Positions 1 to 64,000 of a stretch of DNA of 64,000 nucleotides are shown piece after piece. The notes under the pieces were generated by a model. The model had not been told where the DNA came from, made no database searches, and saw nothing but the letters and a program-made list of their open reading frames with translations. Within the stretch, counting starts at the first letter, position 1. The number at the start of each line of letters is the position of its first letter. The stretch comes from a phage. Position numbers and translations under genes: made by a program. The DNA is taken from NCBI GenBank assembly GCA_029742005.1, contig GCA_029742005.1_4113.1; one strand, written 5' to 3'.

Positions 1-1
1 T

Positions 2-364
2 CATTCAGACGAAGAAATTGATGACATGGAAGCTGAACTGTCACAAGACCGCCAAATGACTGAAAAATCCCATAACGAACTACAGAAATTAATGCAATGG
101 GTTGCAGATGTTGGTGAAAAAGCTGGTGCTGATAAGAAGAGTATAAACCGAAATCTTAGTTGGATTAAAGATAAAGTTGGTAACAACGCTCGTAAACTAC
201 AAAAAGCGTGGACTGATGTAGTGAATGGTGCTGTTGACATTGATGTTGAATCCGGTGAGGCATATGATTATGCATTGACTACACTTGATGACTCTTTCCG
301 TGATTACGAAAATGGAAATGTAACTCCTTGGGAAAAGGATATCATGAGCAAATACGGTAAATGA
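2..364 (+). CDS. hypothetical protein (5' partial, continues upstream of window)
   Basis: Frame open to window start; stop at 362-364; hairpin + T-run terminator follows. Confidence 0.55.
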   Translation, partial: HSDEEIDDMEAELSQDRQMTEKSHNELQKLMQWVADVGEKAGADKKSINRNLSWIKDKVGNNARKLQKAWTDVVNGAVDIDVESGEAYDYALTTLDDSFRDYENGNVTPWEKDIMSKYGK

Positions 365-373
365 TAAAACAAA

Positions 374-400
374 AGGTTGACTTCGGTCAGCCTTTTTTTT
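374..400 (+). terminator. rho-independent terminator (GGTTGAC-TTCG-GTCAGCC + T8)
   Basis: Stem-loop followed by TTTTTTTT directly after stop. Confidence 0.7.
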
Positions 401-436
401 GTAAATACAAAAGAGGAATTAAGAAGAGGGATTACA

Positions 437-688
437 ATGAAAAAATATATTATATTTGGAATTGTATTATTTTCCAGTACTACTTATGGTGCAGATTATC
501 ATTGCTCCGTAGCAAGGCAGGATTTCAGAAATGGGGAGTTCTATACTACCTCATACACAAAAGGAATAATACACGACACCGACAGAACTATTGGATTTAA
601 TGCGTTTGACAACAAAGATTCATATACTTCAGGTATACTATCTGAGCGTAAGACGGATGTACTCGGAATAGAAAAAGAGTTTCGGTGA
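437..688 (+). CDS. small secreted/membrane-anchored protein (N-terminal signal-like segment)
   Basis: ATG preceded by AAGAGGG; hydrophobic N-terminus MKKYIIFGIVLFSSTTYGA. Confidence 0.55.
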   Translation: MKKYIIFGIVLFSSTTYGADYHCSVARQDFRNGEFYTTSYTKGIIHDTDRTIGFNAFDNKDSYTSGILSERKTDVLGIEKEFR

Positions 689-692
689 TTCC

Positions 693-1022
693 GTGGCAAT
701 GTGTAATGACATTGAAAGTACTAAAAAAATTTATTATAATAATGAAATAAATTATCGTTTTCATAATTTAACCACAAATAAAAGTTTACTATTTTACAAT
801 TGTAAAGAAGTAAAATTCCCACCAGACAATAGCTGTACTCCAACTAATCAACCCCCAGCACAATGTAATACTCCCTCTGAACCTGATAAAAATAAAAAAG
901 ACAAAGATAAAGATAAAAAAGAAGACAAAAAACCTTTAAAAGATAAAAAGAAAGATAAAAAACCTAATCCGTTTAAAAATAATAAACCAGCACAACCCGA
1001 TATGACGTGTAAAATAAAATAA
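693..1022 (+). CDS. hypothetical Lys/Asp-rich low-complexity protein
   Basis: 109-aa ORF with KDKDKDKK repeats and several Cys; no RBS checked. Confidence 0.4.
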   Translation: MAMCNDIESTKKIYYNNEINYRFHNLTTNKSLLFYNCKEVKFPPDNSCTPTNQPPAQCNTPSEPDKNKKDKDKDKKEDKKPLKDKKKDKKPNPFKNNKPAQPDMTCKIK

Positions 1023-1031
1023 GGATATAAA

Positions 1032-1451
1032 ATGAAAAAGATTTTTTTAAGTATTATTTTAGTACTTTTTAGTTTTAATGTATATGCAGCAGATGCTAAA
1101 CAGGTTGCTAATACAGTAAAAGATGTTATAGTAGACAATGCTCCTACCTTAGAGGAAATTGGGGTAAAAACTTGTGATATTGTAATATATAATTTAGTTA
1201 ATGATGAACGAGTTATGTTGAATACGTATGAACAAGTAGTCCCATTGGTTGAATCTGGTGCTGCTTTTAGCTTTACATATAAAGTTAAATTAACAGGAGG
1301 GGTTGAAGTTAATCTTGACATTGATACCGCTTCAGTACTAAAAGATAAACTAGGATATGTGTTCAATCGTATTCGTGAAGAAGGTCATCTTAAGTATGTT
1401 TATGAAAGTAAAATACTAAAACGTGCAATAGTTATAGAAAACTGTAAATGA
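1032..1451 (+). CDS. secreted protein with signal peptide
   Basis: RBS AAGGAT; N-terminus MKKIFLSIILVLFSFNVYAADA; terminator downstream. Confidence 0.65.
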   Translation: MKKIFLSIILVLFSFNVYAADAKQVANTVKDVIVDNAPTLEEIGVKTCDIVIYNLVNDERVMLNTYEQVVPLVESGAAFSFTYKVKLTGGVEVNLDIDTASVLKDKLGYVFNRIREEGHLKYVYESKILKRAIVIENCK

Positions 1452-1458
1452 TAATAAA

Positions 1459-1485
1459 AGGGTTGACTTCGGTCAGCCTTTTTTG
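1459..1485 (+). terminator. rho-independent terminator; stem carries TTGACT
   Basis: GGTTGACTTCGGTCAGCC hairpin + TTTTTTG. Confidence 0.65.
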
Positions 1486-1520
1486 TTATGATGTTGATAT
1501 TAACTACAGAGGATAAAGTA

Positions 1521-2162
1521 ATGACTAAGCAAGAAATATTCAAAACTTTAATTGACATTTTGCGTCCATCAAAAACTCGTTGTGCGATGGAGTTTGATAT
1601 TCCTTATGCTGAACGCGTAATCTTTCCACAAGTTAAAGCTGCTGGACTTACTTTGCTTGGAATGGGGATGTACTCTGTAGTAGTTGAACATAAAAACTAT
1701 CCTGGGCGTGCATTTAAAGTAACCACTTCACGCTGGGATGGTTTTCGTGCTTATGCAATGTACTGCATTGAAAACGCAGGAACCAAGTTTCTTCCAGTGA
1801 TCTACAGTGCAAACGAACAAGGAAACTTTGGATGGTATGAGATGGACAAGTACTATCCTATAATTAAACAAAAAAATAATTATGATGACTTTGTTAGTAC
1901 TAAAATTGGAGATTTATATTCTTATGCACATGCTGGTCAGTATGCTACTTCAGTGAATGATATGCGTGGAAATTCTGAAGAGATTGCTATTGCGACGGTC
2001 GCTGCTAACATCATGAAAGAGTTTCACGGGCGTTTTGTACCAGACATTCATTCCAGTAATGTCATGATGGATAAAGATGGCAATGTATTCATTACTGATC
2101 CTCTTTCGTGTGATGTACGTAGAGAAATACCAGTTACTGAAGAAGATCCAGTTTTTTATTGA
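1521..2162 (+). CDS. hypothetical protein, possible kinase/phosphotransferase-like fold
   Basis: RBS GAGGA before ATG; C-terminal DIHSSNVMMDKDGNVFITDP resembles a catalytic loop plus DFG-like motif. Confidence 0.45.
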   Translation: MTKQEIFKTLIDILRPSKTRCAMEFDIPYAERVIFPQVKAAGLTLLGMGMYSVVVEHKNYPGRAFKVTTSRWDGFRAYAMYCIENAGTKFLPVIYSANEQGNFGWYEMDKYYPIIKQKNNYDDFVSTKIGDLYSYAHAGQYATSVNDMRGNSEEIAIATVAANIMKEFHGRFVPDIHSSNVMMDKDGNVFITDPLSCDVRREIPVTEEDPVFY

Positions 2163-2224
2163 CAGAACTGATGTAATGAGGTATTCTTAATAAACCATTA
2201 AAAAGTGCGGTAAAGGATAAAATC

Positions 2225-2506
2225 ATGCGTTCATTTGAAAACTTAATAGGTAAGAATCTTTTATCTGAAATTGATGCAGACGTTAAAGAATTATCCAAAT
2301 CAAAAAGTTACATTCATTTGGATGAACTATTTGTTAAGTACGGTGAGATTGGTTTTAAGTCATTATTTGTTTTTACTATGAAAGTACATAGTTTAAAGTA
2401 CTTCGATTTGAGTGCTAAAGATGGTGAACCGAATCTATATTACATGTATTACCTTAAGAACAAAGATGAAGCTAATACATTACTCTCTGAATATATATTG
2501 GGGTAA
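2225..2506 (+). CDS. hypothetical protein
   Basis: RBS AAAGGATAAAATC-ATG; 93-aa ORF. Confidence 0.55.
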   Translation: MRSFENLIGKNLLSEIDADVKELSKSKSYIHLDELFVKYGEIGFKSLFVFTMKVHSLKYFDLSAKDGEPNLYYMYYLKNKDEANTLLSEYILG

Positions 2507-2508
2507 AA

Positions 2509-2847
2509 ATGGAACAATATTTTGAATTAATAAACAAAGTATCATTTTATGTAGTATCTTTGGTTTGGGTGTATTATATGTTTTGCTACATTATTGCATT
2601 CTTCCGATACACTACTTTATATGAACGTATCTACTATGATGCCCCAATTTCATTCTTGATGTTTTGTGCATGTACGTGGGGAATATTAGAAGTACTGATA
2701 TGTGGGTATAGTACTGATGAATTAAATCTGGTATCGGTGTTGACTGGGTTTTCATTTGTTGTTATGATAGCTGCCGTTCCAGTATGGTTGTTCTTTGGAC
2801 TAGTTCATCGCATTGATATATGGCGTTCTAATATCCCTGAAAAGTAA
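2509..2847 (+). CDS. small multi-pass membrane protein, family A
   Basis: Hydrophobic segments; basic C-terminus ..RSNIPEK; paralog of the 7584-10023 array. Confidence 0.55.
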   Translation: MEQYFELINKVSFYVVSLVWVYYMFCYIIAFFRYTTLYERIYYDAPISFLMFCACTWGILEVLICGYSTDELNLVSVLTGFSFVVMIAAVPVWLFFGLVHRIDIWRSNIPEK

Positions 2848-2856
2848 GGATTGGTA

Positions 2857-3198
2857 ATGATTTATTACACTAACATGTTTGCCTATGCTGTTGCTTGCAT
2901 TTACATTGTTTACTTCTTATTCGGTGGAGTACTGTGCTTCTTTAAGTACAAAACGTTGTTCAACCGAATGTACCCAAATCATCCAATTGTAGTTGTACTT
3001 TTGATTCTTTCAGTTTCTCAAATAATCGTTGAAACTACAATGGGTATCAGTAGTGTACATTATAGTTTTGGTACTATAGTAATTATTACTATGCTTATTG
3101 CATACATTTTAGTACTTGGATATGGTATCTTTGGTAATATTGGTATGAAAATGTATCATCGAATTAAAACATTACGTGATAATCTACCGGAGCGTTGA
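2857..3198 (+). CDS. small multi-pass membrane protein, family A
   Basis: RBS AAGGA; C-terminus ..LRDNLPER; table start at 2851 is TTG, ATG at 2857 used. Confidence 0.55.
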   Translation: MIYYTNMFAYAVACIYIVYFLFGGVLCFFKYKTLFNRMYPNHPIVVVLLILSVSQIIVETTMGISSVHYSFGTIVIITMLIAYILVLGYGIFGNIGMKMYHRIKTLRDNLPER

Positions 3199-3199
3199 T

Positions 3200-3544
3200 A
3201 TGTATAATTTGAACCTAATCTCATATATTATAACAACACTGTTTACATTCTATGCCTTTGTTGGTATAATCCTACTGTACTTTAAATTTTATAAAGTGTT
3301 TAACCGTTTCTATCCTTCAATGGAGAATGAGTTTTTCTTTGTGTTGTACGTATGTTACACATTCATGGCTACATGTTTCACTGTAGTCGATGGTGTCATC
3401 GGCATTAAAACTGCTGCACCAAATGGTAGTACGCTGGTTGCATTTATTCTTACCGGATTCCTTGCAACTTATATTGCCTTCATTGCAACATGGTCAGTGG
3501 TTGAATTTCTCTTGCGACTACGAAAGAATATGCCGAATCGATAG
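3200..3544 (+). CDS. small multi-pass membrane protein, family A
   Basis: RBS GGAG; C-terminus ..RKNMPNR; ATG at 3200 used instead of upstream GTG. Confidence 0.55.
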   Translation: MYNLNLISYIITTLFTFYAFVGIILLYFKFYKVFNRFYPSMENEFFFVLYVCYTFMATCFTVVDGVIGIKTAAPNGSTLVAFILTGFLATYIAFIATWSVVEFLLRLRKNMPNR

Positions 3545-3553
3545 GAGACATAT

Positions 3554-3808
3554 ATGTTTGCATTGCGTAACAAAAACACTAAAGAAATATTATGTTTAGA
3601 TACCGTATGGGATTGTGCGGGATCAACTACAGTTCTTGAAGAAGGAACTGGATATTGCGTGTTTGTTGTACATGATAGGAATGAACTCGAATTATTACTT
3701 GCTGAGTTCAATGCTGGTGGTAATCCTAACAGTACTGAATACCCTGAGATTATCAATCCAGCACCACCAGGCTCTTATGAAATTCTACAACTGTGGGAGT
3801 TGAAGTAA
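3554..3808 (+). CDS. hypothetical protein
   Basis: RBS TAGGAGA; 84 aa. Confidence 0.55.
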   Translation: MFALRNKNTKEILCLDTVWDCAGSTTVLEEGTGYCVFVVHDRNELELLLAEFNAGGNPNSTEYPEIINPAPPGSYEILQLWELK

Positions 3809-4188
3809 TGCGTCAAATGCACAAAGTAACCGAGCTAAACAAGCGTCTGGTTAAACAATCAATGTTCGAGGATAAAGAGTCTTATTATAACTTTAAACGT
3901 GCAGTAGAGGCTGCTATCCACATTCAGAAGCTTAAAGAACGTGGTTGTATTATTCTGGAAAATGGTTCGGAAGTTGTAACGGATGACTTTAGTGTAGCGT
4001 TTGATGTTTCACCTGACGGGACGCTATCAATGCCCCGCTTAGGAACTGGAAACATGACTGTTTGGGTTGGCTTCACTATGGGGAATGTACCTGGTACTGT
4101 GTACGTAGATGATGCGGAATTGAAAGACAGTTTCAAAAACTTATCTTATCTTGAACCACAATACGCACATGAAATGAATTTATTTTGA
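3808..4188 (+). CDS. hypothetical protein
   Basis: ATG overlaps preceding stop (TAATG); RBS GGGAG. Confidence 0.55.
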   Translation: MRQMHKVTELNKRLVKQSMFEDKESYYNFKRAVEAAIHIQKLKERGCIILENGSEVVTDDFSVAFDVSPDGTLSMPRLGTGNMTVWVGFTMGNVPGTVYVDDAELKDSFKNLSYLEPQYAHEMNLF

Positions 4189-4189
4189 G

Positions 4190-4218
4190 TTGACAAACAC
4201 ATTCAGTACTGTATAATG
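4190..4218 (+). promoter_or_regulatory. sigma70-like promoter (TTGACA-17-TATAAT) followed by 5' stem-loop at 4227-4246
   Basis: Exact consensus hexamers with 17-nt spacer; GGGATGA/TCATCCC hairpin downstream. Confidence 0.65.
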
Positions 4219-4264
4219 CTTATCAAGGGGATGAATTTCTCATCCCTACAATCGAGGAACTACC

Positions 4265-4819
4265 ATGATTACTTTTAAGAAAACTGCTAACCACATCCAT
4301 GAAATCTACATTAACGGTCACAAAGCTGGCCTTCTTCGTTTACTCGCCCATCATCCTGATGTTACCGTATCTGATAATGAACCTAAAGATTGGCGTGTAT
4401 TTTTCTTTGGAAAGTACAGTGATTTTCAAGTATCAAACCTGAAGAACATTCGTTCAGTATGCACGTTAACTGAAATTAAAGAAAAGTTAGAAAAAGCATT
4501 GAAAACTAATCCAGATGGTGTTCTTCCACCTGATAACTTTGTAGAGAAAGGTTATGCATTAGCTCATTTCAAAGATGGTACTATTCAATCTATCAGTACT
4601 GAATATGAATATCAATGGACTGAGTACTTCACTTATGGATCGCGTAATACATTGATGGCTTCACGTAGTAAATTGGAAGAAGTACTGACTCGTATGAATG
4701 AACGCGAACGTCAATTTTATGACAAACCAGAAATGTGGAGTTCAACTTACATTGACCGTATTGACTATGTTATTATGACTCCAATCTTTGACACTGCTTA
4801 CTATGATTCTTTGAAATAA
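4265..4819 (+). CDS. hypothetical protein
   Basis: RBS GAGGAA; 184 aa; downstream of promoter + hairpin. Confidence 0.6.
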   Translation: MITFKKTANHIHEIYINGHKAGLLRLLAHHPDVTVSDNEPKDWRVFFFGKYSDFQVSNLKNIRSVCTLTEIKEKLEKALKTNPDGVLPPDNFVEKGYALAHFKDGTIQSISTEYEYQWTEYFTYGSRNTLMASRSKLEEVLTRMNERERQFYDKPEMWSSTYIDRIDYVIMTPIFDTAYYDSLK

Positions 4820-4830
4820 GGATAACTTAT

Positions 4831-5007
4831 ATGAAACTACGTACTCGTAATCGACTGATGGATGCACTGTACCATGAACAGCTTTCACTGAATGAAGTGA
4901 AGCGACAGTTAATGTACACATATCTGTTACCCGCTCGCATTGCAAAACAACGTGCTAAAGAATTGCTGAAAGAAGCAATCGAGTACTGGGAATCTGATTC
5001 GTACTAA
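4831..5007 (+). CDS. small hypothetical protein (58 aa)
   Basis: RBS TAAGGA before ATG; absent from ORF track because under 60 aa. Confidence 0.45.
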   Translation: MKLRTRNRLMDALYHEQLSLNEVKRQLMYTYLLPARIAKQRAKELLKEAIEYWESDSY

Positions 5008-5035
5008 TTGTCACGTTAATTAAGTGAGGCGATAA

Positions 5036-5287
5036 ATGAAAATTTTATTAGTTCTAATACTACTAATTGTTTTACCATTTACGTTAGTATCCCCTGGACT
5101 TGCATGGAATGTGTTTGTGTACTTAGTATGTACTATTGTAGTAAATGGTATCTTGTTCTTAGTTCTATTCATAAATGGAATAGGACACGGTGGAGGATGG
5201 ACCAGTACTGCTGATATTGTACATAAAACCACTATGTCTTTATTTGTAGTGTGGAATTTATTCTGGACTTGGTTTGTGTTCTTCTAA
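5036..5287 (+). CDS. small membrane protein
   Basis: RBS GTGAGG; strongly hydrophobic 83 aa. Confidence 0.55.
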   Translation: MKILLVLILLIVLPFTLVSPGLAWNVFVYLVCTIVVNGILFLVLFINGIGHGGGWTSTADIVHKTTMSLFVVWNLFWTWFVFF

Positions 5288-5299
5288 TTAAAAAAAAAT

Positions 5300-5671
5300 A
5301 TGAATATAGATTTGAAAGGTGCAACCCGAACTGTCATACTCATTGGGGAATATGCTATCAAGATTCCAACCTTTAAAAGTTGGAAGCTATTCTTAACAGG
5401 GATGATAGCTAACCTCAATGAACGTTCTTGGATGCAGTACTCCAAGCGTAGTGATAGTGGTATCTGCCCTACGTTGTGGTCATCATGTACTGGACTAGTA
5501 ACTGTACAGAAACGTTGTAAGCCAGTACAACATAGGGGTTTATTTTGGGTGGAGTTGTGTGCTTTAGCATTGAATTCAGAGTTAAGTACTGACTTCTTCT
5601 ATTCAGATGCGAAGCCAGAAAACTTTGGGTATCTGGGTGGTAAGTTAGTTAAACTTGATTATGGAGATTAA
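5300..5671 (+). CDS. small protein with kinase-like motifs
   Basis: GATRTV..YAIKIP then DAKPENFG and KLDYGD, resembling Gly-loop/Lys/catalytic loop/DFG; only 123 aa. Confidence 0.4.
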   Translation: MNIDLKGATRTVILIGEYAIKIPTFKSWKLFLTGMIANLNERSWMQYSKRSDSGICPTLWSSCTGLVTVQKRCKPVQHRGLFWVELCALALNSELSTDFFYSDAKPENFGYLGGKLVKLDYGD

Positions 5672-5672
5672 T

Positions 5673-6095
5673 ATGTACGCACTGTATAATAAAGAAAAGA
5701 AACAATTTGCTAAGGTTGAAAAATCGATTGATACATTTGGCATGTTTAAGTACTGTATTGTGACGGACCCATATGCTAACTTGTATTACGTTCTTGATGA
5801 CGTATCAGTACTGCAACGATTGCTTGAACGTTCCAAAAGCCAATGCCAAGGTATCCATGATGGTTCAACTTATGAAACACCTGAGTGTTCCTATGGCTAT
5901 CTGGATGGGTATGAGATTGTGAAGTTGGGTGCATTGTTGATTAATGAGGAATTTATGAAACTATGTACATGTGATGATTGTGGTAAACAAATACCAGAAA
6001 GTGAAGTATATCGTAATGAAACTGCATTCGGTGATGATGGTGACTACTGCCAGGATTGTTTTTACGAGAACCATTATGATTTTGGCGATGATTAA
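5673..6095 (+). CDS. hypothetical protein with C-terminal Cys-rich (zinc-ribbon-like) region
   Basis: RBS GGAG; C-terminal CTCDDCGK..(21)..CQDC. Confidence 0.5.
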   Translation: MYALYNKEKKQFAKVEKSIDTFGMFKYCIVTDPYANLYYVLDDVSVLQRLLERSKSQCQGIHDGSTYETPECSYGYLDGYEIVKLGALLINEEFMKLCTCDDCGKQIPESEVYRNETAFGDDGDYCQDCFYENHYDFGDD

Positions 6096-6099
6096 AACA

Positions 6100-6127
6100 A
6101 AGGGTTGACTTCGGTCAGCCCTTTTTG
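6100..6127 (+). terminator. rho-independent terminator overlapping a promoter -35
   Basis: AGGGTTGACTTCGGTCAGCCCT hairpin + TTTTTG. Confidence 0.65.
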
Positions 6128-6134
6128 TTATAAT
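6105..6134 (+). promoter_or_regulatory. promoter TTGACT-18-TATAAT embedded in terminator
   Basis: -35 lies in hairpin stem; -10 TATAAT at 6129-6134. Confidence 0.5.
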
Positions 6135-6162
6135 CATTTCATCGAAACGAGAGGATGAATAC

Positions 6163-6678
6163 ATGACACGCATTAACTTAGTACACGTTAAAGAACTTGC
6201 TGACCAACATCTGATGGCTGAATATCGTGAACTCCCACGTGTATTTGGTGCTGTACAAAAACACGTTCAAGCACGTAAGCGTGTACGTGATTTCAAAATT
6301 AACAGTACTTACCTGTTAGGTTCAGGTCATGTAACATTCTTCTACAACAAGTTATTGTACTTACAGAAGCGTCATATTGATATTGTTAACGAATGTTTGC
6401 GTCGTGGTATGAAGATTCAAAACACTGAAGTAAACGACATTAGCGGATTCCCTGCTGAGTTTTGTAATGACTACGTACCATCGGAGTCAGAGATTAAAAT
6501 GTCTCGTGAGCGTTTGATTGAGAAGCTACAGATGAAGCCTACGTGGTATAAATTTACTGACGTTGAACGCCCACAGTATGTTAAAGATATGCAGGACGTA
6601 AGTAGTAATATAGAATCTAGTACTGATTTGTTCGACGAAATTGAAGAACAAATCAAAGATGAAATGAATAATTATTAA
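6163..6678 (+). CDS. denV: pyrimidine-dimer DNA glycosylase / endonuclease V
   Basis: N-terminal 130 aa closely match the T4 DenV sequence as recalled ([46 protein letters not shown]); acidic C-terminal extension. Confidence 0.88.
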
Positions 6679-6683
6679 AGAAA

Positions 6684-6710
6684 AGGGTTGACTTCGGTCA
6701 GCCCTTTTTG
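6684..6710 (+). terminator. rho-independent terminator overlapping a promoter -35
   Basis: GGGTTGACTTCGGTCAGCCC + TTTTTG. Confidence 0.65.
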
Positions 6711-6718
6711 CTATAATT
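6688..6718 (+). promoter_or_regulatory. promoter TTGACT-19-TATAAT embedded in terminator
   Basis: Same composite as at 6100; spacer is long (19). Confidence 0.4.
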
Positions 6719-6745
6719 ATTTCATCAACTGATGAGGATAACGAA

Positions 6746-7516
6746 ATGACCAGAGAAGCACGTAGCATTCAAATCCAGAAAAACTTCAACTCCATGATGG
6801 TTGCTCTTGAGTGTTTGCTCGATGATAGCAGTACTGTAAAAAGTATGGTTGTCAGCGGTGCACCTGGTGTTGGTAAGACTTACACCCTGTCACAACGCCT
6901 CCAGAAAGCTCATGACGCAGCAGAATGGAACGTAGCTACTATCAGTGGTAAGATGACTACTCTTGCTCTGTATGAAGTTCTGTACAAGAATCGTCACAGC
7001 ACTAACGTATTAGTACTGGATGATATGGACAGCATCTTTGATTCAGAAGACGGTATGAACCTGCTCAAAGCAGTACTGGACAGCGGTAAACGTACTGTGT
7101 CTTACATGACTAGCTCTAAGTACTTAACTACCAACGGTATCCCTAACAGCTTTGATTTTAACGGTCGTATCGTATTCATTACTAACAAAGATTTAGCACT
7201 GAATGCTAAAGCTAAAACCAAAATGTCTGCTCACTATGCTGCTCTTATGTCTCGCTCTGTGTATGTTGACTTACAGATCCAGACTAAAAGCGATATCATG
7301 ATTCACATTGAAAACGTAATGAACAAGACCAACATCCTGTCAACTAAAGGTGTTAATAGTAATGGTAGTAAAGCAATCCTGAATTGGATGCTGAAACATG
7401 AAGATGCACTTCGTGCCCCTTCACTGCGTATGCCTCTGTTGATTTCAGCAGTATACAACAACAACCCGTATGATTGGGAAGAGCAGTGCGAAAACTTGTT
7501 CCTTGAGAAAATTTAA
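6746..7516 (+). CDS. P-loop NTPase (AAA-like ATPase)
   Basis: Walker A GAPGVGKT and Walker B-like VLVLDDMD; RBS GAGGA. Confidence 0.6.
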   Translation: MTREARSIQIQKNFNSMMVALECLLDDSSTVKSMVVSGAPGVGKTYTLSQRLQKAHDAAEWNVATISGKMTTLALYEVLYKNRHSTNVLVLDDMDSIFDSEDGMNLLKAVLDSGKRTVSYMTSSKYLTTNGIPNSFDFNGRIVFITNKDLALNAKAKTKMSAHYAALMSRSVYVDLQIQTKSDIMIHIENVMNKTNILSTKGVNSNGSKAILNWMLKHEDALRAPSLRMPLLISAVYNNNPYDWEEQCENLFLEKI

Positions 7517-7525
7517 TTACATGTA

Positions 7526-7554
7526 TTGACAGTACTACACTATGGTAGTACTAT
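7526..7554 (+). promoter_or_regulatory. promoter TTGACA-17-TACTAT with inverted repeat AGTACTAC/GTAGTACT
   Basis: Consensus -35; weaker -10; palindrome spans the spacer. Confidence 0.45.
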
Positions 7555-7583
7555 AACTTAATATTCACCACCGGAGATACGAT

Positions 7584-7922
7584 ATGCTTGAGTTTTTTAA
7601 TTCAGATACAATGCTTAGTATTACTTTGATTTATCTGTTTGGTTTTTTCTTTTATCATGCACTAGTTGTAGTACTATGGTATTTTAAAAAGAAAATCGTT
7701 TTCAAACTGTATCCTGATGGAAACATTTCACTACTTCTTTTCACTATTATCCAAGGTATGTTTGCAATTGTTGGTCTTATCGCACACTTAATTTATTGTG
7801 CTAATCCACAGTTGAACTCAATATCACAATATATTGTATTCCTTGGATTACTAATTTGGGTGCTGATATACTTGTTTAATCTCATCATTAATGGTAGAGC
7901 AAAAATTCGTGGGGACTTCTAA
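7584..7922 (+). CDS. small multi-pass membrane protein, family A
   Basis: RBS GGAGA; hydrophobic; first of seven tandem paralogs. Confidence 0.55.
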   Translation: MLEFFNSDTMLSITLIYLFGFFFYHALVVVLWYFKKKIVFKLYPDGNISLLLFTIIQGMFAIVGLIAHLIYCANPQLNSISQYIVFLGLLIWVLIYLFNLIINGRAKIRGDF

Positions 7923-8269
7923 TGTTTGAATCTTATCTTGAGTTTTTAAAGAGTAGTTCTGTTGCACATTCAATTGCAGGGATTATTCTAACAGGTTATG
8001 TAACATTTTGGGTAGTTATGTTTCTAGGATGGTATTTTAAACGACAATTCTATAAGCGTAATGGTGAAGATTTTATGAATTCTTTCATTAATCAATCGTT
8101 GTTTGCATCAACATTGATAGCATGTATTGTAGCAACACTCACAGGAAAGGTACTGCCAGCATTCTCCGCAGTTTACGGTACATTGGGTATGATATGTGTA
8201 GTTTTTTACTTGACCATTAAACTTTGTTGTGTTATGATTGAACTTCGAAACAAGATACCGGAGGAATGA
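7922..8269 (+). CDS. small multi-pass membrane protein, family A
   Basis: Start overlaps previous stop; C-terminus ELRNKIPEE. Confidence 0.55.
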   Translation: MFESYLEFLKSSSVAHSIAGIILTGYVTFWVVMFLGWYFKRQFYKRNGEDFMNSFINQSLFASTLIACIVATLTGKVLPAFSAVYGTLGMICVVFYLTIKLCCVMIELRNKIPEE

Positions 8270-8604
8270 TGGAATATTTTTTACACTTACTGCCGTGGTA
8301 TATGAAAGTTAGTACTATGTACTATATTCTTAGTGCTGGATTCTACTTTCTGATGTGGTTCTTCAAACGACCAATTTCAGTATTCATCTCTGATAACATG
8401 CTGCAATTAAAATTACACGCATGGTTTTTTATGGCGATGTTTATGCCTATTATTCACTACTCAATGATTAGTAGAGGTTTACGTTCTAATGGTGAACCAA
8501 TTATATTAGTATTCTATTGGGGTTCAACTATTGCATATGTAAGTTTGTTGTTGATCCCAGCCGTTCATAAATTACGTGCTAAAGTTCCTGATGTGAGGTA
8601 CTAA
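8266..8604 (+). CDS. small multi-pass membrane protein, family A
   Basis: ATGA stop/start overlap; C-terminus KLRAKVPDVRY. Confidence 0.55.
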   Translation: MMEYFLHLLPWYMKVSTMYYILSAGFYFLMWFFKRPISVFISDNMLQLKLHAWFFMAMFMPIIHYSMISRGLRSNGEPIILVFYWGSTIAYVSLLLIPAVHKLRAKVPDVRY

Positions 8605-8918
8605 TGGATATCTTAACATTGATTTACACGTTGTATTCATTCTATTTTATTATGTGTTGGGTTGGATTTTTATTTGTACTGAAGATGTTTGATTATGTTG
8701 AAAAACAGATAAAAGAATTTTGTATTCCTTTTATTGGGTCAACCATTATTAGTATTACTTGTTTGTATTATTTGGTATGTGATCCACCTGATGATACAGC
8801 TATGATTGATTTCATGTTATTGCCAACAACTGTTATTTTTTTATGTAGTCTGATGCCACCGATTAGCCGTGGACTAACTGAATTTAGACGCAATCAAAAG
8901 CGTAAACGAGGGATGTGA
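8604..8918 (+). CDS. small multi-pass membrane protein, family A
   Basis: RBS GAGG; C-terminus EFRRNQKRKRGM. Confidence 0.55.
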   Translation: MDILTLIYTLYSFYFIMCWVGFLFVLKMFDYVEKQIKEFCIPFIGSTIISITCLYYLVCDPPDDTAMIDFMLLPTTVIFLCSLMPPISRGLTEFRRNQKRKRGM

Positions 8919-9286
8919 TGGAAATTGCACTTATTATATTAACTGCTATGTTGTTTATTAGTACAATTGTTATTATTGGCAAGTTCTTCTGTGTATCCTT
9001 CTTGGAAACCGTATACGATGAAATTGCTGATGATTATGAATTACATGCGGGATTTTTTACTACGTATTGGATTAGTTTATTACTACTTATCACTGTATGG
9101 ATTTTACATATATTCAAATGGGGTATGGTAGATGGTGATCCAGTACTGGCAATTATCTGTGTAGTGTTTGGTCTACTCGGTGGTGCTGTCCATAATCTGA
9201 TGGTAATTTGGCAAACCGTACAATATGTATTAGTTCCACATTTTCAGAGAATGCACCAAAGCATCAAATACCGCAAACGAGGATAA
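8918..9286 (+). CDS. small multi-pass membrane protein, family A
   Basis: ATG at 8918 after RBS GAGGG (ORF track starts at GTG 8915). Confidence 0.55.
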   Translation: MEIALIILTAMLFISTIVIIGKFFCVSFLETVYDEIADDYELHAGFFTTYWISLLLLITVWILHIFKWGMVDGDPVLAIICVVFGLLGGAVHNLMVIWQTVQYVLVPHFQRMHQSIKYRKRG

Positions 9287-9287
9287 C

Positions 9288-9650
9288 ATGAATAATATTG
9301 AATTATCTTTTATTGGTCAATTAATGGTAATGGCGTATACATTTATCTTCTCACTGAATGCATTCGTGTGCATTGGGAAGTACTTCCATAAGCGACCATT
9401 ATCAAATATATATGATGTAATCCAAAAGAGATATAGTCCAGCATATACTGTGTTGGGTACAGTATTCAATTTTGGTTTTATTGTATTAATAATTGGACTG
9501 TTCACATCCTCTTTGAATACAATAACCTTCGGTCTTATGATATGTTCATTGGTATTAGCCGTAATTATATGTTGTTTAGTACTACACCTTGTGATACTAT
9601 TATATATAAAGATCTCTGAAATCCACCAACGTTTGGGTATGAGGAAATAA
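9288..9650 (+). CDS. small multi-pass membrane protein, family A
   Basis: RBS GAGGA; hydrophobic. Confidence 0.55.
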   Translation: MNNIELSFIGQLMVMAYTFIFSLNAFVCIGKYFHKRPLSNIYDVIQKRYSPAYTVLGTVFNFGFIVLIIGLFTSSLNTITFGLMICSLVLAVIICCLVLHLVILLYIKISEIHQRLGMRK

Positions 9651-9651
9651 T

Positions 9652-10023
9652 ATGAGTTACCGTGAGATATTTTCCATTATTTCAATTATTATGTTCAGTA
9701 CTGGAACACTGGTATGGTTATTATATTTCTTCTGTATTAATCCAGTGTATAATATGTTATGTAATATTAAATCAAGTGCCGGATATATCACTTTTATGGT
9801 CTTTATGGGATATTATTGTCTAAGCATTTTAGGTGTTGTTTTGGTTGTTATATTTGATGTGGGGCCAAATAGTGATGGTATGGAAATACATGAATTAATA
9901 ACCATGTTTGGATGTATGATACCAACAGCACTACTGTTTGTAGCTACTGGTAGTGGATTGATAAAATTATATAATTATTTAAAATCCATTCATAATTCCA
10001 TTCATAATAAGCGTATGTCATAA
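9652..10023 (+). CDS. small multi-pass membrane protein, family A
   Basis: RBS GAGGAA; hydrophobic. Confidence 0.55.
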   Translation: MSYREIFSIISIIMFSTGTLVWLLYFFCINPVYNMLCNIKSSAGYITFMVFMGYYCLSILGVVLVVIFDVGPNSDGMEIHELITMFGCMIPTALLFVATGSGLIKLYNYLKSIHNSIHNKRMS

Positions 10024-10065
10024 TAAAAAATCCAGTACTATTAAGTACTGGATGTATAAGGAGTT

Positions 10066-10728
10066 ATGATGAAATCAAAATTAGGTTTGTTTTATAAAAA
10101 CTATTTTGTTAAACAACGTAAATTTATAAAAAAATATTTCTCTGGTGAGAAGTCTAGTCCTATAATTTTTAAAAGACCAAGTTATAATACTTACTTAGCT
10201 GGTGCTAAACAGTCTAAGAAATTTATTACTCTTTTAAATAAAAACAAAATTAAAGCTTCTTATGTTGAAACGAGAAGAAACTCATCAATAACTCCTGGTG
10301 ATTTTATTGAGTACGGATGTTTCAATATTAAGTATAATGATAATACATACTTTATGGATATTGATTGTAATACATCCAATCTTTTTAACATTGTAGTAAA
10401 TCCATTAAAACAATATAATGTTTATGGTGATTCTATTATCAAATTAATAAAAAACAAAGATGGCTTTGATTTTGAAATAAATGTTTTAGATGATAATTTT
10501 GACGAAGTACCCGTAAACCCTGAAATCTGTGATATTTTAAACAGTTTAAAAGGTAGTACCTACAATATATCATCTGATTTAATGTTTCAGTACTCATTAA
10601 TCCATAAAGATATTGAAAAGTATATTGAATGCTCCAGAATTTTGAATTTTCTCTATGATGAATTTAAAAAGAGTTCTAAAATAACTGCATACACTTTGTA
10701 CAATATTCCTAAAATGGTGAATCTTTAA
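10066..10728 (+). CDS. hypothetical protein
   Basis: RBS AAGGAG; 220 aa; converges on the minus-strand block. Confidence 0.55.
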   Translation: MMKSKLGLFYKNYFVKQRKFIKKYFSGEKSSPIIFKRPSYNTYLAGAKQSKKFITLLNKNKIKASYVETRRNSSITPGDFIEYGCFNIKYNDNTYFMDIDCNTSNLFNIVVNPLKQYNVYGDSIIKLIKNKDGFDFEINVLDDNFDEVPVNPEICDILNSLKGSTYNISSDLMFQYSLIHKDIEKYIECSRILNFLYDEFKKSSKITAYTLYNIPKMVNL

Positions 10729-11132
10729 CAAATACAGTACTGGCAACTCCACCGTCTGTAATATATTGTCCAGTACTGTAAATTTGTATACCATCGGTTA
10801 AGTAAGTTCTGTATAAAGTTGCTGTAACATATACGTTATTCATATTCATCTCTATTGGTAGTACACATTTGGTATAGGCCGACACATCTGTTTGTGTACC
10901 TATACCCAATTGACCTGCGTTATCGCCTGTGTTATTACCAGTTGCGTAAACACCCAATGAAGTTATAATATGATTAGAAAAATATGAATAACCCAAACTC
11001 TTGAGATTCTCTACTGTACAACGTACCATCTGACATAAGGGCAAAAACTGTTGTATCAGATGAAGCTATTTTTGTTACAGAAGGTTGTATGTTCTGTTTT
11101 GATGATGTGATAATTCTTCGAAAGGGTAGCAT
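10709..11132 (-). pseudogene. truncated/frameshifted RCC1-like paralog
   Basis: MLPFRR start after GGAGGA at 11132; frame breaks in 10974-11044; downstream frame has GNNTGDNAGQLGIG; total about 170 aa versus 370-395 aa for paralogs. Confidence 0.4.
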
Positions 11133-11203
11133 TGTATCCTCCAAATGTAAATCGTTATTATATTTAGGACAAAAAATGCCAGTACAAGGCACTGGCATAA
11201 AAT

Positions 11204-12373
11204 CTAAGCAGAAGGCATATCCTTCATCTTAATAAATGAAAATTGTGTACCAGTATTTGTGGTTTGATCAGTAAAATATGAATTACTACCAGCCCAGTAC
11301 AATTCATTATTAACTATACAATATATAACAGAACTCGAACTCTGTGAATACACACGACTTATATTTGATGGTTCTACTCCAGTACTGAACTGAACCGAAC
11401 CCAACTGTGAACTTGGTATCACATCAGTTGGTCTACCTAAACCATTAACACCAGCCCCACCACCACATGTATATACCCCAGTACTATCAGTTGATATATT
11501 AACATAACCATTCCCGGCATTTTCAAATAGTATTTCACTGGGAGCAACACCAAATCCTGTAAGATCTATTTTCCTGAATGTAGTGTAAACAGTAGAACCA
11601 CCAACACCTCTTCCACCATAATCATTAGAACCAGCCATATAGATACTATATCCAGAACTTCCTAAACATAATAACTGTACGTTGTCATATAATATTTGCA
11701 TAGATATAACGTTATCAGGAATACTCAATACCGTAAAAGTAGTTAAAGAAGAACTTCCAATATTACTACCAACCGATGTTCCACATCTGTAGTACTTACC
11801 GCCTTTTATATAATGGAACGATGAACCCCCTAACTTATGTGCTCCTATTGCACTTACCTCAGTATCTATGAGAATGGGAGATACAACTTTGTTATTAACA
11901 CCTAACTCAGATCTACTGTTCATACCGAACCCATATAAACGACCATCTAACATCAATATTAGTGTACTACCGGAAGTACCCGCTGACGTAAATTCTATAT
12001 TCTTTATTTGCGACACGTCAATACCTACAAATAATGAAGTTACTTCAGTCCAGTTAACATATGAACCACTAGCCCCAAAATATCCACCCATGTATAGACC
12101 TGCACAATATAATTTATTATCAACAGTCTTTATTAATGTACCGGATACACACGCCCAAAAATCATCAACTTCATAGGGTACATGTACCCAACCACCTAAT
12201 ACATCACTAGCATCCCCTGTACCTAATTTATAGTTCGAACCAGAACCACGCATGTACATATTCCCTGTACTATAAAGTAATCCGACATGTAATTGACTAC
12301 CATCCAATTTCTTTATTTCGGGAAGAGTTGGTTTAATATTTCCGTACTTTAACATTCTTCCAAAAGGTAACAT
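11204..12373 (-). CDS. RCC1-like repeat (beta-propeller) protein, MLPF family
   Basis: Start MLPFGRMLKYGN after AAAGGAGGAA; G-x-N-x-x-G-x-LG-like repeats. Confidence 0.6.
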   Translation of the reverse strand: MLPFGRMLKYGNIKPTLPEIKKLDGSQLHVGLLYSTGNMYMRGSGSNYKLGTGDASDVLGGWVHVPYEVDDFWACVSGTLIKTVDNKLYCAGLYMGGYFGASGSYVNWTEVTSLFVGIDVSQIKNIEFTSAGTSGSTLILMLDGRLYGFGMNSRSELGVNNKVVSPILIDTEVSAIGAHKLGGSSFHYIKGGKYYRCGTSVGSNIGSSSLTTFTVLSIPDNVISMQILYDNVQLLCLGSSGYSIYMAGSNDYGGRGVGGSTVYTTFRKIDLTGFGVAPSEILFENAGNGYVNISTDSTGVYTCGGGAGVNGLGRPTDVIPSSQLGSVQFSTGVEPSNISRVYSQSSSSVIYCIVNNELYWAGSNSYFTDQTTNTGTQFSFIKMKDMPSA

Positions 12374-12399
12374 AATTCCTCCTTTATTCATTATACTAT

Positions 12400-12437
12400 A
12401 TTTAATACAAAAAGAAAAGCCAGTACAGAGTACTGGC
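12400..12437 (-). terminator. terminator hairpin GCCAGTAC-N3-GTACTGGC with T-run on minus strand
   Basis: Perfect 8-bp stem; minus-strand transcript reads hairpin then TTTTCTTTTT. Confidence 0.55.
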
Positions 12438-12444
12438 CTATATT

Positions 12445-13164
12445 TTAGACTGAATTGTTAGGATAATATCTCCCACGTCCCCATATTATTCGCACAGCAC
12501 CACCACCAGCAGCCGTATAAGAAAAATTATCCCATATACTACCACCACCACCATACATCTTACCAGCACCACCACTACCAGCACCACCATTATATGAACC
12601 ATCGTATCTACCGCCAATACCATTAGCACCTTGAACAATGATACCAGTACCACCACCCGTACCAATGAACGAGGTATTATAGAATGCACCACCACCGCCG
12701 CCGCCGCCAGCACCATTTTCACCAGTGATTGCATCTCCGTTACCACCTTTACCAGTGTAGCCACCAGCACCACCACCAATGACTGCACCACCACTTACAC
12801 CAGCGTTGCCCCCATTACCACCACCATCATTAATAGCGTTAGCAGCTTTCCCACCTAGTCCACCAACCCTATATTCACCAGTGAAGCTAACACATAGTTT
12901 TTCAGTTCCACGATATAAACCGTTTTCAACTGGTGTAGTAGTGTTGGGATGTGTAAGAGAAACACTTAAGTACTCACCACTAGTAACCGGAATATTATTA
13001 CGCCACGATAAGCCGCCACCAGCACCACGTTGACCACCCGGCGAAATAACACATACTGATATTTCGGTAACGCCAGCAGGAACTGTAAATTGTGTTGTTC
13101 CTATTGTCGTGATTAATTGTTCACCATGTGGCTTATATTCAATTTTATTCCCTCCTTTATTCAT
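12445..13164 (-). CDS. glycine-rich repeat protein (possible fibre-like structural protein)
   Basis: 239 aa, long GGxGG runs in C-terminal two thirds; same upstream module as RCC1 genes. Confidence 0.55.
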   Translation of the reverse strand: MNKGGNKIEYKPHGEQLITTIGTTQFTVPAGVTEISVCVISPGGQRGAGGGLSWRNNIPVTSGEYLSVSLTHPNTTTPVENGLYRGTEKLCVSFTGEYRVGGLGGKAANAINDGGGNGGNAGVSGGAVIGGGAGGYTGKGGNGDAITGENGAGGGGGGGAFYNTSFIGTGGGTGIIVQGANGIGGRYDGSYNGGAGSGGAGKMYGGGGSIWDNFSYTAAGGGAVRIIWGRGRYYPNNSV

Positions 13165-13180
13165 TATAATATATTTAATA

Positions 13181-13211
13181 CAAAAAAGAAAAGCCAGTAC
13201 TCTGTACTGGC
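13181..13211 (-). terminator. terminator hairpin GCCAGTAC-N3-GTACTGGC with T-run
   Basis: Same hairpin as 12419-12437. Confidence 0.55.
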
Positions 13212-13218
13212 TTTTACA

Positions 13219-14409
13219 TTACAATTGTCTAGGTGTATCCAGTACATATCTATTTGTACGAGGACCACCATCATCATGCGTTCCGGTTGAATATATATTT
13301 TTCATATCAGCAGTTAGGAAAGTACGATACGAACCGCGATATATTTTAATTTTATCATACATAGAATATGTTATTCCTGACGGCAATGGACATGCAGTAA
13401 ATTTACCAATGGTAACATTAGAACCAACACCTAATGTACCAGCATAACCACTCGCATTTAAACCAGTTGCATATACACCTGTACTCGTAACTAGTATACT
13501 AGATTGTGATGCATATCCAGTATGGATTGAATAATAAGTTCCTGATGGTAATGTAGTACTATTATTCCCTAATACTGCTAGTGCTGTACTATTCGTAGTG
13601 TTATTACCCCATGCCCCATTATTAGCTAATCCACCAACTAGAAACTGACGTGCTCCTGTATTTGGATTCTCCACTAAAGCACTGACAGCACCAAATGAAC
13701 AAACAGTATATTGTAATGTTTTTGTATATGTGGTACTTGGCTTATACAAAGTATATTCATTAAATGGTGTCCATGTGGTACTAGTACTTATGCCAGATGT
13801 ACTACCACCAATATATAAATTATTTTGTGTATCAAAAAACATTGCACAGTAATTTGTTGACTGTATTTGTGCAATATCTACATCTGGTGTTACCGCTTTA
13901 ACAAATGAACCATCTGATATTTGATAAGTAGTTCCTGTACCATCTGCGAATTGTCTAGCACTATTCCACCCTGTACTCCATATTGTATTATTATCCATTA
14001 AGAAAGTAAACCATGTAGTACCTGCATACATCTGTTTAATTGAAGTACTTGAACTTTGTTTGTACAATTTTTCAATATATTGGTTATAACTTAAAAATGA
14101 TGTAGTACTAGTTTCTAAACCAATATGACTACCATATCCACAATAAAAATAATTTAAGTCCTTATCTTGAACTAACAAAGTTCCTTGTGTCATCCAGCAA
14201 TCTTTGACATTTTCTCTAATTAATGTCCACGACCTTACTGCATTATTATTTCCTCTACCAAACTTCCCAAAACTATTACTGCCTCGTGCGTATAGTTGAC
14301 CGTCGGTATAAAGTACAACAACCTCAGTATCAGTTGGTATTATTTTCTTAATTTGAAGAGGTTCAGGTGTGATATTCCCATAATCAAACATTCTAACAAA
14401 AGGTAACAT
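13219..14409 (-). CDS. RCC1-like repeat protein, MLPF family
   Basis: MLPFVRMFDYGN; RBS AAGGAGGAAAT; repeats such as YARGSNSFGKFGRGNN. Confidence 0.6.
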   Translation of the reverse strand: MLPFVRMFDYGNITPEPLQIKKIIPTDTEVVVLYTDGQLYARGSNSFGKFGRGNNNAVRSWTLIRENVKDCWMTQGTLLVQDKDLNYFYCGYGSHIGLETSTTSFLSYNQYIEKLYKQSSSTSIKQMYAGTTWFTFLMDNNTIWSTGWNSARQFADGTGTTYQISDGSFVKAVTPDVDIAQIQSTNYCAMFFDTQNNLYIGGSTSGISTSTTWTPFNEYTLYKPSTTYTKTLQYTVCSFGAVSALVENPNTGARQFLVGGLANNGAWGNNTTNSTALAVLGNNSTTLPSGTYYSIHTGYASQSSILVTSTGVYATGLNASGYAGTLGVGSNVTIGKFTACPLPSGITYSMYDKIKIYRGSYRTFLTADMKNIYSTGTHDDGGPRTNRYVLDTPRQL

Positions 14410-14478
14410 ATTTCCTCCTTATTCATTATACTATATTTAATACAAATAAGAATGCCAGTATCAAGTACTGGCATTATG

Positions 14479-15588
14479 TTATTTTGGTAAATCAATTTTA
14501 GTAAAGACTGCAACATCCTCGATTGCACCTGGAATGGCGTAATACGATCCAGTACTATACACATCTCCATTTTTGGTTAATATCGATGTCAAACCATCAC
14601 TAAAAAGAACATCCCTAATCTCACTAACTTCAACGGGTAATTGTAAATTGGTAGCACTATATATAGCACCAGTTTGAGAATTGTTTAATCCCAAACCACG
14701 GTTCGCCCCAACACCCTTCTGATATGTACTAGTAATTACCATTTGTGTAGCAGTATTTAAGGCAGGTGAATTCGTCATAAACAACGGAGAACTATTAGGC
14801 AAAGTACTTACAGGAACGGCACGGAATGTAGTCGTGCCTGAACTAAGAAAGTTTGGAGTTTGACCACATACGAAATATGATGTACCATTATAGTAATTGA
14901 ATGCATTACCACCAATGGCTGCATCGATTACACCAGAACTACGCAATCCCCAAGTGTTAATTTGTGTTTGGTTCCCCGTACCATGCTGTCCACTACTATT
15001 CCATCCAGAACTATATAGCTTATTATCTAATGTAAGATACATACTATCATTCGCATTGGTCATTACTTTACGAACGTTCGTAGCACATTGAGTTAATGTG
15101 TAAATTGATGAGGAACCAATACCCAAAGAACCACGATATCCATTATCTCCTGCACCATAGAGTACTGAATTAGTGCTAAGTACAAATATTAAACCATTTG
15201 TACATACAATATTAGCAATTTCACTTACTGGTATAGCATTGGTAAACCAATTAGTCCTTTCAACTAATACAGTACTGTAAGAAGTAGTTGTAGAAGATGA
15301 GAACCAGTACGTTTGACCTGATGTCCATATCGTATTATCATTTTTAATAATAACAAGTGTACGATCACCCACGAAAAAATTAGAAACATCTGCACTTACT
15401 AATATCCATGAAGATACCGTGTTGGTATTACCATTTCCAGATTCACCACCTTGATTTCTACCTATGTAATATAAATCATGTGAATCAGTCAATAAGAATT
15501 GACCTTGTGTAGAAGCACCAACTTTAATTATATTTTTAGGACCAGGTACAATATTTCCGTACTTAACCATTCTTGCAAAAGGTAACAT
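14479..15588 (-). CDS. RCC1-like repeat protein, MLPF family
   Basis: MLPFARMVKYGN start; 369 aa. Confidence 0.6.
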   Translation of the reverse strand: MLPFARMVKYGNIVPGPKNIIKVGASTQGQFLLTDSHDLYYIGRNQGGESGNGNTNTVSSWILVSADVSNFFVGDRTLVIIKNDNTIWTSGQTYWFSSSTTTSYSTVLVERTNWFTNAIPVSEIANIVCTNGLIFVLSTNSVLYGAGDNGYRGSLGIGSSSIYTLTQCATNVRKVMTNANDSMYLTLDNKLYSSGWNSSGQHGTGNQTQINTWGLRSSGVIDAAIGGNAFNYYNGTSYFVCGQTPNFLSSGTTTFRAVPVSTLPNSSPLFMTNSPALNTATQMVITSTYQKGVGANRGLGLNNSQTGAIYSATNLQLPVEVSEIRDVLFSDGLTSILTKNGDVYSTGSYYAIPGAIEDVAVFTKIDLPK

Positions 15589-15598
15589 AATTCTCTCC

Positions 15599-16729
15599 TT
15601 AATTTAATAATGCCCCTGGCAAATCCACTTTGACGAATTGTGCATATGCTGAGGAATTTTGATCAAAGTTTGGTCCCAATCCATAAAATGAGCTAATGCC
15701 GTCTTCATTTGTGTATATGATATAAACGTTCTTTACATCATTTCCGCATATAAATCGAATGTCTTTCGTTTGTGTTCCCGCTGGAACATTACGAAGGTTC
15801 ACAACGCCATTACTTGCATTGTTATCAGCCGACGCAATTGGTAATTGATTTTGACCATATTGACCACGCATATTTTTTGCATCTAAACCAAACACAGTAT
15901 TTGATACCGCACCAACTTTCAAAAATGAACCAAAACTATTATTGAATGACTTTGGAAATGTACCACTATAAACACTTCTCCCATCTGATAATACCGCTGA
16001 ACTGAATTTCCCGTTATTCGATATGGCAAATTCATTGTAAGGAAGTGTACCCATTTTGGTATATACAGAATATGAATTAGTGGAAGTATTATCAATAATC
16101 TTATTACCATTATATCCAATACCATACTGGTATCCGTCTGCATCTTGAACTATACACAAAGGACCACTTGGGGTTTGTGTCAACGAAACAACACGTTCAA
16201 CTTGTATATCACCAAATGTATTTCTTCGCCATGTTCTATCTATTATAGTACTAGTATTACCCAAAGATAATTCCACACTATATAATAGATTGTTTTCAGT
16301 AAAAATGGCAACATAATATGCGTGGTTAATAACTTGCTTCATCCCAGCATCAATAACTTCCTGTGGAATATGATCAGTAACATCCAACCAATCAAGGTTA
16401 GATGATGCAATATCTGGAGTACTGAATTTGTCAAATCTAGTTGAGCCACAAACTAGCACTCTATCATCATTTGTCAAAGCCACTGTGCTAGTCTGCATAT
16501 TAGAACTGAATGATTTAACATTACTAATGTTAGACTTGTACCAACCCTTATCAGCAGCACCCACCGTGAATCCGGTTCCCATTGATCCACTTGTACTTGT
16601 ACCATAAGCCCACATCTCACCACTATATGTTAGTGCCATACAGTGGCTTCCATTTGCTTGGAAATCCTTTATACCAGTGGGAGCAACCACTGTATTCCCA
16701 TAATCAAACATTCTAACAAAAGGTAACAT
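15599..16729 (-). CDS. RCC1-like repeat protein, MLPF family
   Basis: MLPFVRMFDYGN after GGAGAT; track start MEILV is the SD region. Confidence 0.6.
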   Translation of the reverse strand: MLPFVRMFDYGNTVVAPTGIKDFQANGSHCMALTYSGEMWAYGTSTSGSMGTGFTVGAADKGWYKSNISNVKSFSSNMQTSTVALTNDDRVLVCGSTRFDKFSTPDIASSNLDWLDVTDHIPQEVIDAGMKQVINHAYYVAIFTENNLLYSVELSLGNTSTIIDRTWRRNTFGDIQVERVVSLTQTPSGPLCIVQDADGYQYGIGYNGNKIIDNTSTNSYSVYTKMGTLPYNEFAISNNGKFSSAVLSDGRSVYSGTFPKSFNNSFGSFLKVGAVSNTVFGLDAKNMRGQYGQNQLPIASADNNASNGVVNLRNVPAGTQTKDIRFICGNDVKNVYIIYTNEDGISSFYGLGPNFDQNSSAYAQFVKVDLPGALLN

Positions 16730-16804
16730 AACTAAAATCTCCATATAATAATTATAATGTATTTACAAAAAAATACCAGTACATATTTCAGTACTGGCAT
16801 TTTG

Positions 16805-17932
16805 TTAAAATGGTAAATCTATTTGTTTAGTAAATGTCATACTTAGTGGTATTGAACACATTGACGCATTTCTCCCATTTAAATTGGACGGAGGCTGTCC
16901 GTTCATCCATATATTGGTATCGTCGTAAAAAGTACTCCACCACGTAGAACCTTCCGTATGAAGATTAATATTAAAATCAGGGAATTGACATTCTTGAAAA
17001 ACATCAAAAAACGGGATAGATGATACACTACTACCAGTAAATGGAGTGTAGCCTGTTGACATTAATTTATTAGTATCCGAATTTACCAAAAAGATAACAG
17101 AACCAGTATTGAATGGTGAATATTTTGGATACAAATTACTCATATCACCGATAGTGAAGTTGATATCAAATATTTTACTATGCTTACCAGTTCCTGAAAG
17201 TGTAGTACCAGTTACATATATTTTATTATCAGTTGTTCCCATGACAAACCCAATTCCAAATCCCACACAAAATGTTATGTCATATGGTATATTATCAAAG
17301 AGTGGGACAAACGTTGTGGCATCACCAGTAGTAGCTTTTATTTGATAGCTATTATTTGCCCCAGCACCCCAAACAGTACCATTTGATTTCACTTTGAATA
17401 TACTATCTCCTATGTAGTGACCGTATATACTATCAACTTCAGTATCAAGTTTTGTCCATTGTGATACAAAGTTTTTATGCCCTAAACCTAAACAACCATT
17501 GCGGTTTAGTCCCCTGCCGTATAGTGTACCATCATTCATCAGTACAAATGTTGTGTATCCACAAAGCATTTTTTTGATTTGTGTAACATCAATACCAGCA
17601 AAAAAACCACTCCAATCAGTATATCCTTGTTGGATTGCGTTTGATTTGGTGAATGACATAGTTGGTCCTGAACCATATATTTTACCATCTTTTATAATCA
17701 CTGAATAAGAACCTAACCATACATCTTGAACATTCTCACTAATTGTTTTCAATTCACCATATGCAGAGAATGGAGTACTTTGCCCTGCACTATATGATGA
17801 ATCTTCACCGTGTGCATATAATGTTCCATTTTCTGTTAGAATCATTTCCAAATATACACAATTGACAATTTTCTTTATTTTATTAACTTCTATTTTATTT
17901 CCGTACGCTAACATCCTTGCAAAAGGTAACAT
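16805..17932 (-). CDS. RCC1-like repeat protein, MLPF family
   Basis: MLPFARMLAYGN; YGRGLNRNGCLGLGH repeat. Confidence 0.6.
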   Translation of the reverse strand: MLPFARMLAYGNKIEVNKIKKIVNCVYLEMILTENGTLYAHGEDSSYSAGQSTPFSAYGELKTISENVQDVWLGSYSVIIKDGKIYGSGPTMSFTKSNAIQQGYTDWSGFFAGIDVTQIKKMLCGYTTFVLMNDGTLYGRGLNRNGCLGLGHKNFVSQWTKLDTEVDSIYGHYIGDSIFKVKSNGTVWGAGANNSYQIKATTGDATTFVPLFDNIPYDITFCVGFGIGFVMGTTDNKIYVTGTTLSGTGKHSKIFDINFTIGDMSNLYPKYSPFNTGSVIFLVNSDTNKLMSTGYTPFTGSSVSSIPFFDVFQECQFPDFNINLHTEGSTWWSTFYDDTNIWMNGQPPSNLNGRNASMCSIPLSMTFTKQIDLPF

Positions 17933-18007
17933 AACTAAAATCTCCATATAATAATTATAATGTATTTACAAAAAAATACCAGCACATATTTCAGTACTGG
18001 TATAATG

Positions 18008-19180
18008 TTATGGTAAAATAATAGCTTGTAACGAACTCATACCCAATGTTGGAACACTCGCCTGTGGTGCTGGTGCATTCACTTTTGGTGATGAAACCGC
18101 ATAAGTCATTCCTGTACCCAAATCTGGATCAAAAACTACAGAACAATAATCCCCATTGTATATAAGTCCATTAGTATATCCTTGTACACTTTGAATGCAT
18201 TTCGTGAACGTACCAATGTCAGTAGTGGCATTTATTAAGTTCCTCCCACGGTAGCCACATGTGTATATGAAATTATCATCACCTATGTACATACTCGCAT
18301 TCCCAGAAGAACTACATAGATAAGACATATAAGCACGCATGTTTTTAGGAGCAACTGACAATGTACCAGCATAGAATTTATTATTCATACCCGAAATATC
18401 ACCATCACCCAAAGCACCAAAACTCCCCCAACCAGTACCATAATATCTCTTATCACTCAAGAATATAATACAGTTGTTATTACACATCTTGACTTGATAT
18501 ATCAATGAAGGATCAACCCCAGGGAATGATTCAGTGTATGTTAGAACAGCCAGATCAGTACTGGCATTACATTGATGATATGTATTAGTACCAGCGGACA
18601 ATATTGTACCATCAACTAATAGAATCCTCGAAGTGCCAGTACCAGCAATACAAGCAACAGCATTACCTGTATATATTTTTCTGAAAGTAAAGAAACCAAC
18701 AGTCTTACTCCCCTGTCCACTCCAACCAGTATTATCAACACCACATGCCCATACTGAACCATCTTGCATGATCATCATTACACCATAGCGTTCTATCGAA
18801 ATATAGACAATCTTCGTAGTATCAACTGCACTAAATCTAGAAGTTATATCAGTCCAAACCTTTACACTCACCGCCGTCGCACCGAAAGTAGGATCTTCCC
18901 CTGCTATCATTATCCTACCATTGTTAGTCAGATACATTGTCTGACTATAACCAGTACTACAAAACTTAACACTATCAGTCTCTGGAACTTTTAACCACTC
19001 GTTGTAACGTGTTACGTTAGTGTTATTATCTAACTGATAATAGTTATTCATCCCAGATACATATAACACACCATCCTTTATTAAACTATAAGTCGCACTA
19101 TAGTCACTACAGGTATAACGTGTACCCACAGGTCGCTCAACGACGTTCCCATATTCTAACATCCTTACAAAAGGCAACAT
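18008..19180 (-). CDS. RCC1-like repeat protein, MLPF family
   Basis: MLPFVRMLEYGN; no clear SD; start uncertain. Confidence 0.5.
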   Translation of the reverse strand: MLPFVRMLEYGNVVERPVGTRYTCSDYSATYSLIKDGVLYVSGMNNYYQLDNNTNVTRYNEWLKVPETDSVKFCSTGYSQTMYLTNNGRIMIAGEDPTFGATAVSVKVWTDITSRFSAVDTTKIVYISIERYGVMMIMQDGSVWACGVDNTGWSGQGSKTVGFFTFRKIYTGNAVACIAGTGTSRILLVDGTILSAGTNTYHQCNASTDLAVLTYTESFPGVDPSLIYQVKMCNNNCIIFLSDKRYYGTGWGSFGALGDGDISGMNNKFYAGTLSVAPKNMRAYMSYLCSSSGNASMYIGDDNFIYTCGYRGRNLINATTDIGTFTKCIQSVQGYTNGLIYNGDYCSVVFDPDLGTGMTYAVSSPKVNAPAPQASVPTLGMSSLQAIILP

Positions 19181-19221
19181 AACTAAATACCAGAACATAT
19201 TTCAGTACTGGTATCGTAGCG

Positions 19222-20364
19222 TTAAAATGGCATCTTAACCTCTTTATATACTAATATATCACCGGATAAACCAGGAAACGCAGAACCATTACCACATGCA
19301 TATATAGTACTGTCATTCCACGCCGCTTGATGGTAATTACCTATAGTACATTTATAATTCGATAAATCAGTCACACCAGGTGTTAGTACATAATATACTG
19401 GTCCACTAGGTAAATTAAAATCAAATCTACCAAAGTAGTTCAAACCAGATGAATAGGACTTGTCATTAGCAAATATTACAGTACCATCTTCTGTAAAAGA
19501 ACTGTGAGAAATGTCTTTGAGATTGTTCACAACACCAGACGGTATTGATGTATTCAACGTAAAGGACGTCAATGGTGCTGCACTCGGTGTGTTGTTCGCC
19601 GTGTAACCATAATATGCATAACCAGCTACATATACACTCGAATCTGAACAAAATAAAAATGCACTCCTATAACCCAACCTAATACTCTCTATAGTCTTAC
19701 TAAAAGTAACTTTAGTAAAGGTAGGAACTAAACCACTATATCCTACCCCACATGTACCAAAATCATTCTTCCCAGTACTGTACAATTCGTTATTATTTGT
19801 AAGGTAAAATGACGCAGCAGCACCGCTATCTAAAGTACTGTAAACGTCTTTTACATTACTCGCAATCAATTTAAATGCACTCAATACGGTAGCCGAACCA
19901 TTGTTAGACAGCGTTGTTGAATCCGTGCCTTGTCCTATTGTATATAAATCTCCAGTACTAGTCAAAACAAATATACCATTAGTCGCCATAACAATTCTGT
20001 CATTCTTTAAATTAAATGAACTAAAAAGTGTACTTATATCAGTAAAGGTAGTATAACGCCCACTCTGCCCTATACTCGATAAATTCCCACTCAAATAAAC
20101 CTTATTATCATTACCAACAGCTACATAACAACCCCACCCAGCATATATCTGATCAATGCCTTGTATCGGTATTTGTAACCATTCACTACCAGTTACCGAA
20201 GCAGTACTTCCAGTTCCAAGTTCACCAGAGTTATTAGCTCCGAATACATATAAATTCCCACTATCCGATAAAACAACTGTATTACCAACTCCAGTTTTTA
20301 TATCCTTGATACCATTCTTAGGAGCAACATTCCCATAATCAAACATTCTAACAAAAGGTAACAT
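19222..20364 (-). CDS. RCC1-like repeat protein, MLPF family
   Basis: MLPFVRMFDYGN; RBS GGAGGGAAAT. Confidence 0.6.
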   Translation of the reverse strand: MLPFVRMFDYGNVAPKNGIKDIKTGVGNTVVLSDSGNLYVFGANNSGELGTGSTASVTGSEWLQIPIQGIDQIYAGWGCYVAVGNDNKVYLSGNLSSIGQSGRYTTFTDISTLFSSFNLKNDRIVMATNGIFVLTSTGDLYTIGQGTDSTTLSNNGSATVLSAFKLIASNVKDVYSTLDSGAAASFYLTNNNELYSTGKNDFGTCGVGYSGLVPTFTKVTFSKTIESIRLGYRSAFLFCSDSSVYVAGYAYYGYTANNTPSAAPLTSFTLNTSIPSGVVNNLKDISHSSFTEDGTVIFANDKSYSSGLNYFGRFDFNLPSGPVYYVLTPGVTDLSNYKCTIGNYHQAAWNDSTIYACGNGSAFPGLSGDILVYKEVKMPF

Positions 20365-20436
20365 ATTTCCCTCCTTTATTCATTATACTATATTTAATCA
20401 AAAATAAAAGCCAGTACTTGAGTACTGGCATAGTAT

Positions 20437-21564
20437 TCAAAAAGGTAAATCAATTTGCTTAGTAATAATAGTATCTAACGGTATTGAACACAATGAGAAA
20501 TTCTTTCCACCCGTATTTTCAGGATTATATCCATTCATCCATACATTATTACCTTCGTAAAATGTATTCCAGTATAAAGCCCCACTATATCGTGTATTCG
20601 AATTGAACGATGGAAAGTTGAATTCTTGGAATGATGTAAAATATGGAATGGAACTTGAACTACTTCCCGTAAATGGGGTATACCCAGTTGCTATTAGTTT
20701 GTTTGTATCTGCATTAATTAAAAATACAACACTAGTCGAATAGTCCAACGAATCAGGATGATATATATTACTCATATCACCTATAGTAAAACCAACATCA
20801 AAAACTTTACTATGTGCACCACTACCAGCAAAAGTAGTTCCAGTTGCATATATTTTATTATCAGATGTTATCATTACAAAACCAACACCAGAAACAAAAC
20901 TGCATTTTATATCATAAGATATATCATCAAACAACGGAACAAATGTGGTTGCATCACCCGATGTTGCTTTAACTTGAAAGCTGTTATTTGAACCTGAACC
21001 ATATACAGTTCCATCGTTTTTAATCTTAAACAATGTATCGCCAAGGTAACCGCCAAATATATTATCCACATTAGTGTCAAGTACAGTCCACGCTGAAACA
21101 TAATTTTTATGTCCTAAACCTAATGCACCACTTCGATTCCATCCTCTTCCATAAAGTGTTCCGTCTTTCATTAATATAAATGCTGTATAACCACATAACA
21201 TTTTTTTAATTTGGGTAACATCTATACCAGTGAAATACACAGCCCAGTCAGTATATCCTTGTTGGAAAGTATCAGAATTCGTGAATGCATATGTTGGACC
21301 TGAACCATATATTTTATCACCTTTAATAACAACGGAAAACAATCCTAACCATAAGTCATCAACTTCAGTTGTGATTTGTTGAACTGCTCCTAACGATACA
21401 AACTTTGTACTTAAACCCGCATTATAGTTTGAATCTTCACCGTGTGCATATACAGTGCCATCTTGCATTAGAAACATTTCAAGAGTGCCACTAACAACAC
21501 TTTTCTTTATATTATTAACTTCGATTATATTCCCATAATCAAACATTCTAACAAAAGGTAACAT
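20437..21564 (-). CDS. RCC1-like repeat protein, MLPF family
   Basis: MLPFVRMFDYGN; YGRGWNRSGALGLGH repeat; closest paralog of 16805-17932. Confidence 0.6.
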   Translation of the reverse strand: MLPFVRMFDYGNIIEVNNIKKSVVSGTLEMFLMQDGTVYAHGEDSNYNAGLSTKFVSLGAVQQITTEVDDLWLGLFSVVIKGDKIYGSGPTYAFTNSDTFQQGYTDWAVYFTGIDVTQIKKMLCGYTAFILMKDGTLYGRGWNRSGALGLGHKNYVSAWTVLDTNVDNIFGGYLGDTLFKIKNDGTVYGSGSNNSFQVKATSGDATTFVPLFDDISYDIKCSFVSGVGFVMITSDNKIYATGTTFAGSGAHSKVFDVGFTIGDMSNIYHPDSLDYSTSVVFLINADTNKLIATGYTPFTGSSSSSIPYFTSFQEFNFPSFNSNTRYSGALYWNTFYEGNNVWMNGYNPENTGGKNFSLCSIPLDTIITKQIDLPF

Positions 21565-21636
21565 AATTCCCTCCTTTATTCATTATACTTTATTTAATAC
21601 AAATAAGAATTCCTGTATCGAGTACTGGCATTCAAT

Positions 21637-22785
21637 TTATTGTAAAAAGGACATATCTACTTCTGTATAACTAAGAATGTTTTGACCAGCAATTCCACCC
21701 ATTACTACTATTGCATACCCACAATAATATAATTTCCCAGTGTCCGTAAGTATAAGTGAACCAGAAGGTGTTCTTACCAAATTACACGAACTATTAAAAG
21801 AAGTATACGAAGGAGTATAGGAGTACTGATTAATATTATTACCAACACCTAATTGACCACCCCTATTCGAACCAGATGCATAAAGTACTTCATCTGCTTT
21901 GACAATATGTGATGCCATGTTAGCAACACATGCATATACACCATATACCCCTGTACTCAATAATGTAGGAGTCTTGTATTGAATATCAGTACTAGTAGAT
22001 GTTCCACCTGTGCCAAATTCATTACCATATTGTGCTCCGTACTGCTTCCCACATGCGTACAAATTATTATCCGATTTGATAAAAAATGTACTCTGATAAC
22101 TTACATCAAAATCTATAACATCCGAAGAAATCATCGTTACCCCAGTAATCGAAGTTTGATTACCAGTACCCAACTGGTAGTAATAGTTAAAACCACAACC
22201 CCATAAAGTATTATCTTCTTTTAGGTATATGTTACCAACTGCCTTTTTAACCGAAGTTATAGTATCTACCCTTTTGAATGTGTTAAAAGAATTAATGTTT
22301 GTACCATCACCAAATGATGATAGGTTCGAGTTATTGTTAACTCCACAACAATACAACGTACCATCGTTTGTTATCAAATTCACCTTCATATCATTAAAAC
22401 TACTCATGTATTTTATATCAGAAACATTAATACCACCTGATGTTATCCATGTAGTACAGTCCGTCCATAACGTCTTCCTATCAGTTACCCCAGTAAATGC
22501 CTTCGTGTTACCAGTGATAAACACTTTACCAGTACCCTTTTCTTCATACAATTGACAATCACTACTGTTATCTTCCAATAAAACCCTCTGTACATTCTCT
22601 GCACAAAGAATAAATTTACTCGATGCTACACCTGTTCCAGTACCCCAATTCGTCGCAGAAGATGCATACAACTTATGTGTTAGTGTATCATGCAAATACA
22701 TAGAACCACTAGAATATATTTTAAAACGCCCAGAGTTGGTAGGTGCTTCATTCCCATAATCAAACATTCTAACAAAAGGTAACAT
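21637..22785 (-). CDS. RCC1-like repeat protein, MLPF family
   Basis: MLPFVRMFDYGN after AAAGGAGGAAAT; track start MNKGGN covers the SD. Confidence 0.6.
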   Translation of the reverse strand: MLPFVRMFDYGNEAPTNSGRFKIYSSGSMYLHDTLTHKLYASSATNWGTGTGVASSKFILCAENVQRVLLEDNSSDCQLYEEKGTGKVFITGNTKAFTGVTDRKTLWTDCTTWITSGGINVSDIKYMSSFNDMKVNLITNDGTLYCCGVNNNSNLSSFGDGTNINSFNTFKRVDTITSVKKAVGNIYLKEDNTLWGCGFNYYYQLGTGNQTSITGVTMISSDVIDFDVSYQSTFFIKSDNNLYACGKQYGAQYGNEFGTGGTSTSTDIQYKTPTLLSTGVYGVYACVANMASHIVKADEVLYASGSNRGGQLGVGNNINQYSYTPSYTSFNSSCNLVRTPSGSLILTDTGKLYYCGYAIVVMGGIAGQNILSYTEVDMSFLQ

Positions 22786-22827
22786 ATTTCCTCCTTTATT
22801 CATTATATCATATTTACCCCATAACCC

Positions 22828-22856
22828 TTGACATCCTTTCAGTACTGGTGTACTAT
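22828..22856 (+). promoter_or_regulatory. promoter TTGACA-17-TACTAT heading the 22.9-26.9 kb array
   Basis: Consensus -35, 17-nt spacer containing CAGTACTG. Confidence 0.5.
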
Positions 22857-22881
22857 AGAAGGAATATAAGGAGAACTACAC

Positions 22882-23109
22882 ATGACAGCTACACTTAAGT
22901 ACTACATTAATACTCTAAATGAACTAGAGTACGGTAAGTTTCTCGCGGATTGTTCGTGGCTAATAGAGCTAAAAACACATAACAGTACTGGATGTAACCT
23001 TATGCTGAACAATGCACTTGATACCCTTGTAGTGAGTATTTTACACAGCAACATCTGCGGGAATAGCAATAAACAATTATCAAAAATCTTAGTACTGGTA
23101 GCTATATGA
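22882..23109 (+). CDS. small hypothetical protein (family B-like)
   Basis: RBS TAAGGAG; 75 aa. Confidence 0.5.
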   Translation: MTATLKYYINTLNELEYGKFLADCSWLIELKTHNSTGCNLMLNNALDTLVVSILHSNICGNSNKQLSKILVLVAI

Positions 23110-23318
23110 ACACTATGAACATTAAACAGTACTACATCGATGCACTACCAACAAAAGGTCTACGAGAAAGCCTACTGTATACACAAAATAATTTTATACA
23201 CTACAAACGTTATCCTAAACTCCTGAACTCGTACAGGAATAATAACATAAGAAATGCTTTACAAGGGGTAGAAAGTATGCAATACTATTACATCCTTACC
23301 CTTTTAATCGAGTACTAA
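23106..23318 (+). CDS. small protein, family B
   Basis: ATGA overlap; MNTMNIKQYY.., C-terminus LTLLIEY. Confidence 0.5.
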   Translation: MNTMNIKQYYIDALPTKGLRESLLYTQNNFIHYKRYPKLLNSYRNNNIRNALQGVESMQYYYILTLLIEY

Positions 23319-23319
23319 T

Positions 23320-23505
23320 ATGTATAAAGAATTCTACTGTAGTAAGCTGCACAAGCAATACCGAGATTCATTCCCCAATGAACCTATGGACATGAATAGT
23401 CCATTTTATAAATTTGACTTCAGACTGGAGACACGTTATGCAATAGAACATCAATTTCCTGAAACTAAGTACTTATCTATCATGAACCTCATCTTTAAGT
23501 TCTAA
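23320..23505 (+). CDS. small protein, family B
   Basis: 61 aa, tightly packed. Confidence 0.45.
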   Translation: MYKEFYCSKLHKQYRDSFPNEPMDMNSPFYKFDFRLETRYAIEHQFPETKYLSIMNLIFKF

Positions 23506-23516
23506 AAGAGTACTAT

Positions 23517-23729
23517 ATGAAAACTATGAACATTCATCAGTACTACTTAGATATTCTCCCTAAAGATGTGCAGAACATCCTTAAACAAGAATTCAGTACT
23601 TTAAAAAACCTTAAAAGATCCGCACCGAATGTACTCATCCTGCACCAAATAAATGTAGTTGATAATATTCTACAAGGTGTACCAGGAACCGAGTACTTTA
23701 ATATAGTAAGGCTAATTACATTACAATGA
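23517..23729 (+). CDS. small protein, family B
   Basis: MKTMNIHQYY.., paralog of 23106. Confidence 0.5.
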   Translation: MKTMNIHQYYLDILPKDVQNILKQEFSTLKNLKRSAPNVLILHQINVVDNILQGVPGTEYFNIVRLITLQ

Positions 23730-23911
23730 ATCATATAAGCTACTATTACCAAAAACTATCCGACCGAGACAAGTACAGCCACAACTCCCATGTATGGTAC
23801 TACAAACGCGGTAGTATAAGGGACAAACAACATTACTTCTGTACTGCTATAAAAGAAAAACTAACAACTAAGTACACGTACAGAGCAGTACTGAAACTTA
23901 TTGATATGTAA
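23726..23911 (+). CDS. small protein, family B
   Basis: ATGA overlap; C-terminus KYTYRAVLKLIDM. Confidence 0.5.
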   Translation: MNHISYYYQKLSDRDKYSHNSHVWYYKRGSIRDKQHYFCTAIKEKLTTKYTYRAVLKLIDM

Positions 23912-23921
23912 AGAGAATACT

Positions 23922-24107
23922 ATGAATACATTTGAGTACTATACAAATAAACTATCTATGCCAGAAAGATCTCATCTCTATGTGTGGAGAAATGCGTATA
24001 AAAGCGGCAATAAACTTATACAAAGAAATTCCCTTACAGTGTGTACAAATTTAATTAAAGCAGAGTACCGCACATATATTGAAGTACTGAAACTAATCTC
24101 TATCTAA
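23922..24107 (+). CDS. small protein, family B
   Basis: RBS AAGAGA; C-terminus EYRTYIEVLKLISI. Confidence 0.5.
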   Translation: MNTFEYYTNKLSMPERSHLYVWRNAYKSGNKLIQRNSLTVCTNLIKAEYRTYIEVLKLISI

Positions 24108-24115
24108 GGTACTCT

Positions 24116-24295
24116 ATGCAAGAATTCTATATCTATAAACTTCAGCACAAAGATAGATACAACTATAATAAATTCCAAAGGTACTACACAGTCGGGAACA
24201 AAAGAGATAAAAAACGATACTTTCTATCATGTACAGTAGAAGCACAAAACGAAAAGTACACGTACAGAGAAGTACTGAAACTCATCTCAATCTAA
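24116..24295 (+). CDS. small protein, family B (59 aa)
   Basis: RBS TAAGG; C-terminus KYTYREVLKLISI; missing from ORF track. Confidence 0.5.
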   Translation: MQEFYIYKLQHKDRYNYNKFQRYYTVGNKRDKKRYFLSCTVEAQNEKYTYREVLKLISI

Positions 24296-24303
24296 GGAAT
24301 AAT

Positions 24304-24483
24304 ATGCAAGAATACTATATAGAACACATAAGCATTAAAGACCGTTTCATGTACGACACCTTCGTGAAGTACTACAACCTGGCAACTAACAGTACTAAAA
24401 ATATTAATCTCAATAGCTGCATTCATCAGGCACTAACAAAAGATAATCCCTTCAGGGAAATCCTCGCTCTCGCATCTGTATAA
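24304..24483 (+). CDS. small protein, family B
   Basis: RBS TAAGGAA; MQEYYIEH.. Confidence 0.5.
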   Translation: MQEYYIEHISIKDRFMYDTFVKYYNLATNSTKNINLNSCIHQALTKDNPFREILALASV

Positions 24484-24494
24484 AGGAATCTAAT

Positions 24495-25154
24495 ATGAAA
24501 CTTAATGCACACAGTAAACAATACCTTAAGCACTTTAAGTACCTCAACAGTATTCAAGCAGAATCTTTTACACCAACATATACTTACGACCCGTGTGTAC
24601 TAAAGAAACGAAATAAAAAGAAAAAATCCAGAAATGTTCTCGTATCTAAGAACCTCAAATCGTACTTGAAGAAAAATAATATAGCTCTTGCTTTTATTAA
24701 TATCTATAATACTGATTTAAAAGTATTGAGTACTAATACCAGCACAAAAGCACTAAAGAATGCATCTATCTATATACACATGGATAATATCCCGTGTACT
24801 ATAATTCTATCTTTCGGGAATGTATACTTCTTCGGGAATTGTAATAGCACCCATGATATCAGTACTGCACAATTCCAAATCGGCGATATGTACTGCATGG
24901 GTTCAGAAAAAATACACGATAACATGCACTTCTTCCAAAAGCAACGTACTAACGAAACTGATACAGTACTGCAATTCCTCAAAGAATTACAAGGCAAAGA
25001 ATTATCAGAAGAAGATCTATTCATGTACAGTACTGTAATCGATAATCCAGAACTCTATAAAAACGCGTACAATCTAACAAAACATGTACAGGAACTTATC
25101 AGTACTGATAAGAAATTTCATCACCTCATTACGTATATTTCAAACTATGTATAA
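24495..25154 (+). CDS. hypothetical protein (219 aa) inside small-gene array
   Basis: RBS AAAGGAA; Lys-rich N-terminal region. Confidence 0.55.
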   Translation: MKLNAHSKQYLKHFKYLNSIQAESFTPTYTYDPCVLKKRNKKKKSRNVLVSKNLKSYLKKNNIALAFINIYNTDLKVLSTNTSTKALKNASIYIHMDNIPCTIILSFGNVYFFGNCNSTHDISTAQFQIGDMYCMGSEKIHDNMHFFQKQRTNETDTVLQFLKELQGKELSEEDLFMYSTVIDNPELYKNAYNLTKHVQELISTDKKFHHLITYISNYV

Positions 25155-25329
25155 AGAATACTACAAAGATAAAATCCCAATGCATCTACAACACCATATA
25201 CCAAACGTTGCATTGGGTATCAAAGATCACGCAAAGATAATGTTCCAACAATGTACTAAGTACACGCTCATATACGATGATAATCCATATATGCTGTACT
25301 ACGTAGTAATGCTAACATTCAGGTACTAA
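25147..25329 (+). CDS. small protein, family B
   Basis: MYKEYYKD.., C-terminus VVMLTFRY. Confidence 0.5.
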   Translation: MYKEYYKDKIPMHLQHHIPNVALGIKDHAKIMFQQCTKYTLIYDDNPYMLYYVVMLTFRY

Positions 25330-25330
25330 T

Positions 25331-25510
25331 ATGAATACTTATAAAGAATTCTACCTCTCGTACCTTAATTCCGATATAGTAACATCCAATACATTCAGTA
25401 CTAAAATTATCTATAATGAATTAATGAAAGAATGTATTAACGGTGCTATTAACCCTAAAGATACGTATGACTTGTACTATGCAGTACTAACCCTTGTTTT
25501 CACGAAATAA
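25331..25510 (+). CDS. small protein, family B (59 aa)
   Basis: MNTYKEFY.., C-terminus LTLVFTK; missing from ORF track. Confidence 0.5.
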   Translation: MNTYKEFYLSYLNSDIVTSNTFSTKIIYNELMKECINGAINPKDTYDLYYAVLTLVFTK

Positions 25511-25518
25511 CACATAAT

Positions 25519-25710
25519 ATGAATAACCACAAAGAATACTACATAGAGAAACTCCCAATGTATCTCCAACACCTTGTACCAACAGAACCATTGGGTATAG
25601 AAAAAAACTACGAAAAAGACTACTTCATTCAGTGCACTAAATCCTCGATATATATTGAAGACTATAATCGAGTACTGTATCACATCCTTTTACTAATATA
25701 TAGGTACTAA
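25519..25710 (+). CDS. small protein, family B
   Basis: MNNHKEYYIEKLPMYLQH.., C-terminus LLLIYRY. Confidence 0.5.
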   Translation: MNNHKEYYIEKLPMYLQHLVPTEPLGIEKNYEKDYFIQCTKSSIYIEDYNRVLYHILLLIYRY

Positions 25711-25711
25711 T

Positions 25712-25894
25712 ATGCACAAAGAATACTACACACAATTTCTCCCCAGCATTTTTGAACACTACGCCAGATACAAAGTCCCTATGGATAACGATTTGGCAGT
25801 ACTGGGATTCAATAACTGCATAGAACGAAGTATAGAAAATAGTAGTAGTTATGACCAGCTATATAACACTATCCTACTTATATTCAGGTACTAA
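25712..25894 (+). CDS. small protein, family B
   Basis: MHKEYYTQF.., C-terminus ILLIFRY. Confidence 0.5.
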   Translation: MHKEYYTQFLPSIFEHYARYKVPMDNDLAVLGFNNCIERSIENSSSYDQLYNTILLIFRY

Positions 25895-25895
25895 T

Positions 25896-26081
25896 ATGCA
25901 TAAAGAATACTACACACAATTTGTTAAAGGGAACTACAAACATGCCGTACCCAGAACCCCTTTAAATTCTCATGACCCAAGTACTATATTCTTGTTTAAT
26001 GACGCAATACGTACAGTACTCAATACTAAAGATGAAGATGTGCAGTACGTATTCTTACTATTACTTATATACAGACACTAA
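25896..26081 (+). CDS. small protein, family B
   Basis: MHKEYYTQF.., C-terminus LLLLIYRH. Confidence 0.5.
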   Translation: MHKEYYTQFVKGNYKHAVPRTPLNSHDPSTIFLFNDAIRTVLNTKDEDVQYVFLLLLIYRH

Positions 26082-26086
26082 CTAAT

Positions 26087-26296
26087 ATGAATAAAGAACA
26101 TAAAGAATTCTACTCCAAATACATAAGCCCCTCAGAACAAATGTTTCTAAGGACTACTCCACCTTTAAGTACTAATACATTTTTCGGCAGAGTATGCTAC
26201 AATAATTGTATTCAAATGACTTTAAACGCAAACGAAGATGGTAACAGTACTAACCTGTACTCAGGTATCATAGGTATACTATTCCTGTATGAATAA
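26087..26296 (+). CDS. small protein, family B
   Basis: MNKEHKEFY.. Confidence 0.5.
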   Translation: MNKEHKEFYSKYISPSEQMFLRTTPPLSTNTFFGRVCYNNCIQMTLNANEDGNSTNLYSGIIGILFLYE

Positions 26297-26477
26297 TTAC
26301 AAAGACTTCTATTTGAATACACTACCTACTGTACTTTCTCTAAGTGCTCAATGTAAAATCCCGCTGGATAATGCTTACGCCAGATATAGCTATTCCATAA
26401 CTGTTAATCGATGTATAGAGAATCATTGCAGTACTAACCAGTACTATAACATAATCCTACTTATATTCAGGTACTAA
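26289..26477 (+). CDS. small protein, family B
   Basis: MNNYKDFY.., C-terminus ILLIFRY. Confidence 0.5.
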   Translation: MNNYKDFYLNTLPTVLSLSAQCKIPLDNAYARYSYSITVNRCIENHCSTNQYYNIILLIFRY

Positions 26478-26478
26478 T

Positions 26479-26625
26479 ATGAATAAAGAACATAAAGAAT
26501 TCTATATACGAAAACTAACATTCGTCCCCGTAAGAATATATAAAGAATGCGACCCAAGATTATACCTATGGCACTTCAATGAGTGCATAAAAGATTCTAT
26601 ATACCATAAGAACTATAAAGAATAA
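26479..26625 (+). CDS. small protein, family B (48 aa, possibly truncated)
   Basis: MNKEHKEFY.. N-terminus; short; missing from ORF track. Confidence 0.35.
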   Translation: MNKEHKEFYIRKLTFVPVRIYKECDPRLYLWHFNECIKDSIYHKNYKE

Positions 26626-26676
26626 TTGTGCTCAGTACTAACACTAGTACTATCATATTAATTAATAGAGAATACT

Positions 26677-26868
26677 ATGTATAAAAACTTCTATATAAGT
26701 AAACTAAAAGAAAATGAACAAGTATGGATTAGATCTATAATTCCACTGGCATTTAATAGATATGCATTTAACAGATGTACCGAGATTGCTATAGACCCTT
26801 ATAATATTAAAGAGAATGTACAGTATAATCAGTACTACTATATCTTAATGCTTATATATAGAAAGTAA
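26677..26868 (+). CDS. small protein, family B
   Basis: MYKNFYISKL.., C-terminus LMLIYRK. Confidence 0.5.
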   Translation: MYKNFYISKLKENEQVWIRSIIPLAFNRYAFNRCTEIAIDPYNIKENVQYNQYYYILMLIYRK

Positions 26869-27506
26869 TTAAACACAAGTAGACAGGGGAAGCTCCTAGT
26901 GAACAACCTTTATGTACAGGCGAATTGTTAAAATTCAGCCTGGACAAATGCGATCACTAGGATTCTCCCCAGGCTAAACCCCGTAATCATAGGTAGTCAT
27001 AAGTAATCATATATAAACATTTATATGAGCACCGTAGAATCACAGAATGATTATATATGATTCAGTACTGATTAGTATAGACAAGATTGCTCAAGAATGC
27101 ACGGAAATGTGTGTGAATGATTCAGTACTGATATCCCACTAAGTAGGCAGAGGAAGTCTGCCGTACTTTTTAGTTTCCAAGCTCCTTTTCCATTTTTCAA
27201 ATTACATCAAATGTAATCAAAAGTAATCACGCAATGATTAGTACTGAATTATTACTTTCACCTTAATTTCAATGACCCCTTTACCCTTCGGGGTAAAATT
27301 CCATTACCCCTTGAGGCTCCAGCAAAAAGTTGGTTAGTACTCCATCCTAAATCTCGATCCTAAAAATTTTGGAGTACCTATGAAATAAAAGTTGGATCTT
27401 CGAAAGTTGAAATTTACGTTGGGACGTTTATGATTTGTGGGATATAATGATGTTTGTAGTCGGGTAGTTCTCAAGAATATCAGTACTGAATAATGAAAGA
27501 AAGCTA

Positions 27507-27534
27507 TTGACATTATGATTCAGTACTGTATAAT
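27507..27534 (+). promoter_or_regulatory. promoter TTGACA-16-TATAAT in non-coding region
   Basis: Consensus hexamers; no protein ORF downstream. Confidence 0.5.
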
Positions 27535-27540
27535 GTTCTA

Positions 27541-27655
27541 CATAGCTTCAAGGGGTGATGAGTTGCTGCGAACAATTCATTTACTCTACCTCCTGTCGTG
27601 AGACAGTACAGAAAAGATAGTTCCTCCTGTGGTGGTACATCTTTTTGAACCTCAT
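27541..27655 (+). ncRNA. candidate small non-coding transcript
   Basis: Promoter upstream, no credible ORF, T-run near 27650. Confidence 0.25.
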
Positions 27656-27726
27656 ATGAAAATCGTAATAACAGTACTGATATTAACAGAATGGTGTCAG
27701 TACTGATTTTAATCTAAAGCATTATG

Positions 27727-27746
27727 CCACCAGCACAAGCTGGTGG
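27727..27746 (+). repeat. inverted Chi octamers forming hairpin CCACCAGC-ACAA-GCTGGTGG
   Basis: Perfect 8-bp inverted repeat whose arms are the E. coli Chi octamer and its complement. Confidence 0.6.
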
Positions 27747-27889
27747 ATTCCCTCTAACAGTATTCAGTACTACATGATAGTCTTCATCCTCCTAGGGTAA
27801 CATAGTGAGGGCTATGATGGCAGTACTGAATACTCCCTTTCAAAAGATAGATCTATGGTATAGTACTGACGGATTTTGGGCGTAGTTAC

Positions 27890-28060
27890 CCTGGATGGAT
27901 TTTGGACGTAGATATGTCTAGCCCTCCAGAAGTCTGGAAGTAAAGATGGCTATCCATCTAGACGGCTAAACGGCTAGATTTCTGGATGGCTGGATGGCTA
28001 GACGTTTGGACGGCTAAACGGCTAGATGGTTACACGTCTGGAAGTATAGACGGCTAAATC
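27890..28060. repeat. iteron-like direct repeat cluster
   Basis: GACGGCTAAACGGCTAGAT at 27961 and 28009, partial at 28049; TCTGGAAGTA twice; palindrome AGATGGCTATCCATCT. Confidence 0.6.
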
Positions 28061-28816
28061 AAAATTTTATTTTGTTTTTTCCAATAGTTCCCCTACCGCG
28101 TGGGGATAGTTTCCCCGCAGTATCTGGAGTTAGATTTTTCTGAATCTGGAATCATTATCTTATAAACTGGGGGCAATGTCAACCGCCTGGACGGATATTT
28201 TTAAAAATTTTTTCAGTACTGAATTTTGGGCGTAACTATGCACCCGGTGGGCTATAGTCTTTCTCGACTTGATGGAACTATTATACAGTACTGAAAAAAT
28301 AAAGCAATACCCTGGAAGCAAAAAAGTTTTAATTAATTTGCTTGCCATCCTGGGCCGTACTATGGTACTATATTTCAGTACTGAGAAAGTGCGTTTACCT
28401 GCTAGGGTGCGGGAGTGTATCCTTTTTTTATATCTTGAATTTTGGGCGTAATTCCGCACCCTCTGGGGTTTCCGCTTTCTCGCGTCTATGTAGTAATTAT
28501 ACGCTTTTTCAGGATCAAGTCAATACCTAAAAACAAAATAATTGAAAATAATTTAACGCGTTTAAACGGCCCGTAACGCCCTGGAATGATTGGAATGGTG
28601 CAAATGTATAGCTTAGGTGTATTAATGCGTTAGAATGCGTCTGAGGCCGTTTTACGGGGTATGGGGATGATTTAGTGGATTGATTCAGTACTGAATGATA
28701 GTACTACTATATAGAAAGATAGTTCCCCTGGATGGTTGCAGTACTGAATGATAGTACTGAATAATAGTTCCCCTATATAGAAAGAAAACTATTTTAAAAG
28801 TATTTGTAGAAAGTAC

Positions 28817-28844
28817 TTGCAAACTATGTTTAACGGCGTATAAT
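28817..28844 (+). promoter_or_regulatory. promoter TTGCAA-16-TATAAT followed by 5' stem-loop at 28856-28877
   Basis: First PeSL-like unit of the 28.8-45.3 kb region. Confidence 0.6.
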
Positions 28845-28899
28845 GTTTTACATCGAGAGCGGGAACACTTCCCGCTACACTTTAAGAGAGATTAATACG

Positions 28900-29262
28900 A
28901 TGGCGACTCAAATCACTAAAATCATGCTTAACCTGGTAAACTTCCGCGATGAGATGAAAGGTCTTCCGGCTGAAACTGTAAAAATTCACATTGCAGCTTA
29001 TCGGGAACTTATTGCAATGTTGCCGCTTAAGCGTGAACAATACGCCGCTACTTTGATGCTTGATTCAATGATCCATATAATGATCTCAAATGATTTAACG
29101 ATGGTTTATCAGTATATGGGTGAATTGTTCGCGGTGTATAGTAAACCAGTACCAGGAATGGAAAGTACAGAAGTATTACACGGTTTAAATTTAAAACAAG
29201 ATGCATGGGATAATATGCCTCGTTTCCTGGTATGGGCTGACAGTGGCAAGATTTACGAATAA
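28900..29262 (+). CDS. hypothetical protein
   Basis: ATG after RBS and hairpin; track start 28843 lies in the promoter. Confidence 0.55.
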   Translation: MATQITKIMLNLVNFRDEMKGLPAETVKIHIAAYRELIAMLPLKREQYAATLMLDSMIHIMISNDLTMVYQYMGELFAVYSKPVPGMESTEVLHGLNLKQDAWDNMPRFLVWADSGKIYE

Positions 29263-29276
29263 GTTTTAGAAAGTAC

Positions 29277-29304
29277 TTGCAAACTAAGTTTAAAAGCGTA
29301 TAAT
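29277..29304 (+). promoter_or_regulatory. promoter TTGCAA-16-TATAAT followed by stem-loop GTGGGGAATAGTTCCCCAC
   Basis: Same architecture as 28817. Confidence 0.6.
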
Positions 29305-29355
29305 GTTTTACATCAGGTGGGGAATAGTTCCCCACTATATAAGAGGATTAAAAAA

Positions 29356-29595
29356 ATGGCTAAATCAAAAATGTTCTTGGGTCACAAAAACAAAACTCAT
29401 TGGAATGTAAGCCTTTGGATTAATAACGATGAGTCATTGTACCGGTTGGCCCAGGACTTTATTGCCGCCAATACTAATCGCAATGATGCGGCCCGTCATA
29501 TGATGTTATTTTTAGAACAGACTGGACAATATAAAACACCGGACGGATTCAAATATAGCACTACTGCGATCCGTGCGGCGATGGTTGGAATGTAA
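29356..29595 (+). CDS. hypothetical protein
   Basis: RBS AAGAGGA; MAKSKMF.. Confidence 0.55.
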   Translation: MAKSKMFLGHKNKTHWNVSLWINNDESLYRLAQDFIAANTNRNDAARHMMLFLEQTGQYKTPDGFKYSTTAIRAAMVGM

Positions 29596-29609
29596 TAGAA
29601 TTTATTTAA

Positions 29610-29643
29610 AGTACTATCGCAAAAAATGATAGTACTTTATAAT
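29610..29643 (+). promoter_or_regulatory. promoter with operator-like inverted repeat AGTACTATC-N9-GATAGTACT before TATAAT
   Basis: Perfect 9-bp arms; -10 at 29638-29643; weak -35. Confidence 0.45.
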
Positions 29644-29680
29644 AGTGTTTTATTCATACACCAACGATAAGGGCAACAGC

Positions 29681-29947
29681 ATGAATATTAAGTATTTTGC
29701 GACGCGTGAACAAGCTCGGATCGCCGCACGCCAGGACGGGGCAACGTTTAAAGATATGGGCGTACAATCGGAACGTGGTAAACGTTGGGCCATTATAAAG
29801 CGTAGTACCGCCAGATCATTACAGTACTGGCTATCTGCTTTAAAGCGTCCTGATAGTGTATCGCGTCGCGTGGTAGAAATAAAGCACGACCGCAAGGGCA
29901 ACCGCGTTACTGTGTACAGTACTAAAAAGATAGCAGTACTTGAATAA
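29681..29947 (+). CDS. hypothetical protein, KYFATREQAR family
   Basis: Paralog of 40678-41073 (shared ..FATREQARI.AR..G.TFKDMG.. and ..HDRKGNRVTVYS..). Confidence 0.55.
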   Translation: MNIKYFATREQARIAARQDGATFKDMGVQSERGKRWAIIKRSTARSLQYWLSALKRPDSVSRRVVEIKHDRKGNRVTVYSTKKIAVLE

Positions 29948-30131
29948 AAGTACTTGCATACTATGTTTAAAGGCGTATAATGTTTTACATCAGGACGGGG
30001 AACGAAATAAGTAACTTCCCGTTAAGTAGCCCAGGAGTAAGGCACACGAAAAACTCCCCTGATAAAATAGTTTGACAAATGTTTTTAAAAGCGTATAATA
30101 CTTACATCAACTACTGAATGAGGGTTACAAA
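29946..30131 (+). repeat. dual-promoter repeat unit, copy 1
   Basis: Near-identical to 39417-39601; promoters at 29954-29981 and 30072-30099. Confidence 0.6.
29988..30070 (+). ncRNA. candidate small RNA between tandem promoters
   Basis: Hairpin ACGGGGAA..CTTCCCCGT; no ATG-initiated ORF; conserved in second copy. Confidence 0.3.
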
Positions 30132-30743
30132 ATGAAAACTATCACTACTACTACTTTCGTTATGGCTTTTTCTGAATTGAACGCAGAACAACAAACGTCA
30201 GCTATCGAACTGGTTCGGGATCGGGAACGTTCAAGCGGTGATGATTTCTTTTCTGAGTCAGTGATCGAGTACTATAAAGAAACAGTACTACCAGAATATG
30301 GAATTGATGACGCTGATTTGCAATTCAGTGGTTTTTGGTCGCAGGGTGACGGTGCATCAATCAGTACTGACCACGTTGACGCAGTGAAGTTTTTACGCAA
30401 GATTAAAGCATTAACTAAGTATCGTTCTATCCGTCACCTGCTGAATGAAGATGATTTGGCGATGAGTGTAAAGCGTTCTCACTCCCACTACTCGCATGAA
30501 AACACTGTAAGCGGGTACATTGAATCGGGGTACACTGATTTAACCGCAAAACAAGAAACGTTAGTTAATGAGCTTGAGGAACTACTCACTGAAACTATTC
30601 GTGAATTATCCCGCAAGTTGTACCGTGATTTAGAGAATGCATATGAGGATCAATTCACTACTGAAAACATTACGGCACTGATTGAGGGTAACGAATATCA
30701 ATTCAATGTTATTGATGGCGTAGTAGAATCTATCGAATATTAA
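30132..30743 (+). CDS. hypothetical protein
   Basis: 203 aa after promoter 30072-30099. Confidence 0.6.
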   Translation: MKTITTTTFVMAFSELNAEQQTSAIELVRDRERSSGDDFFSESVIEYYKETVLPEYGIDDADLQFSGFWSQGDGASISTDHVDAVKFLRKIKALTKYRSIRHLLNEDDLAMSVKRSHSHYSHENTVSGYIESGYTDLTAKQETLVNELEELLTETIRELSRKLYRDLENAYEDQFTTENITALIEGNEYQFNVIDGVVESIEY

Positions 30744-30799
30744 TTCAGTACTGAATCAATGGCGGGAGTGGTTCCCGCCTATAACCAGGAGTAAGCATC

Positions 30800-31033
30800 A
30801 TGTTCGAACAAATTCAAACGACCACAAGCCGGAGCGGAACGAAAGTACATTACATCGCTGATACTGATAAAGGTGTACCCTATTGTGCTGTACACGTAAA
30901 TACTGACGGTGACTATTGGTTAACTGTATACGGGCGTTACTCGTTTGCTTTTAGTGCACATTGTAAGATCCTGGAAGTAGTGAAGCCTACCGGTAAGAAT
31001 ATCACGCCGGGAAAATGTTTTACTAAGCACTAA
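30800..31033 (+). CDS. hypothetical protein, family with 31955-32191
   Basis: RBS AGGAG; shares GVPYCAVHVNT..YW.TVYG.YSF and ..PTGKNIT. Confidence 0.55.
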   Translation: MFEQIQTTTSRSGTKVHYIADTDKGVPYCAVHVNTDGDYWLTVYGRYSFAFSAHCKILEVVKPTGKNITPGKCFTKH

Positions 31034-31119
31034 AAAGTACTTGCATACTAAGTTTAAAAGCGTATAATACTTTATATCGAGGCGGGGGAATGGTTCCCGC
31101 CTTTACTGAGGATTATCTA

Positions 31120-31407
31120 ATGAGCAAAGTAATTAACTATACAGTACTAAGCAAGTCATTATCTATTAGCCAGTGCACCGATGGTTTTTGGCTGTACGAT
31201 GAAACGCGTGGCATGAATTTAGCTATGCGGGAGAAAACTGCTGAGGCGGCGTATTTACAAGCCCTGGAATACTACCAGGAACGTTTAAAGGAAGTAGAAA
31301 ACAATTATCAAAATTTAAAAGAGAAAGTAGATAATTTCGTTGGTCAATTCGTTGACGATGACGAGGAAGACGGGCACTACTGCAACCGTTGCGGATCTTA
31401 CAATTAA
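31120..31407 (+). CDS. hypothetical protein with C-terminal CxxC
   Basis: Promoter + hairpin GGCGGGGGAATGGTTCCCGCC upstream; RBS GAGGA. Confidence 0.55.
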   Translation: MSKVINYTVLSKSLSISQCTDGFWLYDETRGMNLAMREKTAEAAYLQALEYYQERLKEVENNYQNLKEKVDNFVGQFVDDDEEDGHYCNRCGSYN

Positions 31408-31489
31408 GTACTTGCAATTAGTTTTCAGTACTGTATAATGGTTTACATCAAAGGGAGAAATGGTTCTCCCTGGTAATGAGGAAAATAAA

Positions 31490-31711
31490 ATGGCTAATAT
31501 CACTACTCTTTCCCAACTGGAAGCACTGGTTAAATCTATGCGGGAACATGCCGACAAAATCGGCGTACAAGATCCAGCCGTTTGCTTTTGCGACGAATTG
31601 AATGATGATACCCTGGTAATAGCAGAAGTCCAGGACGTTTCTAACTATTCCTCGCGTTACACTGGCGGCGTAGCAAATAAAGGTGACTTCTGTTTATACC
31701 TTACAAAATAA
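31490..31711 (+). CDS. hypothetical protein
   Basis: Promoter + hairpin GGGAGAAATGGTTCTCCC upstream; RBS GAGGAA. Confidence 0.55.
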   Translation: MANITTLSQLEALVKSMREHADKIGVQDPAVCFCDELNDDTLVIAEVQDVSNYSSRYTGGVANKGDFCLYLTK

Positions 31712-31714
31712 CAA

Positions 31715-31747
31715 CGCGGGGAGATAATAACTCCCCGTTACTTTTTC
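31715..31747 (+). terminator. rho-independent terminator
   Basis: CGCGGGGAG..CTCCCCGT hairpin + TTACTTTTTC. Confidence 0.6.
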
Positions 31748-31954
31748 AGTACTGAATCATTTAATAGACGGATCTATGCACCCGGTGGGTTAGTGACTGT
31801 TTCGTCTTGATGTAGTAATTATGCCAGTACTGGATGCACTTGTCAACAATTATTTTTCAAATACTTTTTATTAAAATACTTGCAATTAGTTTTTAAACGC
31901 GTATAATGTTTTGCATAGGGGGAGCGGTTCCCCTGGTAACTAAGGAATAATAAA

Positions 31955-32191
31955 ATGCTTGAACAAATCAAATCAACGTCTTCGAATGTAACGGGAACGG
32001 TAGCACACTTTACTAGTGATGAATCGCGGGGCGTTCCCTATTGTGCTGTACATGTAAACACTGAGGGTAACTACTGGTTTACGGTTTACGGTTCATATTC
32101 ATTTGGACGGCCAGGGCATCAAAAAATTCTGGATAAAGTACAGCCAACGGGTAAAAATATCACTGCTGAAATGTTTTATAAAAAATCATAA
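31955..32191 (+). CDS. hypothetical protein, paralog of 30800-31033
   Basis: Promoter + hairpin upstream; RBS TAAGGAA. Confidence 0.55.
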   Translation: MLEQIKSTSSNVTGTVAHFTSDESRGVPYCAVHVNTEGNYWFTVYGSYSFGRPGHQKILDKVQPTGKNITAEMFYKKS

Positions 32192-32275
32192 AGTACTTGC
32201 AATTAGTTTTTAGTACTGTATAATATTTTACATCGCAAGGGGGAGCGGTTCCCCCTGGTAACTAAGGATAATCAA

Positions 32276-32575
32276 ATGAAAATTGCAATCATCGCCCTGG
32301 CTTTATCTGTTTCCTCTTTCGCTGTTAATGCGTCATTAGATGTAAGTAGTGAAAAATTCATTCAGTGCACTGTTGCAATGACCGATGAAAGTACTGGCGA
32401 GATTGTTTTAAAGGATTTAGAGATCCAGCCGGAAGCATTTAAAAACGGGCCGTTCCATGAAGAAGACGAAAAAGGTAGCACGACAATTTATTACGATGCA
32501 AGTACTAAACGCGGTTCGGTCACTGTTATGGATACTGAGAAAGTAACTCATACTGGCGTTATTAATTGCCGTTGA
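32276..32575 (+). CDS. secreted protein with signal peptide
   Basis: MKIAIIALALSVSSFAVNA; promoter + hairpin upstream. Confidence 0.6.
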   Translation: MKIAIIALALSVSSFAVNASLDVSSEKFIQCTVAMTDESTGEIVLKDLEIQPEAFKNGPFHEEDEKGSTTIYYDASTKRGSVTVMDTEKVTHTGVINCR

Positions 32576-32596
32576 TAGATACTACGGGGTAACATC

Positions 32597-32827
32597 ATGA
32601 CTAAGCGAATTGTTTTACTTAACGAAAGCAGTACTACACAACTACTTAACGCCGTGCATTATGATATTGAAACGAGCGTTAATCTTATCAGTACTGTCGT
32701 ACTGTTGGACACTGGAAAGGTCGCCAATGATAAAGCGATTGCAGGTATACTAACGGATCTTGAGCCTGGTAGCAGTGCACCAATAACGTTAAATGGTAAA
32801 GTGTTTAACATTTTACTTACTGATTAA
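32597..32827 (+). CDS. hypothetical protein
   Basis: 76-aa ORF, terminator immediately downstream. Confidence 0.5.
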   Translation: MTKRIVLLNESSTTQLLNAVHYDIETSVNLISTVVLLDTGKVANDKAIAGILTDLEPGSSAPITLNGKVFNILLTD

Positions 32828-32833
32828 GTACAT

Positions 32834-32856
32834 AGCCCACCCGGTGGGCTTTTTTG
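32834..32856 (+). terminator. rho-independent terminator AGCCCACC-CGGTGGGCT + T-run
   Basis: Perfect stem + TTTTTTG. Confidence 0.7.
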
Positions 32857-33059
32857 TTTTTGTAGTATCGTAGTACTGAGATACTTTGAAAATAGTTTTA
32901 AAAAATAGTTGACATTACCGCAGAAAAGCGTAGAATGTATTACATCAAGACGGGGAGCACTAAGTAGACCGCCAGTAAGTCGAACGAAAAACTGGACACG
33001 TCGAGAAAACTTTGATACACTAATAAACGTAAACTAAACTTTAATTGAGGATTTATAAA

Positions 33060-33542
33060 ATGGCTAATGTAAAATCATTCATCAAAGCACTGGTAGCAAA
33101 TGAAACTAACGTCGCGGCAGAGATCCTGGCTGATCTGGATAACGATACCATGAAAGCGGTACGCAATAATTTTAACATCGCTTATAGTACTGCGAAAGAA
33201 CTACAAGCAAATAAAGCGGCAGAAATTGAAGCGGCAAAGGCGGCCCGTGAAGCAGAACTACAAGCAACAATTGAAAGTATCCAGGCGGCAGTAGTTGGAT
33301 TGGATCTGGAAGTAGTTACAGAGATGGCACAAAAAGCCCTGGCGGTTAAGTATGGGGAAGATAAGCCGGAATCTAAGCCTAAAAAATGGATTCAAAAACG
33401 TGTAGCGGTAGTACTGGACAACGGGGAAGAATATCTGATTCCGGTGCGTGGTAACTGCATTGCGGTAGTACTGGATGCGATTAACTCCAGTGGTATGACT
33501 CGCGAGGAATGGATCGAAGCTCATCGCAAAGTGGAAGCATAA
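33060..33542 (+). CDS. hypothetical Ala-rich protein
   Basis: RBS GAGGA; long 5' UTR after promoter TTGACA..TAGAAT near 32909. Confidence 0.55.
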   Translation: MANVKSFIKALVANETNVAAEILADLDNDTMKAVRNNFNIAYSTAKELQANKAAEIEAAKAAREAELQATIESIQAAVVGLDLEVVTEMAQKALAVKYGEDKPESKPKKWIQKRVAVVLDNGEEYLIPVRGNCIAVVLDAINSSGMTREEWIEAHRKVEA

Positions 33543-33563
33543 CAATTAAAGTACTGAATCACT

Positions 33564-33590
33564 AGCCCACCTTAAACGGTGGGCTTTTTT
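33564..33590 (+). terminator. rho-independent terminator AGCCCACC-TTAAAC-GGTGGGCT + T-run
   Basis: Stem + TTTTTTG. Confidence 0.7.
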
Positions 33591-33609
33591 GTGTTTATCG
33601 TTTACCAGG

Positions 33610-33679
33610 CCACCAGCACCGCCTAGAAACGATTCTAACGCATTAAACTGATTATCTGATGCATTGCCCTAGCTGGTGG
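33610..33679 (+). repeat. inverted Chi octamers separated by about 55 nt
   Basis: CCACCAGC at 33610-33617 and GCTGGTGG at 33672-33679. Confidence 0.5.
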
Positions 33680-33827
33680 CGTTAAGGCTGTAAGAACGCG
33701 ATTGAGAGCGTTTAAAGTATTTTGCAAAAAGTAATAAAAAGTACTTGCACGATTAAGAGATTAGCGTATAATGTTTTACATCGAGAGGGGGAAACGGTTC
33801 TCCTTCCAAATCAAAGGAATTAAAACA

Positions 33828-34055
33828 ATGGCTATCGTAATCACTCGCGTAACTGGTACTACTGGCAATTCTTCTACTGTTGCTGTAATTACTAATAAGA
33901 AAGGTGCGGAATTGCATTTTGCAATGGATAAATGGGCCGTTAATGAGTTCGGTCAGTGGGCAAGTGTAGCATACATTGAAACCTATCAAGTGCCGTCAAT
34001 TAGTTTAACTGATTTGGGCGTTGAGCGTATCCTTTGCCTGGATGAATTAAATTAA
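33828..34055 (+). CDS. hypothetical protein
   Basis: Promoter + hairpin upstream; RBS AAAGGAA. Confidence 0.55.
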   Translation: MAIVITRVTGTTGNSSTVAVITNKKGAELHFAMDKWAVNEFGQWASVAYIETYQVPSISLTDLGVERILCLDELN

Positions 34056-34141
34056 AAAAGTACTTGCAAAGTAAATCAGATAAAGTATAATACATTACAT
34101 CAAGGGGAGAAATGGTTCTCCCTGATAATGAGGAAACTAAT

Positions 34142-34285
34142 ATGAAAACTTGTCAATGTGGTAAAAAATCTATTACTGGTTTAAAGCGGGGCGTTGCACT
34201 TTGCCAGTACCATTATAATTTACAAGTATGGGGTAAAGAATGGGCCGACCAGGTGGAAGCAGCAAAGAAAGCAAAAAGTAAGTAA
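34142..34285 (+). CDS. small Cys-containing protein (47 aa)
   Basis: Promoter + hairpin upstream; RBS GAGGAA; CQCG..CQYH. Confidence 0.45.
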   Translation: MKTCQCGKKSITGLKRGVALCQYHYNLQVWGKEWADQVEAAKKAKSK

Positions 34286-34297
34286 AAATATTATCAC

Positions 34298-34333
34298 AGT
34301 ACTATTGACATAGTTTGATAGTACTGGCATAAT
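34298..34333 (+). promoter_or_regulatory. promoter TTGACA-17-CATAAT bracketed by inverted repeat CAGTACTAT/ATAGTACTG
   Basis: IR arms flank -35 and fill the spacer; same unit at 37151, 40593, 43371. Confidence 0.55.
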
Positions 34334-34366
34334 AGATTTTATCAAGACAACTAAGAGGAAATTAAA

Positions 34367-34711
34367 ATGGCTAATATCAACACTATCGCAAAACAAAATA
34401 TCAACCTGTCTTCTGTTGAAGTTGTACATATTGCCGCTCGGCGTTGGTTCCAGGCTTCATATGGTAACACTTATTTCTCTTTAAGTGTAGACGTAGAAAT
34501 TGATGGTAATTTTATTGAAGTAGTAAACGTGCCGTTCCAATATGGATACGGGGATCACTTTGACACTGTAGCAATGGAAGAATTTAGCAAGGTTATTAAT
34601 ATGGAAGATAAGGAGTTTACACGCGGAACGTACCTTTCACGTTTTTGCCGTGATAATAATATCACTGTTTATAGTTCTGTTAGTGATGTTAAACGCAAAA
34701 AAGATCTTTAA
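34367..34711 (+). CDS. hypothetical protein, paralog of 40255-40578
   Basis: Shared ..GNTY.S..V..YGYG.. and C-terminal VKRKKD. Confidence 0.55.
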   Translation: MANINTIAKQNINLSSVEVVHIAARRWFQASYGNTYFSLSVDVEIDGNFIEVVNVPFQYGYGDHFDTVAMEEFSKVINMEDKEFTRGTYLSRFCRDNNITVYSSVSDVKRKKDL

Positions 34712-34791
34712 TTAGCTTTACTTTATGCAGATACTTTGATATAGTGTCTGCATAGGGGAAAGAAATTAAATTAACTTAAGAGGATAGTATA

Positions 34792-35061
34792 ATGAAAAAT
34801 ATCAGTACTTTAATCGATGCAGGTACACATGTTCGGCGGTCAATGGTTGCAACCAGTACTACAAAACAAGTAGCGAGCGGTTATCTTGTATTTGTGCACG
34901 ATGGTAAACTCCTGGAACGTTCAATCAATTTTGATGTTAAAAACAATTGCCGTTTTATTATCTTTCGCCGTGAACAATATAAGATCGACATTCCAGCGAA
35001 GCCCATTAGCGGGGCGTATAACGTCTATTCATTGTTTGAGCGTCAACCATACACCTATTAA
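34792..35061 (+). CDS. hypothetical protein
   Basis: RBS AAGAGGA. Confidence 0.5.
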   Translation: MKNISTLIDAGTHVRRSMVATSTTKQVASGYLVFVHDGKLLERSINFDVKNNCRFIIFRREQYKIDIPAKPISGAYNVYSLFERQPYTY

Positions 35062-35112
35062 TCAAAACATCGTTAGCGGTTGATTTAGGCCGCTTATATT
35101 GAGGATTATACC

Positions 35113-35385
35113 ATGAACGTTAATCAAGTACTGAATGAGATCGAAAGCATCATTAAACCGATGAAGCGTACTGATGCTATGTTAACACCGGAAGAATGCC
35201 GCCTATATGAGCGTTATAGCGTCGAACAAGTCCAGGCAATGGCTATGGCTACCCCAGCCGTTAAACCGCCTGAGAATGCGTTACAGGACGTTACAGGGGA
35301 TTATATCATCAATCCAGTACTAGGGAAGATGGCTGCAATCACCGAAGATCAACAAGACTACTTAAGCCAGTACTTAAAAGGTTAA
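35113..35385 (+). CDS. hypothetical protein
   Basis: RBS GAGGA. Confidence 0.5.
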   Translation: MNVNQVLNEIESIIKPMKRTDAMLTPEECRLYERYSVEQVQAMAMATPAVKPPENALQDVTGDYIINPVLGKMAAITEDQQDYLSQYLKG

Positions 35386-35390
35386 TTAAT

Positions 35391-35600
35391 ATGCTTACTG
35401 TACAGGATAAGATCGACATCTTAAAGGTTAATATGTATGTGATTGATGCCGTACCTGGTAAAGTATTTGCATACGATGATAGTACTGTAAGCGATTTCTA
35501 CTATAGCCAGGACGTGGGGGATCTTTCTGTACAGTCGGTTATTGAAAACGTAGTTAATGCAGCGTATGAGCATTTACTTTCAAATAGTACTTGCAATTAG
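35391..35600 (+). CDS. hypothetical protein
   Basis: 69-aa ORF; weak RBS. Confidence 0.4.
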   Translation: MLTVQDKIDILKVNMYVIDAVPGKVFAYDDSTVSDFYYSQDVGDLSVQSVIENVVNAAYEHLLSNSTCN

Positions 35601-35669
35601 TTTTTAAACGCGTATAATGTTTTACATGAAGGGGAGAAATGATTCTCCCCACTAATTAAGGAATATGAA

Positions 35670-35816
35670 ATGAAAGCATCAAAAAAGAGTAATACCAAGA
35701 AAGCATGTTCACCTTTCGCTGGGGTATTCCCTTTACGTTTCGTTGATGAAGTAGTTTCCTACCCGCCGGGCCTTACTCCTGAGATGGTAGAAAGTTTGCG
35801 TAAATCTAAAAAATAG
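35670..35816 (+). CDS. small hypothetical protein (48 aa)
   Basis: Promoter + hairpin GGGGAGAAATGATTCTCCCC upstream; RBS TAAGGAA. Confidence 0.45.
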   Translation: MKASKKSNTKKACSPFAGVFPLRFVDEVVSYPPGLTPEMVESLRKSKK

Positions 35817-35897
35817 TACTTGCAATTAGTTTTTAGTACTGTATAATAGTTTACATGAAGGGGAGAAATGGTTCTCCCCAATAACAGGAGAATCAAA

Positions 35898-36050
35898 ATG
35901 AAACAATACAACGCTCGGTTTGATGTTACTATCGGTAACGGCAAAGGTCAATTCTCTTTCAGTACTCGCAAAAGTTATACAGAAAACTTCCTGCGTAATT
36001 GTGCACTGACCGCCGCACAAATTAAACATTATTTTCAGGCTAAAAAATGA
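35898..36050 (+). CDS. small hypothetical protein (50 aa)
   Basis: Promoter + hairpin upstream; RBS AGGAGAA. Confidence 0.5.
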   Translation: MKQYNARFDVTIGNGKGQFSFSTRKSYTENFLRNCALTAAQIKHYFQAKK

Positions 36051-36136
36051 AAACATTAGCTTACTATAGTTCGGCCCTGGTCGGTGCATTGATCGCGGCG
36101 TTGTTAGTAACCTATCTATTCTTTATGGTGATTTAA
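36047..36136 (+). CDS. tiny hydrophobic peptide (29 aa)
   Basis: ATGA overlap with upstream gene; one predicted TM helix. Confidence 0.3.
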   Translation: MKTLAYYSSALVGALIAALLVTYLFFMVI

Positions 36137-36280
36137 ATGAATCCAACAGGTTTAAACTATAAAAGTTGTTCGGCGTTTACGAAAGCAAATAAAGCGAATG
36201 CACGTAAAGCGAAAGTACAGGAATACATCAAGCAAGGCATGACGCGAAAGGCGGCGATTCTAAAAGCTAAAAATAAATGA
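36137..36280 (+). CDS. small basic protein (47 aa)
   Basis: Starts right after previous stop; Lys/Ala-rich; terminator follows. Confidence 0.35.
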   Translation: MNPTGLNYKSCSAFTKANKANARKAKVQEYIKQGMTRKAAILKAKNK

Positions 36281-36285
36281 AAAAA

Positions 36286-36319
36286 GTGGTTGACTCCGGT
36301 CAGCCATTTTGCTATTATA
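36286..36319 (+). terminator. terminator-promoter composite (hairpin with TTGACT, then TATTAT)
   Basis: TGGTTGACTCCGGTCAGCCA hairpin; -35 36290-36295; -10 36314-36319. Confidence 0.55.
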
Positions 36320-36490
36320 TATTCATTGAGAGATAGCTCACTAGCCCACAGGGTGCATAAGTGTATCTATTATATAAGTATTGAGTACTGAAAACTATTT
36401 TTAAAAAGTACTTGCAAACTATCTCAATTGGCGTATAATGTTTTACATCGCAAGGGGAAACGGTTTCCCCTGGTAATAAGGAAACGAATC

Positions 36491-36832
36491 ATGACTATCT
36501 CAATTGCTCAATCTAACTTTGAAAACGAAATCATCGCCCAGGCACTGCGTTTAAATGATGGTCGGGCCGAAATTAATTACGGTTTCAATTCAGGCGGTTG
36601 CGAAAAATATCAGTACTTTGTAACGGCTGATGGCGGTGTCCTGGGGATCAATACAGTTATTGTAAACATTCAGAAAATTAATTTCAATGATCCAGAAGAT
36701 AGCCAGTTTTACATCACGGGTGTGAACGTGAACTATGAGGATGATTATCTAACTGATGATCACACTGGCGAGAAGTTAGAAAGTGCATACGGTGAAGATG
36801 ATTATCAGTCCGGTCCAGAAGATTTTGAATAA
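36491..36832 (+). CDS. hypothetical acidic protein
   Basis: Promoter + hairpin upstream; RBS AAGGAAA. Confidence 0.55.
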   Translation: MTISIAQSNFENEIIAQALRLNDGRAEINYGFNSGGCEKYQYFVTADGGVLGINTVIVNIQKINFNDPEDSQFYITGVNVNYEDDYLTDDHTGEKLESAYGEDDYQSGPEDFE

Positions 36833-36927
36833 TATTAAAAAATAGTTTGACAATAGATTATAGTACTGTATAATAAGTTACATCAAGGGGAGAAATGATT
36901 CTCCCCCACTAACAAAGAGAAAACAAA

Positions 36928-37140
36928 ATGGCTAATATCTGCACTGTACTGAAAAATGCAAAACAAGTTTTATTTTCTGATCATGAAAATTTCAACAAGG
37001 ATATTACGGGCGTTCGGAATATCAAAGATGTAAAAAGTGTTATGGGTATCTATTGCAATATGAAACGTGTTGGTACGTTCGGCGACAAAGTACTATACCA
37101 GGCAGGGGATTATAACTTTACATTAACCATTATCAATTAA
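36928..37140 (+). CDS. hypothetical protein
   Basis: Promoter + hairpin upstream. Confidence 0.5.
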   Translation: MANICTVLKNAKQVLFSDHENFNKDITGVRNIKDVKSVMGIYCNMKRVGTFGDKVLYQAGDYNFTLTIIN

Positions 37141-37150
37141 AATATATTAC

Positions 37151-37187
37151 CAGTACTATTGACAATGATTGATAGTACTGGCATAAT
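37151..37187 (+). promoter_or_regulatory. promoter TTGACA-17-CATAAT bracketed by IR CAGTACTAT/ATAGTACTG
   Basis: -35 37159-37164; -10 37182-37187. Confidence 0.55.
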
Positions 37188-37231
37188 AACTTTTATCAAC
37201 AGTAGTTAACTTAACAAAAGAGAGAAACAAA

Positions 37232-37375
37232 ATGATCGCACTAGATTCATTCATCGACGCAGTACTGGCAAAAACTGGCGAGGATCTGACCGCAGAACAA
37301 TACGCGATGATCGAACAATGTCAGCAAAACGGTAAATCGGTGAAAGATACTGTTAAGATTATCCGCAAGATGTAA
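37232..37375 (+). CDS. small hypothetical protein (47 aa)
   Basis: RBS AGAGAGAAA; hairpin with Chi octamer downstream. Confidence 0.45.
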   Translation: MIALDSFIDAVLAKTGEDLTAEQYAMIEQCQQNGKSVKDTVKIIRKM

Positions 37376-37474
37376 GATTATAGCCCACTGGTTAACGCTG
37401 GTGGGCTATAATTCATTACCCTATACAATGCCAGTACTAAACCGTTTATCTCGTTAGAATGCGTTACAGGACGT

Positions 37475-37678
37475 TTGACAATGATTAGCATGAAATCAGT
37501 ACAAAAACAAATAGAAACATTATCAAAAATTAAACGTAAACAATACTCCTTAGAATATAATATCAATGGTAACTATCATCTAATGAAAGAAAATAATTTT
37601 ATAGTCATTGATGAATCATTGCAAATTATTAGTATAGTACTGAAAGCATTAATCAATGACAGAAAAAAGTTAAAATAA
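37475..37678 (+). CDS. hypothetical protein
   Basis: ORF only; start uncertain (alternative ATG at 37490). Confidence 0.4.
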   Translation: MTMISMKSVQKQIETLSKIKRKQYSLEYNINGNYHLMKENNFIVIDESLQIISIVLKALINDRKKLK

Positions 37679-37935
37679 TGGCTGTAGGATTCGCGAAAGA
37701 CGGGGCCGAGCAAGACGAGATTAACGCAGTGATTCAGGCCGCCGTAAACCACGCTAGAAAGCAAATTAACGCACAAATAGAATCACTGATACATTGCCGC
37801 GACTGCGGCGATATAATCCCTGAGAAACGACGCCAGGCCGTTAAGGGATGTAAGTACTGCATAACTTGCCAGGAGGATCATGATAGTACTTTTAAACGTC
37901 CCCCGCGTAATTGTTGGCATAGATCTATGAGATAA
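37678..37935 (+). CDS. TraR/DksA-type C4 zinc-finger protein
   Basis: CRDCGDIIPEKRRQAVKGCKYCITCQ = CxxC-N17-CxxC typical of the family. Confidence 0.55.
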   Translation: MAVGFAKDGAEQDEINAVIQAAVNHARKQINAQIESLIHCRDCGDIIPEKRRQAVKGCKYCITCQEDHDSTFKRPPRNCWHRSMR

Positions 37936-38016
37936 AAAGTATTGACAGTACTATCCAGTAGTGTTATAGTACTTACATCAAGGGGAAACATCTTCCCCTA
38001 CTAAGAGGAAATGAAA

Positions 38017-38205
38017 ATGGAAAACTTATCAAGTATTTTAGTACAAGATGATTTCGGTAATCCTGGAAGTGCTATCATTGTTCGGGGTAATAAAGCAACA
38101 TTTGTTATTGCTGGTGGACCTGTACAGCGTAGCATTAAAAACAATGCCGTTACTATTAATAATGTACGCTATCGCTTAGATAAAGAATTGATTCATAAAC
38201 TGTAA
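38017..38205 (+). CDS. hypothetical protein
   Basis: Promoter + hairpin upstream; RBS AAGAGGAAA. Confidence 0.5.
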   Translation: MENLSSILVQDDFGNPGSAIIVRGNKATFVIAGGPVQRSIKNNAVTINNVRYRLDKELIHKL

Positions 38206-38232
38206 TATTAATTTAATAGAGGATAACAATAA

Positions 38233-38556
38233 ATGTACATTCATACTACTATCACAAAGGAAGTCCGTTGCCAGTTCGAAAGTATTCCGGGCGTATGTTT
38301 CATCACTGGTACGTTTTCCCCTGGTGATCGTGATAATCCAGTACTGTTACAATTACGCCATCCATCATGGGATAAAGCATTTGATCTACCGTTGAATGAA
38401 TTCGCAACTACTGCTGAAAAGTACATTAAAAATATTCGCGAGAATGATCGACTATTCATTAATGCTTTTAGTGATTCCGCGTTAAGCGAGATCCACGGCG
38501 TATTGGTTGCAATCATGGAATCAATGGAGAAAACTAAATTCAAACAAGGTGAATAA
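38233..38556 (+). CDS. hypothetical protein
   Basis: RBS TAGAGGA. Confidence 0.55.
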   Translation: MYIHTTITKEVRCQFESIPGVCFITGTFSPGDRDNPVLLQLRHPSWDKAFDLPLNEFATTAEKYIKNIRENDRLFINAFSDSALSEIHGVLVAIMESMEKTKFKQGE

Positions 38557-38639
38557 AAACTATTGACAATGTAATCTAGTACTGTATAATAAGTTACATG
38601 AAGGGGAGAAATGATTCTCCCCACTGAGAGGAAAGAAAA

Positions 38640-38852
38640 ATGCAAGGTCAACTAATCGTTCGTAAATGGTCTGATACTAACGAAAAACCGTGGGATGTAC
38701 AATACATCGGACCGGACGGTGTTTCACGTTATCAACCTGGCGTAACGCATAGTACTGAGCAATATGCCGCCGCTCACCGCGAACGCCTGTTAGAATCCAT
38801 GAAACAGGGATTCTGTGAAAAATTCATTCAAGATCATTGGCTGAAAGATTAA
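38640..38852 (+). CDS. hypothetical protein
   Basis: Promoter TTGACA-16-TATAAT + hairpin upstream; RBS GAGAGGAAA. Confidence 0.55.
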   Translation: MQGQLIVRKWSDTNEKPWDVQYIGPDGVSRYQPGVTHSTEQYAAAHRERLLESMKQGFCEKFIQDHWLKD

Positions 38853-38869
38853 TATAAGGAGTACAGCTT

Positions 38870-38962
38870 ATGCAAATGAATCCGATGATTATTGTTTTAG
38901 CTGTACTTATGATCATTCATGCAATTGTAGAAGTATTAACGCAATCAGGAGTAATAAAATGA
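38870..38962 (+). CDS. tiny hydrophobic peptide (30 aa)
   Basis: RBS TAAGGAG; one TM-like segment. Confidence 0.35.
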   Translation: MQMNPMIIVLAVLMIIHAIVEVLTQSGVIK

Positions 38963-39132
38963 TTCAAGTAGAATTATCAGTACTGAAAGATCTGTTTTAT
39001 CGGATTGGTACTACTGGCGAATATCCGAAGGGTGATAATGCAAAACTTTACGTATCACTCGACTTATGGCAACGCGAACAATTAGCAACAGCGTGGCGTA
39101 AAGGTAAAGCAGATCGCGAGGTGAAAGCATGA
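38959..39132 (+). CDS. small hypothetical protein (57 aa)
   Basis: ATGA overlap with upstream ORF. Confidence 0.4.
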   Translation: MIQVELSVLKDLFYRIGTTGEYPKGDNAKLYVSLDLWQREQLATAWRKGKADREVKA

Positions 39133-39278
39133 AAGAATTCTTATTCGAAGTAGTGTTCCAGGGCGTAGGAAGTAACCAACTGATTCGATCAAGTGGTTAC
39201 AATGTTAACCAGGCATGGAATAACATTAAACAAATGTACCCGAACGCTATCACCTATCGCAACCCAAAACAAGTTTAA
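39129..39278 (+). CDS. small hypothetical protein (49 aa)
   Basis: ATGA overlap; terminator-promoter follows. Confidence 0.4.
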   Translation: MKEFLFEVVFQGVGSNQLIRSSGYNVNQAWNNIKQMYPNAITYRNPKQV

Positions 39279-39292
39279 AAAGAATTGAAAAA

Positions 39293-39325
39293 GGGATTGA
39301 CTCCGGTCAGTCCCTTTGCTATTAT
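39293..39325 (+). terminator. terminator-promoter composite
   Basis: GGGATTGACTCCGGTCAGTCCC hairpin; TTGACT-17-TATTAT. Confidence 0.6.
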
Positions 39326-39416
39326 ATATTCATTGAAACAATCTAGCCCACAGGGTGCATAAATGTATCTATTGTTTGCTGGTGGCTAGTACTATCAAGT
39401 ACTGAAAACTATTTTT

Positions 39417-39601
39417 AAAAAGTACTTGCAAAGTATCACGATAAGCGTATAATGTTTTACATCAGGACGGGGAACGAAACAAGTAACTCCCCGTTAAGTA
39501 GTCCAGGAGTAAGACATACGAAAACCTCCCCTGATAAAATAGTTTGACAATAGAAATTAAACGAGTATAATACTTACATCAACCACAAAGAGGAATACAA
39601 A
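39417..39601 (+). repeat. dual-promoter repeat unit, copy 2
   Basis: Near-identical to 29946-30131. Confidence 0.6.
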
Positions 39602-39802
39602 ATGAAACATTTTACTTTCGGTGTAGTAGGCTTTACAGTATCCAGCGGCGTTTATAAATCAGAACGCGGTGCTAAAAATGCAGCAAGTCGGGCGTATGGT
39701 TCACAGCGTGACTTACAGGTCGGTTATATTAGTAACATTAATAACATGTTTATTCCTGTTTCACAGCGTAAAGCGGGTAACATGAAATGGGAAACAATTT
39801 GA
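39602..39802 (+). CDS. hypothetical protein
   Basis: RBS AAGAGGAA. Confidence 0.5.
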   Translation: MKHFTFGVVGFTVSSGVYKSERGAKNAASRAYGSQRDLQVGYISNINNMFIPVSQRKAGNMKWETI

Positions 39803-39891
39803 TAAAATAGTTTGACAATAGTTTTTAGTACTGTATAATAGTTTACATCAAGTGGGGAATAGTTCCCCACCTAACAAAGAGAGAAATTAAA

Positions 39892-40167
39892 ATGCGGATT
39901 CTACTGACAGCTAACGAAATCGAGCAAGTACTGACTACTAACCTGGAAGACTGGAAACGTGATGCAGATATCCAGGCGGTTCAATGCCTTAACGATAAGT
40001 TAACGCCAGATGACTTAAGCACGATTGTTGATCCACAATTTTATGAAGATATTCACGACATGGATTTAAGCGTAGAGGATGTACTTGATAAGCACTACAT
40101 TGATACTGATTTACAGGTTTACGGTCGTAAAAACTTTATCACTATTCACGACATTTACAATACTTAA
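39892..40167 (+). CDS. hypothetical acidic protein
   Basis: Promoter + hairpin GTGGGGAATAGTTCCCCAC upstream. Confidence 0.55.
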   Translation: MRILLTANEIEQVLTTNLEDWKRDADIQAVQCLNDKLTPDDLSTIVDPQFYEDIHDMDLSVEDVLDKHYIDTDLQVYGRKNFITIHDIYNT

Positions 40168-40254
40168 GTATTGACAAAGTATCTTAGTACTGTATAATAG
40201 TTTACATCAAGTGAGGGGAATGGTTCCCCTCCTAACAAAAAGAGAGAAATTAAA

Positions 40255-40578
40255 ATGGCTATGATCCTTACCCAGAAAGTAGAAATGAAAATTGTAACTT
40301 CCTTTGACATTAAAGTTAATCGGTGGACTGATAGCCACGGCAATACTTACCACTCATGCTACGTGTCTGCATTGATTGGTGACCGCTGGGAAGACCTGGG
40401 ACATGAAACCTTTACTTACGGTTACGGTACACAAGGCGAATACACGGGCTTGGAGATCATTAAAGAAACTGTAATAGGTTTCAACCCGAAAGAGAAAGTA
40501 CTACACAGAATTGAGGATGAGATCAACAAAGAAATTACAGTTCGTTACTACGATGTAAAACGTAAGAAAGACATGTAA
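40255..40578 (+). CDS. hypothetical protein, paralog of 34367-34711
   Basis: Promoter + hairpin upstream; C-terminus VKRKKDM. Confidence 0.55.
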   Translation: MAMILTQKVEMKIVTSFDIKVNRWTDSHGNTYHSCYVSALIGDRWEDLGHETFTYGYGTQGEYTGLEIIKETVIGFNPKEKVLHRIEDEINKEITVRYYDVKRKKDM

Positions 40579-40592
40579 TAGAATCCATTTAA

Positions 40593-40629
40593 AGTACTAT
40601 TTGACATTACCCAGATAGTACTTTATAAT
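40593..40629 (+). promoter_or_regulatory. promoter TTGACA-17-TATAAT bracketed by IR AGTACTAT/ATAGTACT
   Basis: -35 40601-40606; -10 40624-40629. Confidence 0.6.
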
Positions 40630-40677
40630 AGACTCTAACTTGTAGTACTAATTAACTTAACTAATAGGATGTACACC

Positions 40678-41073
40678 ATGATTACTAAATTCTTCGCTAC
40701 CCGTGAACAAGCTCGCATCGTTGCCCGTGAAGAAGGTGAAACATTTAAAGACATGGGCAAAGATGCACCGAAAGGACAACGCTGGGCGGTACAGTTCAAA
40801 GAGATCTCTGATATTGTGAATTCACCTGAACCAGTACTTACTGAAGCAGAACTAAAGCAAGCTCAAGAACTGGCTGAAGTACTGAACGCTCAAGATGACT
40901 TCTTGGAAGGTTCTGATATTCAAGTACAAGTGAATAGTAATGCATGGACTCACGCGGATCACCTGGCAAACCTTAAGCGTCCAAGTGAACTGATTCGTAA
41001 CCAGAAAGAGATCCGTCATGACCGTAAAGGAAACCGTGTAACAGTATACAGTAAACGCCGCCAGGTTATCTAA
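40678..41073 (+). CDS. hypothetical protein, KFFATREQAR family
   Basis: Paralog of 29681-29947. Confidence 0.55.
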   Translation: MITKFFATREQARIVAREEGETFKDMGKDAPKGQRWAVQFKEISDIVNSPEPVLTEAELKQAQELAEVLNAQDDFLEGSDIQVQVNSNAWTHADHLANLKRPSELIRNQKEIRHDRKGNRVTVYSKRRQVI

Positions 41074-41095
41074 TAACTTGCAGTACTAACAACAC

Positions 41096-41120
41096 GGCGG
41101 GTTCAGTTCCCGCCTTTTTT
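41096..41120 (+). terminator. rho-independent terminator
   Basis: GGCGGG-TTCAGTT-CCCGCC + TTTTTT. Confidence 0.7.
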
Positions 41121-41135
41121 ATAGGATAAACTAAA

Positions 41136-41390
41136 ATGATGAAGGTACAACTATCTAAAGATAATATCTTGCGGGTACACTATAAAGCACCACAGAGAAT
41201 CATCACAAAGGCCGTACAGCTTGCTAATGAGTTTATTAATGGTAGTCTATTACCCAGGAAGTTAAGCAACGGAAAACTACGTGTTATCGATGTAGACACT
41301 AACAATAGAATAGTAATTGAGAGTACTGGAAAAATTAATCTATATGAACACCAACAATACAATAAAAAAATAAAACTAATATCACGTTGA
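41136..41390 (+). CDS. hypothetical protein
   Basis: RBS TAGGATAAA. Confidence 0.5.
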   Translation: MMKVQLSKDNILRVHYKAPQRIITKAVQLANEFINGSLLPRKLSNGKLRVIDVDTNNRIVIESTGKINLYEHQQYNKKIKLISR

Positions 41391-41446
41391 CAGTACTCAA
41401 TTGTTTTAGTATTATGTATCTATACCAACACAGAGAGAGAAACAAA

Positions 41447-41665
41447 ATGAAATTATCTAAAATCGAAAAGAAAACTATTGATGAAGCAGTGAAGCACGGT
41501 TATACCTTTCGTAATGATTCACATTTTACCAATTTTCAACAAGGGTATCGTACTATTAAAAAACTAATTGACAAAGGTTTATTAGTTGAAGTCAATAACG
41601 GCAATGGCATTGAGTATCAACCAACACAAGACGCATTATCACTAAAGAAATATTCTATTATCTAA
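41447..41665 (+). CDS. hypothetical protein
   Basis: Promoter TTGACAGTACTCAATTGTTTTAG-TATTAT upstream. Confidence 0.5.
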   Translation: MKLSKIEKKTIDEAVKHGYTFRNDSHFTNFQQGYRTIKKLIDKGLLVEVNNGNGIEYQPTQDALSLKKYSII

Positions 41666-41722
41666 TTGACAGTACTCAAATGTTTTAGTACTATGTACGC
41701 ATACCAACACGGGGAAAACAAA

Positions 41723-41950
41723 ATGATTACTTTAGAAAAACGTATCAAAGAGACTACAACGCTGGTGGAACTGTTAACCGTTCTTAAATGCCGGGTAACT
41801 CCATTCAGTACACCGGACTTTATCAACATGGTGGACGTTAACGGTCGATATCGTATTGCGGTCGAACAAGGTACGGCAAAAGTATTCAGTACTAAAAATA
41901 CGCGTGAAGTATTCCACGCAGTTCAAGTAAAAAAAAGTAGTTGCCATTGA
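41723..41950 (+). CDS. hypothetical protein
   Basis: Near-identical duplicated promoter upstream. Confidence 0.5.
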   Translation: MITLEKRIKETTTLVELLTVLKCRVTPFSTPDFINMVDVNGRYRIAVEQGTAKVFSTKNTREVFHAVQVKKSSCH

Positions 41951-41997
41951 TAGTAAAGTACTGTAATATAGTTTCATTAACTCAAGGAGTCAACACA

Positions 41998-42582
41998 ATG
42001 CGTAACTATACTAAATTCATCCGTTCACTTCATGCAATGGAAACCAACAAAGAGATCCTTTCAGCTTGTCGGTTAGCTGGACTGGAGATCGTCGGTGCGG
42101 GTTCTTCCCGTATTGTATTCGCTTTAAATGATCGGTTAGTGATTAAGGTCGCGAATTGTGATGCGGGTGTAGAACAAAATGAAACTGAATGTAAGGTATG
42201 GAATTTTTTAGATTATGACCGTCCGCACCTTAAACAGTTCTTTGCCAAGGTGCATATGCATTTATGCGATCCTGATAATCTGTTTATTGTTATGGATCGT
42301 TTGAGTACTGCAAGCAAAGGCAGTGTAAAGCATGTAAACGCGTGCAATGAGTTAAAGTACAATATTAAACGTAATACGGTAGAACGCCAACACCATTTCG
42401 CTGATGCTCTCAATCACGTTGATGATACATTATCCACACTAACGATAAGAGATATCAGAAAACAGAATATCGGCCAGGATCGCAACGGCTTGATTAAAGT
42501 ACTTGATTACGGTTTAACCCGCAATATCTGGAATCAGTACTATAAAAAACGTGATGTTAACGCGATAACTATAACACGATAA
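41998..42582 (+). CDS. protein kinase-like protein
   Basis: GAGSSRIVF (Gly loop), VIKVA (Lys), IRDIRKQN (catalytic loop), KVLDYG (DFG-like); RBS AAGGAG. Confidence 0.5.
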   Translation: MRNYTKFIRSLHAMETNKEILSACRLAGLEIVGAGSSRIVFALNDRLVIKVANCDAGVEQNETECKVWNFLDYDRPHLKQFFAKVHMHLCDPDNLFIVMDRLSTASKGSVKHVNACNELKYNIKRNTVERQHHFADALNHVDDTLSTLTIRDIRKQNIGQDRNGLIKVLDYGLTRNIWNQYYKKRDVNAITITR

Positions 42583-42596
42583 AAAAGATTAAAAAA

Positions 42597-42629
42597 GGGA
42601 TTGACTCCAGTCAGTCCCTTTGCTATTAT
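42597..42629 (+). terminator. terminator-promoter composite
   Basis: GGGATTGACTCCAGTCAGTCCC hairpin; TTGACT-17-TATTAT. Confidence 0.6.
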
Positions 42630-42803
42630 ATATTCATTGAGAGATAACTCACTGACCCATAGGGTGCGGAAGTGTATCTATTATATAAGTATTCAGTACT
42701 GAAAACTATTTGATAAAAAGTACTTGCAAACTATCTCAAAGAGCGTATAATGTTTTATATCGAGAGGGGGAAATGGTTTCCCCTCAAGTCCAGGAGATAC
42801 ACC

Positions 42804-43067
42804 ATGAACACTATCGAAATCACTATCAATGCACACGTATACGACAACGTAGTACTGCAAACTACTATGACCGCTAACGATACCAGTACTTTGCGGAATA
42901 CTGTTATTAGTGCTGTATGTGCCGCTATCGGTGATGTCGCCCTGGAAAATGCAAAACACGTAAACGATGGTTTCACTATGTGCAAACGTGATAACGCAAA
43001 ACATATCATCGTAGAAGGTTACGGCGGTGTAGAATATAATGTTTATATGAAAAAAGTACTTGCATAG
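42804..43067 (+). CDS. hypothetical protein
   Basis: Promoter + hairpin GAGAGGGGGAAATGGTTTCCCCTC upstream. Confidence 0.55.
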   Translation: MNTIEITINAHVYDNVVLQTTMTANDTSTLRNTVISAVCAAIGDVALENAKHVNDGFTMCKRDNAKHIIVEGYGGVEYNVYMKKVLA

Positions 43068-43134
43068 TACTGAATAAAGCGTATAATGTTTTGCATAGGG
43101 GGAGATATCCTCCCCCACTAAAAGGAGTATTAAA

Positions 43135-43359
43135 ATGGCTAACTTTGATGAACTGATGCGGGAAGTAGCTAACCTGGCAGAAGAGAAGAAATCATTCGAT
43201 TCTATCTATAACACCGCTCACCGTGATTCAGTACTGGCATGTAACCAGGATCAAAAAGATGAACTAATCGCCACATATCATGAAGCATGGAAGTACTACC
43301 GACAATGGGAGAAAGAAGAAAGCGAGTCTACCATCGAAGGTATCAATAATCTAATCTAA
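43135..43359 (+). CDS. hypothetical protein
   Basis: Promoter + hairpin upstream; RBS AAGGAG. Confidence 0.55.
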   Translation: MANFDELMREVANLAEEKKSFDSIYNTAHRDSVLACNQDQKDELIATYHEAWKYYRQWEKEESESTIEGINNLI

Positions 43360-43370
43360 AAGTTTTATTT

Positions 43371-43407
43371 CAGTACTATTGACATAGCTTGATAGTACTG
43401 ATATGAT
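43371..43407 (+). promoter_or_regulatory. promoter TTGACA-17-TATGAT bracketed by IR CAGTACTAT/ATAGTACTG
   Basis: -35 43379-43384; -10 43402-43407. Confidence 0.55.
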
Positions 43408-43434
43408 AACTTTACTAACTAAAGGGGAAACATA

Positions 43435-43692
43435 ATGGAACAGTTCACACAATATCGGGTAAATCCTCAAGCGATGGCCTACGTAGAAGACCATAAAACG
43501 TTACCAGTACTGCAACCAGTTAAAGGCCATATCTATCGTGCAATGTCGTGGAGTGCGGCCCAGGATGGATATAAAACCGTCGCCGTGGGGATGTATTGCG
43601 GGAATGGTGAATGGTTTGATCCTAACAATCCGATTGCACTTGACAGTACTGAAAAAATGAAATGGGCCGACTACATCGAAGATATTTCATAA
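43435..43692 (+). CDS. hypothetical protein
   Basis: RBS AAAGGGGAAA. Confidence 0.55.
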   Translation: MEQFTQYRVNPQAMAYVEDHKTLPVLQPVKGHIYRAMSWSAAQDGYKTVAVGMYCGNGEWFDPNNPIALDSTEKMKWADYIEDIS

Positions 43693-43782
43693 AAACTATT
43701 TGACAGTACTAACCAGTAATGTATAATGTTTTACATAGAGCGGGGGAATAGTTCTCCCGCCAATAGTTTGGAGTAAAACATT

Positions 43783-43983
43783 ATGTCTATCGCTATCGCC
43801 CTGGTTGAAGTACTGAAAGAAGCTAAAGCCAACCTTATCGATGTACAGATTAAGGAATTGCAAAACGGCTTAATCGGCTGTACTTGTACCGCTGGTGGAG
43901 CGGCAGACTATCGAGAACACGAATCACTCGAATCACTGGTTCGGTATCTTACCATGATCGTTGATGATTGGAGAATCATCTAA
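43783..43983 (+). CDS. hypothetical protein
   Basis: Promoter + hairpin GCGGGGGAATAGTTCTCCCGC upstream. Confidence 0.55.
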   Translation: MSIAIALVEVLKEAKANLIDVQIKELQNGLIGCTCTAGGAADYREHESLESLVRYLTMIVDDWRII

Positions 43984-44000
43984 CAAAAAAGAATAAAAAA

Positions 44001-44033
44001 GGGATTGACTCCGGTCAGTCCCTTTGCTATTAT
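44001..44033 (+). terminator. terminator-promoter composite
   Basis: GGGATTGACTCCGGTCAGTCCC hairpin; TTGACT-17-TATTAT. Confidence 0.6.
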
Positions 44034-44228
44034 ATACGCATAGACAAAAACTAGCCCACTGGGTGCATAAGTGTATCCAAAATATATAGTTAATAACGGT
44101 GAGTAACTATCTGCTGGTGGAGTGAAAACTATTAATAAAAAAAGTATTGACAAAGTATATCAGTACTGCGATAATGTATCTCGTAGGGCGGCAATGGTGC
44201 GACGGCCCACAAAGTTAGGAGATTCAAA

Positions 44229-44561
44229 ATGACTACTTCAATCGCTATCGTTAAAGCTTTCATCCGTACTAATGTTTCCTCTGTATTCATCGACGGCCTC
44301 GACCGTAACGTAGAATACTCAATCATTATCGCACAAACGGCAAACGGTTCTCGGTACATCCTGAATGATAGTGAAGCAAATCACTACTACTTCACTAAAG
44401 CCACTGGCTTTAAACGCATCGATGCTGATGTAGTATACGCTAAGATGAATAAGCTGGTAGATAAGATTAACGCTAAAGGTACTATAGATTTACAGTACTG
44501 GACCGAAACCGATCCAGAATATGGATCTCACCGCTACCTGAATCCAGGTATTAAAATGTAA
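44229..44561 (+). CDS. hypothetical protein
   Basis: RBS TAGGAGA. Confidence 0.55.
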   Translation: MTTSIAIVKAFIRTNVSSVFIDGLDRNVEYSIIIAQTANGSRYILNDSEANHYYFTKATGFKRIDADVVYAKMNKLVDKINAKGTIDLQYWTETDPEYGSHRYLNPGIKM

Positions 44562-44650
44562 AAAGTACTTGCATAGTACTTAGATTCATGTATAATGTTT
44601 TACATAGAGAGGGGGAAATGGTTCTCCCTCCTAAATTAAGGAGTTTTATC

Positions 44651-45052
44651 ATGACCTTCTCAATCACTTCCTTCGCTGACGTTTTAGTACTGGCTCGGAC
44701 TTTTGGTAAAGATGCACTGGAGTACGCTGTAAGTAATGGCACTATCCAACCGGAACAGTGCCGCATCATTGGAAACTGCAAACGTTGGGCGGTATCCAAT
44801 ACTATTGCACTGGAAAACTTCAACGATGGCAACAATGAATATTCTGTTGATGCAGTATTCGAAGCCGTAGACCTGGGCGGTATCTATAACACTAACCTGA
44901 ATGATGTGCGTATCGTTCGCACTGGCTTCGGTGCTTATGATGTATCTATCCGTGAAGCTATGGACAAGGGATACATTAGCAAGGACCAGTTAGCTTACAT
45001 CATGCAGCAAACTAAGGAGCGTAACGAAGCCCGTACTATCTTAGGGTTGTAA
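44651..45052 (+). CDS. hypothetical protein
   Basis: Promoter + hairpin GAGAGGGGGAAATGGTTCTCCCTC upstream; RBS AAGGAG. Confidence 0.55.
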   Translation: MTFSITSFADVLVLARTFGKDALEYAVSNGTIQPEQCRIIGNCKRWAVSNTIALENFNDGNNEYSVDAVFEAVDLGGIYNTNLNDVRIVRTGFGAYDVSIREAMDKGYISKDQLAYIMQQTKERNEARTILGL

Positions 45053-45120
45053 GCGTTACACATCACCAAACATCATAGGCCGCCTTGTAGCGGCCTTAAC
45101 TATATCAGGAGTACATACAC

Positions 45121-45330
45121 ATGATCTATACAGTATATAGCGTTCTAGGTACTATTGCAGGCGTACACGATAACGTCGATAGTGCTATGCGTACAGTACT
45201 GCAACAGGTTCCACTAAAGCCTAAGACCATTAAGCAGATGACAGCACGATTAACCAGGGCGACGGCTGGCGTGGAAGTATGGCAGGACTATGGGGATACA
45301 CAGATAATCGTAAGCGTAACGAAGGATTAA
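45121..45330 (+). CDS. hypothetical protein
   Basis: RBS TCAGGAG. Confidence 0.5.
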   Translation: MIYTVYSVLGTIAGVHDNVDSAMRTVLQQVPLKPKTIKQMTARLTRATAGVEVWQDYGDTQIIVSVTKD

Positions 45331-45561
45331 TGCGTAAAAGGATTTAGTACTGAATCAAAAAAAAGTCAAGGCATTTTTTTCATGCGTCGAAAAAAAACTT
45401 AACCAGTACACTATCACGCATGAAATAATTTTGACCAGTGATTATATCTCTTGCCCTAAAGGGCGGGTAATGTCTTAGCGAGCATATTGGAGTTCTTGGG
45501 TAGGACAAAATTATTTCTTGTGCTATAATTATATCGAATGTAATCATAGAAAGGAGTCCCT

Positions 45562-45759
45562 ATGCGTATTTTAACTGAAGAAGAGCACAACCACACACTC
45601 ATATCCAACATGGCATATATCCTACATATGTCACATATCCGTGGTATTGCATATAAGCGTGAATTGGTTATGAAACTTTTCATAGGAACTAACTATCAAG
45701 AAAAGTATATCGAACTATACTTACAAGAATTACGAAGGGACATAAAAGGAAGACGATGA
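45562..45759 (+). CDS. small protein, LGTNYQ-motif family C
   Basis: RBS AAAGGAG; ..FIGTNYQEKY.. Confidence 0.55.
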   Translation: MRILTEEEHNHTLISNMAYILHMSHIRGIAYKRELVMKLFIGTNYQEKYIELYLQELRRDIKGRR

Positions 45760-45956
45760 AAATGCGTATTTTAAATAAAGAAGATTATCAAGAACTGTTA
45801 TGTAAAAACATGGTAAAGATTTATAACACAGACACAAACTTAGAACGAATTGAGTTATACCTTTTGATTACATTGGGAACAAGCTATCAGAGAAGATGGG
45901 TGATTCAATATATGGATGCATTGAAAAATGAAATATTGTCCACGAGGAAACAATGA
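45756..45956 (+). CDS. small protein, family C
   Basis: ATGA overlap; ..LGTSYQRR.. Confidence 0.5.
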   Translation: MKMRILNKEDYQELLCKNMVKIYNTDTNLERIELYLLITLGTSYQRRWVIQYMDALKNEILSTRKQ

Positions 45957-46162
45957 AAACTATAACACGAACCCAATCATACGGTCTTATCTTGAGATAC
46001 ATGGACTTAATGTTGGATATCAGCAAAGACCTTCCTAAAACTGCAATTGAAGTTACAAGAGCAGAGATCCGCATGTTGGCTGTACTGAACACAAACCATC
46101 AGGAAGAGTATGTTGATGATTGGATTAATTTTTTAATTCAAGATATAAAGAGTAAACTATGA
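45953..46162 (+). CDS. small protein, family C
   Basis: ATGA overlap; ..LNTNHQEEY.. Confidence 0.5.
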   Translation: MKTITRTQSYGLILRYMDLMLDISKDLPKTAIEVTRAEIRMLAVLNTNHQEEYVDDWINFLIQDIKSKL

Positions 46163-46371
46163 TTTTTTTAACACCAGAAGAATATAAGATACGTTTTGTT
46201 TCTGTCCAGAATAAAATCTTAATTATATACAATTCAAATGCAGACCTTAACTTATCAAGGGTATTAGAAAAAGATTTACTTATGGGTGCATTTTTGGATA
46301 CAGACTTTCAGGAGTATTATGTAGGGGAATACTTAATTGCACTCAAGAATTATATTAAGAGTAAACTATGA
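46159..46371 (+). CDS. small protein, family C
   Basis: ATGA overlap; ..LDTDFQEYY.. Confidence 0.5.
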   Translation: MIFLTPEEYKIRFVSVQNKILIIYNSNADLNLSRVLEKDLLMGAFLDTDFQEYYVGEYLIALKNYIKSKL

Positions 46372-46583
46372 ATATCATTGCAAACTCAAATCAATATACC
46401 GAACGCGTCGCTGCAAGACAACTTGAAATTCTCATAGTATACGAAGAGACTTCTGATTTAAACTTAGCCGAGGTATTGGAAAATGATATACTATTGGGTG
46501 CATTCCTCGGCACAGACTATCAGGAGCACTTCTTGAATGAGTATATAATTGCACTCCAGAAATACATTAAGAGCAAACTATGA
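46368..46583 (+). CDS. small protein, family C
   Basis: ATGA overlap; ..LGTDYQEHF.. Confidence 0.5.
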   Translation: MNIIANSNQYTERVAARQLEILIVYEETSDLNLAEVLENDILLGAFLGTDYQEHFLNEYIIALQKYIKSKL

Positions 46584-46816
46584 AACATTTAAGTAACTCC
46601 GAGAAGAATAAAATTATCGTTGCTGCAATAAACAAATATTTTACACTTCCTCACACAGAAGGTTTATGTGTAAGAGAACACAGGATAAACACCACCGATA
46701 TACGCATGATGGCTGTACTGGGGACTAACTTTCAGAAGGAGTATGTTGATGCACACATTACCGCACTGATGAACTTTATAATGGGAAAGGTAAATGAAAC
46801 ACTTAACACTAGATGA
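46580..46816 (+). CDS. small protein, family C
   Basis: ATGA overlap; ..LGTNFQKEY.. Confidence 0.5.
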   Translation: MKHLSNSEKNKIIVAAINKYFTLPHTEGLCVREHRINTTDIRMMAVLGTNFQKEYVDAHITALMNFIMGKVNETLNTR

Positions 46817-47051
46817 ATATGAAACTATAGTCCGTAAACTAACCCCTATAGCAAGGATAGTCTACGATGACCCCAGCCTTACATGGAACCAAATGCGAGC
46901 TAAAGTTAATGAGCTATGGTTGCTGTACTTTATGGGAACGCAATATCAAGATAAGTTTTGCACAGAATATGTCGAACAATTAATGAATGTTATACAGGAT
47001 AAACTAGATGATTATTGGCTCGCAAAACATGAAGACTTTATCAGGAGTTGA
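46794..47051 (+). CDS. small protein, family C
   Basis: ..MGTQYQDKF.. Confidence 0.5.
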   Translation: MKHLTLDEYETIVRKLTPIARIVYDDPSLTWNQMRAKVNELWLLYFMGTQYQDKFCTEYVEQLMNVIQDKLDDYWLAKHEDFIRS

Positions 47052-47280
47052 GTATCAAACTGCCCTATTCTCTTTAATCCATACCCTTAGAAAAAACAAT
47101 GCCTTACATGGTGCACCTGAAGTGGATGTTATCAACGGTGAACTTTATCTGATGAAATTCATTGGAACAAACTATCAAGATCTGTTCATTCAACGATACC
47201 TATCAGCATTAAGAAACCAAATCCAATATAAAACCATCAAGGCCAAAAAAGAATGGAATAAACAATGCGACACAGACTAA
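47029..47280 (+). CDS. small protein, family C
   Basis: ..IGTNYQDLF..; start uncertain. Confidence 0.45.
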   Translation: MKTLSGVEYQTALFSLIHTLRKNNALHGAPEVDVINGELYLMKFIGTNYQDLFIQRYLSALRNQIQYKTIKAKKEWNKQCDTD

Positions 47281-47516
47281 ATCACAAAATGTATTGTAAA
47301 CTATTGCAGACACTGGCACAGAAACACTATGACACGGTATCTGAAATATTACCCTATGATATCATGCGTTTACTTCACTGTGAGGCCGAGATGCTTGTAC
47401 TGATGACAGGCACAGATAAAAAAGCAATTGCCAAATCAATAGATATGTTCATCGAAGCACAATGTCAACACATTAGAACCGAGATATGGAGGCGAGAGAA
47501 TGATAACCCTAAATGA
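47265..47516 (+). CDS. small protein, family C (divergent)
   Basis: ..MTGTDKKAI.. Confidence 0.45.
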   Translation: MRHRLNHKMYCKLLQTLAQKHYDTVSEILPYDIMRLLHCEAEMLVLMTGTDKKAIAKSIDMFIEAQCQHIRTEIWRRENDNPK

Positions 47517-47715
47517 GTATCAGTATCATTGGAGGTTACAAGCTATAAGAAGGAAAGTTGTTAGTATTTCTTTAGACAAGTCTATTGCACAAGAGGACAA
47601 ATGTGTTATAATAGCTGAAATGAAGTTGGGTGTTTTCGTAGGGACAAACTATCAAAACATCTACACTGACGTATTGTTAAGTGTCTTACGTAACAAGGTG
47701 ATATCAAAAGAATGA
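47500..47715 (+). CDS. small protein, family C
   Basis: ..VGTNYQNIY.. Confidence 0.5.
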   Translation: MITLNEYQYHWRLQAIRRKVVSISLDKSIAQEDKCVIIAEMKLGVFVGTNYQNIYTDVLLSVLRNKVISKE

Positions 47716-47930
47716 GAAAATTACAAGGCTTTGAATACATCAGGCTCCTGAAAACATGTGGCAGCAGAAGGAGAATGATATCAAGCGATAAGAGCATCTC
47801 TATTGACCTGAAGCACGCAATGAAAGCTGAACTCTATGTATGAGCACTATTGGGGACAAACTATCAACAAATGTATGTAGACCTATGGATTGATGCATTA
47901 GTCAAGGAGGTCCAAAGTAAATGCAAATGA
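47712..47930 (+). pseudogene. family C member interrupted by in-frame TGA at 47841-47843
   Basis: ATGA overlap start; 43 codons, TGA, then ALLGTNYQQMYVDLWIDALVKEVQSKCK in the same frame. Confidence 0.5.
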
Positions 47931-48139
47931 TTAATTTAAGTAAAGATGAATTTTATGTTCTACTGGCGAAAACTTATTCATTACGCAAGGCCGTTTATGA
48001 TAGTCACATTATTGAACCAACAAAGAAGTTGATTTTAGTATCTGAGATAAAGATGCTTTCAGTCTTAGGAACAAACTACCAAGAGAATGCTGTACTGTTG
48101 TTAATTGATGCCCTCAAGAGAGAGATACAAAGTAAATGA
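47927..48139 (+). CDS. small protein, family C
   Basis: ATGA overlap; ..LGTNYQENA.. Confidence 0.5.
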   Translation: MINLSKDEFYVLLAKTYSLRKAVYDSHIIEPTKKLILVSEIKMLSVLGTNYQENAVLLLIDALKREIQSK

Positions 48140-48375
48140 TTCATTTATCTTACCATGATTATCAAAAACGTTTAAATGCATCAAGGGATATAAGAATTCA
48201 AATCTTCAATAACAAAAAATTGAAACCTGACACCAGAAGAATCAAAATAATCGAAGCAGAGTTATGCAACTTCCTGGGGACGAACTATCAGGCAGGTAAG
48301 GTAAAAAACTATCTTAGAGAACTCATGAATTGTATCGAAAATAAATGCGATGCTTTGGAGGATAAAAATGATTAA
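48136..48375 (+). CDS. small protein, family C
   Basis: ATGA overlap; ..LGTNYQAGK.. Confidence 0.5.
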   Translation: MIHLSYHDYQKRLNASRDIRIQIFNNKKLKPDTRRIKIIEAELCNFLGTNYQAGKVKNYLRELMNCIENKCDALEDKND

Positions 48376-48625
48376 TTTAAATTCTGATGAATATCATGAA
48401 CGCATGGCTAAAATCTCAACTAAACGAAATGAAATCTATCACAACCCAGAAATTCAACACAGTAAGAAAATGATTATGATGCGTGAGTTAAAGTTGGGTG
48501 TATTCTTAGGAACAAACTATCAAGAACCAGAGGTCCAACGCGTATTAAATGAATTACTAATGGAAATCAGAGGTAAGCTTTACTTTCATCAAATGACCCA
48601 ACCACTGAGGTGTACTGTGAAATGA
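48368..48625 (+). CDS. small protein, family C
   Basis: RBS GGAGGA; ..LGTNYQEPE.. Confidence 0.5.
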   Translation: MINLNSDEYHERMAKISTKRNEIYHNPEIQHSKKMIMMRELKLGVFLGTNYQEPEVQRVLNELLMEIRGKLYFHQMTQPLRCTVK

Positions 48626-48837
48626 TCAACATCACATTACAAGAAAGATTCATCCGAATCAACTATGCAATTTCCAAATTAGATGCTACAATAGGATTTC
48701 AAAGTCTACCGTTCAAAACCAGAATGATATTAGAGTGCGAAGCCAGGTTAGGTGTACTGTTAGGGACGCAACACCAACAACGATATGTGGAAATCTGGAT
48801 TGATCTTTTAACCCAAAATGCACATGAGAGAATGTAA
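48622..48837 (+). CDS. small protein, family C
   Basis: ..LGTQHQQRY.. Confidence 0.5.
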   Translation: MINITLQERFIRINYAISKLDATIGFQSLPFKTRMILECEARLGVLLGTQHQQRYVEIWIDLLTQNAHERM

Positions 48838-49068
48838 ATGCAAAATGAAATGATATACTTAACACATGATGAATTTCAAGAGAAGATGTTAAAAGCCAAT
48901 AACATTACTCTTAAGTTCGTTCCAAATCAATCAATATATGAAATGTCTGCGAATGTATTGTTTGAGAAGCTACCATACGTTCTTGGAACTGATAAACAAG
49001 AATTTATGGTTCAAAATATGATTGAGCATCTTGCAATGAGTATTATGGAAAAAGTAAATGCAAAATGA
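48838..49068 (+). CDS. small protein, family C (divergent)
   Basis: ..LGTDKQEFM..; start may be 48850. Confidence 0.45.
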   Translation: MQNEMIYLTHDEFQEKMLKANNITLKFVPNQSIYEMSANVLFEKLPYVLGTDKQEFMVQNMIEHLAMSIMEKVNAK

Positions 49069-49318
49069 AATGAAATACTTAACATATAATGAATACGTCG
49101 AGAGATTAGTTAGTGCCAAGAGATATGCCAATCAACTTCCTAATGATCCAAACCAAACCCCAGAGGAAAAGAATGCGGAAGCTCTATTCCAAGCACTACC
49201 ATACCTTCTTGGAACTGATAGGCAGGAGTATCACGTTGAACGTATAATTAAATCTCTTAAAATCACTATTAAGGAAAAAGTAAATGCAAAAGGAAATGAT
49301 ATACTTAACAGACGATGA
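49058..49318 (+). CDS. small protein, family C (divergent)
   Basis: ..LGTDRQEYH..; start may be 49070. Confidence 0.45.
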   Translation: MQNEMKYLTYNEYVERLVSAKRYANQLPNDPNQTPEEKNAEALFQALPYLLGTDRQEYHVERIIKSLKITIKEKVNAKGNDILNRR

Positions 49319-49541
49319 GTTAAAAGAACGATTAATTAAATCCAGAAAACTTACAAATCAACTTCCAAACGACACAAACAAGTCACCTGCCGAAAGGAGT
49401 GCAGAAGTTTTATACATTCAACTCATGTACTTTCTTGGAACTGACAGACAAGAGTATTACATTGAAAGTATGCTTCGATATCTTAAATTCTCTATAAAGG
49501 AAAAGATACATGCTCAAGAATTTAAAAATCCTAACAGCTAA
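49284..49541 (+). CDS. small protein, family C (divergent)
   Basis: ..LGTDRQEYY..; start may be 49296. Confidence 0.45.
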   Translation: MQKEMIYLTDDELKERLIKSRKLTNQLPNDTNKSPAERSAEVLYIQLMYFLGTDRQEYYIESMLRYLKFSIKEKIHAQEFKNPNS

Positions 49542-49767
49542 TGAATATCATAAGATTGTAATGGAAACTAATAGTGCTTACGCTAAAAAATCAAACCCAA
49601 AGTATATACTGGAACACACATTTGAAGAACGTCAATTAGCTCTAGTTGAAGCAAAACTTCTTGCACTATTAGGAACAAACTATCAGGAAGAATACAATAG
49701 AAAACTAATATACCTTTTAACTAAACACATCAGGAAAAGAAAAAAGCATGAAACACTTGACAGATGA
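49510..49767 (+). CDS. small protein, family C
   Basis: ..LGTNYQEEY.. Confidence 0.5.
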   Translation: MLKNLKILTANEYHKIVMETNSAYAKKSNPKYILEHTFEERQLALVEAKLLALLGTNYQEEYNRKLIYLLTKHIRKRKKHETLDR

Positions 49768-49978
49768 TGAACATGGGCTTATAGTAATGGATGTAATCAA
49801 CATCGAATTCAAAAAGTTGATACGCTACCGTTGTTATGAAGATAAGCAACTCGTTCTAGCAGAACAGAAGTTGTTTCGACTCTTAAACACAAACTACCAA
49901 GCACAATACGAAGAATCGTATATGTACCTTTTGGCGAGGAAAGCAAAAAGAGATTATGAAAATTTTAAGCCACGATAA
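49748..49978 (+). CDS. small protein, family C
   Basis: ..LNTNYQAQY.. Confidence 0.5.
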   Translation: MKHLTDDEHGLIVMDVINIEFKKLIRYRCYEDKQLVLAEQKLFRLLNTNYQAQYEESYMYLLARKAKRDYENFKPR

Positions 49979-50171
49979 ACAAACAGAATTGTTAATCTTT
50001 AATACAAGTAAATTCTTAAACATAACATTGTCTGATATAGATGAGGATGAAAAAGAGTTACTTAGAGCAGATTTAAGAGTTCTTTTATATATTGGAACTA
50101 ACTTCCAAGAGCAATTCGTTGAGGACTACATCGATGAACTTAAAGAATCTGTACTGAGAACATGCAAATGA
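49956..50171 (+). CDS. small protein, family C
   Basis: ..IGTNFQEQF.. Confidence 0.5.
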   Translation: MKILSHDKQTELLIFNTSKFLNITLSDIDEDEKELLRADLRVLLYIGTNFQEQFVEDYIDELKESVLRTCK

Positions 50172-50413
50172 AAATCCTTTCACCAAGTGAATACCACGAA
50201 CTATTAAGTAGTTTAATTCTAAAATTGTATATAGCAAAGACCACAGATTTACCAGATGAAGAAAAAAATATTCTAATGAGTGAAATCTATGTTAATTCTA
50301 CCCTAGGGACTAACTATCAAGAATGTAATATTAATGATTACATCAAAGAACTAAAAAGGTTTATCCAATGCAAATGCGAATCATTACCGGAGAAGAATAC
50401 CGAACAATCATAA
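50168..50413 (+). CDS. small protein, family C
   Basis: ATGA overlap; ..LGTNYQECN..; 3' end runs into next gene. Confidence 0.5.
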   Translation: MKILSPSEYHELLSSLILKLYIAKTTDLPDEEKNILMSEIYVNSTLGTNYQECNINDYIKELKRFIQCKCESLPEKNTEQS

Positions 50414-50610
50414 ATGGACTGTTTTTGAAGTTATTTGCCATTAACACATCAAAACTACCAGATACGGATAAAATTATTAAGTTAAATGAAATCTACGTTC
50501 AAGCTACTCTAGGAACTAACTATCAAGAAGCCAATGTGTATAATTACATTAATACACTTAAAAGGGTAATACAATTAAAATGCACAGACAGCACATACAC
50601 AAACCCCTAG
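50374..50610 (+). CDS. small protein, family C
   Basis: ..LGTNYQEAN..; near-duplicate of 50168. Confidence 0.5.
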   Translation: MRIITGEEYRTIINGLFLKLFAINTSKLPDTDKIIKLNEIYVQATLGTNYQEANVYNYINTLKRVIQLKCTDSTYTNP

Positions 50611-50810
50611 GAACAGCAGAATACATTGAACTAATGGCAGCAAACTTCTCATCCTTTCAGAAACTGATGCAAGAATCAAATAATGATTTAGAATATCATA
50701 TCAAAAGTTCAGATTTAAGATTGTTACTCACTCTAGGAACAGACAGTCAGTACAAATTCGTACAGGAGCATATTAGAGCACTTTTAAATGGCATCAGGAA
50801 TAAACTATGA
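50580..50810 (+). CDS. small protein, family C (divergent)
   Basis: ..LGTDSQYKF.. Confidence 0.45.
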   Translation: MHRQHIHKPLGTAEYIELMAANFSSFQKLMQESNNDLEYHIKSSDLRLLLTLGTDSQYKFVQEHIRALLNGIRNKL

Positions 50811-51022
50811 AGGTAATATCAAACCAAGAGTACTTGGCACTATTCAGAAAAAATAGTCAAGAATTTCTGAATCTTGATACAAGAACTGATATAAGTGAAC
50901 TTGAAAAAAATCTTTTGCGTTCAGAGATGATAGTACTGACACTCTTAGGAACACAGCACCAAGAGAGAACTGTTAATTCACACATAGGGATTCTTATACA
51001 GATAGTACAGGAAAAGATATGA
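50807..51022 (+). CDS. small protein, family C (divergent)
   Basis: ATGA overlap; ..LGTQHQERT.. Confidence 0.5.
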   Translation: MKVISNQEYLALFRKNSQEFLNLDTRTDISELEKNLLRSEMIVLTLLGTQHQERTVNSHIGILIQIVQEKI

Positions 51023-51240
51023 GAATCATAACACAACAAGATATTCTTAAGTTCACAAGGGTTCATGCATCTGAATTTGATGCTATATTATCAAAAAGTT
51101 ACAACAACCCTTATACAGAAGATGTACACTACAGTGAATTATGGGTGTATATACTTTTAGGTACAGATCATCAAGAGCAAGCAGTACAGAAGTATTTGTT
51201 AGCGTTAAGTACTGCTACTGCTAATGGAGTATGTGTTTAA
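51019..51240 (+). CDS. small protein, family C (divergent)
   Basis: ATGA overlap; ..LGTDHQEQA.. Confidence 0.5.
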   Translation: MRIITQQDILKFTRVHASEFDAILSKSYNNPYTEDVHYSELWVYILLGTDHQEQAVQKYLLALSTATANGVCV

Positions 51241-51241
51241 T

Positions 51242-51484
51242 ATGAAAGTACTGACAGAATTAGAAATGTATCATAGATTTAATAAGTACTATCATTTACT
51301 TAAACCTATACAGAGGATTAAGTGTCCCTTTGTAGTGAAACAGGTATTAATTTATGAGCATAAGTTATTTGTATCATTAGGTACGAATGAACAAGAGTAT
51401 TATTTGAAGTTGTACTTAATTACTTTAATTGAATTGATTAATTACAAAACTCAGAAAGCGAAGAAATCTAAAAATGAAAACTAA
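51242..51484 (+). CDS. small protein, family C (divergent)
   Basis: RBS GGAG; ..LGTNEQEYY.. Confidence 0.5.
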   Translation: MKVLTELEMYHRFNKYYHLLKPIQRIKCPFVVKQVLIYEHKLFVSLGTNEQEYYLKLYLITLIELINYKTQKAKKSKNEN

Positions 51485-51815
51485 AATTCAACTCAGGGTA
51501 TACATATCGTATGAAAATATATACGTTAAAAGTAGTCTATGTAAAGATGTAATGGACTACAAAGGTAAACCATTCACAGTTACTTACAGTTTAACAGGAG
51601 GTTTATATATCTCTTTTGCTAATTACGAAAATAATATGTACGAACACATTGACATTGAAGATTTAAGTACTTTATCACCAGAGGAATACTTCCAGGAATC
51701 ATTAGTATGGGATTTAGAGTTCCCTATGCCATTAGTACATAAGATGATAGTACTAATGAAAGAATCTAAACAGGAGCCTAATAGTGCTTATGAAGAACAC
51801 ATTATTGAGTATTAA
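51474..51815 (+). CDS. FQ-motif family D protein inside family C array
   Basis: ..SPEEYFQESLVWDLEF.. Confidence 0.5.
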   Translation: MKTKIQLRVYISYENIYVKSSLCKDVMDYKGKPFTVTYSLTGGLYISFANYENNMYEHIDIEDLSTLSPEEYFQESLVWDLEFPMPLVHKMIVLMKESKQEPNSAYEEHIIEY

Positions 51816-51827
51816 GAGTACTGATAT

Positions 51828-52043
51828 ATGAAAAGATTATCATACAAAGATTACAGTAAACTTATCAGTACTTTACAACCAGAAATTAGAAGAATTAATT
51901 ATCTTCCTATATCTAACGAAGAACGTGTAGTACTGAAAAATGAGTTAATCTTAAAACGCACAGTAGGTACTAACTATCAAGATAATAGTGTTCGCGATTT
52001 AATTAGAGGGTTAATGATCACAATAAAGGCCAAGTGCTATTGA
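51828..52043 (+). CDS. small protein, family C
   Basis: ..VGTNYQDNS.. Confidence 0.5.
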   Translation: MKRLSYKDYSKLISTLQPEIRRINYLPISNEERVVLKNELILKRTVGTNYQDNSVRDLIRGLMITIKAKCY

Positions 52044-52107
52044 CAGTACTTGACGGAGCTTTTCATTACTGATATAGTGCATCAACGTTAATCATAGGGT
52101 ACAGATT

Positions 52108-52353
52108 ATGTTAAAATTTTTAAATTTCCTTATCGTCTTGTGTATTGTTCTTGGAATTGCACCGTTTGTATTAGCGTATCTGGATTCAGATGAAATGCAG
52201 AAGATGAATTGCACAAAGACAGGACAGAGTAGAGAAGAGACGGTTATGATGCCTGTAACGGTTATTGTGAATAACATACCAATTACGAACATGATTCCTA
52301 CCCTAACGACAACGTACCAGTACTCTTGTGCTGACGGAGAGAGGTGGAGATGA
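52108..52353 (+). CDS. small membrane protein
   Basis: Hydrophobic N-terminus; RBS ATAGGG weak. Confidence 0.45.
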   Translation: MLKFLNFLIVLCIVLGIAPFVLAYLDSDEMQKMNCTKTGQSREETVMMPVTVIVNNIPITNMIPTLTTTYQYSCADGERWR

Positions 52354-52661
52354 AATTTAATATAGCAAAAACATCGAGTATATGTATTTTTGGTTATTCC
52401 TATGAATTGGGTGATATTGACATTCTATTGTACAAAACGAATGGTGTTATGCATTTCAAGTACCAGGATGAAGAGGCAGACAATTATCTTTTACCTAATT
52501 TAGTACAAATGCAGGAAGAGGAATTATTCCAGTACAGCTTAATATACGACATTGATATTTGCACGATGCCAGTATTAATTAGTATTCAAAAAGTGATGCT
52601 CGATATGTATGATAAGCTAATACAAGGTATGTCAGGGAGGATCATTGAAATCGATATATAA
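52344..52661 (+). CDS. FQ-motif family D protein
   Basis: ..QEEELFQYSLIYDIDI.. Confidence 0.5.
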   Translation: MEMKFNIAKTSSICIFGYSYELGDIDILLYKTNGVMHFKYQDEEADNYLLPNLVQMQEEELFQYSLIYDIDICTMPVLISIQKVMLDMYDKLIQGMSGRIIEIDI

Positions 52662-52857
52662 GAATTTACCTAATGAATATTTGTTGAAGTACAAAGAGTT
52701 TATTAAAGATGTATATGTAGATCCTTTTAATATCAAATTTGCAGAGTTCGAAGTATCATTTTATCTAGGGACAATAGTACAGGACCAATACGTTGATAAT
52801 CTAATAAGGTGTTTGAAAAAGGAGATACAATGCAGACCCAAATGTACAAAAAAATAA
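52645..52857 (+). CDS. small protein, family C (divergent)
   Basis: ..LGTIVQDQY.. Confidence 0.45.
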   Translation: MKSIYKNLPNEYLLKYKEFIKDVYVDPFNIKFAEFEVSFYLGTIVQDQYVDNLIRCLKKEIQCRPKCTKK

Positions 52858-53093
52858 ACTGTTATTTGTATGCATCAAAGTACAGGGATTTTTGTTTACG
52901 AGGGGGAGAGGAAGATTTTGCTCTGAGATTATCGGAATTTAATATGTTATTTTATCTTGGTACATCAGTACAAGAAGAAATGGTACAGAAATTTATCAAT
53001 CACCTTGTACAAAAAATTAATATGCAAATTTTGATGCTTGAGTTACAGAATGAGATAAACAAATATGAACCCAACAATAGTACAGGATCTTAA
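52830..53093 (+). CDS. small protein, family C (divergent)
   Basis: RBS AGGAGA; ..LGTSVQEEM.. Confidence 0.45.
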   Translation: MQTQMYKKINCYLYASKYRDFCLRGGEEDFALRLSEFNMLFYLGTSVQEEMVQKFINHLVQKINMQILMLELQNEINKYEPNNSTGS

Positions 53094-53454
53094 ACAAGTA
53101 ATATTCCTTTTGAATACAAGAAGTGAAATGTATACAGAGTTTAAAGAGATTAATGCATTTTATCAGAATTTTGTAATTCAAGAGTTCAGTGATTTAATTA
53201 CAGATGCATTATTTGAATTATCGGAAAAATACAAAGGAACAGAGTTCAGTGTTAAAAATGTATTACGTTCTTTATCAACGCGTATAATAAAATTAGATCA
53301 TTTCAAATTTGAAAATAAAGATTTATTCAGTCACAATCCAAGTACAGCTTTATATTTTATTCCTGATTCAGACAAAAATCATCCTATTCATTACGGATGG
53401 ATTTTGTCGTACATAGTACAAGGAAAGGAGTATCCTATTAAATGGAACGATTAG
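53065..53454 (+). CDS. hypothetical protein
   Basis: 129-aa ORF. Confidence 0.45.
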   Translation: MNPTIVQDLKQVIFLLNTRSEMYTEFKEINAFYQNFVIQEFSDLITDALFELSEKYKGTEFSVKNVLRSLSTRIIKLDHFKFENKDLFSHNPSTALYFIPDSDKNHPIHYGWILSYIVQGKEYPIKWND

Positions 53455-53602
53455 GGCGATTAGATTATTACACAATTAATACAAATTATTTGTTGCGTAA
53501 TATAAAATCCGATTACAAAATATGGATAAAGAACAGAGATAGTATGTGTTATGAATTTTATTTAGATTATGCCATCAAACGCTTTTTAAGAGAAGAACAT
53601 TA

Positions 53603-53794
53603 ATGCACACACCGCACAAAGAGCACAAAAATACAAAAACGATAAATGTTTTAAATGATTCTTTATTGGTGAGTATAAATTTATATTATAAAATTCATTT
53701 AAATGGTGGTATTGAAAATTTTAGTTATTATTTGAGTGCAATATCGCAAGAGCATTTAATATACCAAGATCATTTATTGCACCCGAATCCATAA
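53603..53794 (+). CDS. hypothetical small protein (doubtful)
   Basis: ORF only; no RBS; AT-rich. Confidence 0.25.
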   Translation: MHTPHKEHKNTKTINVLNDSLLVSINLYYKIHLNGGIENFSYYLSAISQEHLIYQDHLLHPNP

Positions 53795-53802
53795 GGCGAA
53801 TT

Positions 53803-54348
53803 ATGAATGAGATAGAATTATTAGCACACAAGATTAGTACAATAATGCTTATCCTAAATAACAACCATCCTATATCGCAGATAGATGGAATCCTGAGTCA
53901 GAGGACAGGTGGTAGTTTATATTTGACATTAACAGAGGTTATCGCAAGGAATTACATTGATATTGAAATCGAGAACAGTGATGCATCAGGAAAGGTTGAT
54001 GTAGGTGCATTAATCAGTTCAAATCCAGTATCAGCATCCCCATTGACCAAAGGTGTTAGTACAGGATTCGAAGGGTATTTGTGGTACAATACCAATGATG
54101 ATTATTTTATATATCAGCATTCCAATACAAATTATGATGAAGACAAATTTCAGTTCATAGACCCTTATGATGAAGCTGAAGTATTTCAAAAATCATTAAT
54201 CACAAAACCGCATGAGATGATGTATCTAATGTTATTCAGTACAATGCATTTGAATCCATTAATTAAAGGTTTAAAATTTTATATTCAATTGAAATTAGTC
54301 CATGTAGTTTATGATTTATTAATGCAAGGATATAGTTATGAAGTATAA
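53803..54348 (+). CDS. FQ-motif family D protein
   Basis: ..YDEAEVFQKSLITKP.. Confidence 0.5.
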   Translation: MNEIELLAHKISTIMLILNNNHPISQIDGILSQRTGGSLYLTLTEVIARNYIDIEIENSDASGKVDVGALISSNPVSASPLTKGVSTGFEGYLWYNTNDDYFIYQHSNTNYDEDKFQFIDPYDEAEVFQKSLITKPHEMMYLMLFSTMHLNPLIKGLKFYIQLKLVHVVYDLLMQGYSYEV

Positions 54349-54655
54349 AATGCTTAATACAGTATCAGGGATATATGTAGAATTAGAATCCGATTATTCA
54401 GATGGATGGAATTTTATTAAACGACACGATAGAAATACATGGTACATGGCACATTTGGATAATGACGTAATAATAGATAATTTTGTCGATTTTAATACAT
54501 TATCAGAAGAAGAATTTTTCCAAATGCAATTTGTGCTTGATACAAATGGATTTGATTTGCTATTATTAAGGAATATTCAGAAAGCGGTTAATGAATTCAT
54601 AATCCAAAATAATTCAGGTAAAATGGGGATGTTCCATGATCTGGAAGTACAATGA
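54338..54655 (+). CDS. FQ-motif family D protein
   Basis: ..LSEEEFFQMQFVLDT.. Confidence 0.5.
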   Translation: MKYKMLNTVSGIYVELESDYSDGWNFIKRHDRNTWYMAHLDNDVIIDNFVDFNTLSEEEFFQMQFVLDTNGFDLLLLRNIQKAVNEFIIQNNSGKMGMFHDLEVQ

Positions 54656-55193
54656 AATTCAGTACACCTACGCTAATGCAATCCTTATGGGACAAAAGTT
54701 AGCTTGTATTGTTGCAGCCTTATATAATGCACAGAAAGATTACAAGCGTCATATCCACAAATGTATTGGTATTATTCCATCGAAGTACAATACATATATT
54801 GCGTGCACGAGTCATTTTGATAAACGATTCAATACACCTGATACCCCAAATGCCAGTAGTGTTATTGGTCTTTTGGATTTCGCACCTGGTGCTGTTATTG
54901 GAAAGAATGATTTAGAGTACACATGGTATAATAAAAATGCCCCGTTAGTAATGGGAAAATATGATACAGAAACGAACAAAACAATAGAGTACAATACATA
55001 TAAATCAGAGGAAGAATTTTTCCAAGGTTCATTGCTTGTACCAGTGCGTTTGTTGTTTTATAATGTCCTTATTAGTACAGTACACAATAGTCCATTACAC
55101 AAGAATCACAAAATTAATTTCAATTTTTGTGCTTATGCGATTGATGGTGTGTATGAGTGTTTAATGGAGGTATTGAGTTATGAAGCTGAATAA
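54636..55193 (+). CDS. FQ-motif family D protein
   Basis: ..KSEEEFFQGSLLVP.. Confidence 0.5.
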   Translation: MIWKYNEIQYTYANAILMGQKLACIVAALYNAQKDYKRHIHKCIGIIPSKYNTYIACTSHFDKRFNTPDTPNASSVIGLLDFAPGAVIGKNDLEYTWYNKNAPLVMGKYDTETNKTIEYNTYKSEEEFFQGSLLVPVRLLFYNVLISTVHNSPLHKNHKINFNFCAYAIDGVYECLMEVLSYEAE

Positions 55194-55521
55194 TACATTT
55201 GATATTAATAAGTTAAGAGAATGGTTTTATAGTATTGAAATTGAAGCCATCCCGTATCATAGATATGAACAATATAATTTAACCAGTATTGATATCCGTG
55301 AGTTGTACGCGTATTATCAAAGTGCATTAGAGATGCATAAGTTATTTTTGAGTACAGATTTTGTTATAAATTACAATTTTGAGGAATTTAATAATTATAA
55401 TTTAGTACAGAAATATGTAGTAGCAAAGTACATGTACCTTCAAGGAATTACAAGTAATTTGGAATTCAATACAGTCCTGGCTTTAGTTGAGGTAATTTTA
55501 TGCAGTACATGTATGATTTAG
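55180..55521 (+). CDS. hypothetical protein (array member, motif not evident)
   Basis: RBS GGAGG. Confidence 0.45.
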   Translation: MKLNNTFDINKLREWFYSIEIEAIPYHRYEQYNLTSIDIRELYAYYQSALEMHKLFLSTDFVINYNFEEFNNYNLVQKYVVAKYMYLQGITSNLEFNTVLALVEVILCSTCMI

Positions 55522-55895
55522 AGTTTAGTTTAGATGCTGCCTTTAAATTTGTTCACAAGATAGAAACAATATACAGTACATTATGTGCAATACAATCAGT
55601 ATCATCTGAGTTTGATGTTGGTGAAAAATATCAGGTATGGAATAATACATTTCTAAACAAAGAACGTTGCTCTACGGGGTTTAATATTTTAACATTTAAT
55701 CCCAGCAATTGTTACCCAGAGAAGCATGAACGTTATCCGAATGACGACATGTGGTTTGATTACACAAAAGATGGTGATATGTCATCCCTTGTAGTTCCTG
55801 ATGATTTTAATGCCGAAGATTTAACGGAAGAGTGGTGGTTTCAACAGAATTTAGTTCACGATGATATTGATTTATTTTTTTTATGTAGTATTTAA
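55500..55895 (+). CDS. FQ-motif family D protein
   Basis: ..LTEEWWFQQNLVHDDIDL.. Confidence 0.5.
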   Translation: MQYMYDLEFSLDAAFKFVHKIETIYSTLCAIQSVSSEFDVGEKYQVWNNTFLNKERCSTGFNILTFNPSNCYPEKHERYPNDDMWFDYTKDGDMSSLVVPDDFNAEDLTEEWWFQQNLVHDDIDLFFLCSI

Positions 55896-56022
55896 AATGC
55901 TTTATCACAACAATATATTAAAAGATAGTGTGTTTTTTTCATGTCTATATATTGATGATTTGTACAATGAAATCCAAATCAACATTCCCAGCACGCCTGT
56001 ATCGTAAGATATGGGCTTTTTT

Positions 56023-56050
56023 CGTTTTGGTATTGACAAAGAAGTGCAAA
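56023..56050 (+). promoter_or_regulatory. internal promoter TTGACA-16-TATCAT
   Basis: Consensus -35; precedes RBS AAAGGAGAA and GTG start. Confidence 0.45.
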
Positions 56051-56089
56051 GCTGTTATCATGTGTAATCATTTTAAAGGAGAACATATA

Positions 56090-56602
56090 GTGAGTTTCAT
56101 AATCCCAAGTACATACGAAGATGCATCAAGTGCAGTTCATAAGATTCATTATATTTTTAATTTAATTATTAGATCTGCAAAAATTAAAATGTATGCACCT
56201 CTTGTGGAATACGATAAAAATGAGGAAATTTTTGTTAGCACAGACCAAATTATTTTTCCATATTTCAATGAAGATAGATTGTGGTTCATGCATTTAGCTG
56301 CATTACAAAAATATAAAATGTCAATTCGTAATAATTTGGATATACCGTTATATCATCCTGATATTGGAGAGGATGAATATTTTCAGTACAGTACAGTACA
56401 CCGCCATGAAGATATCTTTGTTGCTATGCTTATTGCTAAATTGAATACCGTTGATTTGGAGCAGTACAAATACAATAATAAATCATGTAAGATCATAATC
56501 CCTGCATTCATAGCTCTTTATGATTATGTGGTGCATAACAAAAAAGATGATACATATGCTTTCAATGAAGAGTATTTGAATTTTTTTAAGGAGAACATAT
56601 GA
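56090..56602 (+). CDS. FQ-motif family D protein
   Basis: GTG start after AAAGGAGAA; ..IGEDEYFQYSTVHRHED.. Confidence 0.5.
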   Translation: MSFIIPSTYEDASSAVHKIHYIFNLIIRSAKIKMYAPLVEYDKNEEIFVSTDQIIFPYFNEDRLWFMHLAALQKYKMSIRNNLDIPLYHPDIGEDEYFQYSTVHRHEDIFVAMLIAKLNTVDLEQYKYNNKSCKIIIPAFIALYDYVVHNKKDDTYAFNEEYLNFFKENI

Positions 56603-57126
56603 GCAGTGAAGTGCTGAAATCAATGACATTCAATGAAATTGGTGCATTTAAAGATAAGATCATTGATTGCATTGAATACATGATTTGTAGTAATATCGAA
56701 AGTATTGAGATATTTAACAAGACAAATCGCTCTTACCATATGATGTACATTGCAAACAATAATGGTATCATTCCATTTATTTCGGATAGTACAATATGGT
56801 ACGCATGTGATACGAAAAAAACCACAATAGGTTTACATTCATTTGAGACACATTATGATCTAATTATTCCTGAACATTGTATGCAAGAAGAAGAATATTT
56901 TCAAATGCAATGTATACATTCACCATTAGTGTTGTTTAGTTTATATATTATACCTTATATCACCAAATGTGTTCATGAGAATAAAGCTCCGTGGAATCAT
57001 GAATTTGTATCGTTGAAGTTATTGTATAATGTATTAGTAGAATATTATGATTACAGGCACAATGGTACAATCAGTGATGTATGGGATTTTGAATCGCTAA
57101 GGGTGAAAACATACACAGGTGAATGA
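56599..57126 (+). CDS. FQ-motif family D protein
   Basis: ..MQEEEYFQMQCIHSP.. Confidence 0.5.
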   Translation: MSSEVLKSMTFNEIGAFKDKIIDCIEYMICSNIESIEIFNKTNRSYHMMYIANNNGIIPFISDSTIWYACDTKKTTIGLHSFETHYDLIIPEHCMQEEEYFQMQCIHSPLVLFSLYIIPYITKCVHENKAPWNHEFVSLKLLYNVLVEYYDYRHNGTISDVWDFESLRVKTYTGE

Positions 57127-57742
57127 TATGACCAGAATTAAAATGTATGATTTGATGCAGTACAGTAAAATTGCCATTCCAGTGCTTAATAAAGTGCTGG
57201 ATGCATTCATTGCCAAATACCCTGAGAATTCAGTGTTATGTATTCCATTTAGTGTTCCAGATAAAGATGATATATTCCAAGTGAATGTCAGTACACGTGG
57301 TATTACATTGCAGCAGAAATACATGGATACGGAATATTATGGAATAAAGTTGGATTCAGTACAGGGTTCAAAATCAGCCTATGATTTTTTTGTTCCTAAT
57401 AATATAGAGTCATGGGAAACAAACATTTCAAAGAAAGATGAAAATGATGTTCCTATTAGTGGTGTGTTCAACAATAAAGTTTTTTATTATTACGAAACCG
57501 ACAAATTCCCTGAAGAGTTATATTACAATTCAGAAATGATTGAAGATGTAGATGCATTCATGTTTCAATTATCGTTAGTACATGATATCATTGATGTTCA
57601 AGAGTTAAGAGCAGAAATCAATTTAGCTAAAGAGTTATCGGACATGCTGCCACCGTTTAGTATGCTTTTTTGTGAAGGAGGTTATTTTTCAAAAGAAGTG
57701 TTTGAACATTTCGTAGATGTTGTAAAAGGGTTGGATATATAG
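57119..57742 (+). CDS. FQ-motif family D protein (divergent)
   Basis: ..EDVDAFMFQLSLVHDIIDV.. Confidence 0.5.
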   Translation: MNDMTRIKMYDLMQYSKIAIPVLNKVLDAFIAKYPENSVLCIPFSVPDKDDIFQVNVSTRGITLQQKYMDTEYYGIKLDSVQGSKSAYDFFVPNNIESWETNISKKDENDVPISGVFNNKVFYYYETDKFPEELYYNSEMIEDVDAFMFQLSLVHDIIDVQELRAEINLAKELSDMLPPFSMLFCEGGYFSKEVFEHFVDVVKGLDI

Positions 57743-57743
57743 T

Positions 57744-57938
57744 ATGCTTACAGTTGATGTTAAACAAAAATACCGTAAGTTTGATTGGTTCACCGACAGT
57801 TTCCAGCTTGAATTATTACATTTGAATATCTGTGAAACATTATGTGCAGAAACACAAGATGAATTTGATGATAGAGTGCTTCACATCGTAGTTCTTTCTT
57901 GCTTTAAACATTTTGGTTATTTTTTCGGACAGAATTGA
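57744..57938 (+). CDS. small hypothetical protein
   Basis: 64-aa ORF. Confidence 0.4.
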   Translation: MLTVDVKQKYRKFDWFTDSFQLELLHLNICETLCAETQDEFDDRVLHIVVLSCFKHFGYFFGQN

Positions 57939-57946
57939 GGTAAAAA

Positions 57947-58465
57947 ATGCATCAACACAAGCATCATTCATATGATTTTGCAATTAACATTATGAAGTTC
58001 ATTCGAGCGTTGGAGGATGGGAAGCTTAGTCATAAGTACACCAAAGTGGGTGACAATTGGTTCAGAAATGATGATGATGAGTTCAGAAGTCATAAGATTG
58101 TTTACAGCAATAATTACAGTGCCAATTACCTACAAGATGTAGTGATGTGTTTTGAATACGTGTTACAGTTCAGGGGTTCCATCAGTCCTGAGCTAAGAGA
58201 ACACATGTACATTCGATACCTACCAATGCTTAAGGATGAGAAATCAATATTCAATTCAGTACACCACAGAGTACGAGAGAGAACATTCAGAGATATTTTG
58301 GAAGATGAAGCTGCCTATTTTCAGCAATCATTGATTGATGCTCCTGATGTGTTACAGATGCAGAATTTGTATAATGTATTAGATGCGAACATCGATACGG
58401 ATATCTTTTTTTCCTTAAGTGATTATGAAACATTTTTGGAAGATTTAAAGGAAATAGGATTATGA
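57947..58465 (+). CDS. FQ-motif family D protein
   Basis: RBS GAGGT; ..EDEAAYFQQSLIDAPD.. Confidence 0.5.
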   Translation: MHQHKHHSYDFAINIMKFIRALEDGKLSHKYTKVGDNWFRNDDDEFRSHKIVYSNNYSANYLQDVVMCFEYVLQFRGSISPELREHMYIRYLPMLKDEKSIFNSVHHRVRERTFRDILEDEAAYFQQSLIDAPDVLQMQNLYNVLDANIDTDIFFSLSDYETFLEDLKEIGL

Positions 58466-58806
58466 GTAGATTTTCAGTTTATATAGTAAACGTCAGTAAA
58501 GATGGTAGTTTAATTGAATTTGATGTAGTTGATAACAATGATAATTCATATGGTATTAAGGTACAGGACAATGATGTACAGTTCAGTACAAGGACAAATT
58601 TTGAGAATCCAGTCCAAGTTCCGAATTTCATAGAAGATGAAGCTGCACGATTCCAATACGAAACGGCCTTTGATAATTTAGCGATGCATATTATTATGCA
58701 AGAAAGTTTAGTTCAATTGCTTCAGGTATTCAGACAAAATATATATGTACATGAAGTGTCGATTAATGGCATTCAAAGTTCCGTTTTGTTCGGTACAAAT
58801 ATGTAA
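58462..58806 (+). CDS. FQ-motif family D protein
   Basis: ATGA overlap; ..EDEAARFQYETAFD.. Confidence 0.5.
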   Translation: MSRFSVYIVNVSKDGSLIEFDVVDNNDNSYGIKVQDNDVQFSTRTNFENPVQVPNFIEDEAARFQYETAFDNLAMHIIMQESLVQLLQVFRQNIYVHEVSINGIQSSVLFGTNM

Positions 58807-58816
58807 GGAAAGTACA

Positions 58817-59371
58817 ATGAGTTCAATGAGTTTATTAGATACATTAGAAAAAGACAGAAGTGCCATTAAGAGATTAAAAAATCTTGTCCAGAGCATTGCG
58901 AACAACGCTGAGAAGTTCAGTGACAATCTTAGTATAGGTGATATAACCAGTACAGGAATAAAATCCCTGAAGTCAGATTTATTAATTCATAAGGAAGATA
59001 AATTATTATTTGTATTGAGTTCAGATTTAATGGTTGCAAGTAATGGTTTCAATTCGATATCAACACAAGATGGTAGCACAGGATTATATCTATCACAGGG
59101 TGTCCAGACGAACGAACAGAAGTGTTTTAGTTCAGGAGTACAGAATCCCTTTAAGTTCAGTACAGAACAAGCTACAGAGCTTTTAGAGGCTTCAGAAGAG
59201 ATGTTATTTCAGTACAAAACGGTTCATACAGATTTTGAATTACGATGCATGTACGCTGTTAAGCATTATGTTCAGGAGTTCGAGGATTTAAGTTATCTTT
59301 TAGTTCGAACGAATACAAAGAACATTGGTGCATTAGAAGATTACATTTCAAAAGTTGTTAAAGGTTGTTAA
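58817..59371 (+). CDS. FQ-motif family D protein
   Basis: RBS AAGGAAAG; ..SEEMLFQYKTVHTDF.. Confidence 0.5.
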   Translation: MSSMSLLDTLEKDRSAIKRLKNLVQSIANNAEKFSDNLSIGDITSTGIKSLKSDLLIHKEDKLLFVLSSDLMVASNGFNSISTQDGSTGLYLSQGVQTNEQKCFSSGVQNPFKFSTEQATELLEASEEMLFQYKTVHTDFELRCMYAVKHYVQEFEDLSYLLVRTNTKNIGALEDYISKVVKGC

Positions 59372-59380
59372 AGGGTGCTG

Positions 59381-59542
59381 ATGAAAGAGTTATTTGAAGA
59401 ACAGTTCGATACATATGTGGATAATATTCTTTATTCTAGCCGTGCTAGTCAACGAGGAAATCGTGCTTACAACATAGATTACCTATTAACGGTGCTGAGT
59501 TCACAGTACACCTACGCTGTACAGAGGACATATTATGAATAA
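59381..59542 (+). CDS. small hypothetical protein (53 aa)
   Basis: ORF overlapping next start; weak RBS. Confidence 0.3.
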   Translation: MKELFEEQFDTYVDNILYSSRASQRGNRAYNIDYLLTVLSSQYTYAVQRTYYE

Positions 59543-59738
59543 TTTTAGAGATGTTGCAAAGGAGAAGTTCAAGTGCAGTTTAGATTACGGTTTAAATGAT
59601 TTTCTTACATGCACAATGTACAGGAATGATGATTATGAGCAATCCGTAATTTCGTTGCACAGATATTTCGAAATAATTTACGCAAGATATCTTAGAAGGT
59701 TAGAGGGAATAGGGGATTGGAATTATGATTACGTTTGA
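59535..59738 (+). CDS. small hypothetical protein
   Basis: 67-aa ORF. Confidence 0.4.
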   Translation: MNNFRDVAKEKFKCSLDYGLNDFLTCTMYRNDDYEQSVISLHRYFEIIYARYLRRLEGIGDWNYDYV

Positions 59739-59949
59739 AGAGCCGGAAGTGGTATATTGCTTTAGTGTGAAAGGTTTTGAATACATGATGGATTCGATTT
59801 TGAAGGATACATATTTGGTTCAGATTGCAGTTACAGATAATACAGATAATGCATTACAGCGTGTAATGAATATGTACGAGAAGACAAGTCGAAGGCTTTG
59901 TGCAATGAAAAGGATTGAAGAAATCAAGGTTTCTAGGCTGAATAAATAG
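59725..59949 (+). CDS. small hypothetical protein
   Basis: 74-aa ORF, RBS GGAATT weak. Confidence 0.4.
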   Translation: MITFEEPEVVYCFSVKGFEYMMDSILKDTYLVQIAVTDNTDNALQRVMNMYEKTSRRLCAMKRIEEIKVSRLNK

Positions 59950-60147
59950 AGACGTTTCATTTTGACAGGCCGCAGGGGGGTCAAAAAAATTTCCGCTGAA
60001 AAACATGCTAAGGTATATGTTTAATATAAAGTTTTATATTGTGTTTTTCAGAGTACAGTTCATGTTTCCTGAAACAAAAAAAATACCCCGCCACCGAACG
60101 TGCTCCTTATATTGGAGTTTACCTTATTAATTATAGTAGAGATTAAG

Positions 60148-60525
60148 ATGGAAATAAAATATAATGAATTTTGTGCAAGGACATGGATGTACACTGGTGA
60201 GTTAGTTACGCACTCTAACTTATACAAGGGTGATTTAAACTACGCTAGGGACAAGATTTTAAAGTACTGGAATGCTGACTTTTATTTGATGGATTTTAGT
60301 ACTGGGTTTAGGGGTAAAGCAACCGAGATGTTGGACTATACAGTACTTGATGATGCTGCACTGTTTCAGGAGGCATTAGTATTTGATAAGAAGTACATCT
60401 GTACATTAGAAGAGATGATTGAATTACAGCGTAGAATTAAATGTATTCACAGGGAATGTATAGATATCTGGTGCAGTACTGGTGAAGTTGATTTTTGTAA
60501 TCATTTCAATCTAGGGGAAGTGTGA
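60148..60525 (+). CDS. FQ-motif family D protein (LFQEALVFDKKYICT subgroup)
   Basis: ..DDAALFQEALVFDKKYICTLEEMIELQ.. Confidence 0.5.
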   Translation: MEIKYNEFCARTWMYTGELVTHSNLYKGDLNYARDKILKYWNADFYLMDFSTGFRGKATEMLDYTVLDDAALFQEALVFDKKYICTLEEMIELQRRIKCIHRECIDIWCSTGEVDFCNHFNLGEV

Positions 60526-60881
60526 TGGAATTTGATTTTTTAATATCAGTACATTCTTTTAAGCACAGTTTTCAGTACTTTTGTAATTTAAACAAAGGTG
60601 ATTTAATGCACAGTGCGAATGAGTATATTCATTTTACTGATGGTAAATTCTCATTTATTGATTACAGTTCATTAGATTTTCCATACACTGATATGCCGGA
60701 CTATACATTGATGGATGCTGGTGAACTATTTCAAGCTGCATTAGTATTTGACAAGAAGTACATCTGTACATTTGAAGAAGTAATTACTATACAAAATGAA
60801 ATGAAGGTGTATGCATCGTTGAATAAACCTAATGAATGTATTAATCAAGAATACAAATTCAATATAGGAATTCCAAAATGA
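60522..60881 (+). CDS. FQ-motif family D protein (same subgroup)
   Basis: ATGA overlap; ..DAGELFQAALVFDKKYICTFEEVITIQ.. Confidence 0.55.
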   Translation: MMEFDFLISVHSFKHSFQYFCNLNKGDLMHSANEYIHFTDGKFSFIDYSSLDFPYTDMPDYTLMDAGELFQAALVFDKKYICTFEEVITIQNEMKVYASLNKPNECINQEYKFNIGIPK

Positions 60882-61237
60882 CATATGATTATTCTATGTA
60901 CTATTATAAGTTACCTAAAGGATGGGACTTGTGCTGTAATCTTATTAAGGGAGACTCGGAACATGAGTTGAGTTTATATATGCACTACAAAGATTCTTGT
61001 TTTAAATTTATTCATGTATTACATGATGGCTATGACTATGAATCTGAGAGTCTTATAGATTATACAGTACTGGACGATGGTGAACTATTTCAGGAAGCAT
61101 TAGTGTTTGATAAGAATAAGTACTCCTGTACATTTGAAGAAATGGTTTCTTTGCAAAATGAAATGAAGAGATTTGAAAAAGAAAACGTATTTAATCCATC
61201 CCCATCAAGAACGAATAATTATTATTTCAATATATGA
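60878..61237 (+). CDS. FQ-motif family D protein (same subgroup)
   Basis: ATGA overlap; ..DDGELFQEALVFDKNKYSCTFEEMVSLQ.. Confidence 0.55.
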   Translation: MTYDYSMYYYKLPKGWDLCCNLIKGDSEHELSLYMHYKDSCFKFIHVLHDGYDYESESLIDYTVLDDGELFQEALVFDKNKYSCTFEEMVSLQNEMKRFEKENVFNPSPSRTNNYYFNI

Positions 61238-61246
61238 GATTATAAA

Positions 61247-61741
61247 ATGACATTACAGAGTTCATTGGAAAAAGCAAAGAAGATTCATGAGTACATGAAT
61301 ATGGCAAAAGAAGGTTCAGTTTACGGTGTTTTCAAAGACACAAGTACTCAATATTATGTGCCAGATAACCTCCTTTATAATGACTGCTCAGATACAGAAA
61401 CGTGCGTACTGGATACAGAAACGTGCATACTAGATACCGACCCTAATGATTATGAATGTTTCATTGATATGCATAATGAGTACATGGTCTATATTAATGA
61501 TGCAGATATTACCATATACAGTACTGACTGCGATTCCGATGACATTATAATTCCGAGTGAAGTACTAGAAGGTCAGTGGGATAGTGAAGAGTATTACTTC
61601 CAACAAAGTACTGTTTACGATGATGAAGTACTTGAAGTATTAGTTATTATGTGGTACTTTAAAAGTATTGGTTCTGGGAACTTCTATTTCGATTACAGAT
61701 ACGTAACGAAAACTGTAGATAACGGTATTAACAGGGGTTGA
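61247..61741 (+). CDS. FQ-motif family D protein (EEYYFQ/WYFK subgroup)
   Basis: RBS GAGATT; ..WDSEEYYFQQSTVYDDEVLEVLVIMWYFKSI.. Confidence 0.55.
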   Translation: MTLQSSLEKAKKIHEYMNMAKEGSVYGVFKDTSTQYYVPDNLLYNDCSDTETCVLDTETCILDTDPNDYECFIDMHNEYMVYINDADITIYSTDCDSDDIIIPSEVLEGQWDSEEYYFQQSTVYDDEVLEVLVIMWYFKSIGSGNFYFDYRYVTKTVDNGINRG

Positions 61742-61742
61742 A

Positions 61743-62213
61743 ATGAGTTTAGAAAGAGCATTAGAGATTGCGAAGTTAATTGATTTATGCAGCAAAGAAA
61801 TTGTATCAAATTGTCTCAATGGATATCTATTCAAGGAAGGTAAATCATATTGTCGAATGATATACGATGACAGTAGTGAATATATCCATATGTATGAAGA
61901 AAACTTAGATGATTCTGACATAGTACTCACAGGATGTGATGTTAATTTGGAAGATAATTACATGTACTTCTGCCGTGATGCTGATATTTTAATCCAAGAT
62001 TCATTAATTCAAACAGGTGCACCAGAGGTATATCTTCCGTATTCAGTACTGGATAATAACTGGGGTAGTGAAGATTACTATTTCCAGCAGAGTACTATAT
62101 ATAATGAAGATATACTTGACAAACTTGTTATTTCGTGGTACTTTCATAACACGGATTATAGTAGCTTCTACATAGACTTGGATCTACTAAGAGTACTTAA
62201 AGAGGATATATGA
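61743..62213 (+). CDS. FQ-motif family D protein (same subgroup)
   Basis: ..WGSEDYYFQQSTIYNEDILDKLVISWYFH.. Confidence 0.55.
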   Translation: MSLERALEIAKLIDLCSKEIVSNCLNGYLFKEGKSYCRMIYDDSSEYIHMYEENLDDSDIVLTGCDVNLEDNYMYFCRDADILIQDSLIQTGAPEVYLPYSVLDNNWGSEDYYFQQSTIYNEDILDKLVISWYFHNTDYSSFYIDLDLLRVLKEDI

Positions 62214-62650
62214 GTTTAGAAAGAGCACTAGAACTAGCCAACAAAATACATCAGTACTACGATAAAATAAAAAGTGGGTTCTATGGTGATAAAGTACATG
62301 CATATGGGAATGAATATTACCTCACAGGAGTAAAGAGATACTCTAATGATATTTTACTTATGGGTCATGATAAAGACTATACTATACAGTACTCTTCATG
62401 TAGTCAATATACTAGTTTTATGGTATATATTCCTGGTACTAAGATTACTTTTGACACATCAAATACACCTGTTGACTTTGAAGTGTTGGAAGGACCGTGG
62501 GGTACTGAAGAATATTACTTCCAACAGAGTCTCATTTTTAACCAAGAAATGCTTGATTCCTTGGTTGTGTTGTGGTACTTTAAGGAATTGAATTTTGAAC
62601 CATTCTTTCTTGACTGGGGATCATGTGAGTATTTAATTTCAGGGGAATAA
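62210..62650 (+). CDS. FQ-motif family D protein (same subgroup)
   Basis: ATGA overlap; ..WGTEEYYFQQSLIFNQEMLDSLVVLWYFK.. Confidence 0.55.
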   Translation: MSLERALELANKIHQYYDKIKSGFYGDKVHAYGNEYYLTGVKRYSNDILLMGHDKDYTIQYSSCSQYTSFMVYIPGTKITFDTSNTPVDFEVLEGPWGTEEYYFQQSLIFNQEMLDSLVVLWYFKELNFEPFFLDWGSCEYLISGE

Positions 62651-62652
62651 TA

Positions 62653-63141
62653 ATGTCATTACAAAGTGCATTGAAAGAAGCAAAGAAAATTCATGAGTTC
62701 ATGATTATGGTACAGGAAGGTTCAGTACCAGGTGTATACAAAACATCAGATACGGAATTCTTCGTTAAGGATAGAGATGATTATGACGATTCAGAGGTAT
62801 GTGCAGAAACATTAGTACTGCACACTGATACTGGTGACAGTGATAACTGTGAATATCATATGTACAATCAGTACATTAGTTATTGCCGTAATGAAGATAT
62901 TACCATCTACAACACAGATAGTGATGCTGATGACACTATCATTCCTTATTCAGTACTGGAAGGTCCGTGGGATAGTGAAGAATATTACTTCCAGAATAGT
63001 ACTATCTACAATGAAGAAGAACTGGATGTTATTGTGATTATGTGGTATTTCAAAAGTATTGACTCCAGTAGTTTCTATTTTGATTATGAATATGTAGAGA
63101 ATACAGTAGGAGAAGGTAATGTCATTACAAAGTGCTCTTGA
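62653..63141 (+). CDS. FQ-motif family D protein (same subgroup)
   Basis: ..WDSEEYYFQNSTIYNEEELDVIVIMWYFKSI.. Confidence 0.55.
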   Translation: MSLQSALKEAKKIHEFMIMVQEGSVPGVYKTSDTEFFVKDRDDYDDSEVCAETLVLHTDTGDSDNCEYHMYNQYISYCRNEDITIYNTDSDADDTIIPYSVLEGPWDSEEYYFQNSTIYNEEELDVIVIMWYFKSIDSSSFYFDYEYVENTVGEGNVITKCS

Positions 63142-63571
63142 AAAAGCAAAAGAACTACATGGATACTTTGAAGATATAAAGGCCGGAAAGTTCAAAGAAG
63201 TGTACAAAGCCGAGAACGGTAACTACTACAAAGATGAAATGTATAATAACTCCGTTGGTGTAAGGGTTATTCTTGGGTTGAATTCCAATAGTCCTATATC
63301 GTTTTCTGAATACAATAGAGATGCAGAATTTATTAGTTATGTTGAAAATGGTAGCATTCGTTTTATTAATAGACAAAAACCATTAATTTTGAATTATGAA
63401 GTACTGGATGGACAGTGGAATAGTGAAGAGTATTACTTCCAAAACAGTACTGTATATGATGATGAAGTACTTGAAGCATTAGTTATTATGTGGTACTTCA
63501 AGAGTGTTAGCTGTCCTCGATTTTATTTGGATTTCGAAGATCTTCGTAAAGATCCAGAAGGTATAGAATGA
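63119..63571 (+). CDS. FQ-motif family D protein (same subgroup)
   Basis: ..WNSEEYYFQNSTVYDDEVLEALVIMWYFKSV.. Confidence 0.55.
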   Translation: MSLQSALEKAKELHGYFEDIKAGKFKEVYKAENGNYYKDEMYNNSVGVRVILGLNSNSPISFSEYNRDAEFISYVENGSIRFINRQKPLILNYEVLDGQWNSEEYYFQNSTVYDDEVLEALVIMWYFKSVSCPRFYLDFEDLRKDPEGIE

Positions 63572-63882
63572 AAAACTTATTCAGTGTTCAGTACGTTCCT
63601 GGTGAAATTGGTTTATTGTATCTATTTGACCATGATAATTCATTATTACTAGTAGTGAAGAAATGCCAAGCTAGTTCGTTTGTTGAATACATTCACGATA
63701 GTGAATACATTCCTGATTTCCTAGAGTGTGATTATCACGATGAACATGAATCATTTATTTTTCAGGAATCACTCGTTTGGGATAAGTCTATTAACTTCTT
63801 TACGTTAATTGAATTACAAAAGCAGGTGAAGTATCATTGGGATTACTTAATTACACAGGATTACATTGAGATAGAAATATAA
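63568..63882 (+). CDS. FQ-motif family D protein
   Basis: ATGA overlap; ..HESFIFQESLVWDKSINFF.. Confidence 0.5.
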   Translation: MKNLFSVQYVPGEIGLLYLFDHDNSLLLVVKKCQASSFVEYIHDSEYIPDFLECDYHDEHESFIFQESLVWDKSINFFTLIELQKQVKYHWDYLITQDYIEIEI

Positions 63883-64000
63883 TGACTAAAAATGAATTTG
63901 ATTCACTTTGTACGGTTTATAATTCATTGACAGAAATACCTGACTTTATTAATTACATTTCAGCTTTAAATCAAATTATGCATAGTTTTGAACAATCGTT
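63882..64000 (+). CDS. hypothetical protein (3' partial, continues past window end)
   Basis: ATG overlapping previous stop (TAATG); open to window end. Confidence 0.4.
   Translation, partial: MTKNEFDSLCTVYNSLTEIPDFINYISALNQIMHSFEQS

What the first reader, a model, noticed from the sequence alone, without database searches (positions are those of the whole stretch)
29946..30131. Duplicated ~185-bp dual-promoter element with a conserved ORF-less transcript
29946-30131 and 39417-39601 are near-identical. Each has a PeSL-type promoter, then about 85 nt with a hairpin (ACGGGGAAcgaa..CTTCCCCGT) and no ATG-initiated ORF, then a second consensus promoter TTGACA-16-TATAAT feeding the downstream gene. 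The conserved ORF-less segment between two promoters is a candidate small regulatory RNA or long structured leader present in two copies.
Basis: seen in the sequence. Interest (0 to 1): 0.5.

Follow-up and report, generated by a model that had tools for sequence, protein, structure and literature searches.

The report
Conserved early-leader RNA pseudoknot, shared with T7
The duplicated ORF-less segment is one of three copies in this jumbo coliphage of an unannotated hairpin-plus-pseudoknot RNA that also sits just after promoter A1 of phage T7 and in hundreds of other enterobacterial phages, so it is probably a functional early RNA whose job is still unknown.

Summary
29946-30131 and 39417-39601 are 85% identical, and 92% in the 77-nt transcribed core, while the flanks are at about 50%. 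Each copy has a sigma70-type promoter, an ORF-less stretch and a perfect TTGACA-16-TATAAT promoter.

The conserved core lies just 3' of it: UAAGUA-GNC / stem / UAA-GN'C / RYACGAAAAA / stem', an H-type pseudoknot.
- On 27 distinct sequences, 96.8% of cells pair, against 15-38% when partners are slid.
- The middle pair of the 3-bp stem occurs as A-U, U-A and C-G with no exception.
- Several changes give G.U pairs, which fits an RNA read from the + strand.

A covariance model finds exactly three copies in the window: 30021-30061, 32959-32999 and 39493-39533. It finds one copy in each T7-like phage, including T7 itself between promoters A1 and A2. The motif also occurs in other jumbo phages, Vequintavirinae and Justusliebigvirus.

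It has no Rfam match, is annotated as an RNA or regulatory feature in none of the listed GenBank records, and has no copy in E. coli genomes. I found no paper describing it. The overlapping 31-aa ORF is not conserved.

Function is inferred only. My best guess is a nascent-RNA element that acts on host transcription machinery. A trans-acting decoy RNA is nearly as likely.

The parts
29954..29981 (+). Copy A, first promoter (-35 TTGCAT 29954-29959, 16-nt spacer, -10 TATAAT 29976-29981). The likely start is A29987 or A29989 in the conserved ACATCA.
   Evidence: Read directly. Member of repeat family D1 of promoter cassettes. The start site is inferred, not mapped.
29989..30063 (+). Copy A RNA module. 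Closing helix AUCAGG 29989-29994 / CCUGAU 30058-30063. Hairpin ACGGGGA 29995-30001 / UUCCCGU 30016-30022. UAAGUA 30023-30028. Pseudoknot stem S1 GCC 30029-30031 / GGC 30041-30043. Stem S2 GGAG 30034-30037 / CUCC 30054-30057. A-rich loop ACACGAAAAA 30044-30053.
   Evidence: Covariance model hit 30021-30061, 54.4 bits, E 1e-11. Covariation. Nested consensus fold.
30072..30099 (+). Copy A, second promoter: perfect consensus TTGACA-16-TATAAT, feeding the 203-aa gene.
   Evidence: 12 of 12 matches.
30132..30743 (+). Gene downstream of copy A (203 aa, function unknown). Not shared with the genes downstream of the other copies.
   Evidence: phrog_5162. 45% identical to Klebsiella phage Muenster gp006, which has no motif in front of it.
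32909..32936 (+). Copy C promoter TTGACA-16-TAGAAT, directly after a strong terminator at 32834-32850.
32949..33002 (+). Copy C RNA module, with no upstream hairpin. Enclosing helix GACG 32949-32952 / CGUC 32999-33002. UAAGUA 32961-32966. S1 GAC 32967-32969 / GUC 32979-32981. S2 CCAG 32972-32975 / CUGG 32992-32995. It lies in the 5' UTR of the gene that starts at 33060.
   Evidence: Covariance model hit 32959-32999, 53.4 bits, E 2e-11. Sequence.
33060..33542 (+). Gene downstream of copy C (160 aa), followed by the terminator at 33564-33585. Homologue of an H-NS-N-terminal-like protein of other jumbo phages, where a motif copy also lies upstream.
   Evidence: 37% identical to Muenster gp011, which hits Pfam PF22470.
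39426..39453 (+). Copy B, first promoter TTGCAA-16-TATAAT.
39461..39535 (+). Copy B RNA module, same layout as copy A shifted by +9472. Hairpin ACGGGGA 39467-39473 / UCCCCGU 39488-39494. S1 GUC 39501-39503 / GAC 39513-39515. S2 GGAG 39506-39509 / CUCC 39526-39529. Closing helix 39461-39466 / 39530-39535.
   Evidence: Covariance model hit 39493-39533, 54.6 bits. Of the six differences from copy A, two are the compensatory S1 pair and one is C-G vs U.G in the hairpin.
39544..39571 (+). Copy B, second promoter: perfect TTGACA-16-TATAAT, feeding the 66-aa gene 39602-39802.

Best explanation
The segment encodes a functional structured RNA, not a protein and not a DNA-level site.

**What it is.** The conserved unit is a hairpin of free sequence followed directly by an H-type pseudoknot. 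Its order is UAAGUA, then GNC (S1 5'), 1-3 nt, a 4-5 nt strand (S2 5'), (A)UAA, GN'C (S1 3'), RYACGAAAAA, and the S2 3' strand. In copies A and B an extra 6-bp helix (AUCAGG/CCUGAU) closes the whole unit.

**Where it is made.** Host RNA polymerase makes it from strong sigma70-type early promoters within the first 20-95 nt of the transcript. These promoters lie at the end of the genome that probably enters the cell first. In T7 it is +52 to +93 of the A1 transcript.

**How it most likely works (inferred).** The pseudoknot folds as it leaves the polymerase and docks its conserved unpaired bases on a host component shared by Enterobacterales. My best guess is the transcribing elongation complex itself, making it less prone to pausing, Rho or termination across the long early region, as HK022 put RNA does.

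**Shown:** the sequence family, strand, secondary structure, copy number and positions relative to promoters. **Inferred:** transcription in the jumbo phage, the partner and the effect.

The copy A/B form (promoter + RNA, followed by the next gene's own promoter) behaves as a portable ORF-less cassette that has moved between unrelated coliphages.
For: **Structure**
- On 27 distinct core sequences, 96.8% of cells pair, against 15-38% with slid partners. The covariation score is 0.49 against at most 0.10.
- The S1 middle pair is A-U 18, U-A 6, C-G 3, with no exceptions. S2 has three pairs that change on both sides (the same result on 23 sequences).
- The hairpin 5' of UAAGUAG is kept with at least 9 different stem sequences.

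**Strand**
- G.U pairs occur in S2 and in the hairpin. All copies sit downstream of same-strand promoters.
- T7's copy lies between the annotated A1 and A2 start sites.

**Not coding**
- The ATG is inside the -10 hexamer, and homologues carry 1- and 4-nt indels.

**Selection**
- The core is 92% identical between copies A and B, with flanks near 50%. Three of the six differences preserve pairing.
- About 90% identity is kept in Justusliebigvirus and Vequintavirinae although the neighbouring genes differ.
- The motif is conserved across T7-like leaders whose upstream parts differ widely.

**Distribution**
- Three copies in the window. One per T7-like phage and three per Asteriusvirus.
- At least 504 phage records carry the T7-type form. 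Alcyoneusvirus, Munch-like and Erwinia jumbo phages and Pantoea phage LIMEzero also have it.

**Leading-end position**
- Position 1 of vB_Ec-M-J, whose direct terminal repeat is 1-21525, maps to window 27142. That puts the copies about 2.9, 5.8 and 12.3 kb from the presumed end.
- The copy in Muenster lies inside an annotated terminal repeat, as does the match in fENko-Kae01.

**For a cis role**
- No terminator follows any copy.
- All T7-like loci carry an rrn-type boxA further down the same leader. In L035 boxA follows the motif by 17 nt.
- put RNAs are likewise about 70-nt structured RNAs placed after early promoters, in two copies per genome (PMC9378689).
Against: - There are no experimental data for any copy. 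The start sites in the jumbo phage are only predicted.
- The motif has no sequence or model similarity to put.
- The window has no boxA in the early array, so a Nus/boxA mechanism cannot be general.
- Only one of T7's three early promoters, and 3 of roughly 30 in this array, would make modified polymerases.
- From memory, T7 transcripts from all three A promoters stop efficiently at the early terminator TE in vitro. That argues against strong put-like suppression of intrinsic terminators.
- Copy C is followed by a single gene and then a strong terminator.
- Having its own promoter, then a fresh promoter for the next gene, fits an independent RNA gene at least as well as a leader.
- Covariation rests on related sequences. 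The number of independent events is modest, though each S1 variant occurs in both podophage and myophage lineages.
Confidence: 0.35

Rival explanations
1. It is a trans-acting decoy or sponge RNA. The cassette is an RNA gene whose product is made in bulk from very strong promoters before any phage protein exists. Either as part of a leader or after processing, it titrates or blocks a host protein common to Enterobacterales, such as a ribonuclease, an RNA chaperone, Rho or an immune sensor.
For: - In copies A and B, in T7-likes and in LIMEzero, the RNA has its own promoter and is followed by a separate promoter for the next gene.
- The cassette has moved between unrelated phages with different neighbouring genes.
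- There are three copies inside a region that is a terminal repeat in relatives, so dosage would be doubled.
- The conserved unpaired bases suggest a binding surface.
- In T7 the A1 leader is cut from the 0.3 mRNA by RNase III (established T7 biology, from memory), which would release it.
- There is no host copy, so it is not a mimic of a host operator at the sequence level.
Against: No terminator or recognisable processing site defines a 3' end in the jumbo phage. Copy C is an ordinary 5' UTR. No candidate partner emerges from the sequence, and no CsrA-type GGA loop or extended Hfq ARN tract is conserved.
Confidence: 0.3
2. It is an RNA stability or processing determinant. The compact fold near the 5' end would hinder 5'-end-dependent RNase E attack or scanning. 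Alternatively it would cap upstream transcripts against 3' exonucleases.
For: In the jumbo phage the module starts 2-3 nt after the predicted start site. That is the same place where ordinary cassettes in this array carry a simple GGGGAGAAATGGTTCTCCCC stem-loop.
Against: - A plain hairpin would be enough, so this role does not explain about 20 invariant unpaired bases across phage families.
- In T7 the motif is at +52 to +93, behind other hairpins. The leader is removed from the mRNA by RNase III (from memory).
- The second promoter makes the same mRNA without the motif.
Confidence: 0.12
3. It is a traffic device for tandem promoters. The structure forms behind a polymerase that is about to run into the next, strongly occupied promoter. 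It would prevent backtracking or speed sigma70 release, reducing interference between closely spaced early promoters.
For: - In most T7-likes the 3' strand of S2 lies 2-3 nt from the next -35. The gap is 14 nt in copies A and B and about 17-45 nt in Kayfunavirus, LIMEzero, Muenster and L046.
- At copy B three promoters are spaced 129 and 118 bp apart, close to T7's 128 and 124 bp.
Against: Copy C and L035 have no strong promoter after the motif. The conserved loop sequence is not needed for such a role.
Confidence: 0.1
4. It is an empty promoter cassette with no function: what is left after the gene between two promoter cassettes was deleted, then duplicated and passed between phages recently.
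For: - The array is built from PeSL-like cassettes, which are known to recombine and delete genes (PMC2839356).
- The segment keeps an SD-like AGGAG, and TGATAAAATAGTTTGACA also ends a real gene at 39800.
Against: - The same core occurs in T7-like podophages with entirely different stems but preserved pairing.
- Substitutions between copies are compensatory.
- The AGGAG is one strand of a covarying helix: GGAG/CUCC, GGUG/CACC, CCAG/CUGG, GCCUG/CAGGC.
Confidence: 0.03
5. It encodes a 31-aa peptide (29980..30075 and 39452..39547).
For: The ORF is present in both copies. By my own codon count, three of the six differences between the copies are synonymous in that frame.
Against: The ATG is inside the -10 hexamer and has no Shine-Dalgarno sequence. 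Outra (4-nt deletion), muut and A7_1 (1-nt changes) and 121Q_b and EJP2_c (2-nt deletion) all break the frame while keeping the RNA pairing.
Confidence: 0.01

Closest known systems
HK022 put RNAs (putL, putR), cis-acting antiterminator RNAs
   Same: Structured RNAs of about 70 nt encoded just downstream of phage early promoters transcribed by host polymerase, in more than one copy per genome, with no protein factor encoded alongside. put contains a base triplex (PMC9378689), and this motif has an A-rich loop placed to cross a helix.
   Different: The fold is different: two long stem-loops in put, against a short hairpin plus H-type pseudoknot here. There is no sequence or model similarity. put is confined to lambdoid phages, whereas this motif is in virulent T7-like and large myophages. 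An effect on polymerase is untested here.
PeSL cassettes (promoter-early stem-loop) of T4-type phages
   Same: The surrounding array consists of repeated sigma70-like promoters with an AT-rich upstream part and a GGGG...CCCC stem-loop, placed before small genes of unknown function. The RNA cassette is flanked by such promoters and appears to have moved between phages, as proposed for PeSL-flanked genes (PMC2839356).
   Different: A PeSL ends in a Shine-Dalgarno sequence and the start codon of an ORF, and its stem-loop is described as a terminator or attenuator. Here the cassette carries a conserved pseudoknotted RNA and no ORF. The phage is an Asteriusvirus-like jumbo phage, not a T4-type phage.
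nut sites of lambda and the rrn leader antiterminator (boxB hairpin + boxA)
   Same: It is a leader RNA element after early or rrn promoters. The S2 hairpin carries GAAAAA next to its 3' strand, as the boxB loops of lambda and rrnB do (lambda from memory). T7-like leaders also contain an rrn-type boxA, which follows the motif by 17 nt in L035.
   Different: The loop is much larger and is pseudoknotted. There is no boxA anywhere in the early array of the window. These phages are not known to encode an N-like protein. The rrnB leader itself matches the model only over AGACGAAAAA (5.6 bits).
The T7 A1 leader (T7 nt 549-590, between promoters A1 and A2)
   Same: It is the same RNA family: covariance model score 65 bits, with the same S1/S2 pairing and conserved loops.
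   Different: T7 has one copy at +52 to +93, preceded by other hairpins and abutting the A2 -35. The window has three copies, two of them with an extra closing helix and a larger hairpin. The record I read (NC_001604) annotates only the promoters there.

Membership tests
New motif family defined here (hairpin + UAAGUAG/ACGAAAA pseudoknot, as in the T7 A1 leader) | Conserved single-stranded blocks UAAGUA, UAA and RYACGAAAA in the right order and spacing | tested here: met
   All three window copies score 53-55 bits with model R1. The next best hit in 64 kb scores 8 bits. Alignment.
New motif family defined here (hairpin + UAAGUAG/ACGAAAA pseudoknot, as in the T7 A1 leader) | Pseudoknot pairing S1 (GNC/GN'C) and S2 (4-5 bp) maintained by compensatory change | tested here: met
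   Copy A has GCC/GGC + GGAG/CUCC, copy B has GUC/GAC + GGAG/CUCC, and copy C has GAC/GUC + CCAG/CUGG. Family-wide, 96.8% of cells pair.
New motif family defined here (hairpin + UAAGUAG/ACGAAAA pseudoknot, as in the T7 A1 leader) | Location on the transcribed strand shortly after a sigma70-type early promoter | tested here: met
   Promoters at 29954-29981, 32909-32936 and 39426-39453. T7's copy follows annotated A1. LIMEzero's copy lies between two annotated host promoters. Transcription in the jumbo phage itself was not measured.
New motif family defined here (hairpin + UAAGUAG/ACGAAAA pseudoknot, as in the T7 A1 leader) | Hairpin immediately 5' of UAAGUAG | tested here: met
   Present in copies A and B and in most family members, with varied stems. 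Absent in copy C and L035, so it is an optional feature.
HK022 put RNA | Homology to put sequence and structure (two long stem-loops) | tested here: not met
   Model R1 finds nothing above noise in the whole HK022 genome (best 11 bits, in a tail gene). The fold differs from the description in PMC9378689.
HK022 put RNA | Placed downstream of early promoters, with more than one copy per genome | tested here: met
HK022 put RNA | Acts in cis on RNA polymerase to suppress pausing and termination | not testable with these tools
   Needs in vitro transcription or reporter assays.
PeSL cassette (T4-type phages) | Strong sigma70-like promoter with an AT-rich upstream region plus an adjacent GC-rich stem-loop, repeated many times in a variable region | tested here: met
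   Families D1-D6 have 11-17 copies between 28.8 and 44.6 kb. Promoter scan. Definition from PMC2839356.
PeSL cassette (T4-type phages) | Shine-Dalgarno sequence and start codon of a downstream ORF at the 3' end of the cassette | tested here: not met
   After the first promoter of copies A and B there is no conserved ORF before the next promoter.
lambda nut / rrn antiterminator | boxA (GCUCUUUAACAA or close) next to the hairpin | tested here: not met
   There are no matches with up to 1 mismatch in the window, and none on the + strand of the early array with 2 mismatches. boxA is present further down T7-like leaders.
Any Rfam 15 family (riboswitches, ribozymes, sRNAs, leaders) | Covariance model match | tested here: not met
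   The whole window has no match at gathering thresholds. In 29900-30200 at E up to 10, the only match is a chance SodC thermometer hit downstream of the motif. The T7, Kayfunavirus and L035 loci have none at E up to 1.
Terminator-bounded trans-acting small RNA gene | Intrinsic terminator or other defined 3' end after the RNA | tested here: not met
   No terminator-like site lies between any motif copy and the next gene. Processing cannot be judged from sequence.
Small protein gene | Reading frame preserved among homologues, with a ribosome-binding site | tested here: not met
   Frameshifting indels in homologues, and the ATG lies within the -10 hexamer.

The most novel reading that the evidence does not exclude
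The motif is a portable, protein-independent takeover or anti-defence RNA. It would be the first functional product of infection in T7-like phages and in several large myophages. It would be made by the host's own polymerase from the first DNA to enter, and would act by binding a universal enterobacterial machine (RNA polymerase, Rho, the degradosome) or an immune sensor. Because it carries its own promoter, it can hop between unrelated phages as an ORF-less cassette.
Probability: 0.3. Interest if true: 0.85.

Novelty: new variant of a known kind. Interest (0 to 1): 0.66.

Why it matters
T7 is among the best-studied phages, and its A1 promoter and leader are standard tools for transcription biochemistry. 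A conserved pseudoknot at +52 to +93 of that leader appears to have gone unnoticed. It is shared with 350-kb jumbo phages and with rV5- and phAPEC8-type phages, and it covaries in a way only RNA pairing explains.

If it modifies the host elongation complex, it would be a second, structurally unrelated class of put-like RNA, and one far more widespread than put. If it is a decoy, it would be a protein-free first strike at the host. Either way it is directly testable in T7 with compensatory mutants.

It also shows that promoter-flanked cassettes in phage variable regions can carry RNA genes, not only small ORFs. That matters for annotating the many 'empty' intergenic stretches in large phages.

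Tried and rejected
- **Known RNA families:** Rfam gave nothing and tRNA/tmRNA search gave nothing.
- **31-aa ORF:** rejected because of frameshifting indels and an ATG inside the -10 hexamer.
- **Host counterpart or prophage copy:** one scan of 185,579 bacterial and archaeal genomes returned only a T7-like contaminant in a MAG and one spurious Pseudomonas hit whose bases do not pair. There was no match in 5,426 complete E. coli genomes.
- **Metagenome scan for more window-type copies:** two Asteriusvirus-like contigs and three spurious hits. IMG/VR held only 121Q for the strict patterns.
- **Similarity to put:** none. The HK022 stretch I read to look for putL was coding sequence and was not pursued.
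- **Similarity to the rrnB leader:** only a 10-nt AGACGAAAAA and the boxA shared by T7-likes.
- **boxA in the window:** absent.
- **Shine-Dalgarno sequestering:** GUAGYCC could pair with the SD of the next gene (the longer folds show this). This complementarity exists in copies A and B and in 121Q, but not in EJP2_c, muut or A73, so I dropped it.
- **DNA-level UP element for the next promoter:** ACGAAAAA is conserved even where no promoter follows (copy C, L035). G.U pairs and compensatory changes also point to RNA.
- **Poor-quality record:** CMSTMSU copies were left out of the covariation sets because the record is marked unverified and carries many indels.
- **Literature:** eight searches found the PeSL and put papers but nothing on this motif. 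The library lacks most subscription-journal papers, so an older description cannot be excluded.
Full report
**1. What the window is.** The finding lies in a virulent jumbo coliphage of the PBECO4/121Q group (Asteriusvirus). The 301 bases around it match 41 phage records at 94-99% identity. From about 28.8 to 44.6 kb the + strand is an array of small genes. Each gene is preceded by a repeated cassette: an AT-rich stretch, AAAGTACTTGCA or TTGACA, 16 nt, TATAAT, the start-site motif ACATCA, a GGGGAGAAATGGTTCTCCCC-type stem-loop, a Shine-Dalgarno sequence and ATG. Families D1-D6 have 11-17 copies each, and the promoter scan agrees. This closely resembles the PeSL cassettes described for T4-type phages (PMC2839356).

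Position 1 of phage vB_Ec-M-J, whose annotated direct terminal repeat is 1-21525, aligns to window 27142. The array is therefore probably the terminal repeat, and so the first DNA to enter the cell.

**2. The observation.**
- 29946-30131 and 39417-39601 align without gaps through both promoters.
- Identity is 85% overall and 92% (71/77) in the predicted transcript core, with flanks at about 50%.
- Both second promoters are perfect TTGACA-16-TATAAT.
A 31-aa ORF exists in both copies. Its ATG is the last two bases of the -10 hexamer plus G, so it lies upstream of the likely start site. Homologues carry 1-, 2- and 4-nt indels that break the frame.

**3. The element is not private to this phage.** A sensitive DNA search with the 88-nt core found it at 88-100% identity in 45 phage records. 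These include Justusliebigvirus (outra, muut, EmilieFrey) and Vequintavirinae (A73, W70, A7_1, A5-4), which are unrelated to Asteriusvirus.

In those genomes it again sits directly after a -10 box, between small genes that are not the ones found here. Conservation starts at ATCAGG, about the start site, and ends at CCTGATAAAA. The promoters on either side differ.

Phage EJP2 has three copies, and one of them is diverged. There GGAG...CUCC has become GGUG...CACC, a compensatory change.

**4. The link to T7.** A weak hit (E 0.07) to Kayfunavirus and Klebsiella podophages turned out to be real. Between two host-type promoters of their early region lies ...CCGGUUAAGUAGUC AGCCUG UAAGAC AUACGAAAAA CAGGC.... 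The unpaired blocks are the same as in the window, but the helix strands are entirely different and still complementary.

T7 itself has CCGG-GGUCAA-CCGG A UAAGUAGAC AGCCUG AUAAGUC GCACGAAAAA CAGGU. This runs straight into the -35 of A2, and it lies between the annotated A1 (498) and A2 (626) start sites.

A pattern scan of IMG/VR returned 32 loci. Nearly all were 37-45-kb T7-like genomes, plus 121Q and another 366-kb phage. Applied to all held sequence, the same pattern revealed a third copy in the window at 32961-32990.

**5. Structure.** The core reads: UAAGUA | G-N-C | 1-3 nt | S2 5' strand | (A)UAA | G-N'-C | R-Y-A-C-G-A-A-A-A-A | S2 3' strand. G-N-C pairs with G-N'-C, which sits inside the loop closed by S2, so this is an H-type pseudoknot.

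| Measure (27 distinct sequences, alignment A5) | Named structure | Partners slid by 1-3 columns |
|---|---|---|
| Cells forming a standard pair | 96.8% | 15-38% |
| Covariation score | 0.49 | at most 0.10 |

No column shuffle reached the observed pairing or covariation score (the 23-sequence set gave the same picture).
- The middle S1 pair is A-U in 18 sequences, U-A in 6 and C-G in 3, with no mismatch. Each variant occurs in both podophage and myophage lineages.
- S2 occurs as GGAG/CUCC, GGUG/CACC, CCAG/CUGG, GCCUG/CAGGC, GCUUG/CAAGC and ACUUG/CAAGU.
- Immediately 5' of UAAGUAG there is usually a hairpin whose stem is free to vary: ACGGGGA/UCCCCGU, CCGG/CCGG, UCCAG/CUGGA, GCCAC/GUGGU, CGGG/CCCG, GGGA/UCCC and others.
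- Several changes create G.U pairs. On the opposite strand these would be C.A mismatches, so the constraint is on an RNA read from the + strand.
- In the window-type copies an invariant 6-bp helix (AUCAGG/CCUGAU) closes the whole unit. RNAalifold recovers this helix, the hairpin and S2. Single-sequence folds have z-scores of only -1.9 and -2.3, so the case rests on comparative evidence, not on folding energy.
- Of the six differences between copies A and B, two are the compensatory S1 pair (30030 C/U with 30042 G/A), one turns a hairpin C-G into U.G, and three are in loops.

**6. Copy number and range.** A covariance model built from the core finds exactly three hits in the 64-kb window, at 53-55 bits. 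The next best hit scores 8 bits.
- It finds one hit in every T7-like locus and three in 121Q and EJP2.
- The T7-type sequence is in at least 504 phage records from Escherichia, Klebsiella, Salmonella, Yersinia, Enterobacter, Shigella, Citrobacter, Serratia, Pantoea and Aeromonas hosts, one place each.
- Copy-C-type sequences occur in Alcyoneusvirus (Muenster, inside the annotated terminal repeat), Salmonella phages Munch and 7t3, Erwinia phage Hallingskeid, another Vequintavirinae phage (LTH01) and Pantoea phage LIMEzero. In LIMEzero the motif lies between two annotated host promoters.
- Where the listed records annotate anything under the match, it is a hypothetical protein or a terminal repeat, never an RNA or regulatory feature.
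- Rfam 15 has no matching family.
- One scan of 185,579 prokaryotic genomes found only a T7-like contaminant and one non-pairing chance hit. 5,426 complete E. coli genomes have no match.
- Literature searches by topic and by sequence string found nothing on it, within a library that lacks most subscription-journal papers.

**7. Context of the three copies.**
- **Copies A and B:** first promoter, RNA module, then a perfect consensus promoter 14 nt later. The downstream genes (203 aa and 66 aa, both of unknown function) are unrelated to each other.
- **Copy B** is additionally preceded by a promoter embedded in a terminator hairpin. This gives three tandem promoters spaced 129 and 118 bp apart, close to T7's A1-A2-A3 spacing.
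- **Copy C:** terminator, promoter, RNA module without the upstream hairpin, about 60 nt, Shine-Dalgarno sequence, a 160-aa gene, then a strong terminator. That gene is a homologue of Muenster gp011, which matches the H-NS N-terminal domain. A motif copy lies upstream of the homologous gene in Muenster and Munch too.
- No copy is followed by a terminator before the next gene.

**8. What it does.**

*Shown:* it is a conserved, strand-specific, pseudoknotted RNA motif. It is placed within the first 20-95 nt downstream of strong host-type early promoters. In phages whose genome ends are annotated or known (T7, vB_Ec-M-J, Muenster, fENko-Kae01) it lies within a few kb of the left end. It is not coding, not a known family, and absent from hosts.

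*Inferred:* because unrelated phages share it, and share only their hosts, the partner is most likely a host component common to Enterobacterales.
- In T7 the leader is separated from the first mRNA by RNase III (from memory). A simple mRNA-stabiliser role is therefore unlikely there. The RNA must act during transcription, or as a released RNA.
- I rank a co-transcriptional action on the elongation complex first (about 0.35). This could be put-like anti-pausing or antitermination, or protection of long untranslated leaders from Rho. The reasons are the absence of a 3' end signal, the position at the head of early transcription, and the constant company of an rrn-type boxA in T7-like leaders.
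- A trans-acting decoy is almost as likely (about 0.3). It best explains why the RNA has its own promoter, is followed by a fresh promoter, and moves as a cassette.
- Against a strong put-like effect: only some early promoters carry the motif, the jumbo array has no boxA, and, from memory, T7 early transcripts terminate well at TE in vitro.

**9. Comparison with known systems.**
- It works most like put RNA in placement and copy logic, but it fails the homology test for put.
- The surrounding array meets the promoter and stem-loop features of PeSLs. This cassette lacks the ORF that completes a PeSL.
- It is not a nut or rrn antiterminator in the window, because boxA is missing.
- It is the same family as an unannotated stretch of the T7 A1 leader.

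**10. Verdict.** As a sequence and structure family the motif appears to be undescribed. As a kind of thing, a structured RNA at the head of phage early transcripts, it has precedents. Hence 'new variant of a known kind', interest 0.66.

Noticed in passing
window 36270-36362, 39277-39369, 42581-42673, 43985-44077 (related: 360-439, 1446-1525, 6088-6167, 6671-6750): A second repeated non-coding element. A terminator-like hairpin AAAGGGATTGACTCCGGTCAGTCCCTTT contains a -35 TTGACT and is followed by a -10 TATTAT, the same hexamers as E. coli rrnB P2. A conserved ORF-less 45-60 nt follows (ATTCATTGAGAGATAACTCACTAGCCCACAGGGTGCATAAGTGTATC). It may be another short early RNA.
   Followed up: partly
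window 39297-39571: Three tandem same-strand promoters with -35 starts at 39297, 39426 and 39544, spaced 129 and 118 bp. This resembles T7 A1/A2/A3 (128 and 124 bp) and rrn P1/P2.
   Followed up: no
window 27142 and 27957-28056: Window 27142 aligns to position 1 of phage vB_Ec-M-J, whose direct terminal repeat is 1-21525, so it may be the physical left end of the genome. About 0.8 kb inside it lies a degenerate tandem array of 8/16/24-nt units (GACGGCTAAACGGCTAGATGGCT...).
   Followed up: partly
window 33060-33542: The 160-aa early protein is 37% identical to Klebsiella phage Muenster gp011, which matches the H-NS N-terminal domain (PF22470, 25.5 bits). The window protein itself gets no Pfam hit. 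It is a possible phage H-NS-like protein.
   Followed up: partly
window 12300-22850, minus strand: Array of about 1.1-1.2-kb paralogous genes with repeated intergenic units (families D7, D9-D11, D14, D18). The matching region of 121Q is annotated as RCC1-like 'DNA condensation' proteins.
   Followed up: no
window 45679-50370 and 60322-63533: Further families of diverged direct repeats spaced 230-1800 bp (D13) and about 360-480 bp (D4, D15, D20). They look like tandem paralogous small genes.
   Followed up: no
T7-like loci, e.g. L018:170-200, L019:1960-2080: GUCAAC recurs several times in T7-like early leaders. One instance is the conserved loop (RGUCAA) of the hairpin just 5' of the motif.
   Followed up: no
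L054:935-951 (Salmonella phage Munch): A 17/17 match, AAAAATAAATGCTTGAC, to the UP-element/-35 region of E. coli rrnB P2, suggesting a phage promoter that copies an rRNA promoter.
   Followed up: no
L053:5409-5510 (Klebsiella phage Muenster): After a consensus promoter about 45 nt downstream of the motif there is a second, degenerate stretch (...GUAGACCGGAAUCACGAAAAAC...). It may be a decayed second copy, and it scores below the model threshold.
   Followed up: no
L010 and L012 (metagenome contigs): Two unrelated contigs share GACCGATACTACAGASTAGTGTGTCGATATCAGGACGGGG. They were picked up by chance by the search pattern and are not related to the motif.
   Followed up: no

What the first reader, a model, noticed from the sequence alone, without database searches (positions are those of the whole stretch)
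34298..34333. Operator-like inverted repeats bracketing the -35 of at least five promoters
At 29610, 34298, 37151, 40593 and 43371 the -35 is flanked by (C)AGTACTAT on the left and ATAGTACT(G) on the right, 7-9 bp apart. The right arm fills the spacer next to the -10. The four copies with a TTGACA -35 are almost identical over about 36 bp. A perfect inverted repeat overlapping core promoter elements is the standard architecture of a repressor-controlled promoter, so these five genes may form a regulon.
Basis: inference. Interest (0 to 1): 0.55.

Follow-up and report, generated by a model that had tools for sequence, protein, structure and literature searches.

The report
Genome-wide AGTACT word paired at promoters
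The inverted repeats around these phage promoters are real, but each arm is a copy of a six-base palindrome (AGTACT) that this jumbo phage and its relatives carry about every 240 bases throughout the window, so they probably mark a genome-wide recognition system rather than a private five-gene switch.

Summary
The repeats exist where reported, with corrections. The arms are 11-14 bp apart, not 7-9. Three copies are near-identical, not four. A sixth copy lies at 37947, and 29610 has no -35.

The window is an Asteriusvirus jumbo coliphage (about 96% identical to phAPEC6). The promoters lie in its inferred terminal repeat (about 27142-45475).

Each arm contains AGTACT, itself a palindrome. It occurs 269 times in 64 kb against about 20 expected. 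No one-mismatch variant exceeds 2.6-fold enrichment. It diverges half as fast as its flanks. Inside genes it is built by synonymous codon choice. It is enriched in RaK2, GAP32 and CBB, but not in PA5oct or an E. coli K-12 sample.

In 24 of 34 predicted sigma-70 promoters of the repeat it sits in fixed registers next to the -10 and -35. There it is better conserved than those hexamers. RaK2 has the same architecture.

Best reading (confidence 0.4): AGTACT is the site of an unidentified symmetric, phage-specific DNA reader, and paired boxes put early promoters under its control.

The five-gene regulon is too narrow. The cassettes also mark indel junctions, as T4 PeSL elements do. No reader protein was found and no published description turned up.

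The parts
34297..34326 (.). Class C paired boxes. Left arm CAGTACTAT at 34297-34305 and right arm ATAGTACTG at 34318-34326, bracketing the -35 TTGACA at 34305-34310.
   Evidence: As single-stranded DNA it folds into a 9-bp stem with a 12-nt loop, -6 kcal/mol, z -2.95.
34328..34333 (+). -10 hexamer CATAAT. The TG of the right arm falls at -15/-14, the extended -10 register.
   Evidence: (AGTACT starts 8 bp before the hexamer) and the sequence.
34367..34711 (+). Downstream gene, 114 aa, unknown function (phrog_6246).
37151..37180 (.). Class C paired boxes around the -35 at 37159-37164. The -10 CATAAT is at 37182-37187 and the gene at 37232-37375 (47 aa).
   Evidence: This cassette (37138-37200) is also an indel junction against phAPEC6.
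43371..43400 (.). Class C paired boxes around the -35 at 43379-43384. The -10 TATGAT is at 43402-43407 and the gene at 43435-43692 (85 aa).
40593..40622 (.). Variant pair with arms 14 bp apart, within a 12-14 bp repeat. The -35 is at 40601-40606, the -10 TATAAT at 40624-40629 and the gene at 40669-41073 (phrog_8127).
29610..29636 (.). Variant pair with arms 11 bp apart, within a 12-bp perfect repeat TAAAGTACTATC/GATAGTACTTTA. There is no -35. TATAAT is at 29638-29643. The gene at 29645-29947 is a paralogue of the 40669 gene.
   Evidence: The 11-bp segment between the arms is exactly inverted in phAPEC6.
37947..37973 (.). Sixth AGTACTAT-N11-ATAGTACT pair, placed just after a TTGAC. The gene is at 38011-38205.
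31407..31439 (+). Example of the commoner two-box promoter, AGTACTTGCAA-N9-AGTACTGTATAAT, with boxes 20 bp apart. Others are at 32192-32224 and 35815-35847.
27142..45475 (+). Inferred direct terminal repeat holding the early promoters. It has 120 AGTACT in 18.3 kb (6.55 per kb).
   Evidence: Mapped by homology to the fEgEco12 genome ends. [quoted passage not shown] Counts are. The right boundary is approximate, from an 84.6% identical alignment.
1..64000 (.). All 269 AGTACT sites of the window. The weak extended consensus is TTnCAGTACTGnAA.
52300..60000 (+). Island with almost no AGTACT but 44 AGTACA, all on the sense strand.

Best explanation
Each arm is one copy of a clade-specific recognition word, AGTACT (weak extended consensus TTnCAGTACTGnAA). 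I propose it is read on double-stranded DNA by a symmetric, phage-specific factor, most likely a dimeric DNA-binding protein encoded elsewhere in the 350-kb genome.

The word is spread over the whole phage genome. In the sampled sequences it is about 70 times denser than in host DNA. In the early promoters of the terminal repeat it has been placed in fixed registers: just upstream of the -10 (about -20 to -14), and abutting or overlapping the -35 (about -42 to -34).

Occupancy of both would cover the -35 flank and the spacer. That would put sigma-70 transcription of many early genes under one factor, most plausibly as an early shut-off.

Shown: the enrichment, the constraint, the fixed registers and the conservation across genera.
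For: Enrichment and sharpness:
- 269 sites against 20.5 (order-1 Markov) or 49 (order-2) expected. CAGTACTG occurs 61 times against 0.85 expected.
- AGTACT is 15.3-fold enriched outside the islands. Every one-mismatch variant is at most 2.6-fold enriched.
- Flank preferences are symmetric (C at -1, G at +6, T at -3/-4, A at +8/+9) in both coding and non-coding sites. This fits two-fold symmetric recognition of duplex DNA.

Selection:
- Against phAPEC6, per-base divergence is 2.9% in sites and about 6% in flanks. For non-coding sites it is 1.2% against about 6.7%.
- In 27 terminal-repeat promoters the boxes show 1 mismatch in 204 positions. The -35 shows 4 in 149, the -10 shows 4 in 159, and other positions 61 in 1249.
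- Inside genes, Ser-Thr is encoded AGT-ACT 72 times against 21 expected. The other two reading frames give 33 against 7.5 and 62 against 13. The dipeptides Ser-Thr, Val-Leu and Gln-Tyr are themselves over-used.

Promoter placement:
- AGTACT starts at -7/-8 (14 promoters), -17/-18 (4), -27 (10) and -30/-31 (4) relative to the -10 hexamer start.
- Coding-region sites are not followed by -10-like hexamers on the + strand.

Distribution across phages and host:
- RaK2 has 119 sites in 50 kb, GAP32 64 in 30 kb and CBB 57 in 25 kb.
- PA5oct has 1 in 25 kb against 7.5 expected. An E. coli K-12 sample has 3 in 50 kb.
- RaK2 has two exact CAGTACTATTGACA-N7-ATAGTACTG promoters and at least ten AGTACTG-N(0-2)-(T/C)ATAAT-like promoters in 8.2 kb.
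- The arms are invariant while the spacer varies.
Against: - No reader was found. There is no DNA-binding Pfam domain in 150 window ORFs, in the genes downstream of these promoters, or around the phage sigma gene.
- Most sites are single and lie inside genes, so promoter control cannot be the word's only function or its original one.
- Part of the -10-proximal box, the TG, is explained by an extended -10. That register is the commoner one in RaK2.
- A hexamer this sharply defined is more typical of restriction-modification-type enzymes than of helix-turn-helix repressors (my own knowledge).
- The strand-specific AGTACA island does not fit a purely symmetric reader.
- The direction of the effect, repression or activation, is untested.
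Confidence: 0.4

Rival explanations
1. The boxes are intrinsic promoter elements read by RNA polymerase itself, either host sigma-70 or the phage's own sigma-70-family factor. The -10-proximal AGTACTG supplies an extended -10. The upstream aaaAGTAC acts like a proximal UP element.
For: - In the -8 register the TG falls at -15/-14 and goes with weak hexamers (CATAAT, TATGAT, GATAAT).
- Most RaK2 promoters use this register.
- The phage encodes a sigma factor with regions 2, 3 and 4.
- A-tracts precede many upstream boxes.
Against: - Ten window promoters use the -7 register, which puts the TG one base out of place next to a perfect TATAAT.
- The AGTAC part has no counterpart in the sigma-70 consensus (my own knowledge).
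- About 62% of sites lie inside genes with no -10-like hexamer downstream on the + strand, yet they are selected through codon choice.
- Many strong-looking promoters lack the box entirely (cgTATAAT type).
Confidence: 0.15
2. AGTACT (or GTAC) is the target of a phage DNA-modifying enzyme. Promoter activity or another process depends on the modification state of these sites.
For: - The hexamer is a strict palindrome with little tolerance for variants, like the target of a type II enzyme.
- phAPEC6 encodes a C5-cytosine methyltransferase, and papers report a further N6-adenine methyltransferase (PMC7247149).
- RaK2 DNA was reported to resist many restriction enzymes (PMC3622015).
Against: - Modification targets do not need to be enriched, and no known case predicts 12-15-fold enrichment (my own knowledge).
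- The symmetric flank preferences extend beyond a 6-bp site.
- The specificity of the methyltransferases is unknown.
- The variant expected from methyl-cytosine deamination, AATACT/AGTATT, is not depleted (1.35-fold). This argues against a repair-driven drift towards AGTACT.
Confidence: 0.15
3. The word serves DNA metabolism rather than transcription. It could be a primase start site, a nicking site, a topoisomerase II site or a recombination signal needed at regular intervals on both strands. Its presence in promoters would then be secondary.
For: - The word is genome-wide, including replication and head gene regions of phAPEC6 (78-146 sites per 50 kb).
- Spacing is slightly more regular than random: coefficient of variation 0.80-0.88 in six data sets against 0.99 for random placement.
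- CAGTAC/GTACTG is the top-scoring hexamer.
- The AGTACA island keeps GTACT on one strand only.
- Host Chi sites are also enriched, 14 against about 0.4 expected, which shows selection on DNA-metabolism words.
Against: - The palindromic form is far preferred over one-strand variants: 74-77% of GTACT sites are AGTACT.
- Non-coding sites are denser and much better conserved than coding ones.
- The fixed promoter registers are conserved in a different genus.
- No enzyme has been linked to the word. The primase reading is pure inference.
Confidence: 0.12
4. The near-identity of the promoters reflects copy-and-paste of mobile promoter cassettes, like T4 PeSL elements, and not shared regulation.
For:
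- phAPEC6 has an extra 59-aa gene flanked by two class C cassettes.
- 29610 and 40593 were duplicated together with their genes.
- PeSL behaviour is described in PMC2839356 and PMC4122927.
Against: - It explains why the copies are similar, but not why AGTACT positions are more conserved than the -35 and -10.
- It does not explain the shared architecture in RaK2 with unrelated spacers, or the enrichment inside genes.
- It is compatible with the main explanation and does not replace it.
Confidence: 0.1

Closest known systems
Repressor operators overlapping sigma-70 promoters (lambda OR/OL, LexA boxes, the multi-operator C1 regulon of phage P1; from my own knowledge)
   Same: A dyad-symmetric sequence overlaps the -35 flank and the spacer. 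The same site recurs at many promoters, and it is conserved more strongly than the neighbouring sequence.
   Different: - The site is only a 6-bp palindrome (8-14 bp with weak flanks).
- It occurs about once per 240 bp across the window, mostly inside genes.
- Box spacing is variable.
- No repressor has been identified.
Genome-coating phage DNA-binding proteins that also repress early promoters (phi29 p6, SPO1 TF1; from my own knowledge)
   Same: Sites lie all over the phage genome. There is a special arrangement at early promoters that could switch off early transcription.
   Different: As I recall, p6 recognises DNA shape rather than a word, and TF1 prefers hydroxymethyluracil DNA. Here the signal is a strict hexamer in ordinary DNA.
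PeSL promoter/stem-loop cassettes of T4-type phages (PMC2839356, PMC4122927)
   Same: Repeated sigma-70 early promoter cassettes sit between small early genes. They are found at indel junctions between close relatives. Many are associated with stem-loops.
   Different: Published PeSL descriptions mention no AGTACT-like boxes. Class C cassettes lack the stem-loop. The word extends far beyond the cassettes.
SlmA-binding site of E. coli, GTGAGTACTCAC (PMC3020112)
   Same: It shares the central AGTACT. It is a palindromic site scattered over a chromosome and read by a TetR-family dimer.
   Different: SlmA needs G, T and a purine at the three flanking positions. Here C is preferred and G depleted at -1. 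No full site is present, and only 8 of 538 half-site contexts fit.
Over-represented functional words (Chi, uptake sequences, FtsK-orienting sequences; from my own knowledge)
   Same: A short word is enriched more than ten-fold. It is maintained in coding sequence through codon choice and is specific to one lineage.
   Different: Those words are asymmetric and polar. AGTACT is palindromic, except in the AGTACA island. Its function is unknown.
Extended -10 (TGn) promoters (from my own knowledge)
   Same: In class C and most RaK2 promoters the TG of AGTACTG lies at -15/-14, next to an imperfect -10.
   Different: It explains two of the seven conserved bases, and only in one of the two registers.

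Membership tests
Repressor-controlled promoter (operator) | Dyad-symmetric site | tested here: met
   The repeats are 9-12 bp and perfect.
Repressor-controlled promoter (operator) | Site overlaps core promoter elements | tested here: met
   The left arm shares its last T with TTGACA. The right arm ends 1-2 bp before the -10.
Repressor-controlled promoter (operator) | Sites confined to the regulated promoters | tested here: not met
   There are 269 AGTACT sites, 167 of them inside heuristically called genes. The 8-mer arm AGTACTAT occurs 53 times.
Repressor-controlled promoter (operator) | Fixed spacing of half-sites | tested here: not met
   AGTACT-to-AGTACT distances are 19, 20, 21, 22 and 24 bp in the window, and 31 bp in the phAPEC6 orthologue.
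Repressor-controlled promoter (operator) | A cognate DNA-binding regulator | tested here: inconclusive
   Pfam finds no DNA-binding domain in 150 window ORFs or in 11 phAPEC6 ORFs flanking the sigma gene. The rest of the 350-kb genome was not scanned.
PeSL-type mobile promoter cassette | Repeated sigma-70 early promoter cassettes between small early genes | tested here: met
   34 predicted promoters lie in 18 kb and fall into a few near-identical classes.
PeSL-type mobile promoter cassette | Located at indel junctions between close relatives | tested here: met
   The junctions at 29946-30002, 37138-37200 and 42714-42784 are promoter cassettes.
PeSL-type mobile promoter cassette | Associated stem-loop | tested here: inconclusive
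Stem-loops are present in the TTGCAA and TTGACA classes and in the terminator-promoter elements.
Extended -10 promoter | TG at -15/-14 | tested here: inconclusive
   Met in the -8 register (4 window promoters, 7 in RaK2). Not met in the -7 register (10 window promoters).
SlmA-binding site | G-T-purine flank on each side of AGTACT | tested here: not met
   There are 0 full sites, and 8 of 538 half-site contexts fit. The requirement is taken from PMC3020112.
Restriction-modification or methyltransferase target | Short strict palindrome | tested here: met
   AGTACT is 15.3-fold enriched, against at most 2.6-fold for any one-mismatch variant.
Restriction-modification or methyltransferase target | An enzyme with that specificity, and modified sites in virion DNA | not testable with these tools
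   A C5-methyltransferase is present, but its specificity cannot be read from sequence here. No methylome data were available.

The most novel reading that the evidence does not exclude
AGTACT is a lineage-specific address label written across the genomes of RaK2-like jumbo phages of enterobacteria. It is about 70 times denser than in the sampled host DNA and is maintained even at the cost of protein sequence. An as yet unknown phage factor reads it to tell phage DNA from host DNA. Early promoters have co-opted pairs of the label as a global timing switch. The sense-strand-only AGTACA island would be a region deliberately made readable on one strand only.
Probability: 0.3. Interest if true: 0.8.

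Novelty: new variant of a known kind. Interest (0 to 1): 0.65.

Why it matters
- About 83% of the genes of these jumbo phages have no known function (PMC7247149), and I found no published transcriptome for the group.
- A single six-base word is selected hard enough to bias codon and dipeptide usage. It is shared across phage genera infecting E. coli, Klebsiella, Cronobacter and Pectobacterium, and it is built into the core of most early promoters.
- The word is a direct experimental handle. It can be used as bait to fish out its reader.
- The word also gives a simple sequence signature for recognising members of this group.
- For annotation, it shows that the reported operator is one instance of a much larger system.

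Tried and rejected
- **Chance:** rejected by shuffles and Markov expectations.
- **Protein-level cause** of the enrichment inside genes: rejected. Sites occur in all three reading frames and exceed synonymous expectation 3.4- to 4.7-fold.
- **Cryptic internal promoters:** rejected on the + strand. There is no -10-like hexamer after coding-region sites.
- **SlmA sites:** rejected on the flanks.
- **Repair-driven drift towards AGTACT:** not supported, because AATACT is not depleted.
- **Cruciform or hairpin function:** unlikely. Stems are 9-12 bp with 9-12-nt loops, only -6 to -8.5 kcal/mol even as single strands.
- **Helical phasing of sites genome-wide:** none beyond the 19-24 bp promoter pairs.
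- **Known RNA families and tRNAs in the window:** none.
- **Search for the reader protein:** Pfam on 150 window ORFs and on 11 ORFs flanking the phAPEC6 sigma gene, plus PHROGs on six downstream genes. No DNA-binding domain was found.
- **Literature:** searches combining AGTACT or CAGTACTG with phage terms, and reading of the RaK2, CBB, phAPEC6, Sharanji, fEgEco12 and EJP2 papers, found no mention of the word. The GAP32 paper was not searched for or read.
- **Technical failures:** loci fetched in parallel did not reach the script machine (L003, L004, L009, L011, L012), so a complete phAPEC6 profile was not made.

Full report
**Identity and setting**

The window is an Asteriusvirus-type jumbo coliphage. 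Region 33000-37000 is 95.9% identical to phAPEC6, and 86 phage records match it. An IMG/VR contig of 348,532 bp, the length of the 121Q record, carries the same three exact promoter copies.

I mapped the genome ends by homology to fEgEco12. [quoted passage not shown] The left physical end corresponds to window 27142. The end of the roughly 21-kb direct terminal repeat corresponds to about 45475. All promoters in the finding lie inside this repeat and read away from the left end. They are among dozens of small genes of unknown function.

**The observation**

The pairs AGTACTAT...ATAGTACT are present at 29610, 34298, 37152, 40593 and 43372. AGTACTATTGACA-N7-ATAGTACT occurs exactly three times, against 0.01 expected at up to three mismatches.

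- The arms are 11-14 bp apart, not 7-9.
- Only three copies are near-identical. 40593 has an extra base and a different spacer.
- 29610 has no -35.
- A sixth pair lies at 37947.
- 29610 and 40593 carry a longer 12-14 bp repeat and drive paralogous genes.

**What the arms are**

The core of each arm, AGTACT, is itself a palindrome, and it is the dominant over-represented word of the window.
- It occurs 269 times, against 20.5 expected from dinucleotide content and 49 from trinucleotide content.
- CAGTACTG occurs 61 times against 0.85 expected.
- Outside two islands the enrichment is 15.3-fold, and no one-mismatch variant exceeds 2.6-fold.
- Flank preferences are weak but symmetric (TTnCAGTACTGnAA), and they are the same in coding and non-coding sites.
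- Using my heuristic gene calls, density is 7.8 per kb in non-coding DNA and 3.3 per kb in coding DNA, against about 0.34 expected.
- It is 6.55 per kb in the terminal repeat and 3.3 per kb elsewhere.

**Evidence of selection**
- *Conservation.* The window aligns to phAPEC6 over 56.8 kb at 93.4% identity. Per-base divergence is 2.9% within AGTACT and about 6% in flanking hexamers. For non-coding sites it is 1.2% against about 6.7%.
- *Codon choice.* Inside genes the word is created by synonymous choice in all three frames. Ser-Thr is written AGT-ACT 72 times against 21 expected. The other two frames give 33 against 7.5 and 62 against 13.
- *Dipeptide usage.* Ser-Thr (146 against 79), Val-Leu (176 against 99) and Gln-Tyr (67 against 36) are over-used, while the reversed dipeptides are not.
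- *Spacing.* Sites are slightly more evenly spaced than random in six data sets, with a coefficient of variation of 0.80-0.88 against 0.99.

**Distribution across phages and host**

In phAPEC6 the word is enriched everywhere I sampled:

| phAPEC6 region | AGTACT sites |
|---|---|
| Early region, 30.8 kb | 176 |
| 1-50 kb | 146 |
| 50-100 kb | 103 |
| 100-150 kb (replication and head genes) | 78 |

About 17 would be expected per 50 kb.

In other genomes:

| Genome sampled | AGTACT sites | Length sampled |
|---|---|---|
| Klebsiella phage RaK2 | 119 | 50 kb |
| Cronobacter phage GAP32 | 64 | 30 kb |
| Pectobacterium phage CBB | 57 | 25 kb |
| Pseudomonas phage PA5oct | 1 (7.5 expected) | 25 kb |
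| E. coli K-12 | 3 | 50 kb |

In these samples the word is therefore about 70 times denser in phage DNA than in host DNA.

**Relation to promoters**

A simple -35/-10 scan finds 34 sigma-70-like promoters in the terminal repeat. Of these, 24 carry AGTACT and 11 carry it twice. The word starts at only a few distances from the -10 hexamer:
- -7 or -8 (14 promoters)
- -17 or -18 (4 promoters)
- -27 (10 promoters, as AGTACTTGCAA)

In the -8 register the TG falls at -15/-14, the extended -10 position, and accompanies weak hexamers (CATAAT, TATGAT, GATAAT). In the -7 register the TG is one base out of place beside a perfect TATAAT.

Across 27 of these promoters the boxes show 1 mismatch in 204 positions against phAPEC6. 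The -35 shows 4 in 149, the -10 shows 4 in 159, and other positions 61 in 1249.

It also has at least ten AGTACTG-N(0-2)-(T/C)ATAAT-like promoters in 8.2 kb. In a ten-sequence alignment the arms and key -10 positions are invariant while the spacer after TTGACA varies.

**Interpretation**

It is one arrangement of a general element, not a private operator. Three features argue that each AGTACT is a site in its own right, read on duplex DNA by a two-fold symmetric factor:
- Box spacing varies: 19-24 bp in the window, and 31 bp in phAPEC6, where the left arm has moved 9 bp upstream.
- The word is abundant inside genes.
- The flank preferences are symmetric.

Two boxes about two helical turns apart, covering the -35 flank and the spacer, would let such a factor control sigma-70 initiation at many early promoters at once. 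I consider early shut-off the most likely outcome, at a confidence of 0.4.

I could not find a candidate reader. Pfam recognises no DNA-binding domain among 150 window ORFs. The recognisable domains are RCC1 repeats, a DksA/TraR zinc finger, a ParE-like toxin, a pyrimidine-dimer glycosylase, a kinase and an AAA ATPase. Nothing was found in the genes downstream of these promoters or near the phage sigma gene.

**Rivals**
- *Recognition by RNA polymerase.* This explains the TG in one register, but not AGTAC, the -7 register, or the gene-internal sites. Those sites are not followed by -10-like hexamers on the + strand.
- *A modification target.* This fits the strict hexamer and the presence of a C5-methyltransferase. 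It does not predict enrichment or the flank preferences. The variant expected from deamination is not depleted.
- *A DNA-metabolism word* (primase, nicking, topoisomerase or recombination). This fits the genome-wide, fairly even distribution and the one-strand island. It does not fit the strong preference for the palindromic form, or the fixed promoter registers conserved in another genus.
- *Cassette copying.* This is real but not exclusive of the main explanation. phAPEC6 has an extra 59-aa gene between two class C cassettes, as described for T4-type PeSL elements (PMC2839356, PMC4122927).
- *SlmA sites.* They share the AGTACT core but require flanks that are absent here.

**Novelty and limits**

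Full-text searches and six papers on this phage group contain no mention of the word. Predicted promoters in CBB were described only as RpoD-like with an UP-like element. The held library does not cover subscription journals, so absence there is not proof of novelty.

Other limits:
- Gene calls are heuristic.
- Only part of phAPEC6 and single stretches of the other genomes were counted.
- The right boundary of the terminal repeat is approximate.

Noticed in passing
window 52300-60000: AGTACT is almost absent (1 site), but AGTACA occurs 44 times on the sense strand and never on the other strand. It occurs in all three reading frames and has the same flanks as AGTACT sites (TnCAGTACAGnA). The pattern is conserved in phAPEC6. 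The genes are a paralogue family of about 170-185 aa found only in Asteriusvirus phages.
   Followed up: partly
window 45300-50000: A second stretch almost free of AGTACT (1 site). It begins at the inferred right boundary of the terminal repeat. It is packed with small overlapping genes and diverges more from phAPEC6, at 84-90% identity.
   Followed up: partly
window 29618-29628 versus L001 8052-8062: The 11 bp between the arms at 29610 (CGCAAAAAATG) are exactly inverted in phAPEC6 (CATTTTTTGCG), while the arms and flanks are identical. This suggests an inversion or a template switch across the repeat.
   Followed up: no
window 3713, 27739, 33672, 37397, 38110, 39378, 41761, 43891, 44113 (+ strand); 12503, 12761, 13016, 27727, 33610 (- strand): The E. 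coli Chi sequence GCTGGTGG occurs 14 times, against about 0.4 expected. Most copies are on the + strand. Two form a hairpin at 27727/27739, near the genome end.
   Followed up: no
window 26869-28899: About 2 kb without a called gene. It contains the inferred left genome end (27142), many ttcAGTACTGaat sites and short direct repeats. There is no Rfam or tRNA match.
   Followed up: partly
window 1463, 6105, 6688, 36290, 39297, 42601, 44005: A repeated element, aaaaGGGaTTGACTccGGTCAgtCCCtttt. Its terminator-like hairpin contains the -35 (TTGACT) of a following TATTAT or TATAAT promoter, so it is a combined terminator and promoter.
   Followed up: no
window 37678-37935: An early gene with a DksA/TraR C4 zinc finger (E 7.9e-11). 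It is probably a factor that binds the secondary channel of RNA polymerase. The coordinates come from reading CxxC motifs in the sequence and from the SHEFM2K annotation. The Pfam summary does not say which ORF matched.
   Followed up: no
window 11204-22803 (- strand): Ten tandem paralogues of about 380 aa with RCC1-like repeats. AGTACT is still about ten-fold enriched there, mostly in one reading frame.
   Followed up: no
window, whole: GGTACC (KpnI site) is absent against about 6 expected, and CGTACG occurs once, although GTAC as a whole is three-fold enriched.
   Followed up: no
L001 16406-16450 (phAPEC6): In the phAPEC6 copy of the 37152 promoter, a 9-bp insertion moves the left arm one helical turn upstream. 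Both AGTACT boxes are retained.
   Followed up: no

What the first reader, a model, noticed from the sequence alone, without database searches (positions are those of the whole stretch)
36286..36480. Four-copy intergenic module downstream of the terminator-promoter composite
At 36286, 39293, 42597 and 44001 the composite is followed by the conserved stretch ATTCATTGAGAGATAGCTCACTAGCCCACAGGGTGCATAAGTGTATCTATTATATAAG (with variants), then AAAACTATTT, then a PeSL promoter. The conserved part lies between two promoters and has no ORF. It may be a second small RNA family or a protein-binding region marking cassette junctions.
Basis: seen in the sequence. Interest (0 to 1): 0.5.

Follow-up and report, generated by a model that had tools for sequence, protein, structure and literature searches.

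The report
Structured early RNA family, jumbo phage
The four repeats are copies of an undescribed, structured ~55-nucleotide RNA element that giant coliphages of the 121Q/RaK2 group place directly behind strong early promoters in their terminal repeats (about ten copies per repeat, on both strands); what the RNA does is still unknown.

Summary
In detail: four copies (36.3, 39.3, 42.6, 44.0 kb) of a terminator/promoter composite, a conserved non-coding stretch and a second promoter. The window is not a T4-type phage. It is the ~21-kb direct terminal repeat of an Asteriusvirus jumbo coliphage (121Q/PBECO4/fEgEco12 group).

The conserved stretch starts ~7 nt after the -10 box of a strong sigma70 promoter and has RNA-type structure:
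- a 5' hairpin (P1) whose stem co-varies (25 stem versions);
- an invariant CCC-N3-GGGUGC core that can form two overlapping hairpins of similar energy.

G-U pairs outnumber A-C mismatches 374 to 14, so the structure exists only in the promoter-sense strand.

A covariance model finds 7-8 members in the window, on both strands, and 178 overall in at least five jumbo-phage lineages and in metagenomes. It finds none in bacterial genomes. No Rfam family or paper matches.

Members occur in three settings:
- as leaders ahead of a second promoter (the four reported copies);
- as stand-alone ~100-nt RNA genes with terminators;
- as face-to-face pairs.

Synteny breakpoints fall at the flanking promoters, not inside the element.

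Verdict: a new phage non-coding RNA/leader family. Transcription and function are inferred, not shown.

The parts
36283..36310 (+). Copy 1: A-run plus 12-bp hairpin (terminator of the upstream gene) that contains the -35 box
   Evidence: Terminator-like site. Compensatory changes relative to copies 2-4 are visible in alignment A1.
36290..36318 (+). Copy 1: upstream promoter TTGACT-17-TATTAT with TG extension; predicted start at A36325
   Evidence: Alignment column 5 is A in 93% of members, preceded by C/U, 7 nt after the -10 box.
36321..36374 (+). Copy 1 RNA domain. P1 pairs 36327-36330 with 36337-36340. The core runs 36344-36368. P2 pairs G36344-C36347 with G36351-U36354. P3 pairs 36351-36357 with 36362-36368.
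   Evidence: Model R1 hit, 70.2 bits, E 2.6e-19. Pair counts.
36412..36490 (+). Copy 1: second (PeSL-type) promoter TTGCAA-16-TATAAT, GC hairpin GGGGAAACGGTTTCCCC and ribosome-binding site; the ORF starts at 36491
   Evidence: (family D1).
39290..39325 (+). Copy 2: hairpin plus upstream promoter
39328..39376 (+). Copy 2 RNA domain (short P1: AUUG-AAA-CAAU), followed by a Chi octamer at 39378-39385
   Evidence: 46.6 bits; Chi.
39426..39453 (+). Copy 2: second promoter. It drives a further structured non-coding stretch (repeat D11), not an ORF directly.
42594..42629 (+). Copy 3: hairpin plus upstream promoter
42632..42685 (+). Copy 3 RNA domain (P1 UGAG-AGAUAA-CUCA)
   Evidence: 69.6 bits.
42724..42751 (+). 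Copy 3: second promoter; the ORF starts at 42804
43998..44033 (+). Copy 4: hairpin plus upstream promoter
44036..44084 (+). Copy 4 RNA domain (short P1); a Chi octamer lies at 44113-44120 in the insert downstream
   Evidence: 41.4 bits.
44147..44175 (+). Copy 4: second promoter; the ORF starts at 44229
31700..31846 (-). Stand-alone member on the minus strand. Promoter: TTGACA at 31846-31841, 17-nt spacer, CATAAT at 31823-31818. RNA domain: 31813-31760. Linker with AGUACUG. Terminator hairpin shared with the convergent plus-strand gene: 31738-31716. The predicted RNA is ~105-110 nt.
   Evidence: Sequence; model hit (44.3 bits); fold.
28222..28275 (-). Member on the minus strand near the physical left end of the genome (P1 AGUC-GAGAAA-GACU; P3 GGGUG/CGCCC)
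   Evidence: 51.0 bits.
28368..28491 (.). Face-to-face pair: minus-strand member at 28491-28438 (31.6 bits) and a marginal plus-strand member at 28368-28428 whose P3 is followed by U7

Best explanation
The conserved stretch encodes the 5'-terminal domain of RNAs that host sigma70 RNA polymerase makes from strong early promoters as soon as the terminal repeat of this jumbo phage enters the cell. It works as RNA, not as a DNA site.

Shown by comparison:
- Transcription is predicted to start at a conserved C-A, 7 nt after the -10 box.
- One to five nucleotides later comes hairpin P1. Its stem sequence is free to change, pairing is kept, and the loop is purine-rich.
- A short linker (NUAR) follows.
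- Then comes an invariant core, R-CCC-N3/4-GGGUGC-R-N4-U-G-Y-R-Y-C-Y.
- In the core, GGGU can pair either backwards with RCCC (P2) or forwards with the Y-R-Y-C strand (P3, 7 bp plus a tetraloop).
- The two folds have similar energy.

Inferred:
- P1 protects the triphosphate 5' end from 5'-end-dependent decay, as established for 5' stem-loops such as that of ompA.
- The invariant, doubly constrained core is the recognition surface for a conserved partner, either a host or phage protein or an RNA.
- The element is therefore an abundant early non-coding regulatory or decoy RNA module.
- Stand-alone copies (promoter, domain, AU-rich linker, intrinsic terminator) would give discrete ~100-nt small RNAs.
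- The four reported copies make the same domain as the first 50 nt of a transcript that runs on through the second promoter into the next small early gene.
- The terminator hairpin wrapped around the -35 box ensures that the domain always sits at a fresh 5' end.

The partner and the biological effect are unknown.
For: Promoter linkage
- 102 of 115 distinct member contexts have a sigma70-type promoter at the fixed upstream distance.
- The promoter may or may not be embedded in a hairpin, yet the spacing to the core is kept.
- The putative +1 position is A in 93% of members, preceded by C/U.

P1
- All four pairs show changes on both sides.
- 94.7% of cells are paired.
- The covariation score is 0.32, against at most 0.045 for slid controls.
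- There are 25 distinct stem combinations.
- An unbiased mutual-information scan ranks exactly these four pairs first.

Core
- P3 is 90.4% paired, against 35-42% when the partner columns are slid. Its 3' strand changes only by transitions that keep pairing: GU/GC, UA/UG, AU/GU.
- RNAalifold predicts P2 independently. The R-U closing pair is AU in 59 sequences and GU in 55. The innermost pair shows CG 116, UG 4 and UA 2.
- The two conformers are near-isoenergetic.

Strand specificity
- There are 374 G-U pairs against 14 A-C mismatches in the three helices. The structure therefore exists only in the promoter-sense strand.

Stand-alone units
- Units with their own terminator and no ORF occur in several lineages. 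One lies in the window at 31.8 kb on the minus strand.

Distribution
- 178 members were found (130 distinct), about 10 per complete terminal repeat.
- They occur in Asteriusvirus, Alcyoneusvirus, Mimasvirus, Eneladusvirus, the Munch/fENko-Kae01 group and metagenome contigs.
- Bacterial genomes have none.

Other
- The element is not tied to one downstream gene family.
Against: - No transcript data exist for any of these phages in the searched literature. Transcription, 5' ends and 3' ends are all inferred.
- The four reported copies have no terminator before the second promoter. There the domain is not a discrete small RNA.
- Outside P1, support rests on one-sided (wobble) changes, because the 5' strands are invariant. 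There are only six informative variants for P2.
- The alignment used for counting was fitted to the model's structure, which biases pair counts upward.
- Folding z-scores of whole transcripts are weak, from -2.0 to +0.7.
- No partner protein was identified among the conserved terminal-repeat proteins.
- No antisense target was found in the window or in E. coli genomes at matches of about 20 nt or longer.
- 30 of 102 members, including copies 2 and 4, lack a clear 4-bp P1.
Confidence: 0.55

Rival explanations
1. The element is a cis-acting control of transcription elongation. The nascent domain stays with RNA polymerase and alters termination. This could work like phage HK022 put RNA (no factor), like lambda nut with an N-like phage protein, or as an attenuator in which P2 is the anti-terminator and P3 the terminator or pause hairpin. 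Transcripts from these particular promoters would then read through, or stop before, the many hairpin terminators of the terminal repeat. A related variant has the 11-nt RCCC-N3-GGGU forming an ops-like hairpin in the non-template DNA strand.
For: - The position is always promoter-proximal.
- Two mutually exclusive hairpins share GGGU and have similar energy, which is the classic attenuator layout.
- In a few members P3 is followed directly by a U-run: window 28403-28435 has U7, and L022 8937 and L025 6887 have U5.
- The region is densely packed with terminator-like hairpins, 14 found against 6.0 expected.
- P1 resembles boxB in having a free stem sequence and a purine-rich loop.
Against: - The consensus after P3 is AUWRUW, not a U-run.
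- A second strong promoter lies between the element and the gene in 52 of 115 contexts, which would bypass any attenuation.
- Stand-alone copies are followed within ~40 nt by a strong terminator and then by the antisense of a converging gene.
- No boxA-like motif lies near any of the 178 members.
- No N-like or NusG/RfaH-like partner was identified.
Confidence: 0.2
2. The element is a replication primer or origin. The promoter-proximal transcript would form a persistent RNA-DNA hybrid in the AT-rich DNA downstream, as at T4 oriF/oriG or ColE1 RNA II. The face-to-face pairs would act like RNA I/RNA II, an antisense control of priming.
For: - 26 of 115 member contexts belong to convergent pairs spanning 105-136 nt from the start of one domain to the start of the other. 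This resembles the ~110-nt RNA I/RNA II overlap, a figure recalled from knowledge of ColE1.
- AT-rich sequence follows the core.
- The elements cluster within 1.5 kb of the physical genome end.
- The phages have T4-like replication genes (PMC5259590).
Against: - About ten copies per repeat, in both orientations, is many for origins.
- Most copies run straight into another promoter or a terminator.
- The GC-skew switch at ~27 kb coincides with the change of gene orientation, so it is not independent evidence.
- Nothing was tested directly.
Confidence: 0.06
3. The element is a duplex-DNA site, either an operator for a phage or host DNA-binding protein just downstream of the start site, or a homology patch for PeSL-type modular recombination.
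For: - The CCC-N3-GGGTGC block is invariant and partly palindromic.
- The module sits between gene cassettes.
- Synteny breakpoints are strongly enriched at promoter cassettes in this region: 22 of 46 lie within 40 nt, against 7.5 +/- 2.5 at random.
- Two of the breakpoints lie at the edges of copies 3 and 4 (42714, 43986).
Against: - No breakpoint cluster falls inside any RNA domain.
- The P1 stem co-varies while its sequence is free.
- The ratio of 374 G-U pairs to 14 A-C mismatches makes sense only for a single strand of fixed polarity.
- The orientation is always tied to the promoter.
Confidence: 0.07
4. The stretch has no function of its own. It would be a remnant that spreads passively with a mobile promoter cassette.
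For: - It is always attached to a promoter cassette of the kind that shuffles.
- Copies 2 and 4 have lost most of P1.
Against: - The core is conserved nearly unchanged across genera that share only about a third of their proteins (PMC5259590), while the flanks diverge.
- Compensatory evolution of P1 requires selection on pairing.
Confidence: 0.05

Closest known systems
PeSL cassettes (promoter-early stem-loop) of T4-type phages RB49/phi1 (Arbiol et al. 2010, PMC2839356; Comeau et al. 2014, PMC4122927)
   Same: - Strong sigma70-like promoters with AT-rich upstream DNA and an adjacent or overlapping GC stem-loop that terminates upstream transcription.
- Repeated dozens of times between tiny orphan genes.
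- Indel and replacement boundaries fall at the cassettes.
- The hairpin overlapping the -35 box fits one of the five described PeSL subclasses.
   Different: - A PeSL ends with a Shine-Dalgarno sequence and a start codon. Here the upstream composite is followed by a conserved ~55-nt structured RNA domain and then a second PeSL-type promoter.
- The host genome is a Rak2-like jumbo phage, and the region is its direct terminal repeat, not a T4 hyperplastic region.
- No conserved RNA domain of this kind appears in the passages of the PeSL paper that I read.
Lambda nut (boxA plus boxB) and HK022 put RNA antitermination signals
   Same: - Small hairpin-containing RNA signals placed just downstream of early promoters.
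- More than one copy per genome.
- Hairpin stem sequence free to vary, with a purine-rich loop.
   Different: - No boxA-like motif near any of 178 members.
- About ten copies per repeat, in both orientations.
- Some copies are followed immediately by a terminator.
- A competing-hairpin core is present.
- Neither a partner protein nor any activity was tested.
Stand-alone phage or bacterial small RNAs with a Rho-independent terminator
   Same: - Own promoter, no ORF, a conserved 5' region, an AU-rich linker and a terminator hairpin with a U tail in the stand-alone members.
   Different: - Multi-copy paralogous family.
- The same domain also serves as the 5' part of mRNAs and occurs in convergent pairs.
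- No target is known.
- No Rfam family matches.
ColE1 RNA I/RNA II and T4 oriF/oriG promoter-primed origins
   Same: - Convergent promoters about 105-136 nt apart give fully complementary structured 5' ends.
- AT-rich DNA lies downstream of a promoter.
   Different: - There are many copies.
- Most are not in pairs.
- There is no evidence of priming.
5'-terminal stem-loop mRNA stabilisers (for example the E. coli ompA leader)
   Same: - A hairpin within a few nucleotides of the triphosphate 5' end (P1).
- The GC hairpins after the other early promoters of this region are placed in the same way.
   Different: - Stabilisers need no conserved sequence. Here an invariant core follows the hairpin.

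Membership tests
PeSL cassette (T4-type phages) | Sigma70-consensus promoter with AT-rich upstream region | tested here: met
   TTGACT-17-TATTAT with TG extension and an upstream A-run in all four copies.
PeSL cassette (T4-type phages) | Stable stem-loop next to or overlapping the promoter, acting as terminator of upstream transcription | tested here: met
   12-bp hairpins overlap the -35 box. Compensatory changes occur in copy 1. Terminator activity itself is not testable here.
PeSL cassette (T4-type phages) | 3' end of the cassette is the Shine-Dalgarno sequence and start codon of the next ORF | tested here: not met
   The upstream composite is followed by the 50-nt RNA domain, an insert and a second promoter. 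Only that second promoter meets this feature.
PeSL cassette (T4-type phages) | Lies at insertion/deletion/replacement boundaries between close relatives | tested here: met
   22 of 46 breakpoint clusters lie within 40 nt of a promoter cassette, against 7.5 +/- 2.5 at random. None lies inside the RNA domain.
PeSL cassette (T4-type phages) | Host genome is a T4-type phage | tested here: not met
   The best matches are Asteriusvirus jumbo phages of 350-386 kb.
Lambda-type nut site | boxA motif (CGCTCTTA / TGCTCTTTAACAA; consensus recalled from memory) | tested here: not met
   0 of 178 members have [CT]GCTCTT[TA]A within -60..+150.
Lambda-type nut site | boxB: short hairpin with a GNRA-like purine loop that binds N | tested here: inconclusive
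   P1 has a 3-5 bp stem that is free to vary and 6-7 nt purine-rich loops (GCGAAA, GAGAAA, AGAUAA, AGAACAA). Loop size and sequence differ from boxB.
Lambda-type nut site | Cognate N-type antiterminator and Nus-dependent antitermination | not testable with these tools
   Pfam and PHROG scans of the conserved terminal-repeat proteins gave no such assignment. Activity needs an experiment.
HK022 put RNA | Two stem-loops in nascent RNA that act in cis on RNA polymerase without protein factors | not testable with these tools
   A two-to-three hairpin layout is present. Activity is unknown, and no put-like match appeared in the Rfam scans.
Any Rfam 15 family | Score at or above the family's gathering threshold | tested here: not met
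   0 matches in the whole window. The best sub-threshold hits, 9-18 bits against thresholds of 38-97, are unrelated or driven by the terminator.
Stand-alone small RNA gene | Own promoter, no ORF, intrinsic terminator | tested here: inconclusive
   Met by at least 14 member contexts under a strict terminator rule, and by the window member at 31846-31700 (-), whose U-tail falls short of that rule. Not met by the four reported copies, which run into a second promoter.
Stand-alone small RNA gene | Detected transcript and target or partner | not testable with these tools
   No transcriptome for these phages was found. No long complement was found in E. coli genomes.
Promoter-primed origin (ColE1 / T4 oriF-type) | Persistent RNA-DNA hybrid used as a primer; antisense partner | not testable with these tools
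   Only the geometry of the convergent pairs is seen.

The most novel reading that the evidence does not exclude
The element is a new kind of promoter-proximal RNA switch. The invariant GGGU segment toggles between RCCC and the YRYC strand, and a conserved host or phage factor (or a face-to-face antisense copy) selects the fold. The choice would reprogram host RNA polymerase or fix the fate of the transcript. In that way about ten dispersed copies would coordinate expression of the whole terminal repeat in the first minutes of a jumbo-phage infection.
Probability: 0.2. Interest if true: 0.8.

Novelty: new variant of a known kind. Interest (0 to 1): 0.6.

Why it matters
Rak2-like jumbo phages (121Q, PBECO4, RaK2, K64-1, GAP32, CBB and others) are being isolated for therapy. 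Their early programme is essentially unstudied, and the ~21-kb terminal repeat is annotated almost entirely as 'hypothetical protein'.

This work shows that the first DNA to enter the cell carries about ten copies of one conserved structured RNA module. The module is under clear selection for base pairing, is absent from host genomes and is missing from Rfam.

It gives a concrete, experimentally tractable handle on early host take-over in these phages:
- a defined ~55-nt RNA;
- predicted start sites;
- two testable folds.

It also extends the PeSL modular-shuffling picture from T4-type phages to a distant jumbo-phage lineage.

If the core proves to bind RNA polymerase, an RNA chaperone or a defence protein, it would be a new RNA-based mechanism. 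If not, it is still a new RNA family for annotation.

Tried and rejected
- Known RNA family: Rfam scans of the whole window at gathering thresholds, and of three sub-regions at E<=10, found nothing relevant.
- Literature: searches for PeSL, phAPEC6, Rak2-like, Asteriusvirus, fENko-Kae01 and the core sequence string found no description of the element and no transcriptome.
- Host mimicry or host target: no similarity to any complete E. coli genome at E<=10, although this search is insensitive below ~20 nt. The one pattern hit in 185,579 species genomes was not recognised by the model.
- Leader tied to one gene family: the four downstream proteins are not detectably related.
- Coding potential: only TTG-ORFs that start in the -35 box, with the frame broken by 5-nt indels.
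- Minus-strand small RNA ending at the composite hairpin: I considered this early because the hairpin has a better U-run on the minus strand. I dropped it because the -10-like box on that strand is not conserved and the G-U/A-C asymmetry fixes the polarity.
- Extra pairings were checked on the listed copies by eye: linker UAG with CUA after P3, the P1 loop with UAUCU, and the P2 loop with UGU. None co-varies, and the mutual-information scan finds nothing beyond P1.
- P3 as a general terminator: a U-run follows it in only a few members.
- Recombination junction inside the element: no breakpoints fall there.
- Partner protein by co-conservation: the conserved terminal-repeat proteins are a ParE-like domain protein, a DksA-like zinc finger, a kinase-like protein and several unknowns. 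None is an evident RNA binder.
- IHF, DnaA, CRP and CsrA site resemblances were looked at by eye from remembered consensus sequences. They were poor and I did not pursue them.

Full report
**1. What is in the sequence**

The four copies are real. The repeat finder lists them as family D9 (36270, 39277, 42581, 43985), and they align over ~240 nt. Each copy has these parts, in order:
- An A-run and a 12-bp hairpin. Copy 1 keeps the pairing through compensatory changes.
- A promoter TTGACT-17-TATTAT with a TG extension, its -35 box inside the hairpin.
- The conserved stretch.
- A variable insert. In copies 2 and 4 it contains the E. coli Chi octamer GCTGGTGG.
- The block TGAAAACTATT.
- A second promoter with a GC hairpin, a ribosome-binding site and a small ORF.

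**2. Where the window comes from**

The module of copy 1 is 100% identical to fEgEco12 and WPEC3.

In records whose ends were determined, this region is the ~21-kb direct terminal repeat (PMC13070987). Position 1 of vB_Ec-M-J aligns to window 27142. The repeat therefore spans roughly 27-48 kb of the window, and the four copies lie in its middle. The repeat is a string of tiny genes, nearly each with its own sigma70 promoter.

**3. The conserved stretch belongs to a much larger family**

BLAST finds the module in 69 phage records, with 4-11 places per genome. The hosts include Klebsiella, Salmonella, Cronobacter, Pectobacterium, Erwinia, Yersinia and Serratia.

In Yersinia phage fHe-Yen9-03 and Pectobacterium phage CBB the core is almost unchanged although the flanks are not. 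The core there reads ..CCC-N3/4-GGGTGC-N5-TGTATCTAT...

Profile and covariance-model searches gave these counts:

| Searched DNA | Members found |
|---|---|
| 354 kb of window plus relatives | 122 |
| Metagenome contigs | 56 more |
| Total | 178 (130 distinct), ~10 per complete terminal repeat |
| 185,579 species genomes | no true member |
| Complete E. coli genomes | nothing similar |

With filters off, the window has 7 solid members and 1 marginal one, all between 28.2 and 44.1 kb. They are the four reported copies on the plus strand, three on the minus strand (31813-31760, 28275-28222, 28491-28438) and a marginal plus-strand member at 28368-28428.

**4. Anatomy shared by all members**

*Promoter.* A sigma70-type promoter lies at a fixed distance upstream in 102 of 115 distinct contexts, whether or not it is wrapped in a hairpin. 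Seven nucleotides after the -10 box there is a conserved C/U-A, with A in 93% of members. This is the likely start site.

*P1.* One to five nucleotides later comes hairpin P1.
- It has 3-5 bp, and its loop is purine-rich (AGAUAA, GCGAAA, GAGAAA, AGAACAA).
- Its stem sequence is free, with 25 different stem combinations, but pairing is kept.
- On the model-based alignment all four P1 pairs show double-sided changes and 94.7% of cells are paired.
- The covariation score is 0.32, against at most 0.045 when the partner columns are slid.
- A mutual-information scan of all column pairs, made without reference to any structure, ranks exactly these four pairs first and finds nothing else.
- About 30% of members, including copies 2 and 4, have a shortened P1.

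*Core.* After a linker (NUAR) comes the core.
- RNAalifold predicts a small hairpin R-CCC / GGG-U (P2). The closing pair is A-U in 59 sequences and G-U in 55. The innermost pair is CG 116, UG 4 and UA 2, the UA cases being CCU...AGG variants.
- The same GGGU also begins a 7-bp helix (P3: GGGUGCR / UGYRYCY, with a tetraloop).
- P3 is 90.4% paired, against 35-42% for slid controls.
- Its 3' strand varies only by transitions that keep pairing: GU 71/GC 21, GC 94/GU 7, GU 85/GC 11, UA 71/UG 30, GU 78/GC 22, AU 47/GU 36.
- P2 and P3 cannot form together.
- Their computed energies are similar: P2 is -3.8 +/- 0.8 and P3 is -3.2 +/- 3.8 kcal/mol. P3 is lower in 61 of 99 sequences.

*Polarity.* Over the three helices there are 374 G-U pairs and only 14 A-C mismatches. 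On the complementary strand every G-U would be a C-A mismatch. The structure therefore belongs to one strand only, the one read from the promoter. This is the main argument that the element works as RNA (or at least as a single strand of fixed polarity) and not as duplex DNA.

**5. Three contexts**

Of 115 distinct member contexts:
- 52 are followed within ~190 nt by a second promoter. This is the arrangement of the four reported copies.
- At least 14 are followed by a strong intrinsic terminator under a strict rule. Many of these terminators are shared with a converging gene.
- 26 sit in face-to-face pairs spanning 105-136 nt from the start of one domain to the start of the other. Each transcript would then carry its own core plus the complement of its partner's core, a 14-16-bp hairpin.
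- 23 fit none of these rules.

The minus-strand member at 31.8 kb has its own promoter (TTGACA-17-CATAAT), the domain, an AU-rich linker and the hairpin 31738-31716. This predicts a ~105-110-nt RNA without an ORF.

The four genes downstream of the reported copies are not detectably related, so the element is not the leader of one gene family.

**6. Is it a cassette junction?**

I aligned the window's terminal repeat to four relatives and collected 46 clusters of alignment ends.
- 22 lie within 40 nt of a sigma70 promoter cassette, against 7.5 +/- 2.5 for random positions (maximum 16 in 2000 trials).
- None lies inside an RNA domain.
- Four lie within 150 nt of the four modules, at their flanking promoters.

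PeSL-like modular shuffling, as described for RB49/phi1 (PMC2839356), therefore seems to operate here as well. The crossover sites are the promoters, not the conserved stretch.

**7. What it most likely is and does**

*Shown:*
- It is a promoter-linked, strand-specific, structurally constrained element.
- It is conserved in at least five lineages.
- It is multi-copy.
- It is absent from hosts.
- It is unknown to Rfam and to the searchable literature.

*Inferred:*
- It is transcribed by host RNA polymerase right after DNA entry.
- P1 protects the 5' end.
- The invariant core is invariant because it must satisfy two pairings and probably a partner, and it is the functional surface.
- The terminator hairpin around the -35 box guarantees that the domain is at a fresh 5' end.

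I commit to 'early non-coding RNA / 5' domain recognised by a conserved partner (regulatory or decoy)' at ~0.55.

Rivals:

| Rival | Confidence |
|---|---|
| Cis-acting antitermination or attenuation | 0.2 |
| Duplex-DNA operator or recombination patch | 0.07 |
| R-loop primer/origin | 0.06 |
| Passive remnant | 0.05 |

Co-conserved terminal-repeat proteins gave no clear partner. They are a ParE-like domain protein, a DksA-like zinc finger, a kinase-like protein and unknowns.

**8. Limits**

- No expression data exist for these phages.
- Support for P2 and P3 is one-sided variation plus a handful of compensatory cases.
- The alignment used for counting was fitted to the model.
- Whole-transcript folding z-scores are unremarkable.
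- The function is a hypothesis.

**9. Verdict**

- The 'small RNA family' reading is supported in a modified form: a structured RNA domain used both as a leader and as a stand-alone RNA, with 7-8 copies rather than 4, on both strands.
- The 'junction-marking protein site' reading is not supported.
- It is a new RNA family attached to a PeSL-like cassette system in a jumbo phage. I rate it a new variant of a known kind, interest ~0.6.

Noticed in passing
window 3713, 12503, 12761, 13016, 27727, 27739, 33610, 33672, 37397, 38110, 39378, 41761, 43891, 44113; also L002, L033, L034: The E. coli Chi octamer GCTGGTGG occurs 14 times in the window, against 0.6 expected. Terminal repeats read from their physical left end carry 9-12 Chi on the gene strand per ~20 kb and only 2 on the other strand. 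A back-to-back pair, CCACCAGCACAAGCTGGTGG, lies ~0.5-0.6 kb from the left end. Six of the ten Chi in the window's repeat are intergenic, and two sit inside module copies 2 and 4. This looks like protection of the linear genome ends against RecBCD.
   Followed up: partly
whole window (269 sites); for example 36384, 36407, 39388, 39398, 39421: The palindrome AGTACT (preferred form CAGTACTG) is 13-fold over-represented, with 269 sites against 19.9 +/- 4.3 expected. It occurs in coding and non-coding DNA, abuts the -10 or -35 box of most early promoters and builds some terminators in relatives. Its density drops sharply at 44-60 kb. It remains unexplained.
   Followed up: partly
window 39418-39586 and 29946-30114 (repeat D11): A second non-coding unit follows a PeSL-type promoter and precedes the next promoter. 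It is a ~75-nt structured stretch (closing helix CAUCAGG/CCUGAU, inner GGGG/CCCC hairpin; z about -2). The two window copies are 87% identical. It may be another small RNA family.
   Followed up: partly
window 27896-28055 (repeat D10): A run of 8-nt periodic repeats (GGCTAGAC / GGATGGCT-like) lies ~0.8-0.9 kb from the physical left end, next to the Chi pair and the switch in gene orientation. It looks like iterons or an end-associated array.
   Followed up: no
window 27-48 kb compared with L001, L002, L015, L032: Synteny breakpoints between close relatives cluster at sigma70 promoter/hairpin cassettes (22 of 46 within 40 nt, against 7.5 expected). PeSL-type modular shuffling, described for T4-type phages, therefore also seems to shape the terminal repeat of this unrelated jumbo-phage group.
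   Followed up: yes
window 40669-41073 and 41136-41390: Two adjacent small genes are conserved in all six lineages sampled. The second has a ParE-like toxin domain (PF24732, E 3e-10) and the first is phrog_8127, of unknown function. A terminator-like hairpin lies between them at 41096-41114. This may be a toxin-antitoxin-like pair in the terminal repeat.
   Followed up: partly
window 45679-51405 (repeats D7, D8, D12, D14, D17, D19, D20): An array of paralogous small ORFs shares an internal motif (..TTAGGAACAAACTATCAAGA..). It begins near the predicted right boundary of the terminal repeat and runs past it. This is a locally expanded gene family.
   Followed up: no
window 36491-36832 (L002 10562-10903): The 113-aa protein right after copy 1 is annotated 'DNA ligase' in vB_Ec-M-J. 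It has only a weak match to a PHROG of that name (E 1e-7) and no Pfam domain. It is conserved in five of the six lineages sampled. The annotation is probably unreliable.
   Followed up: partly
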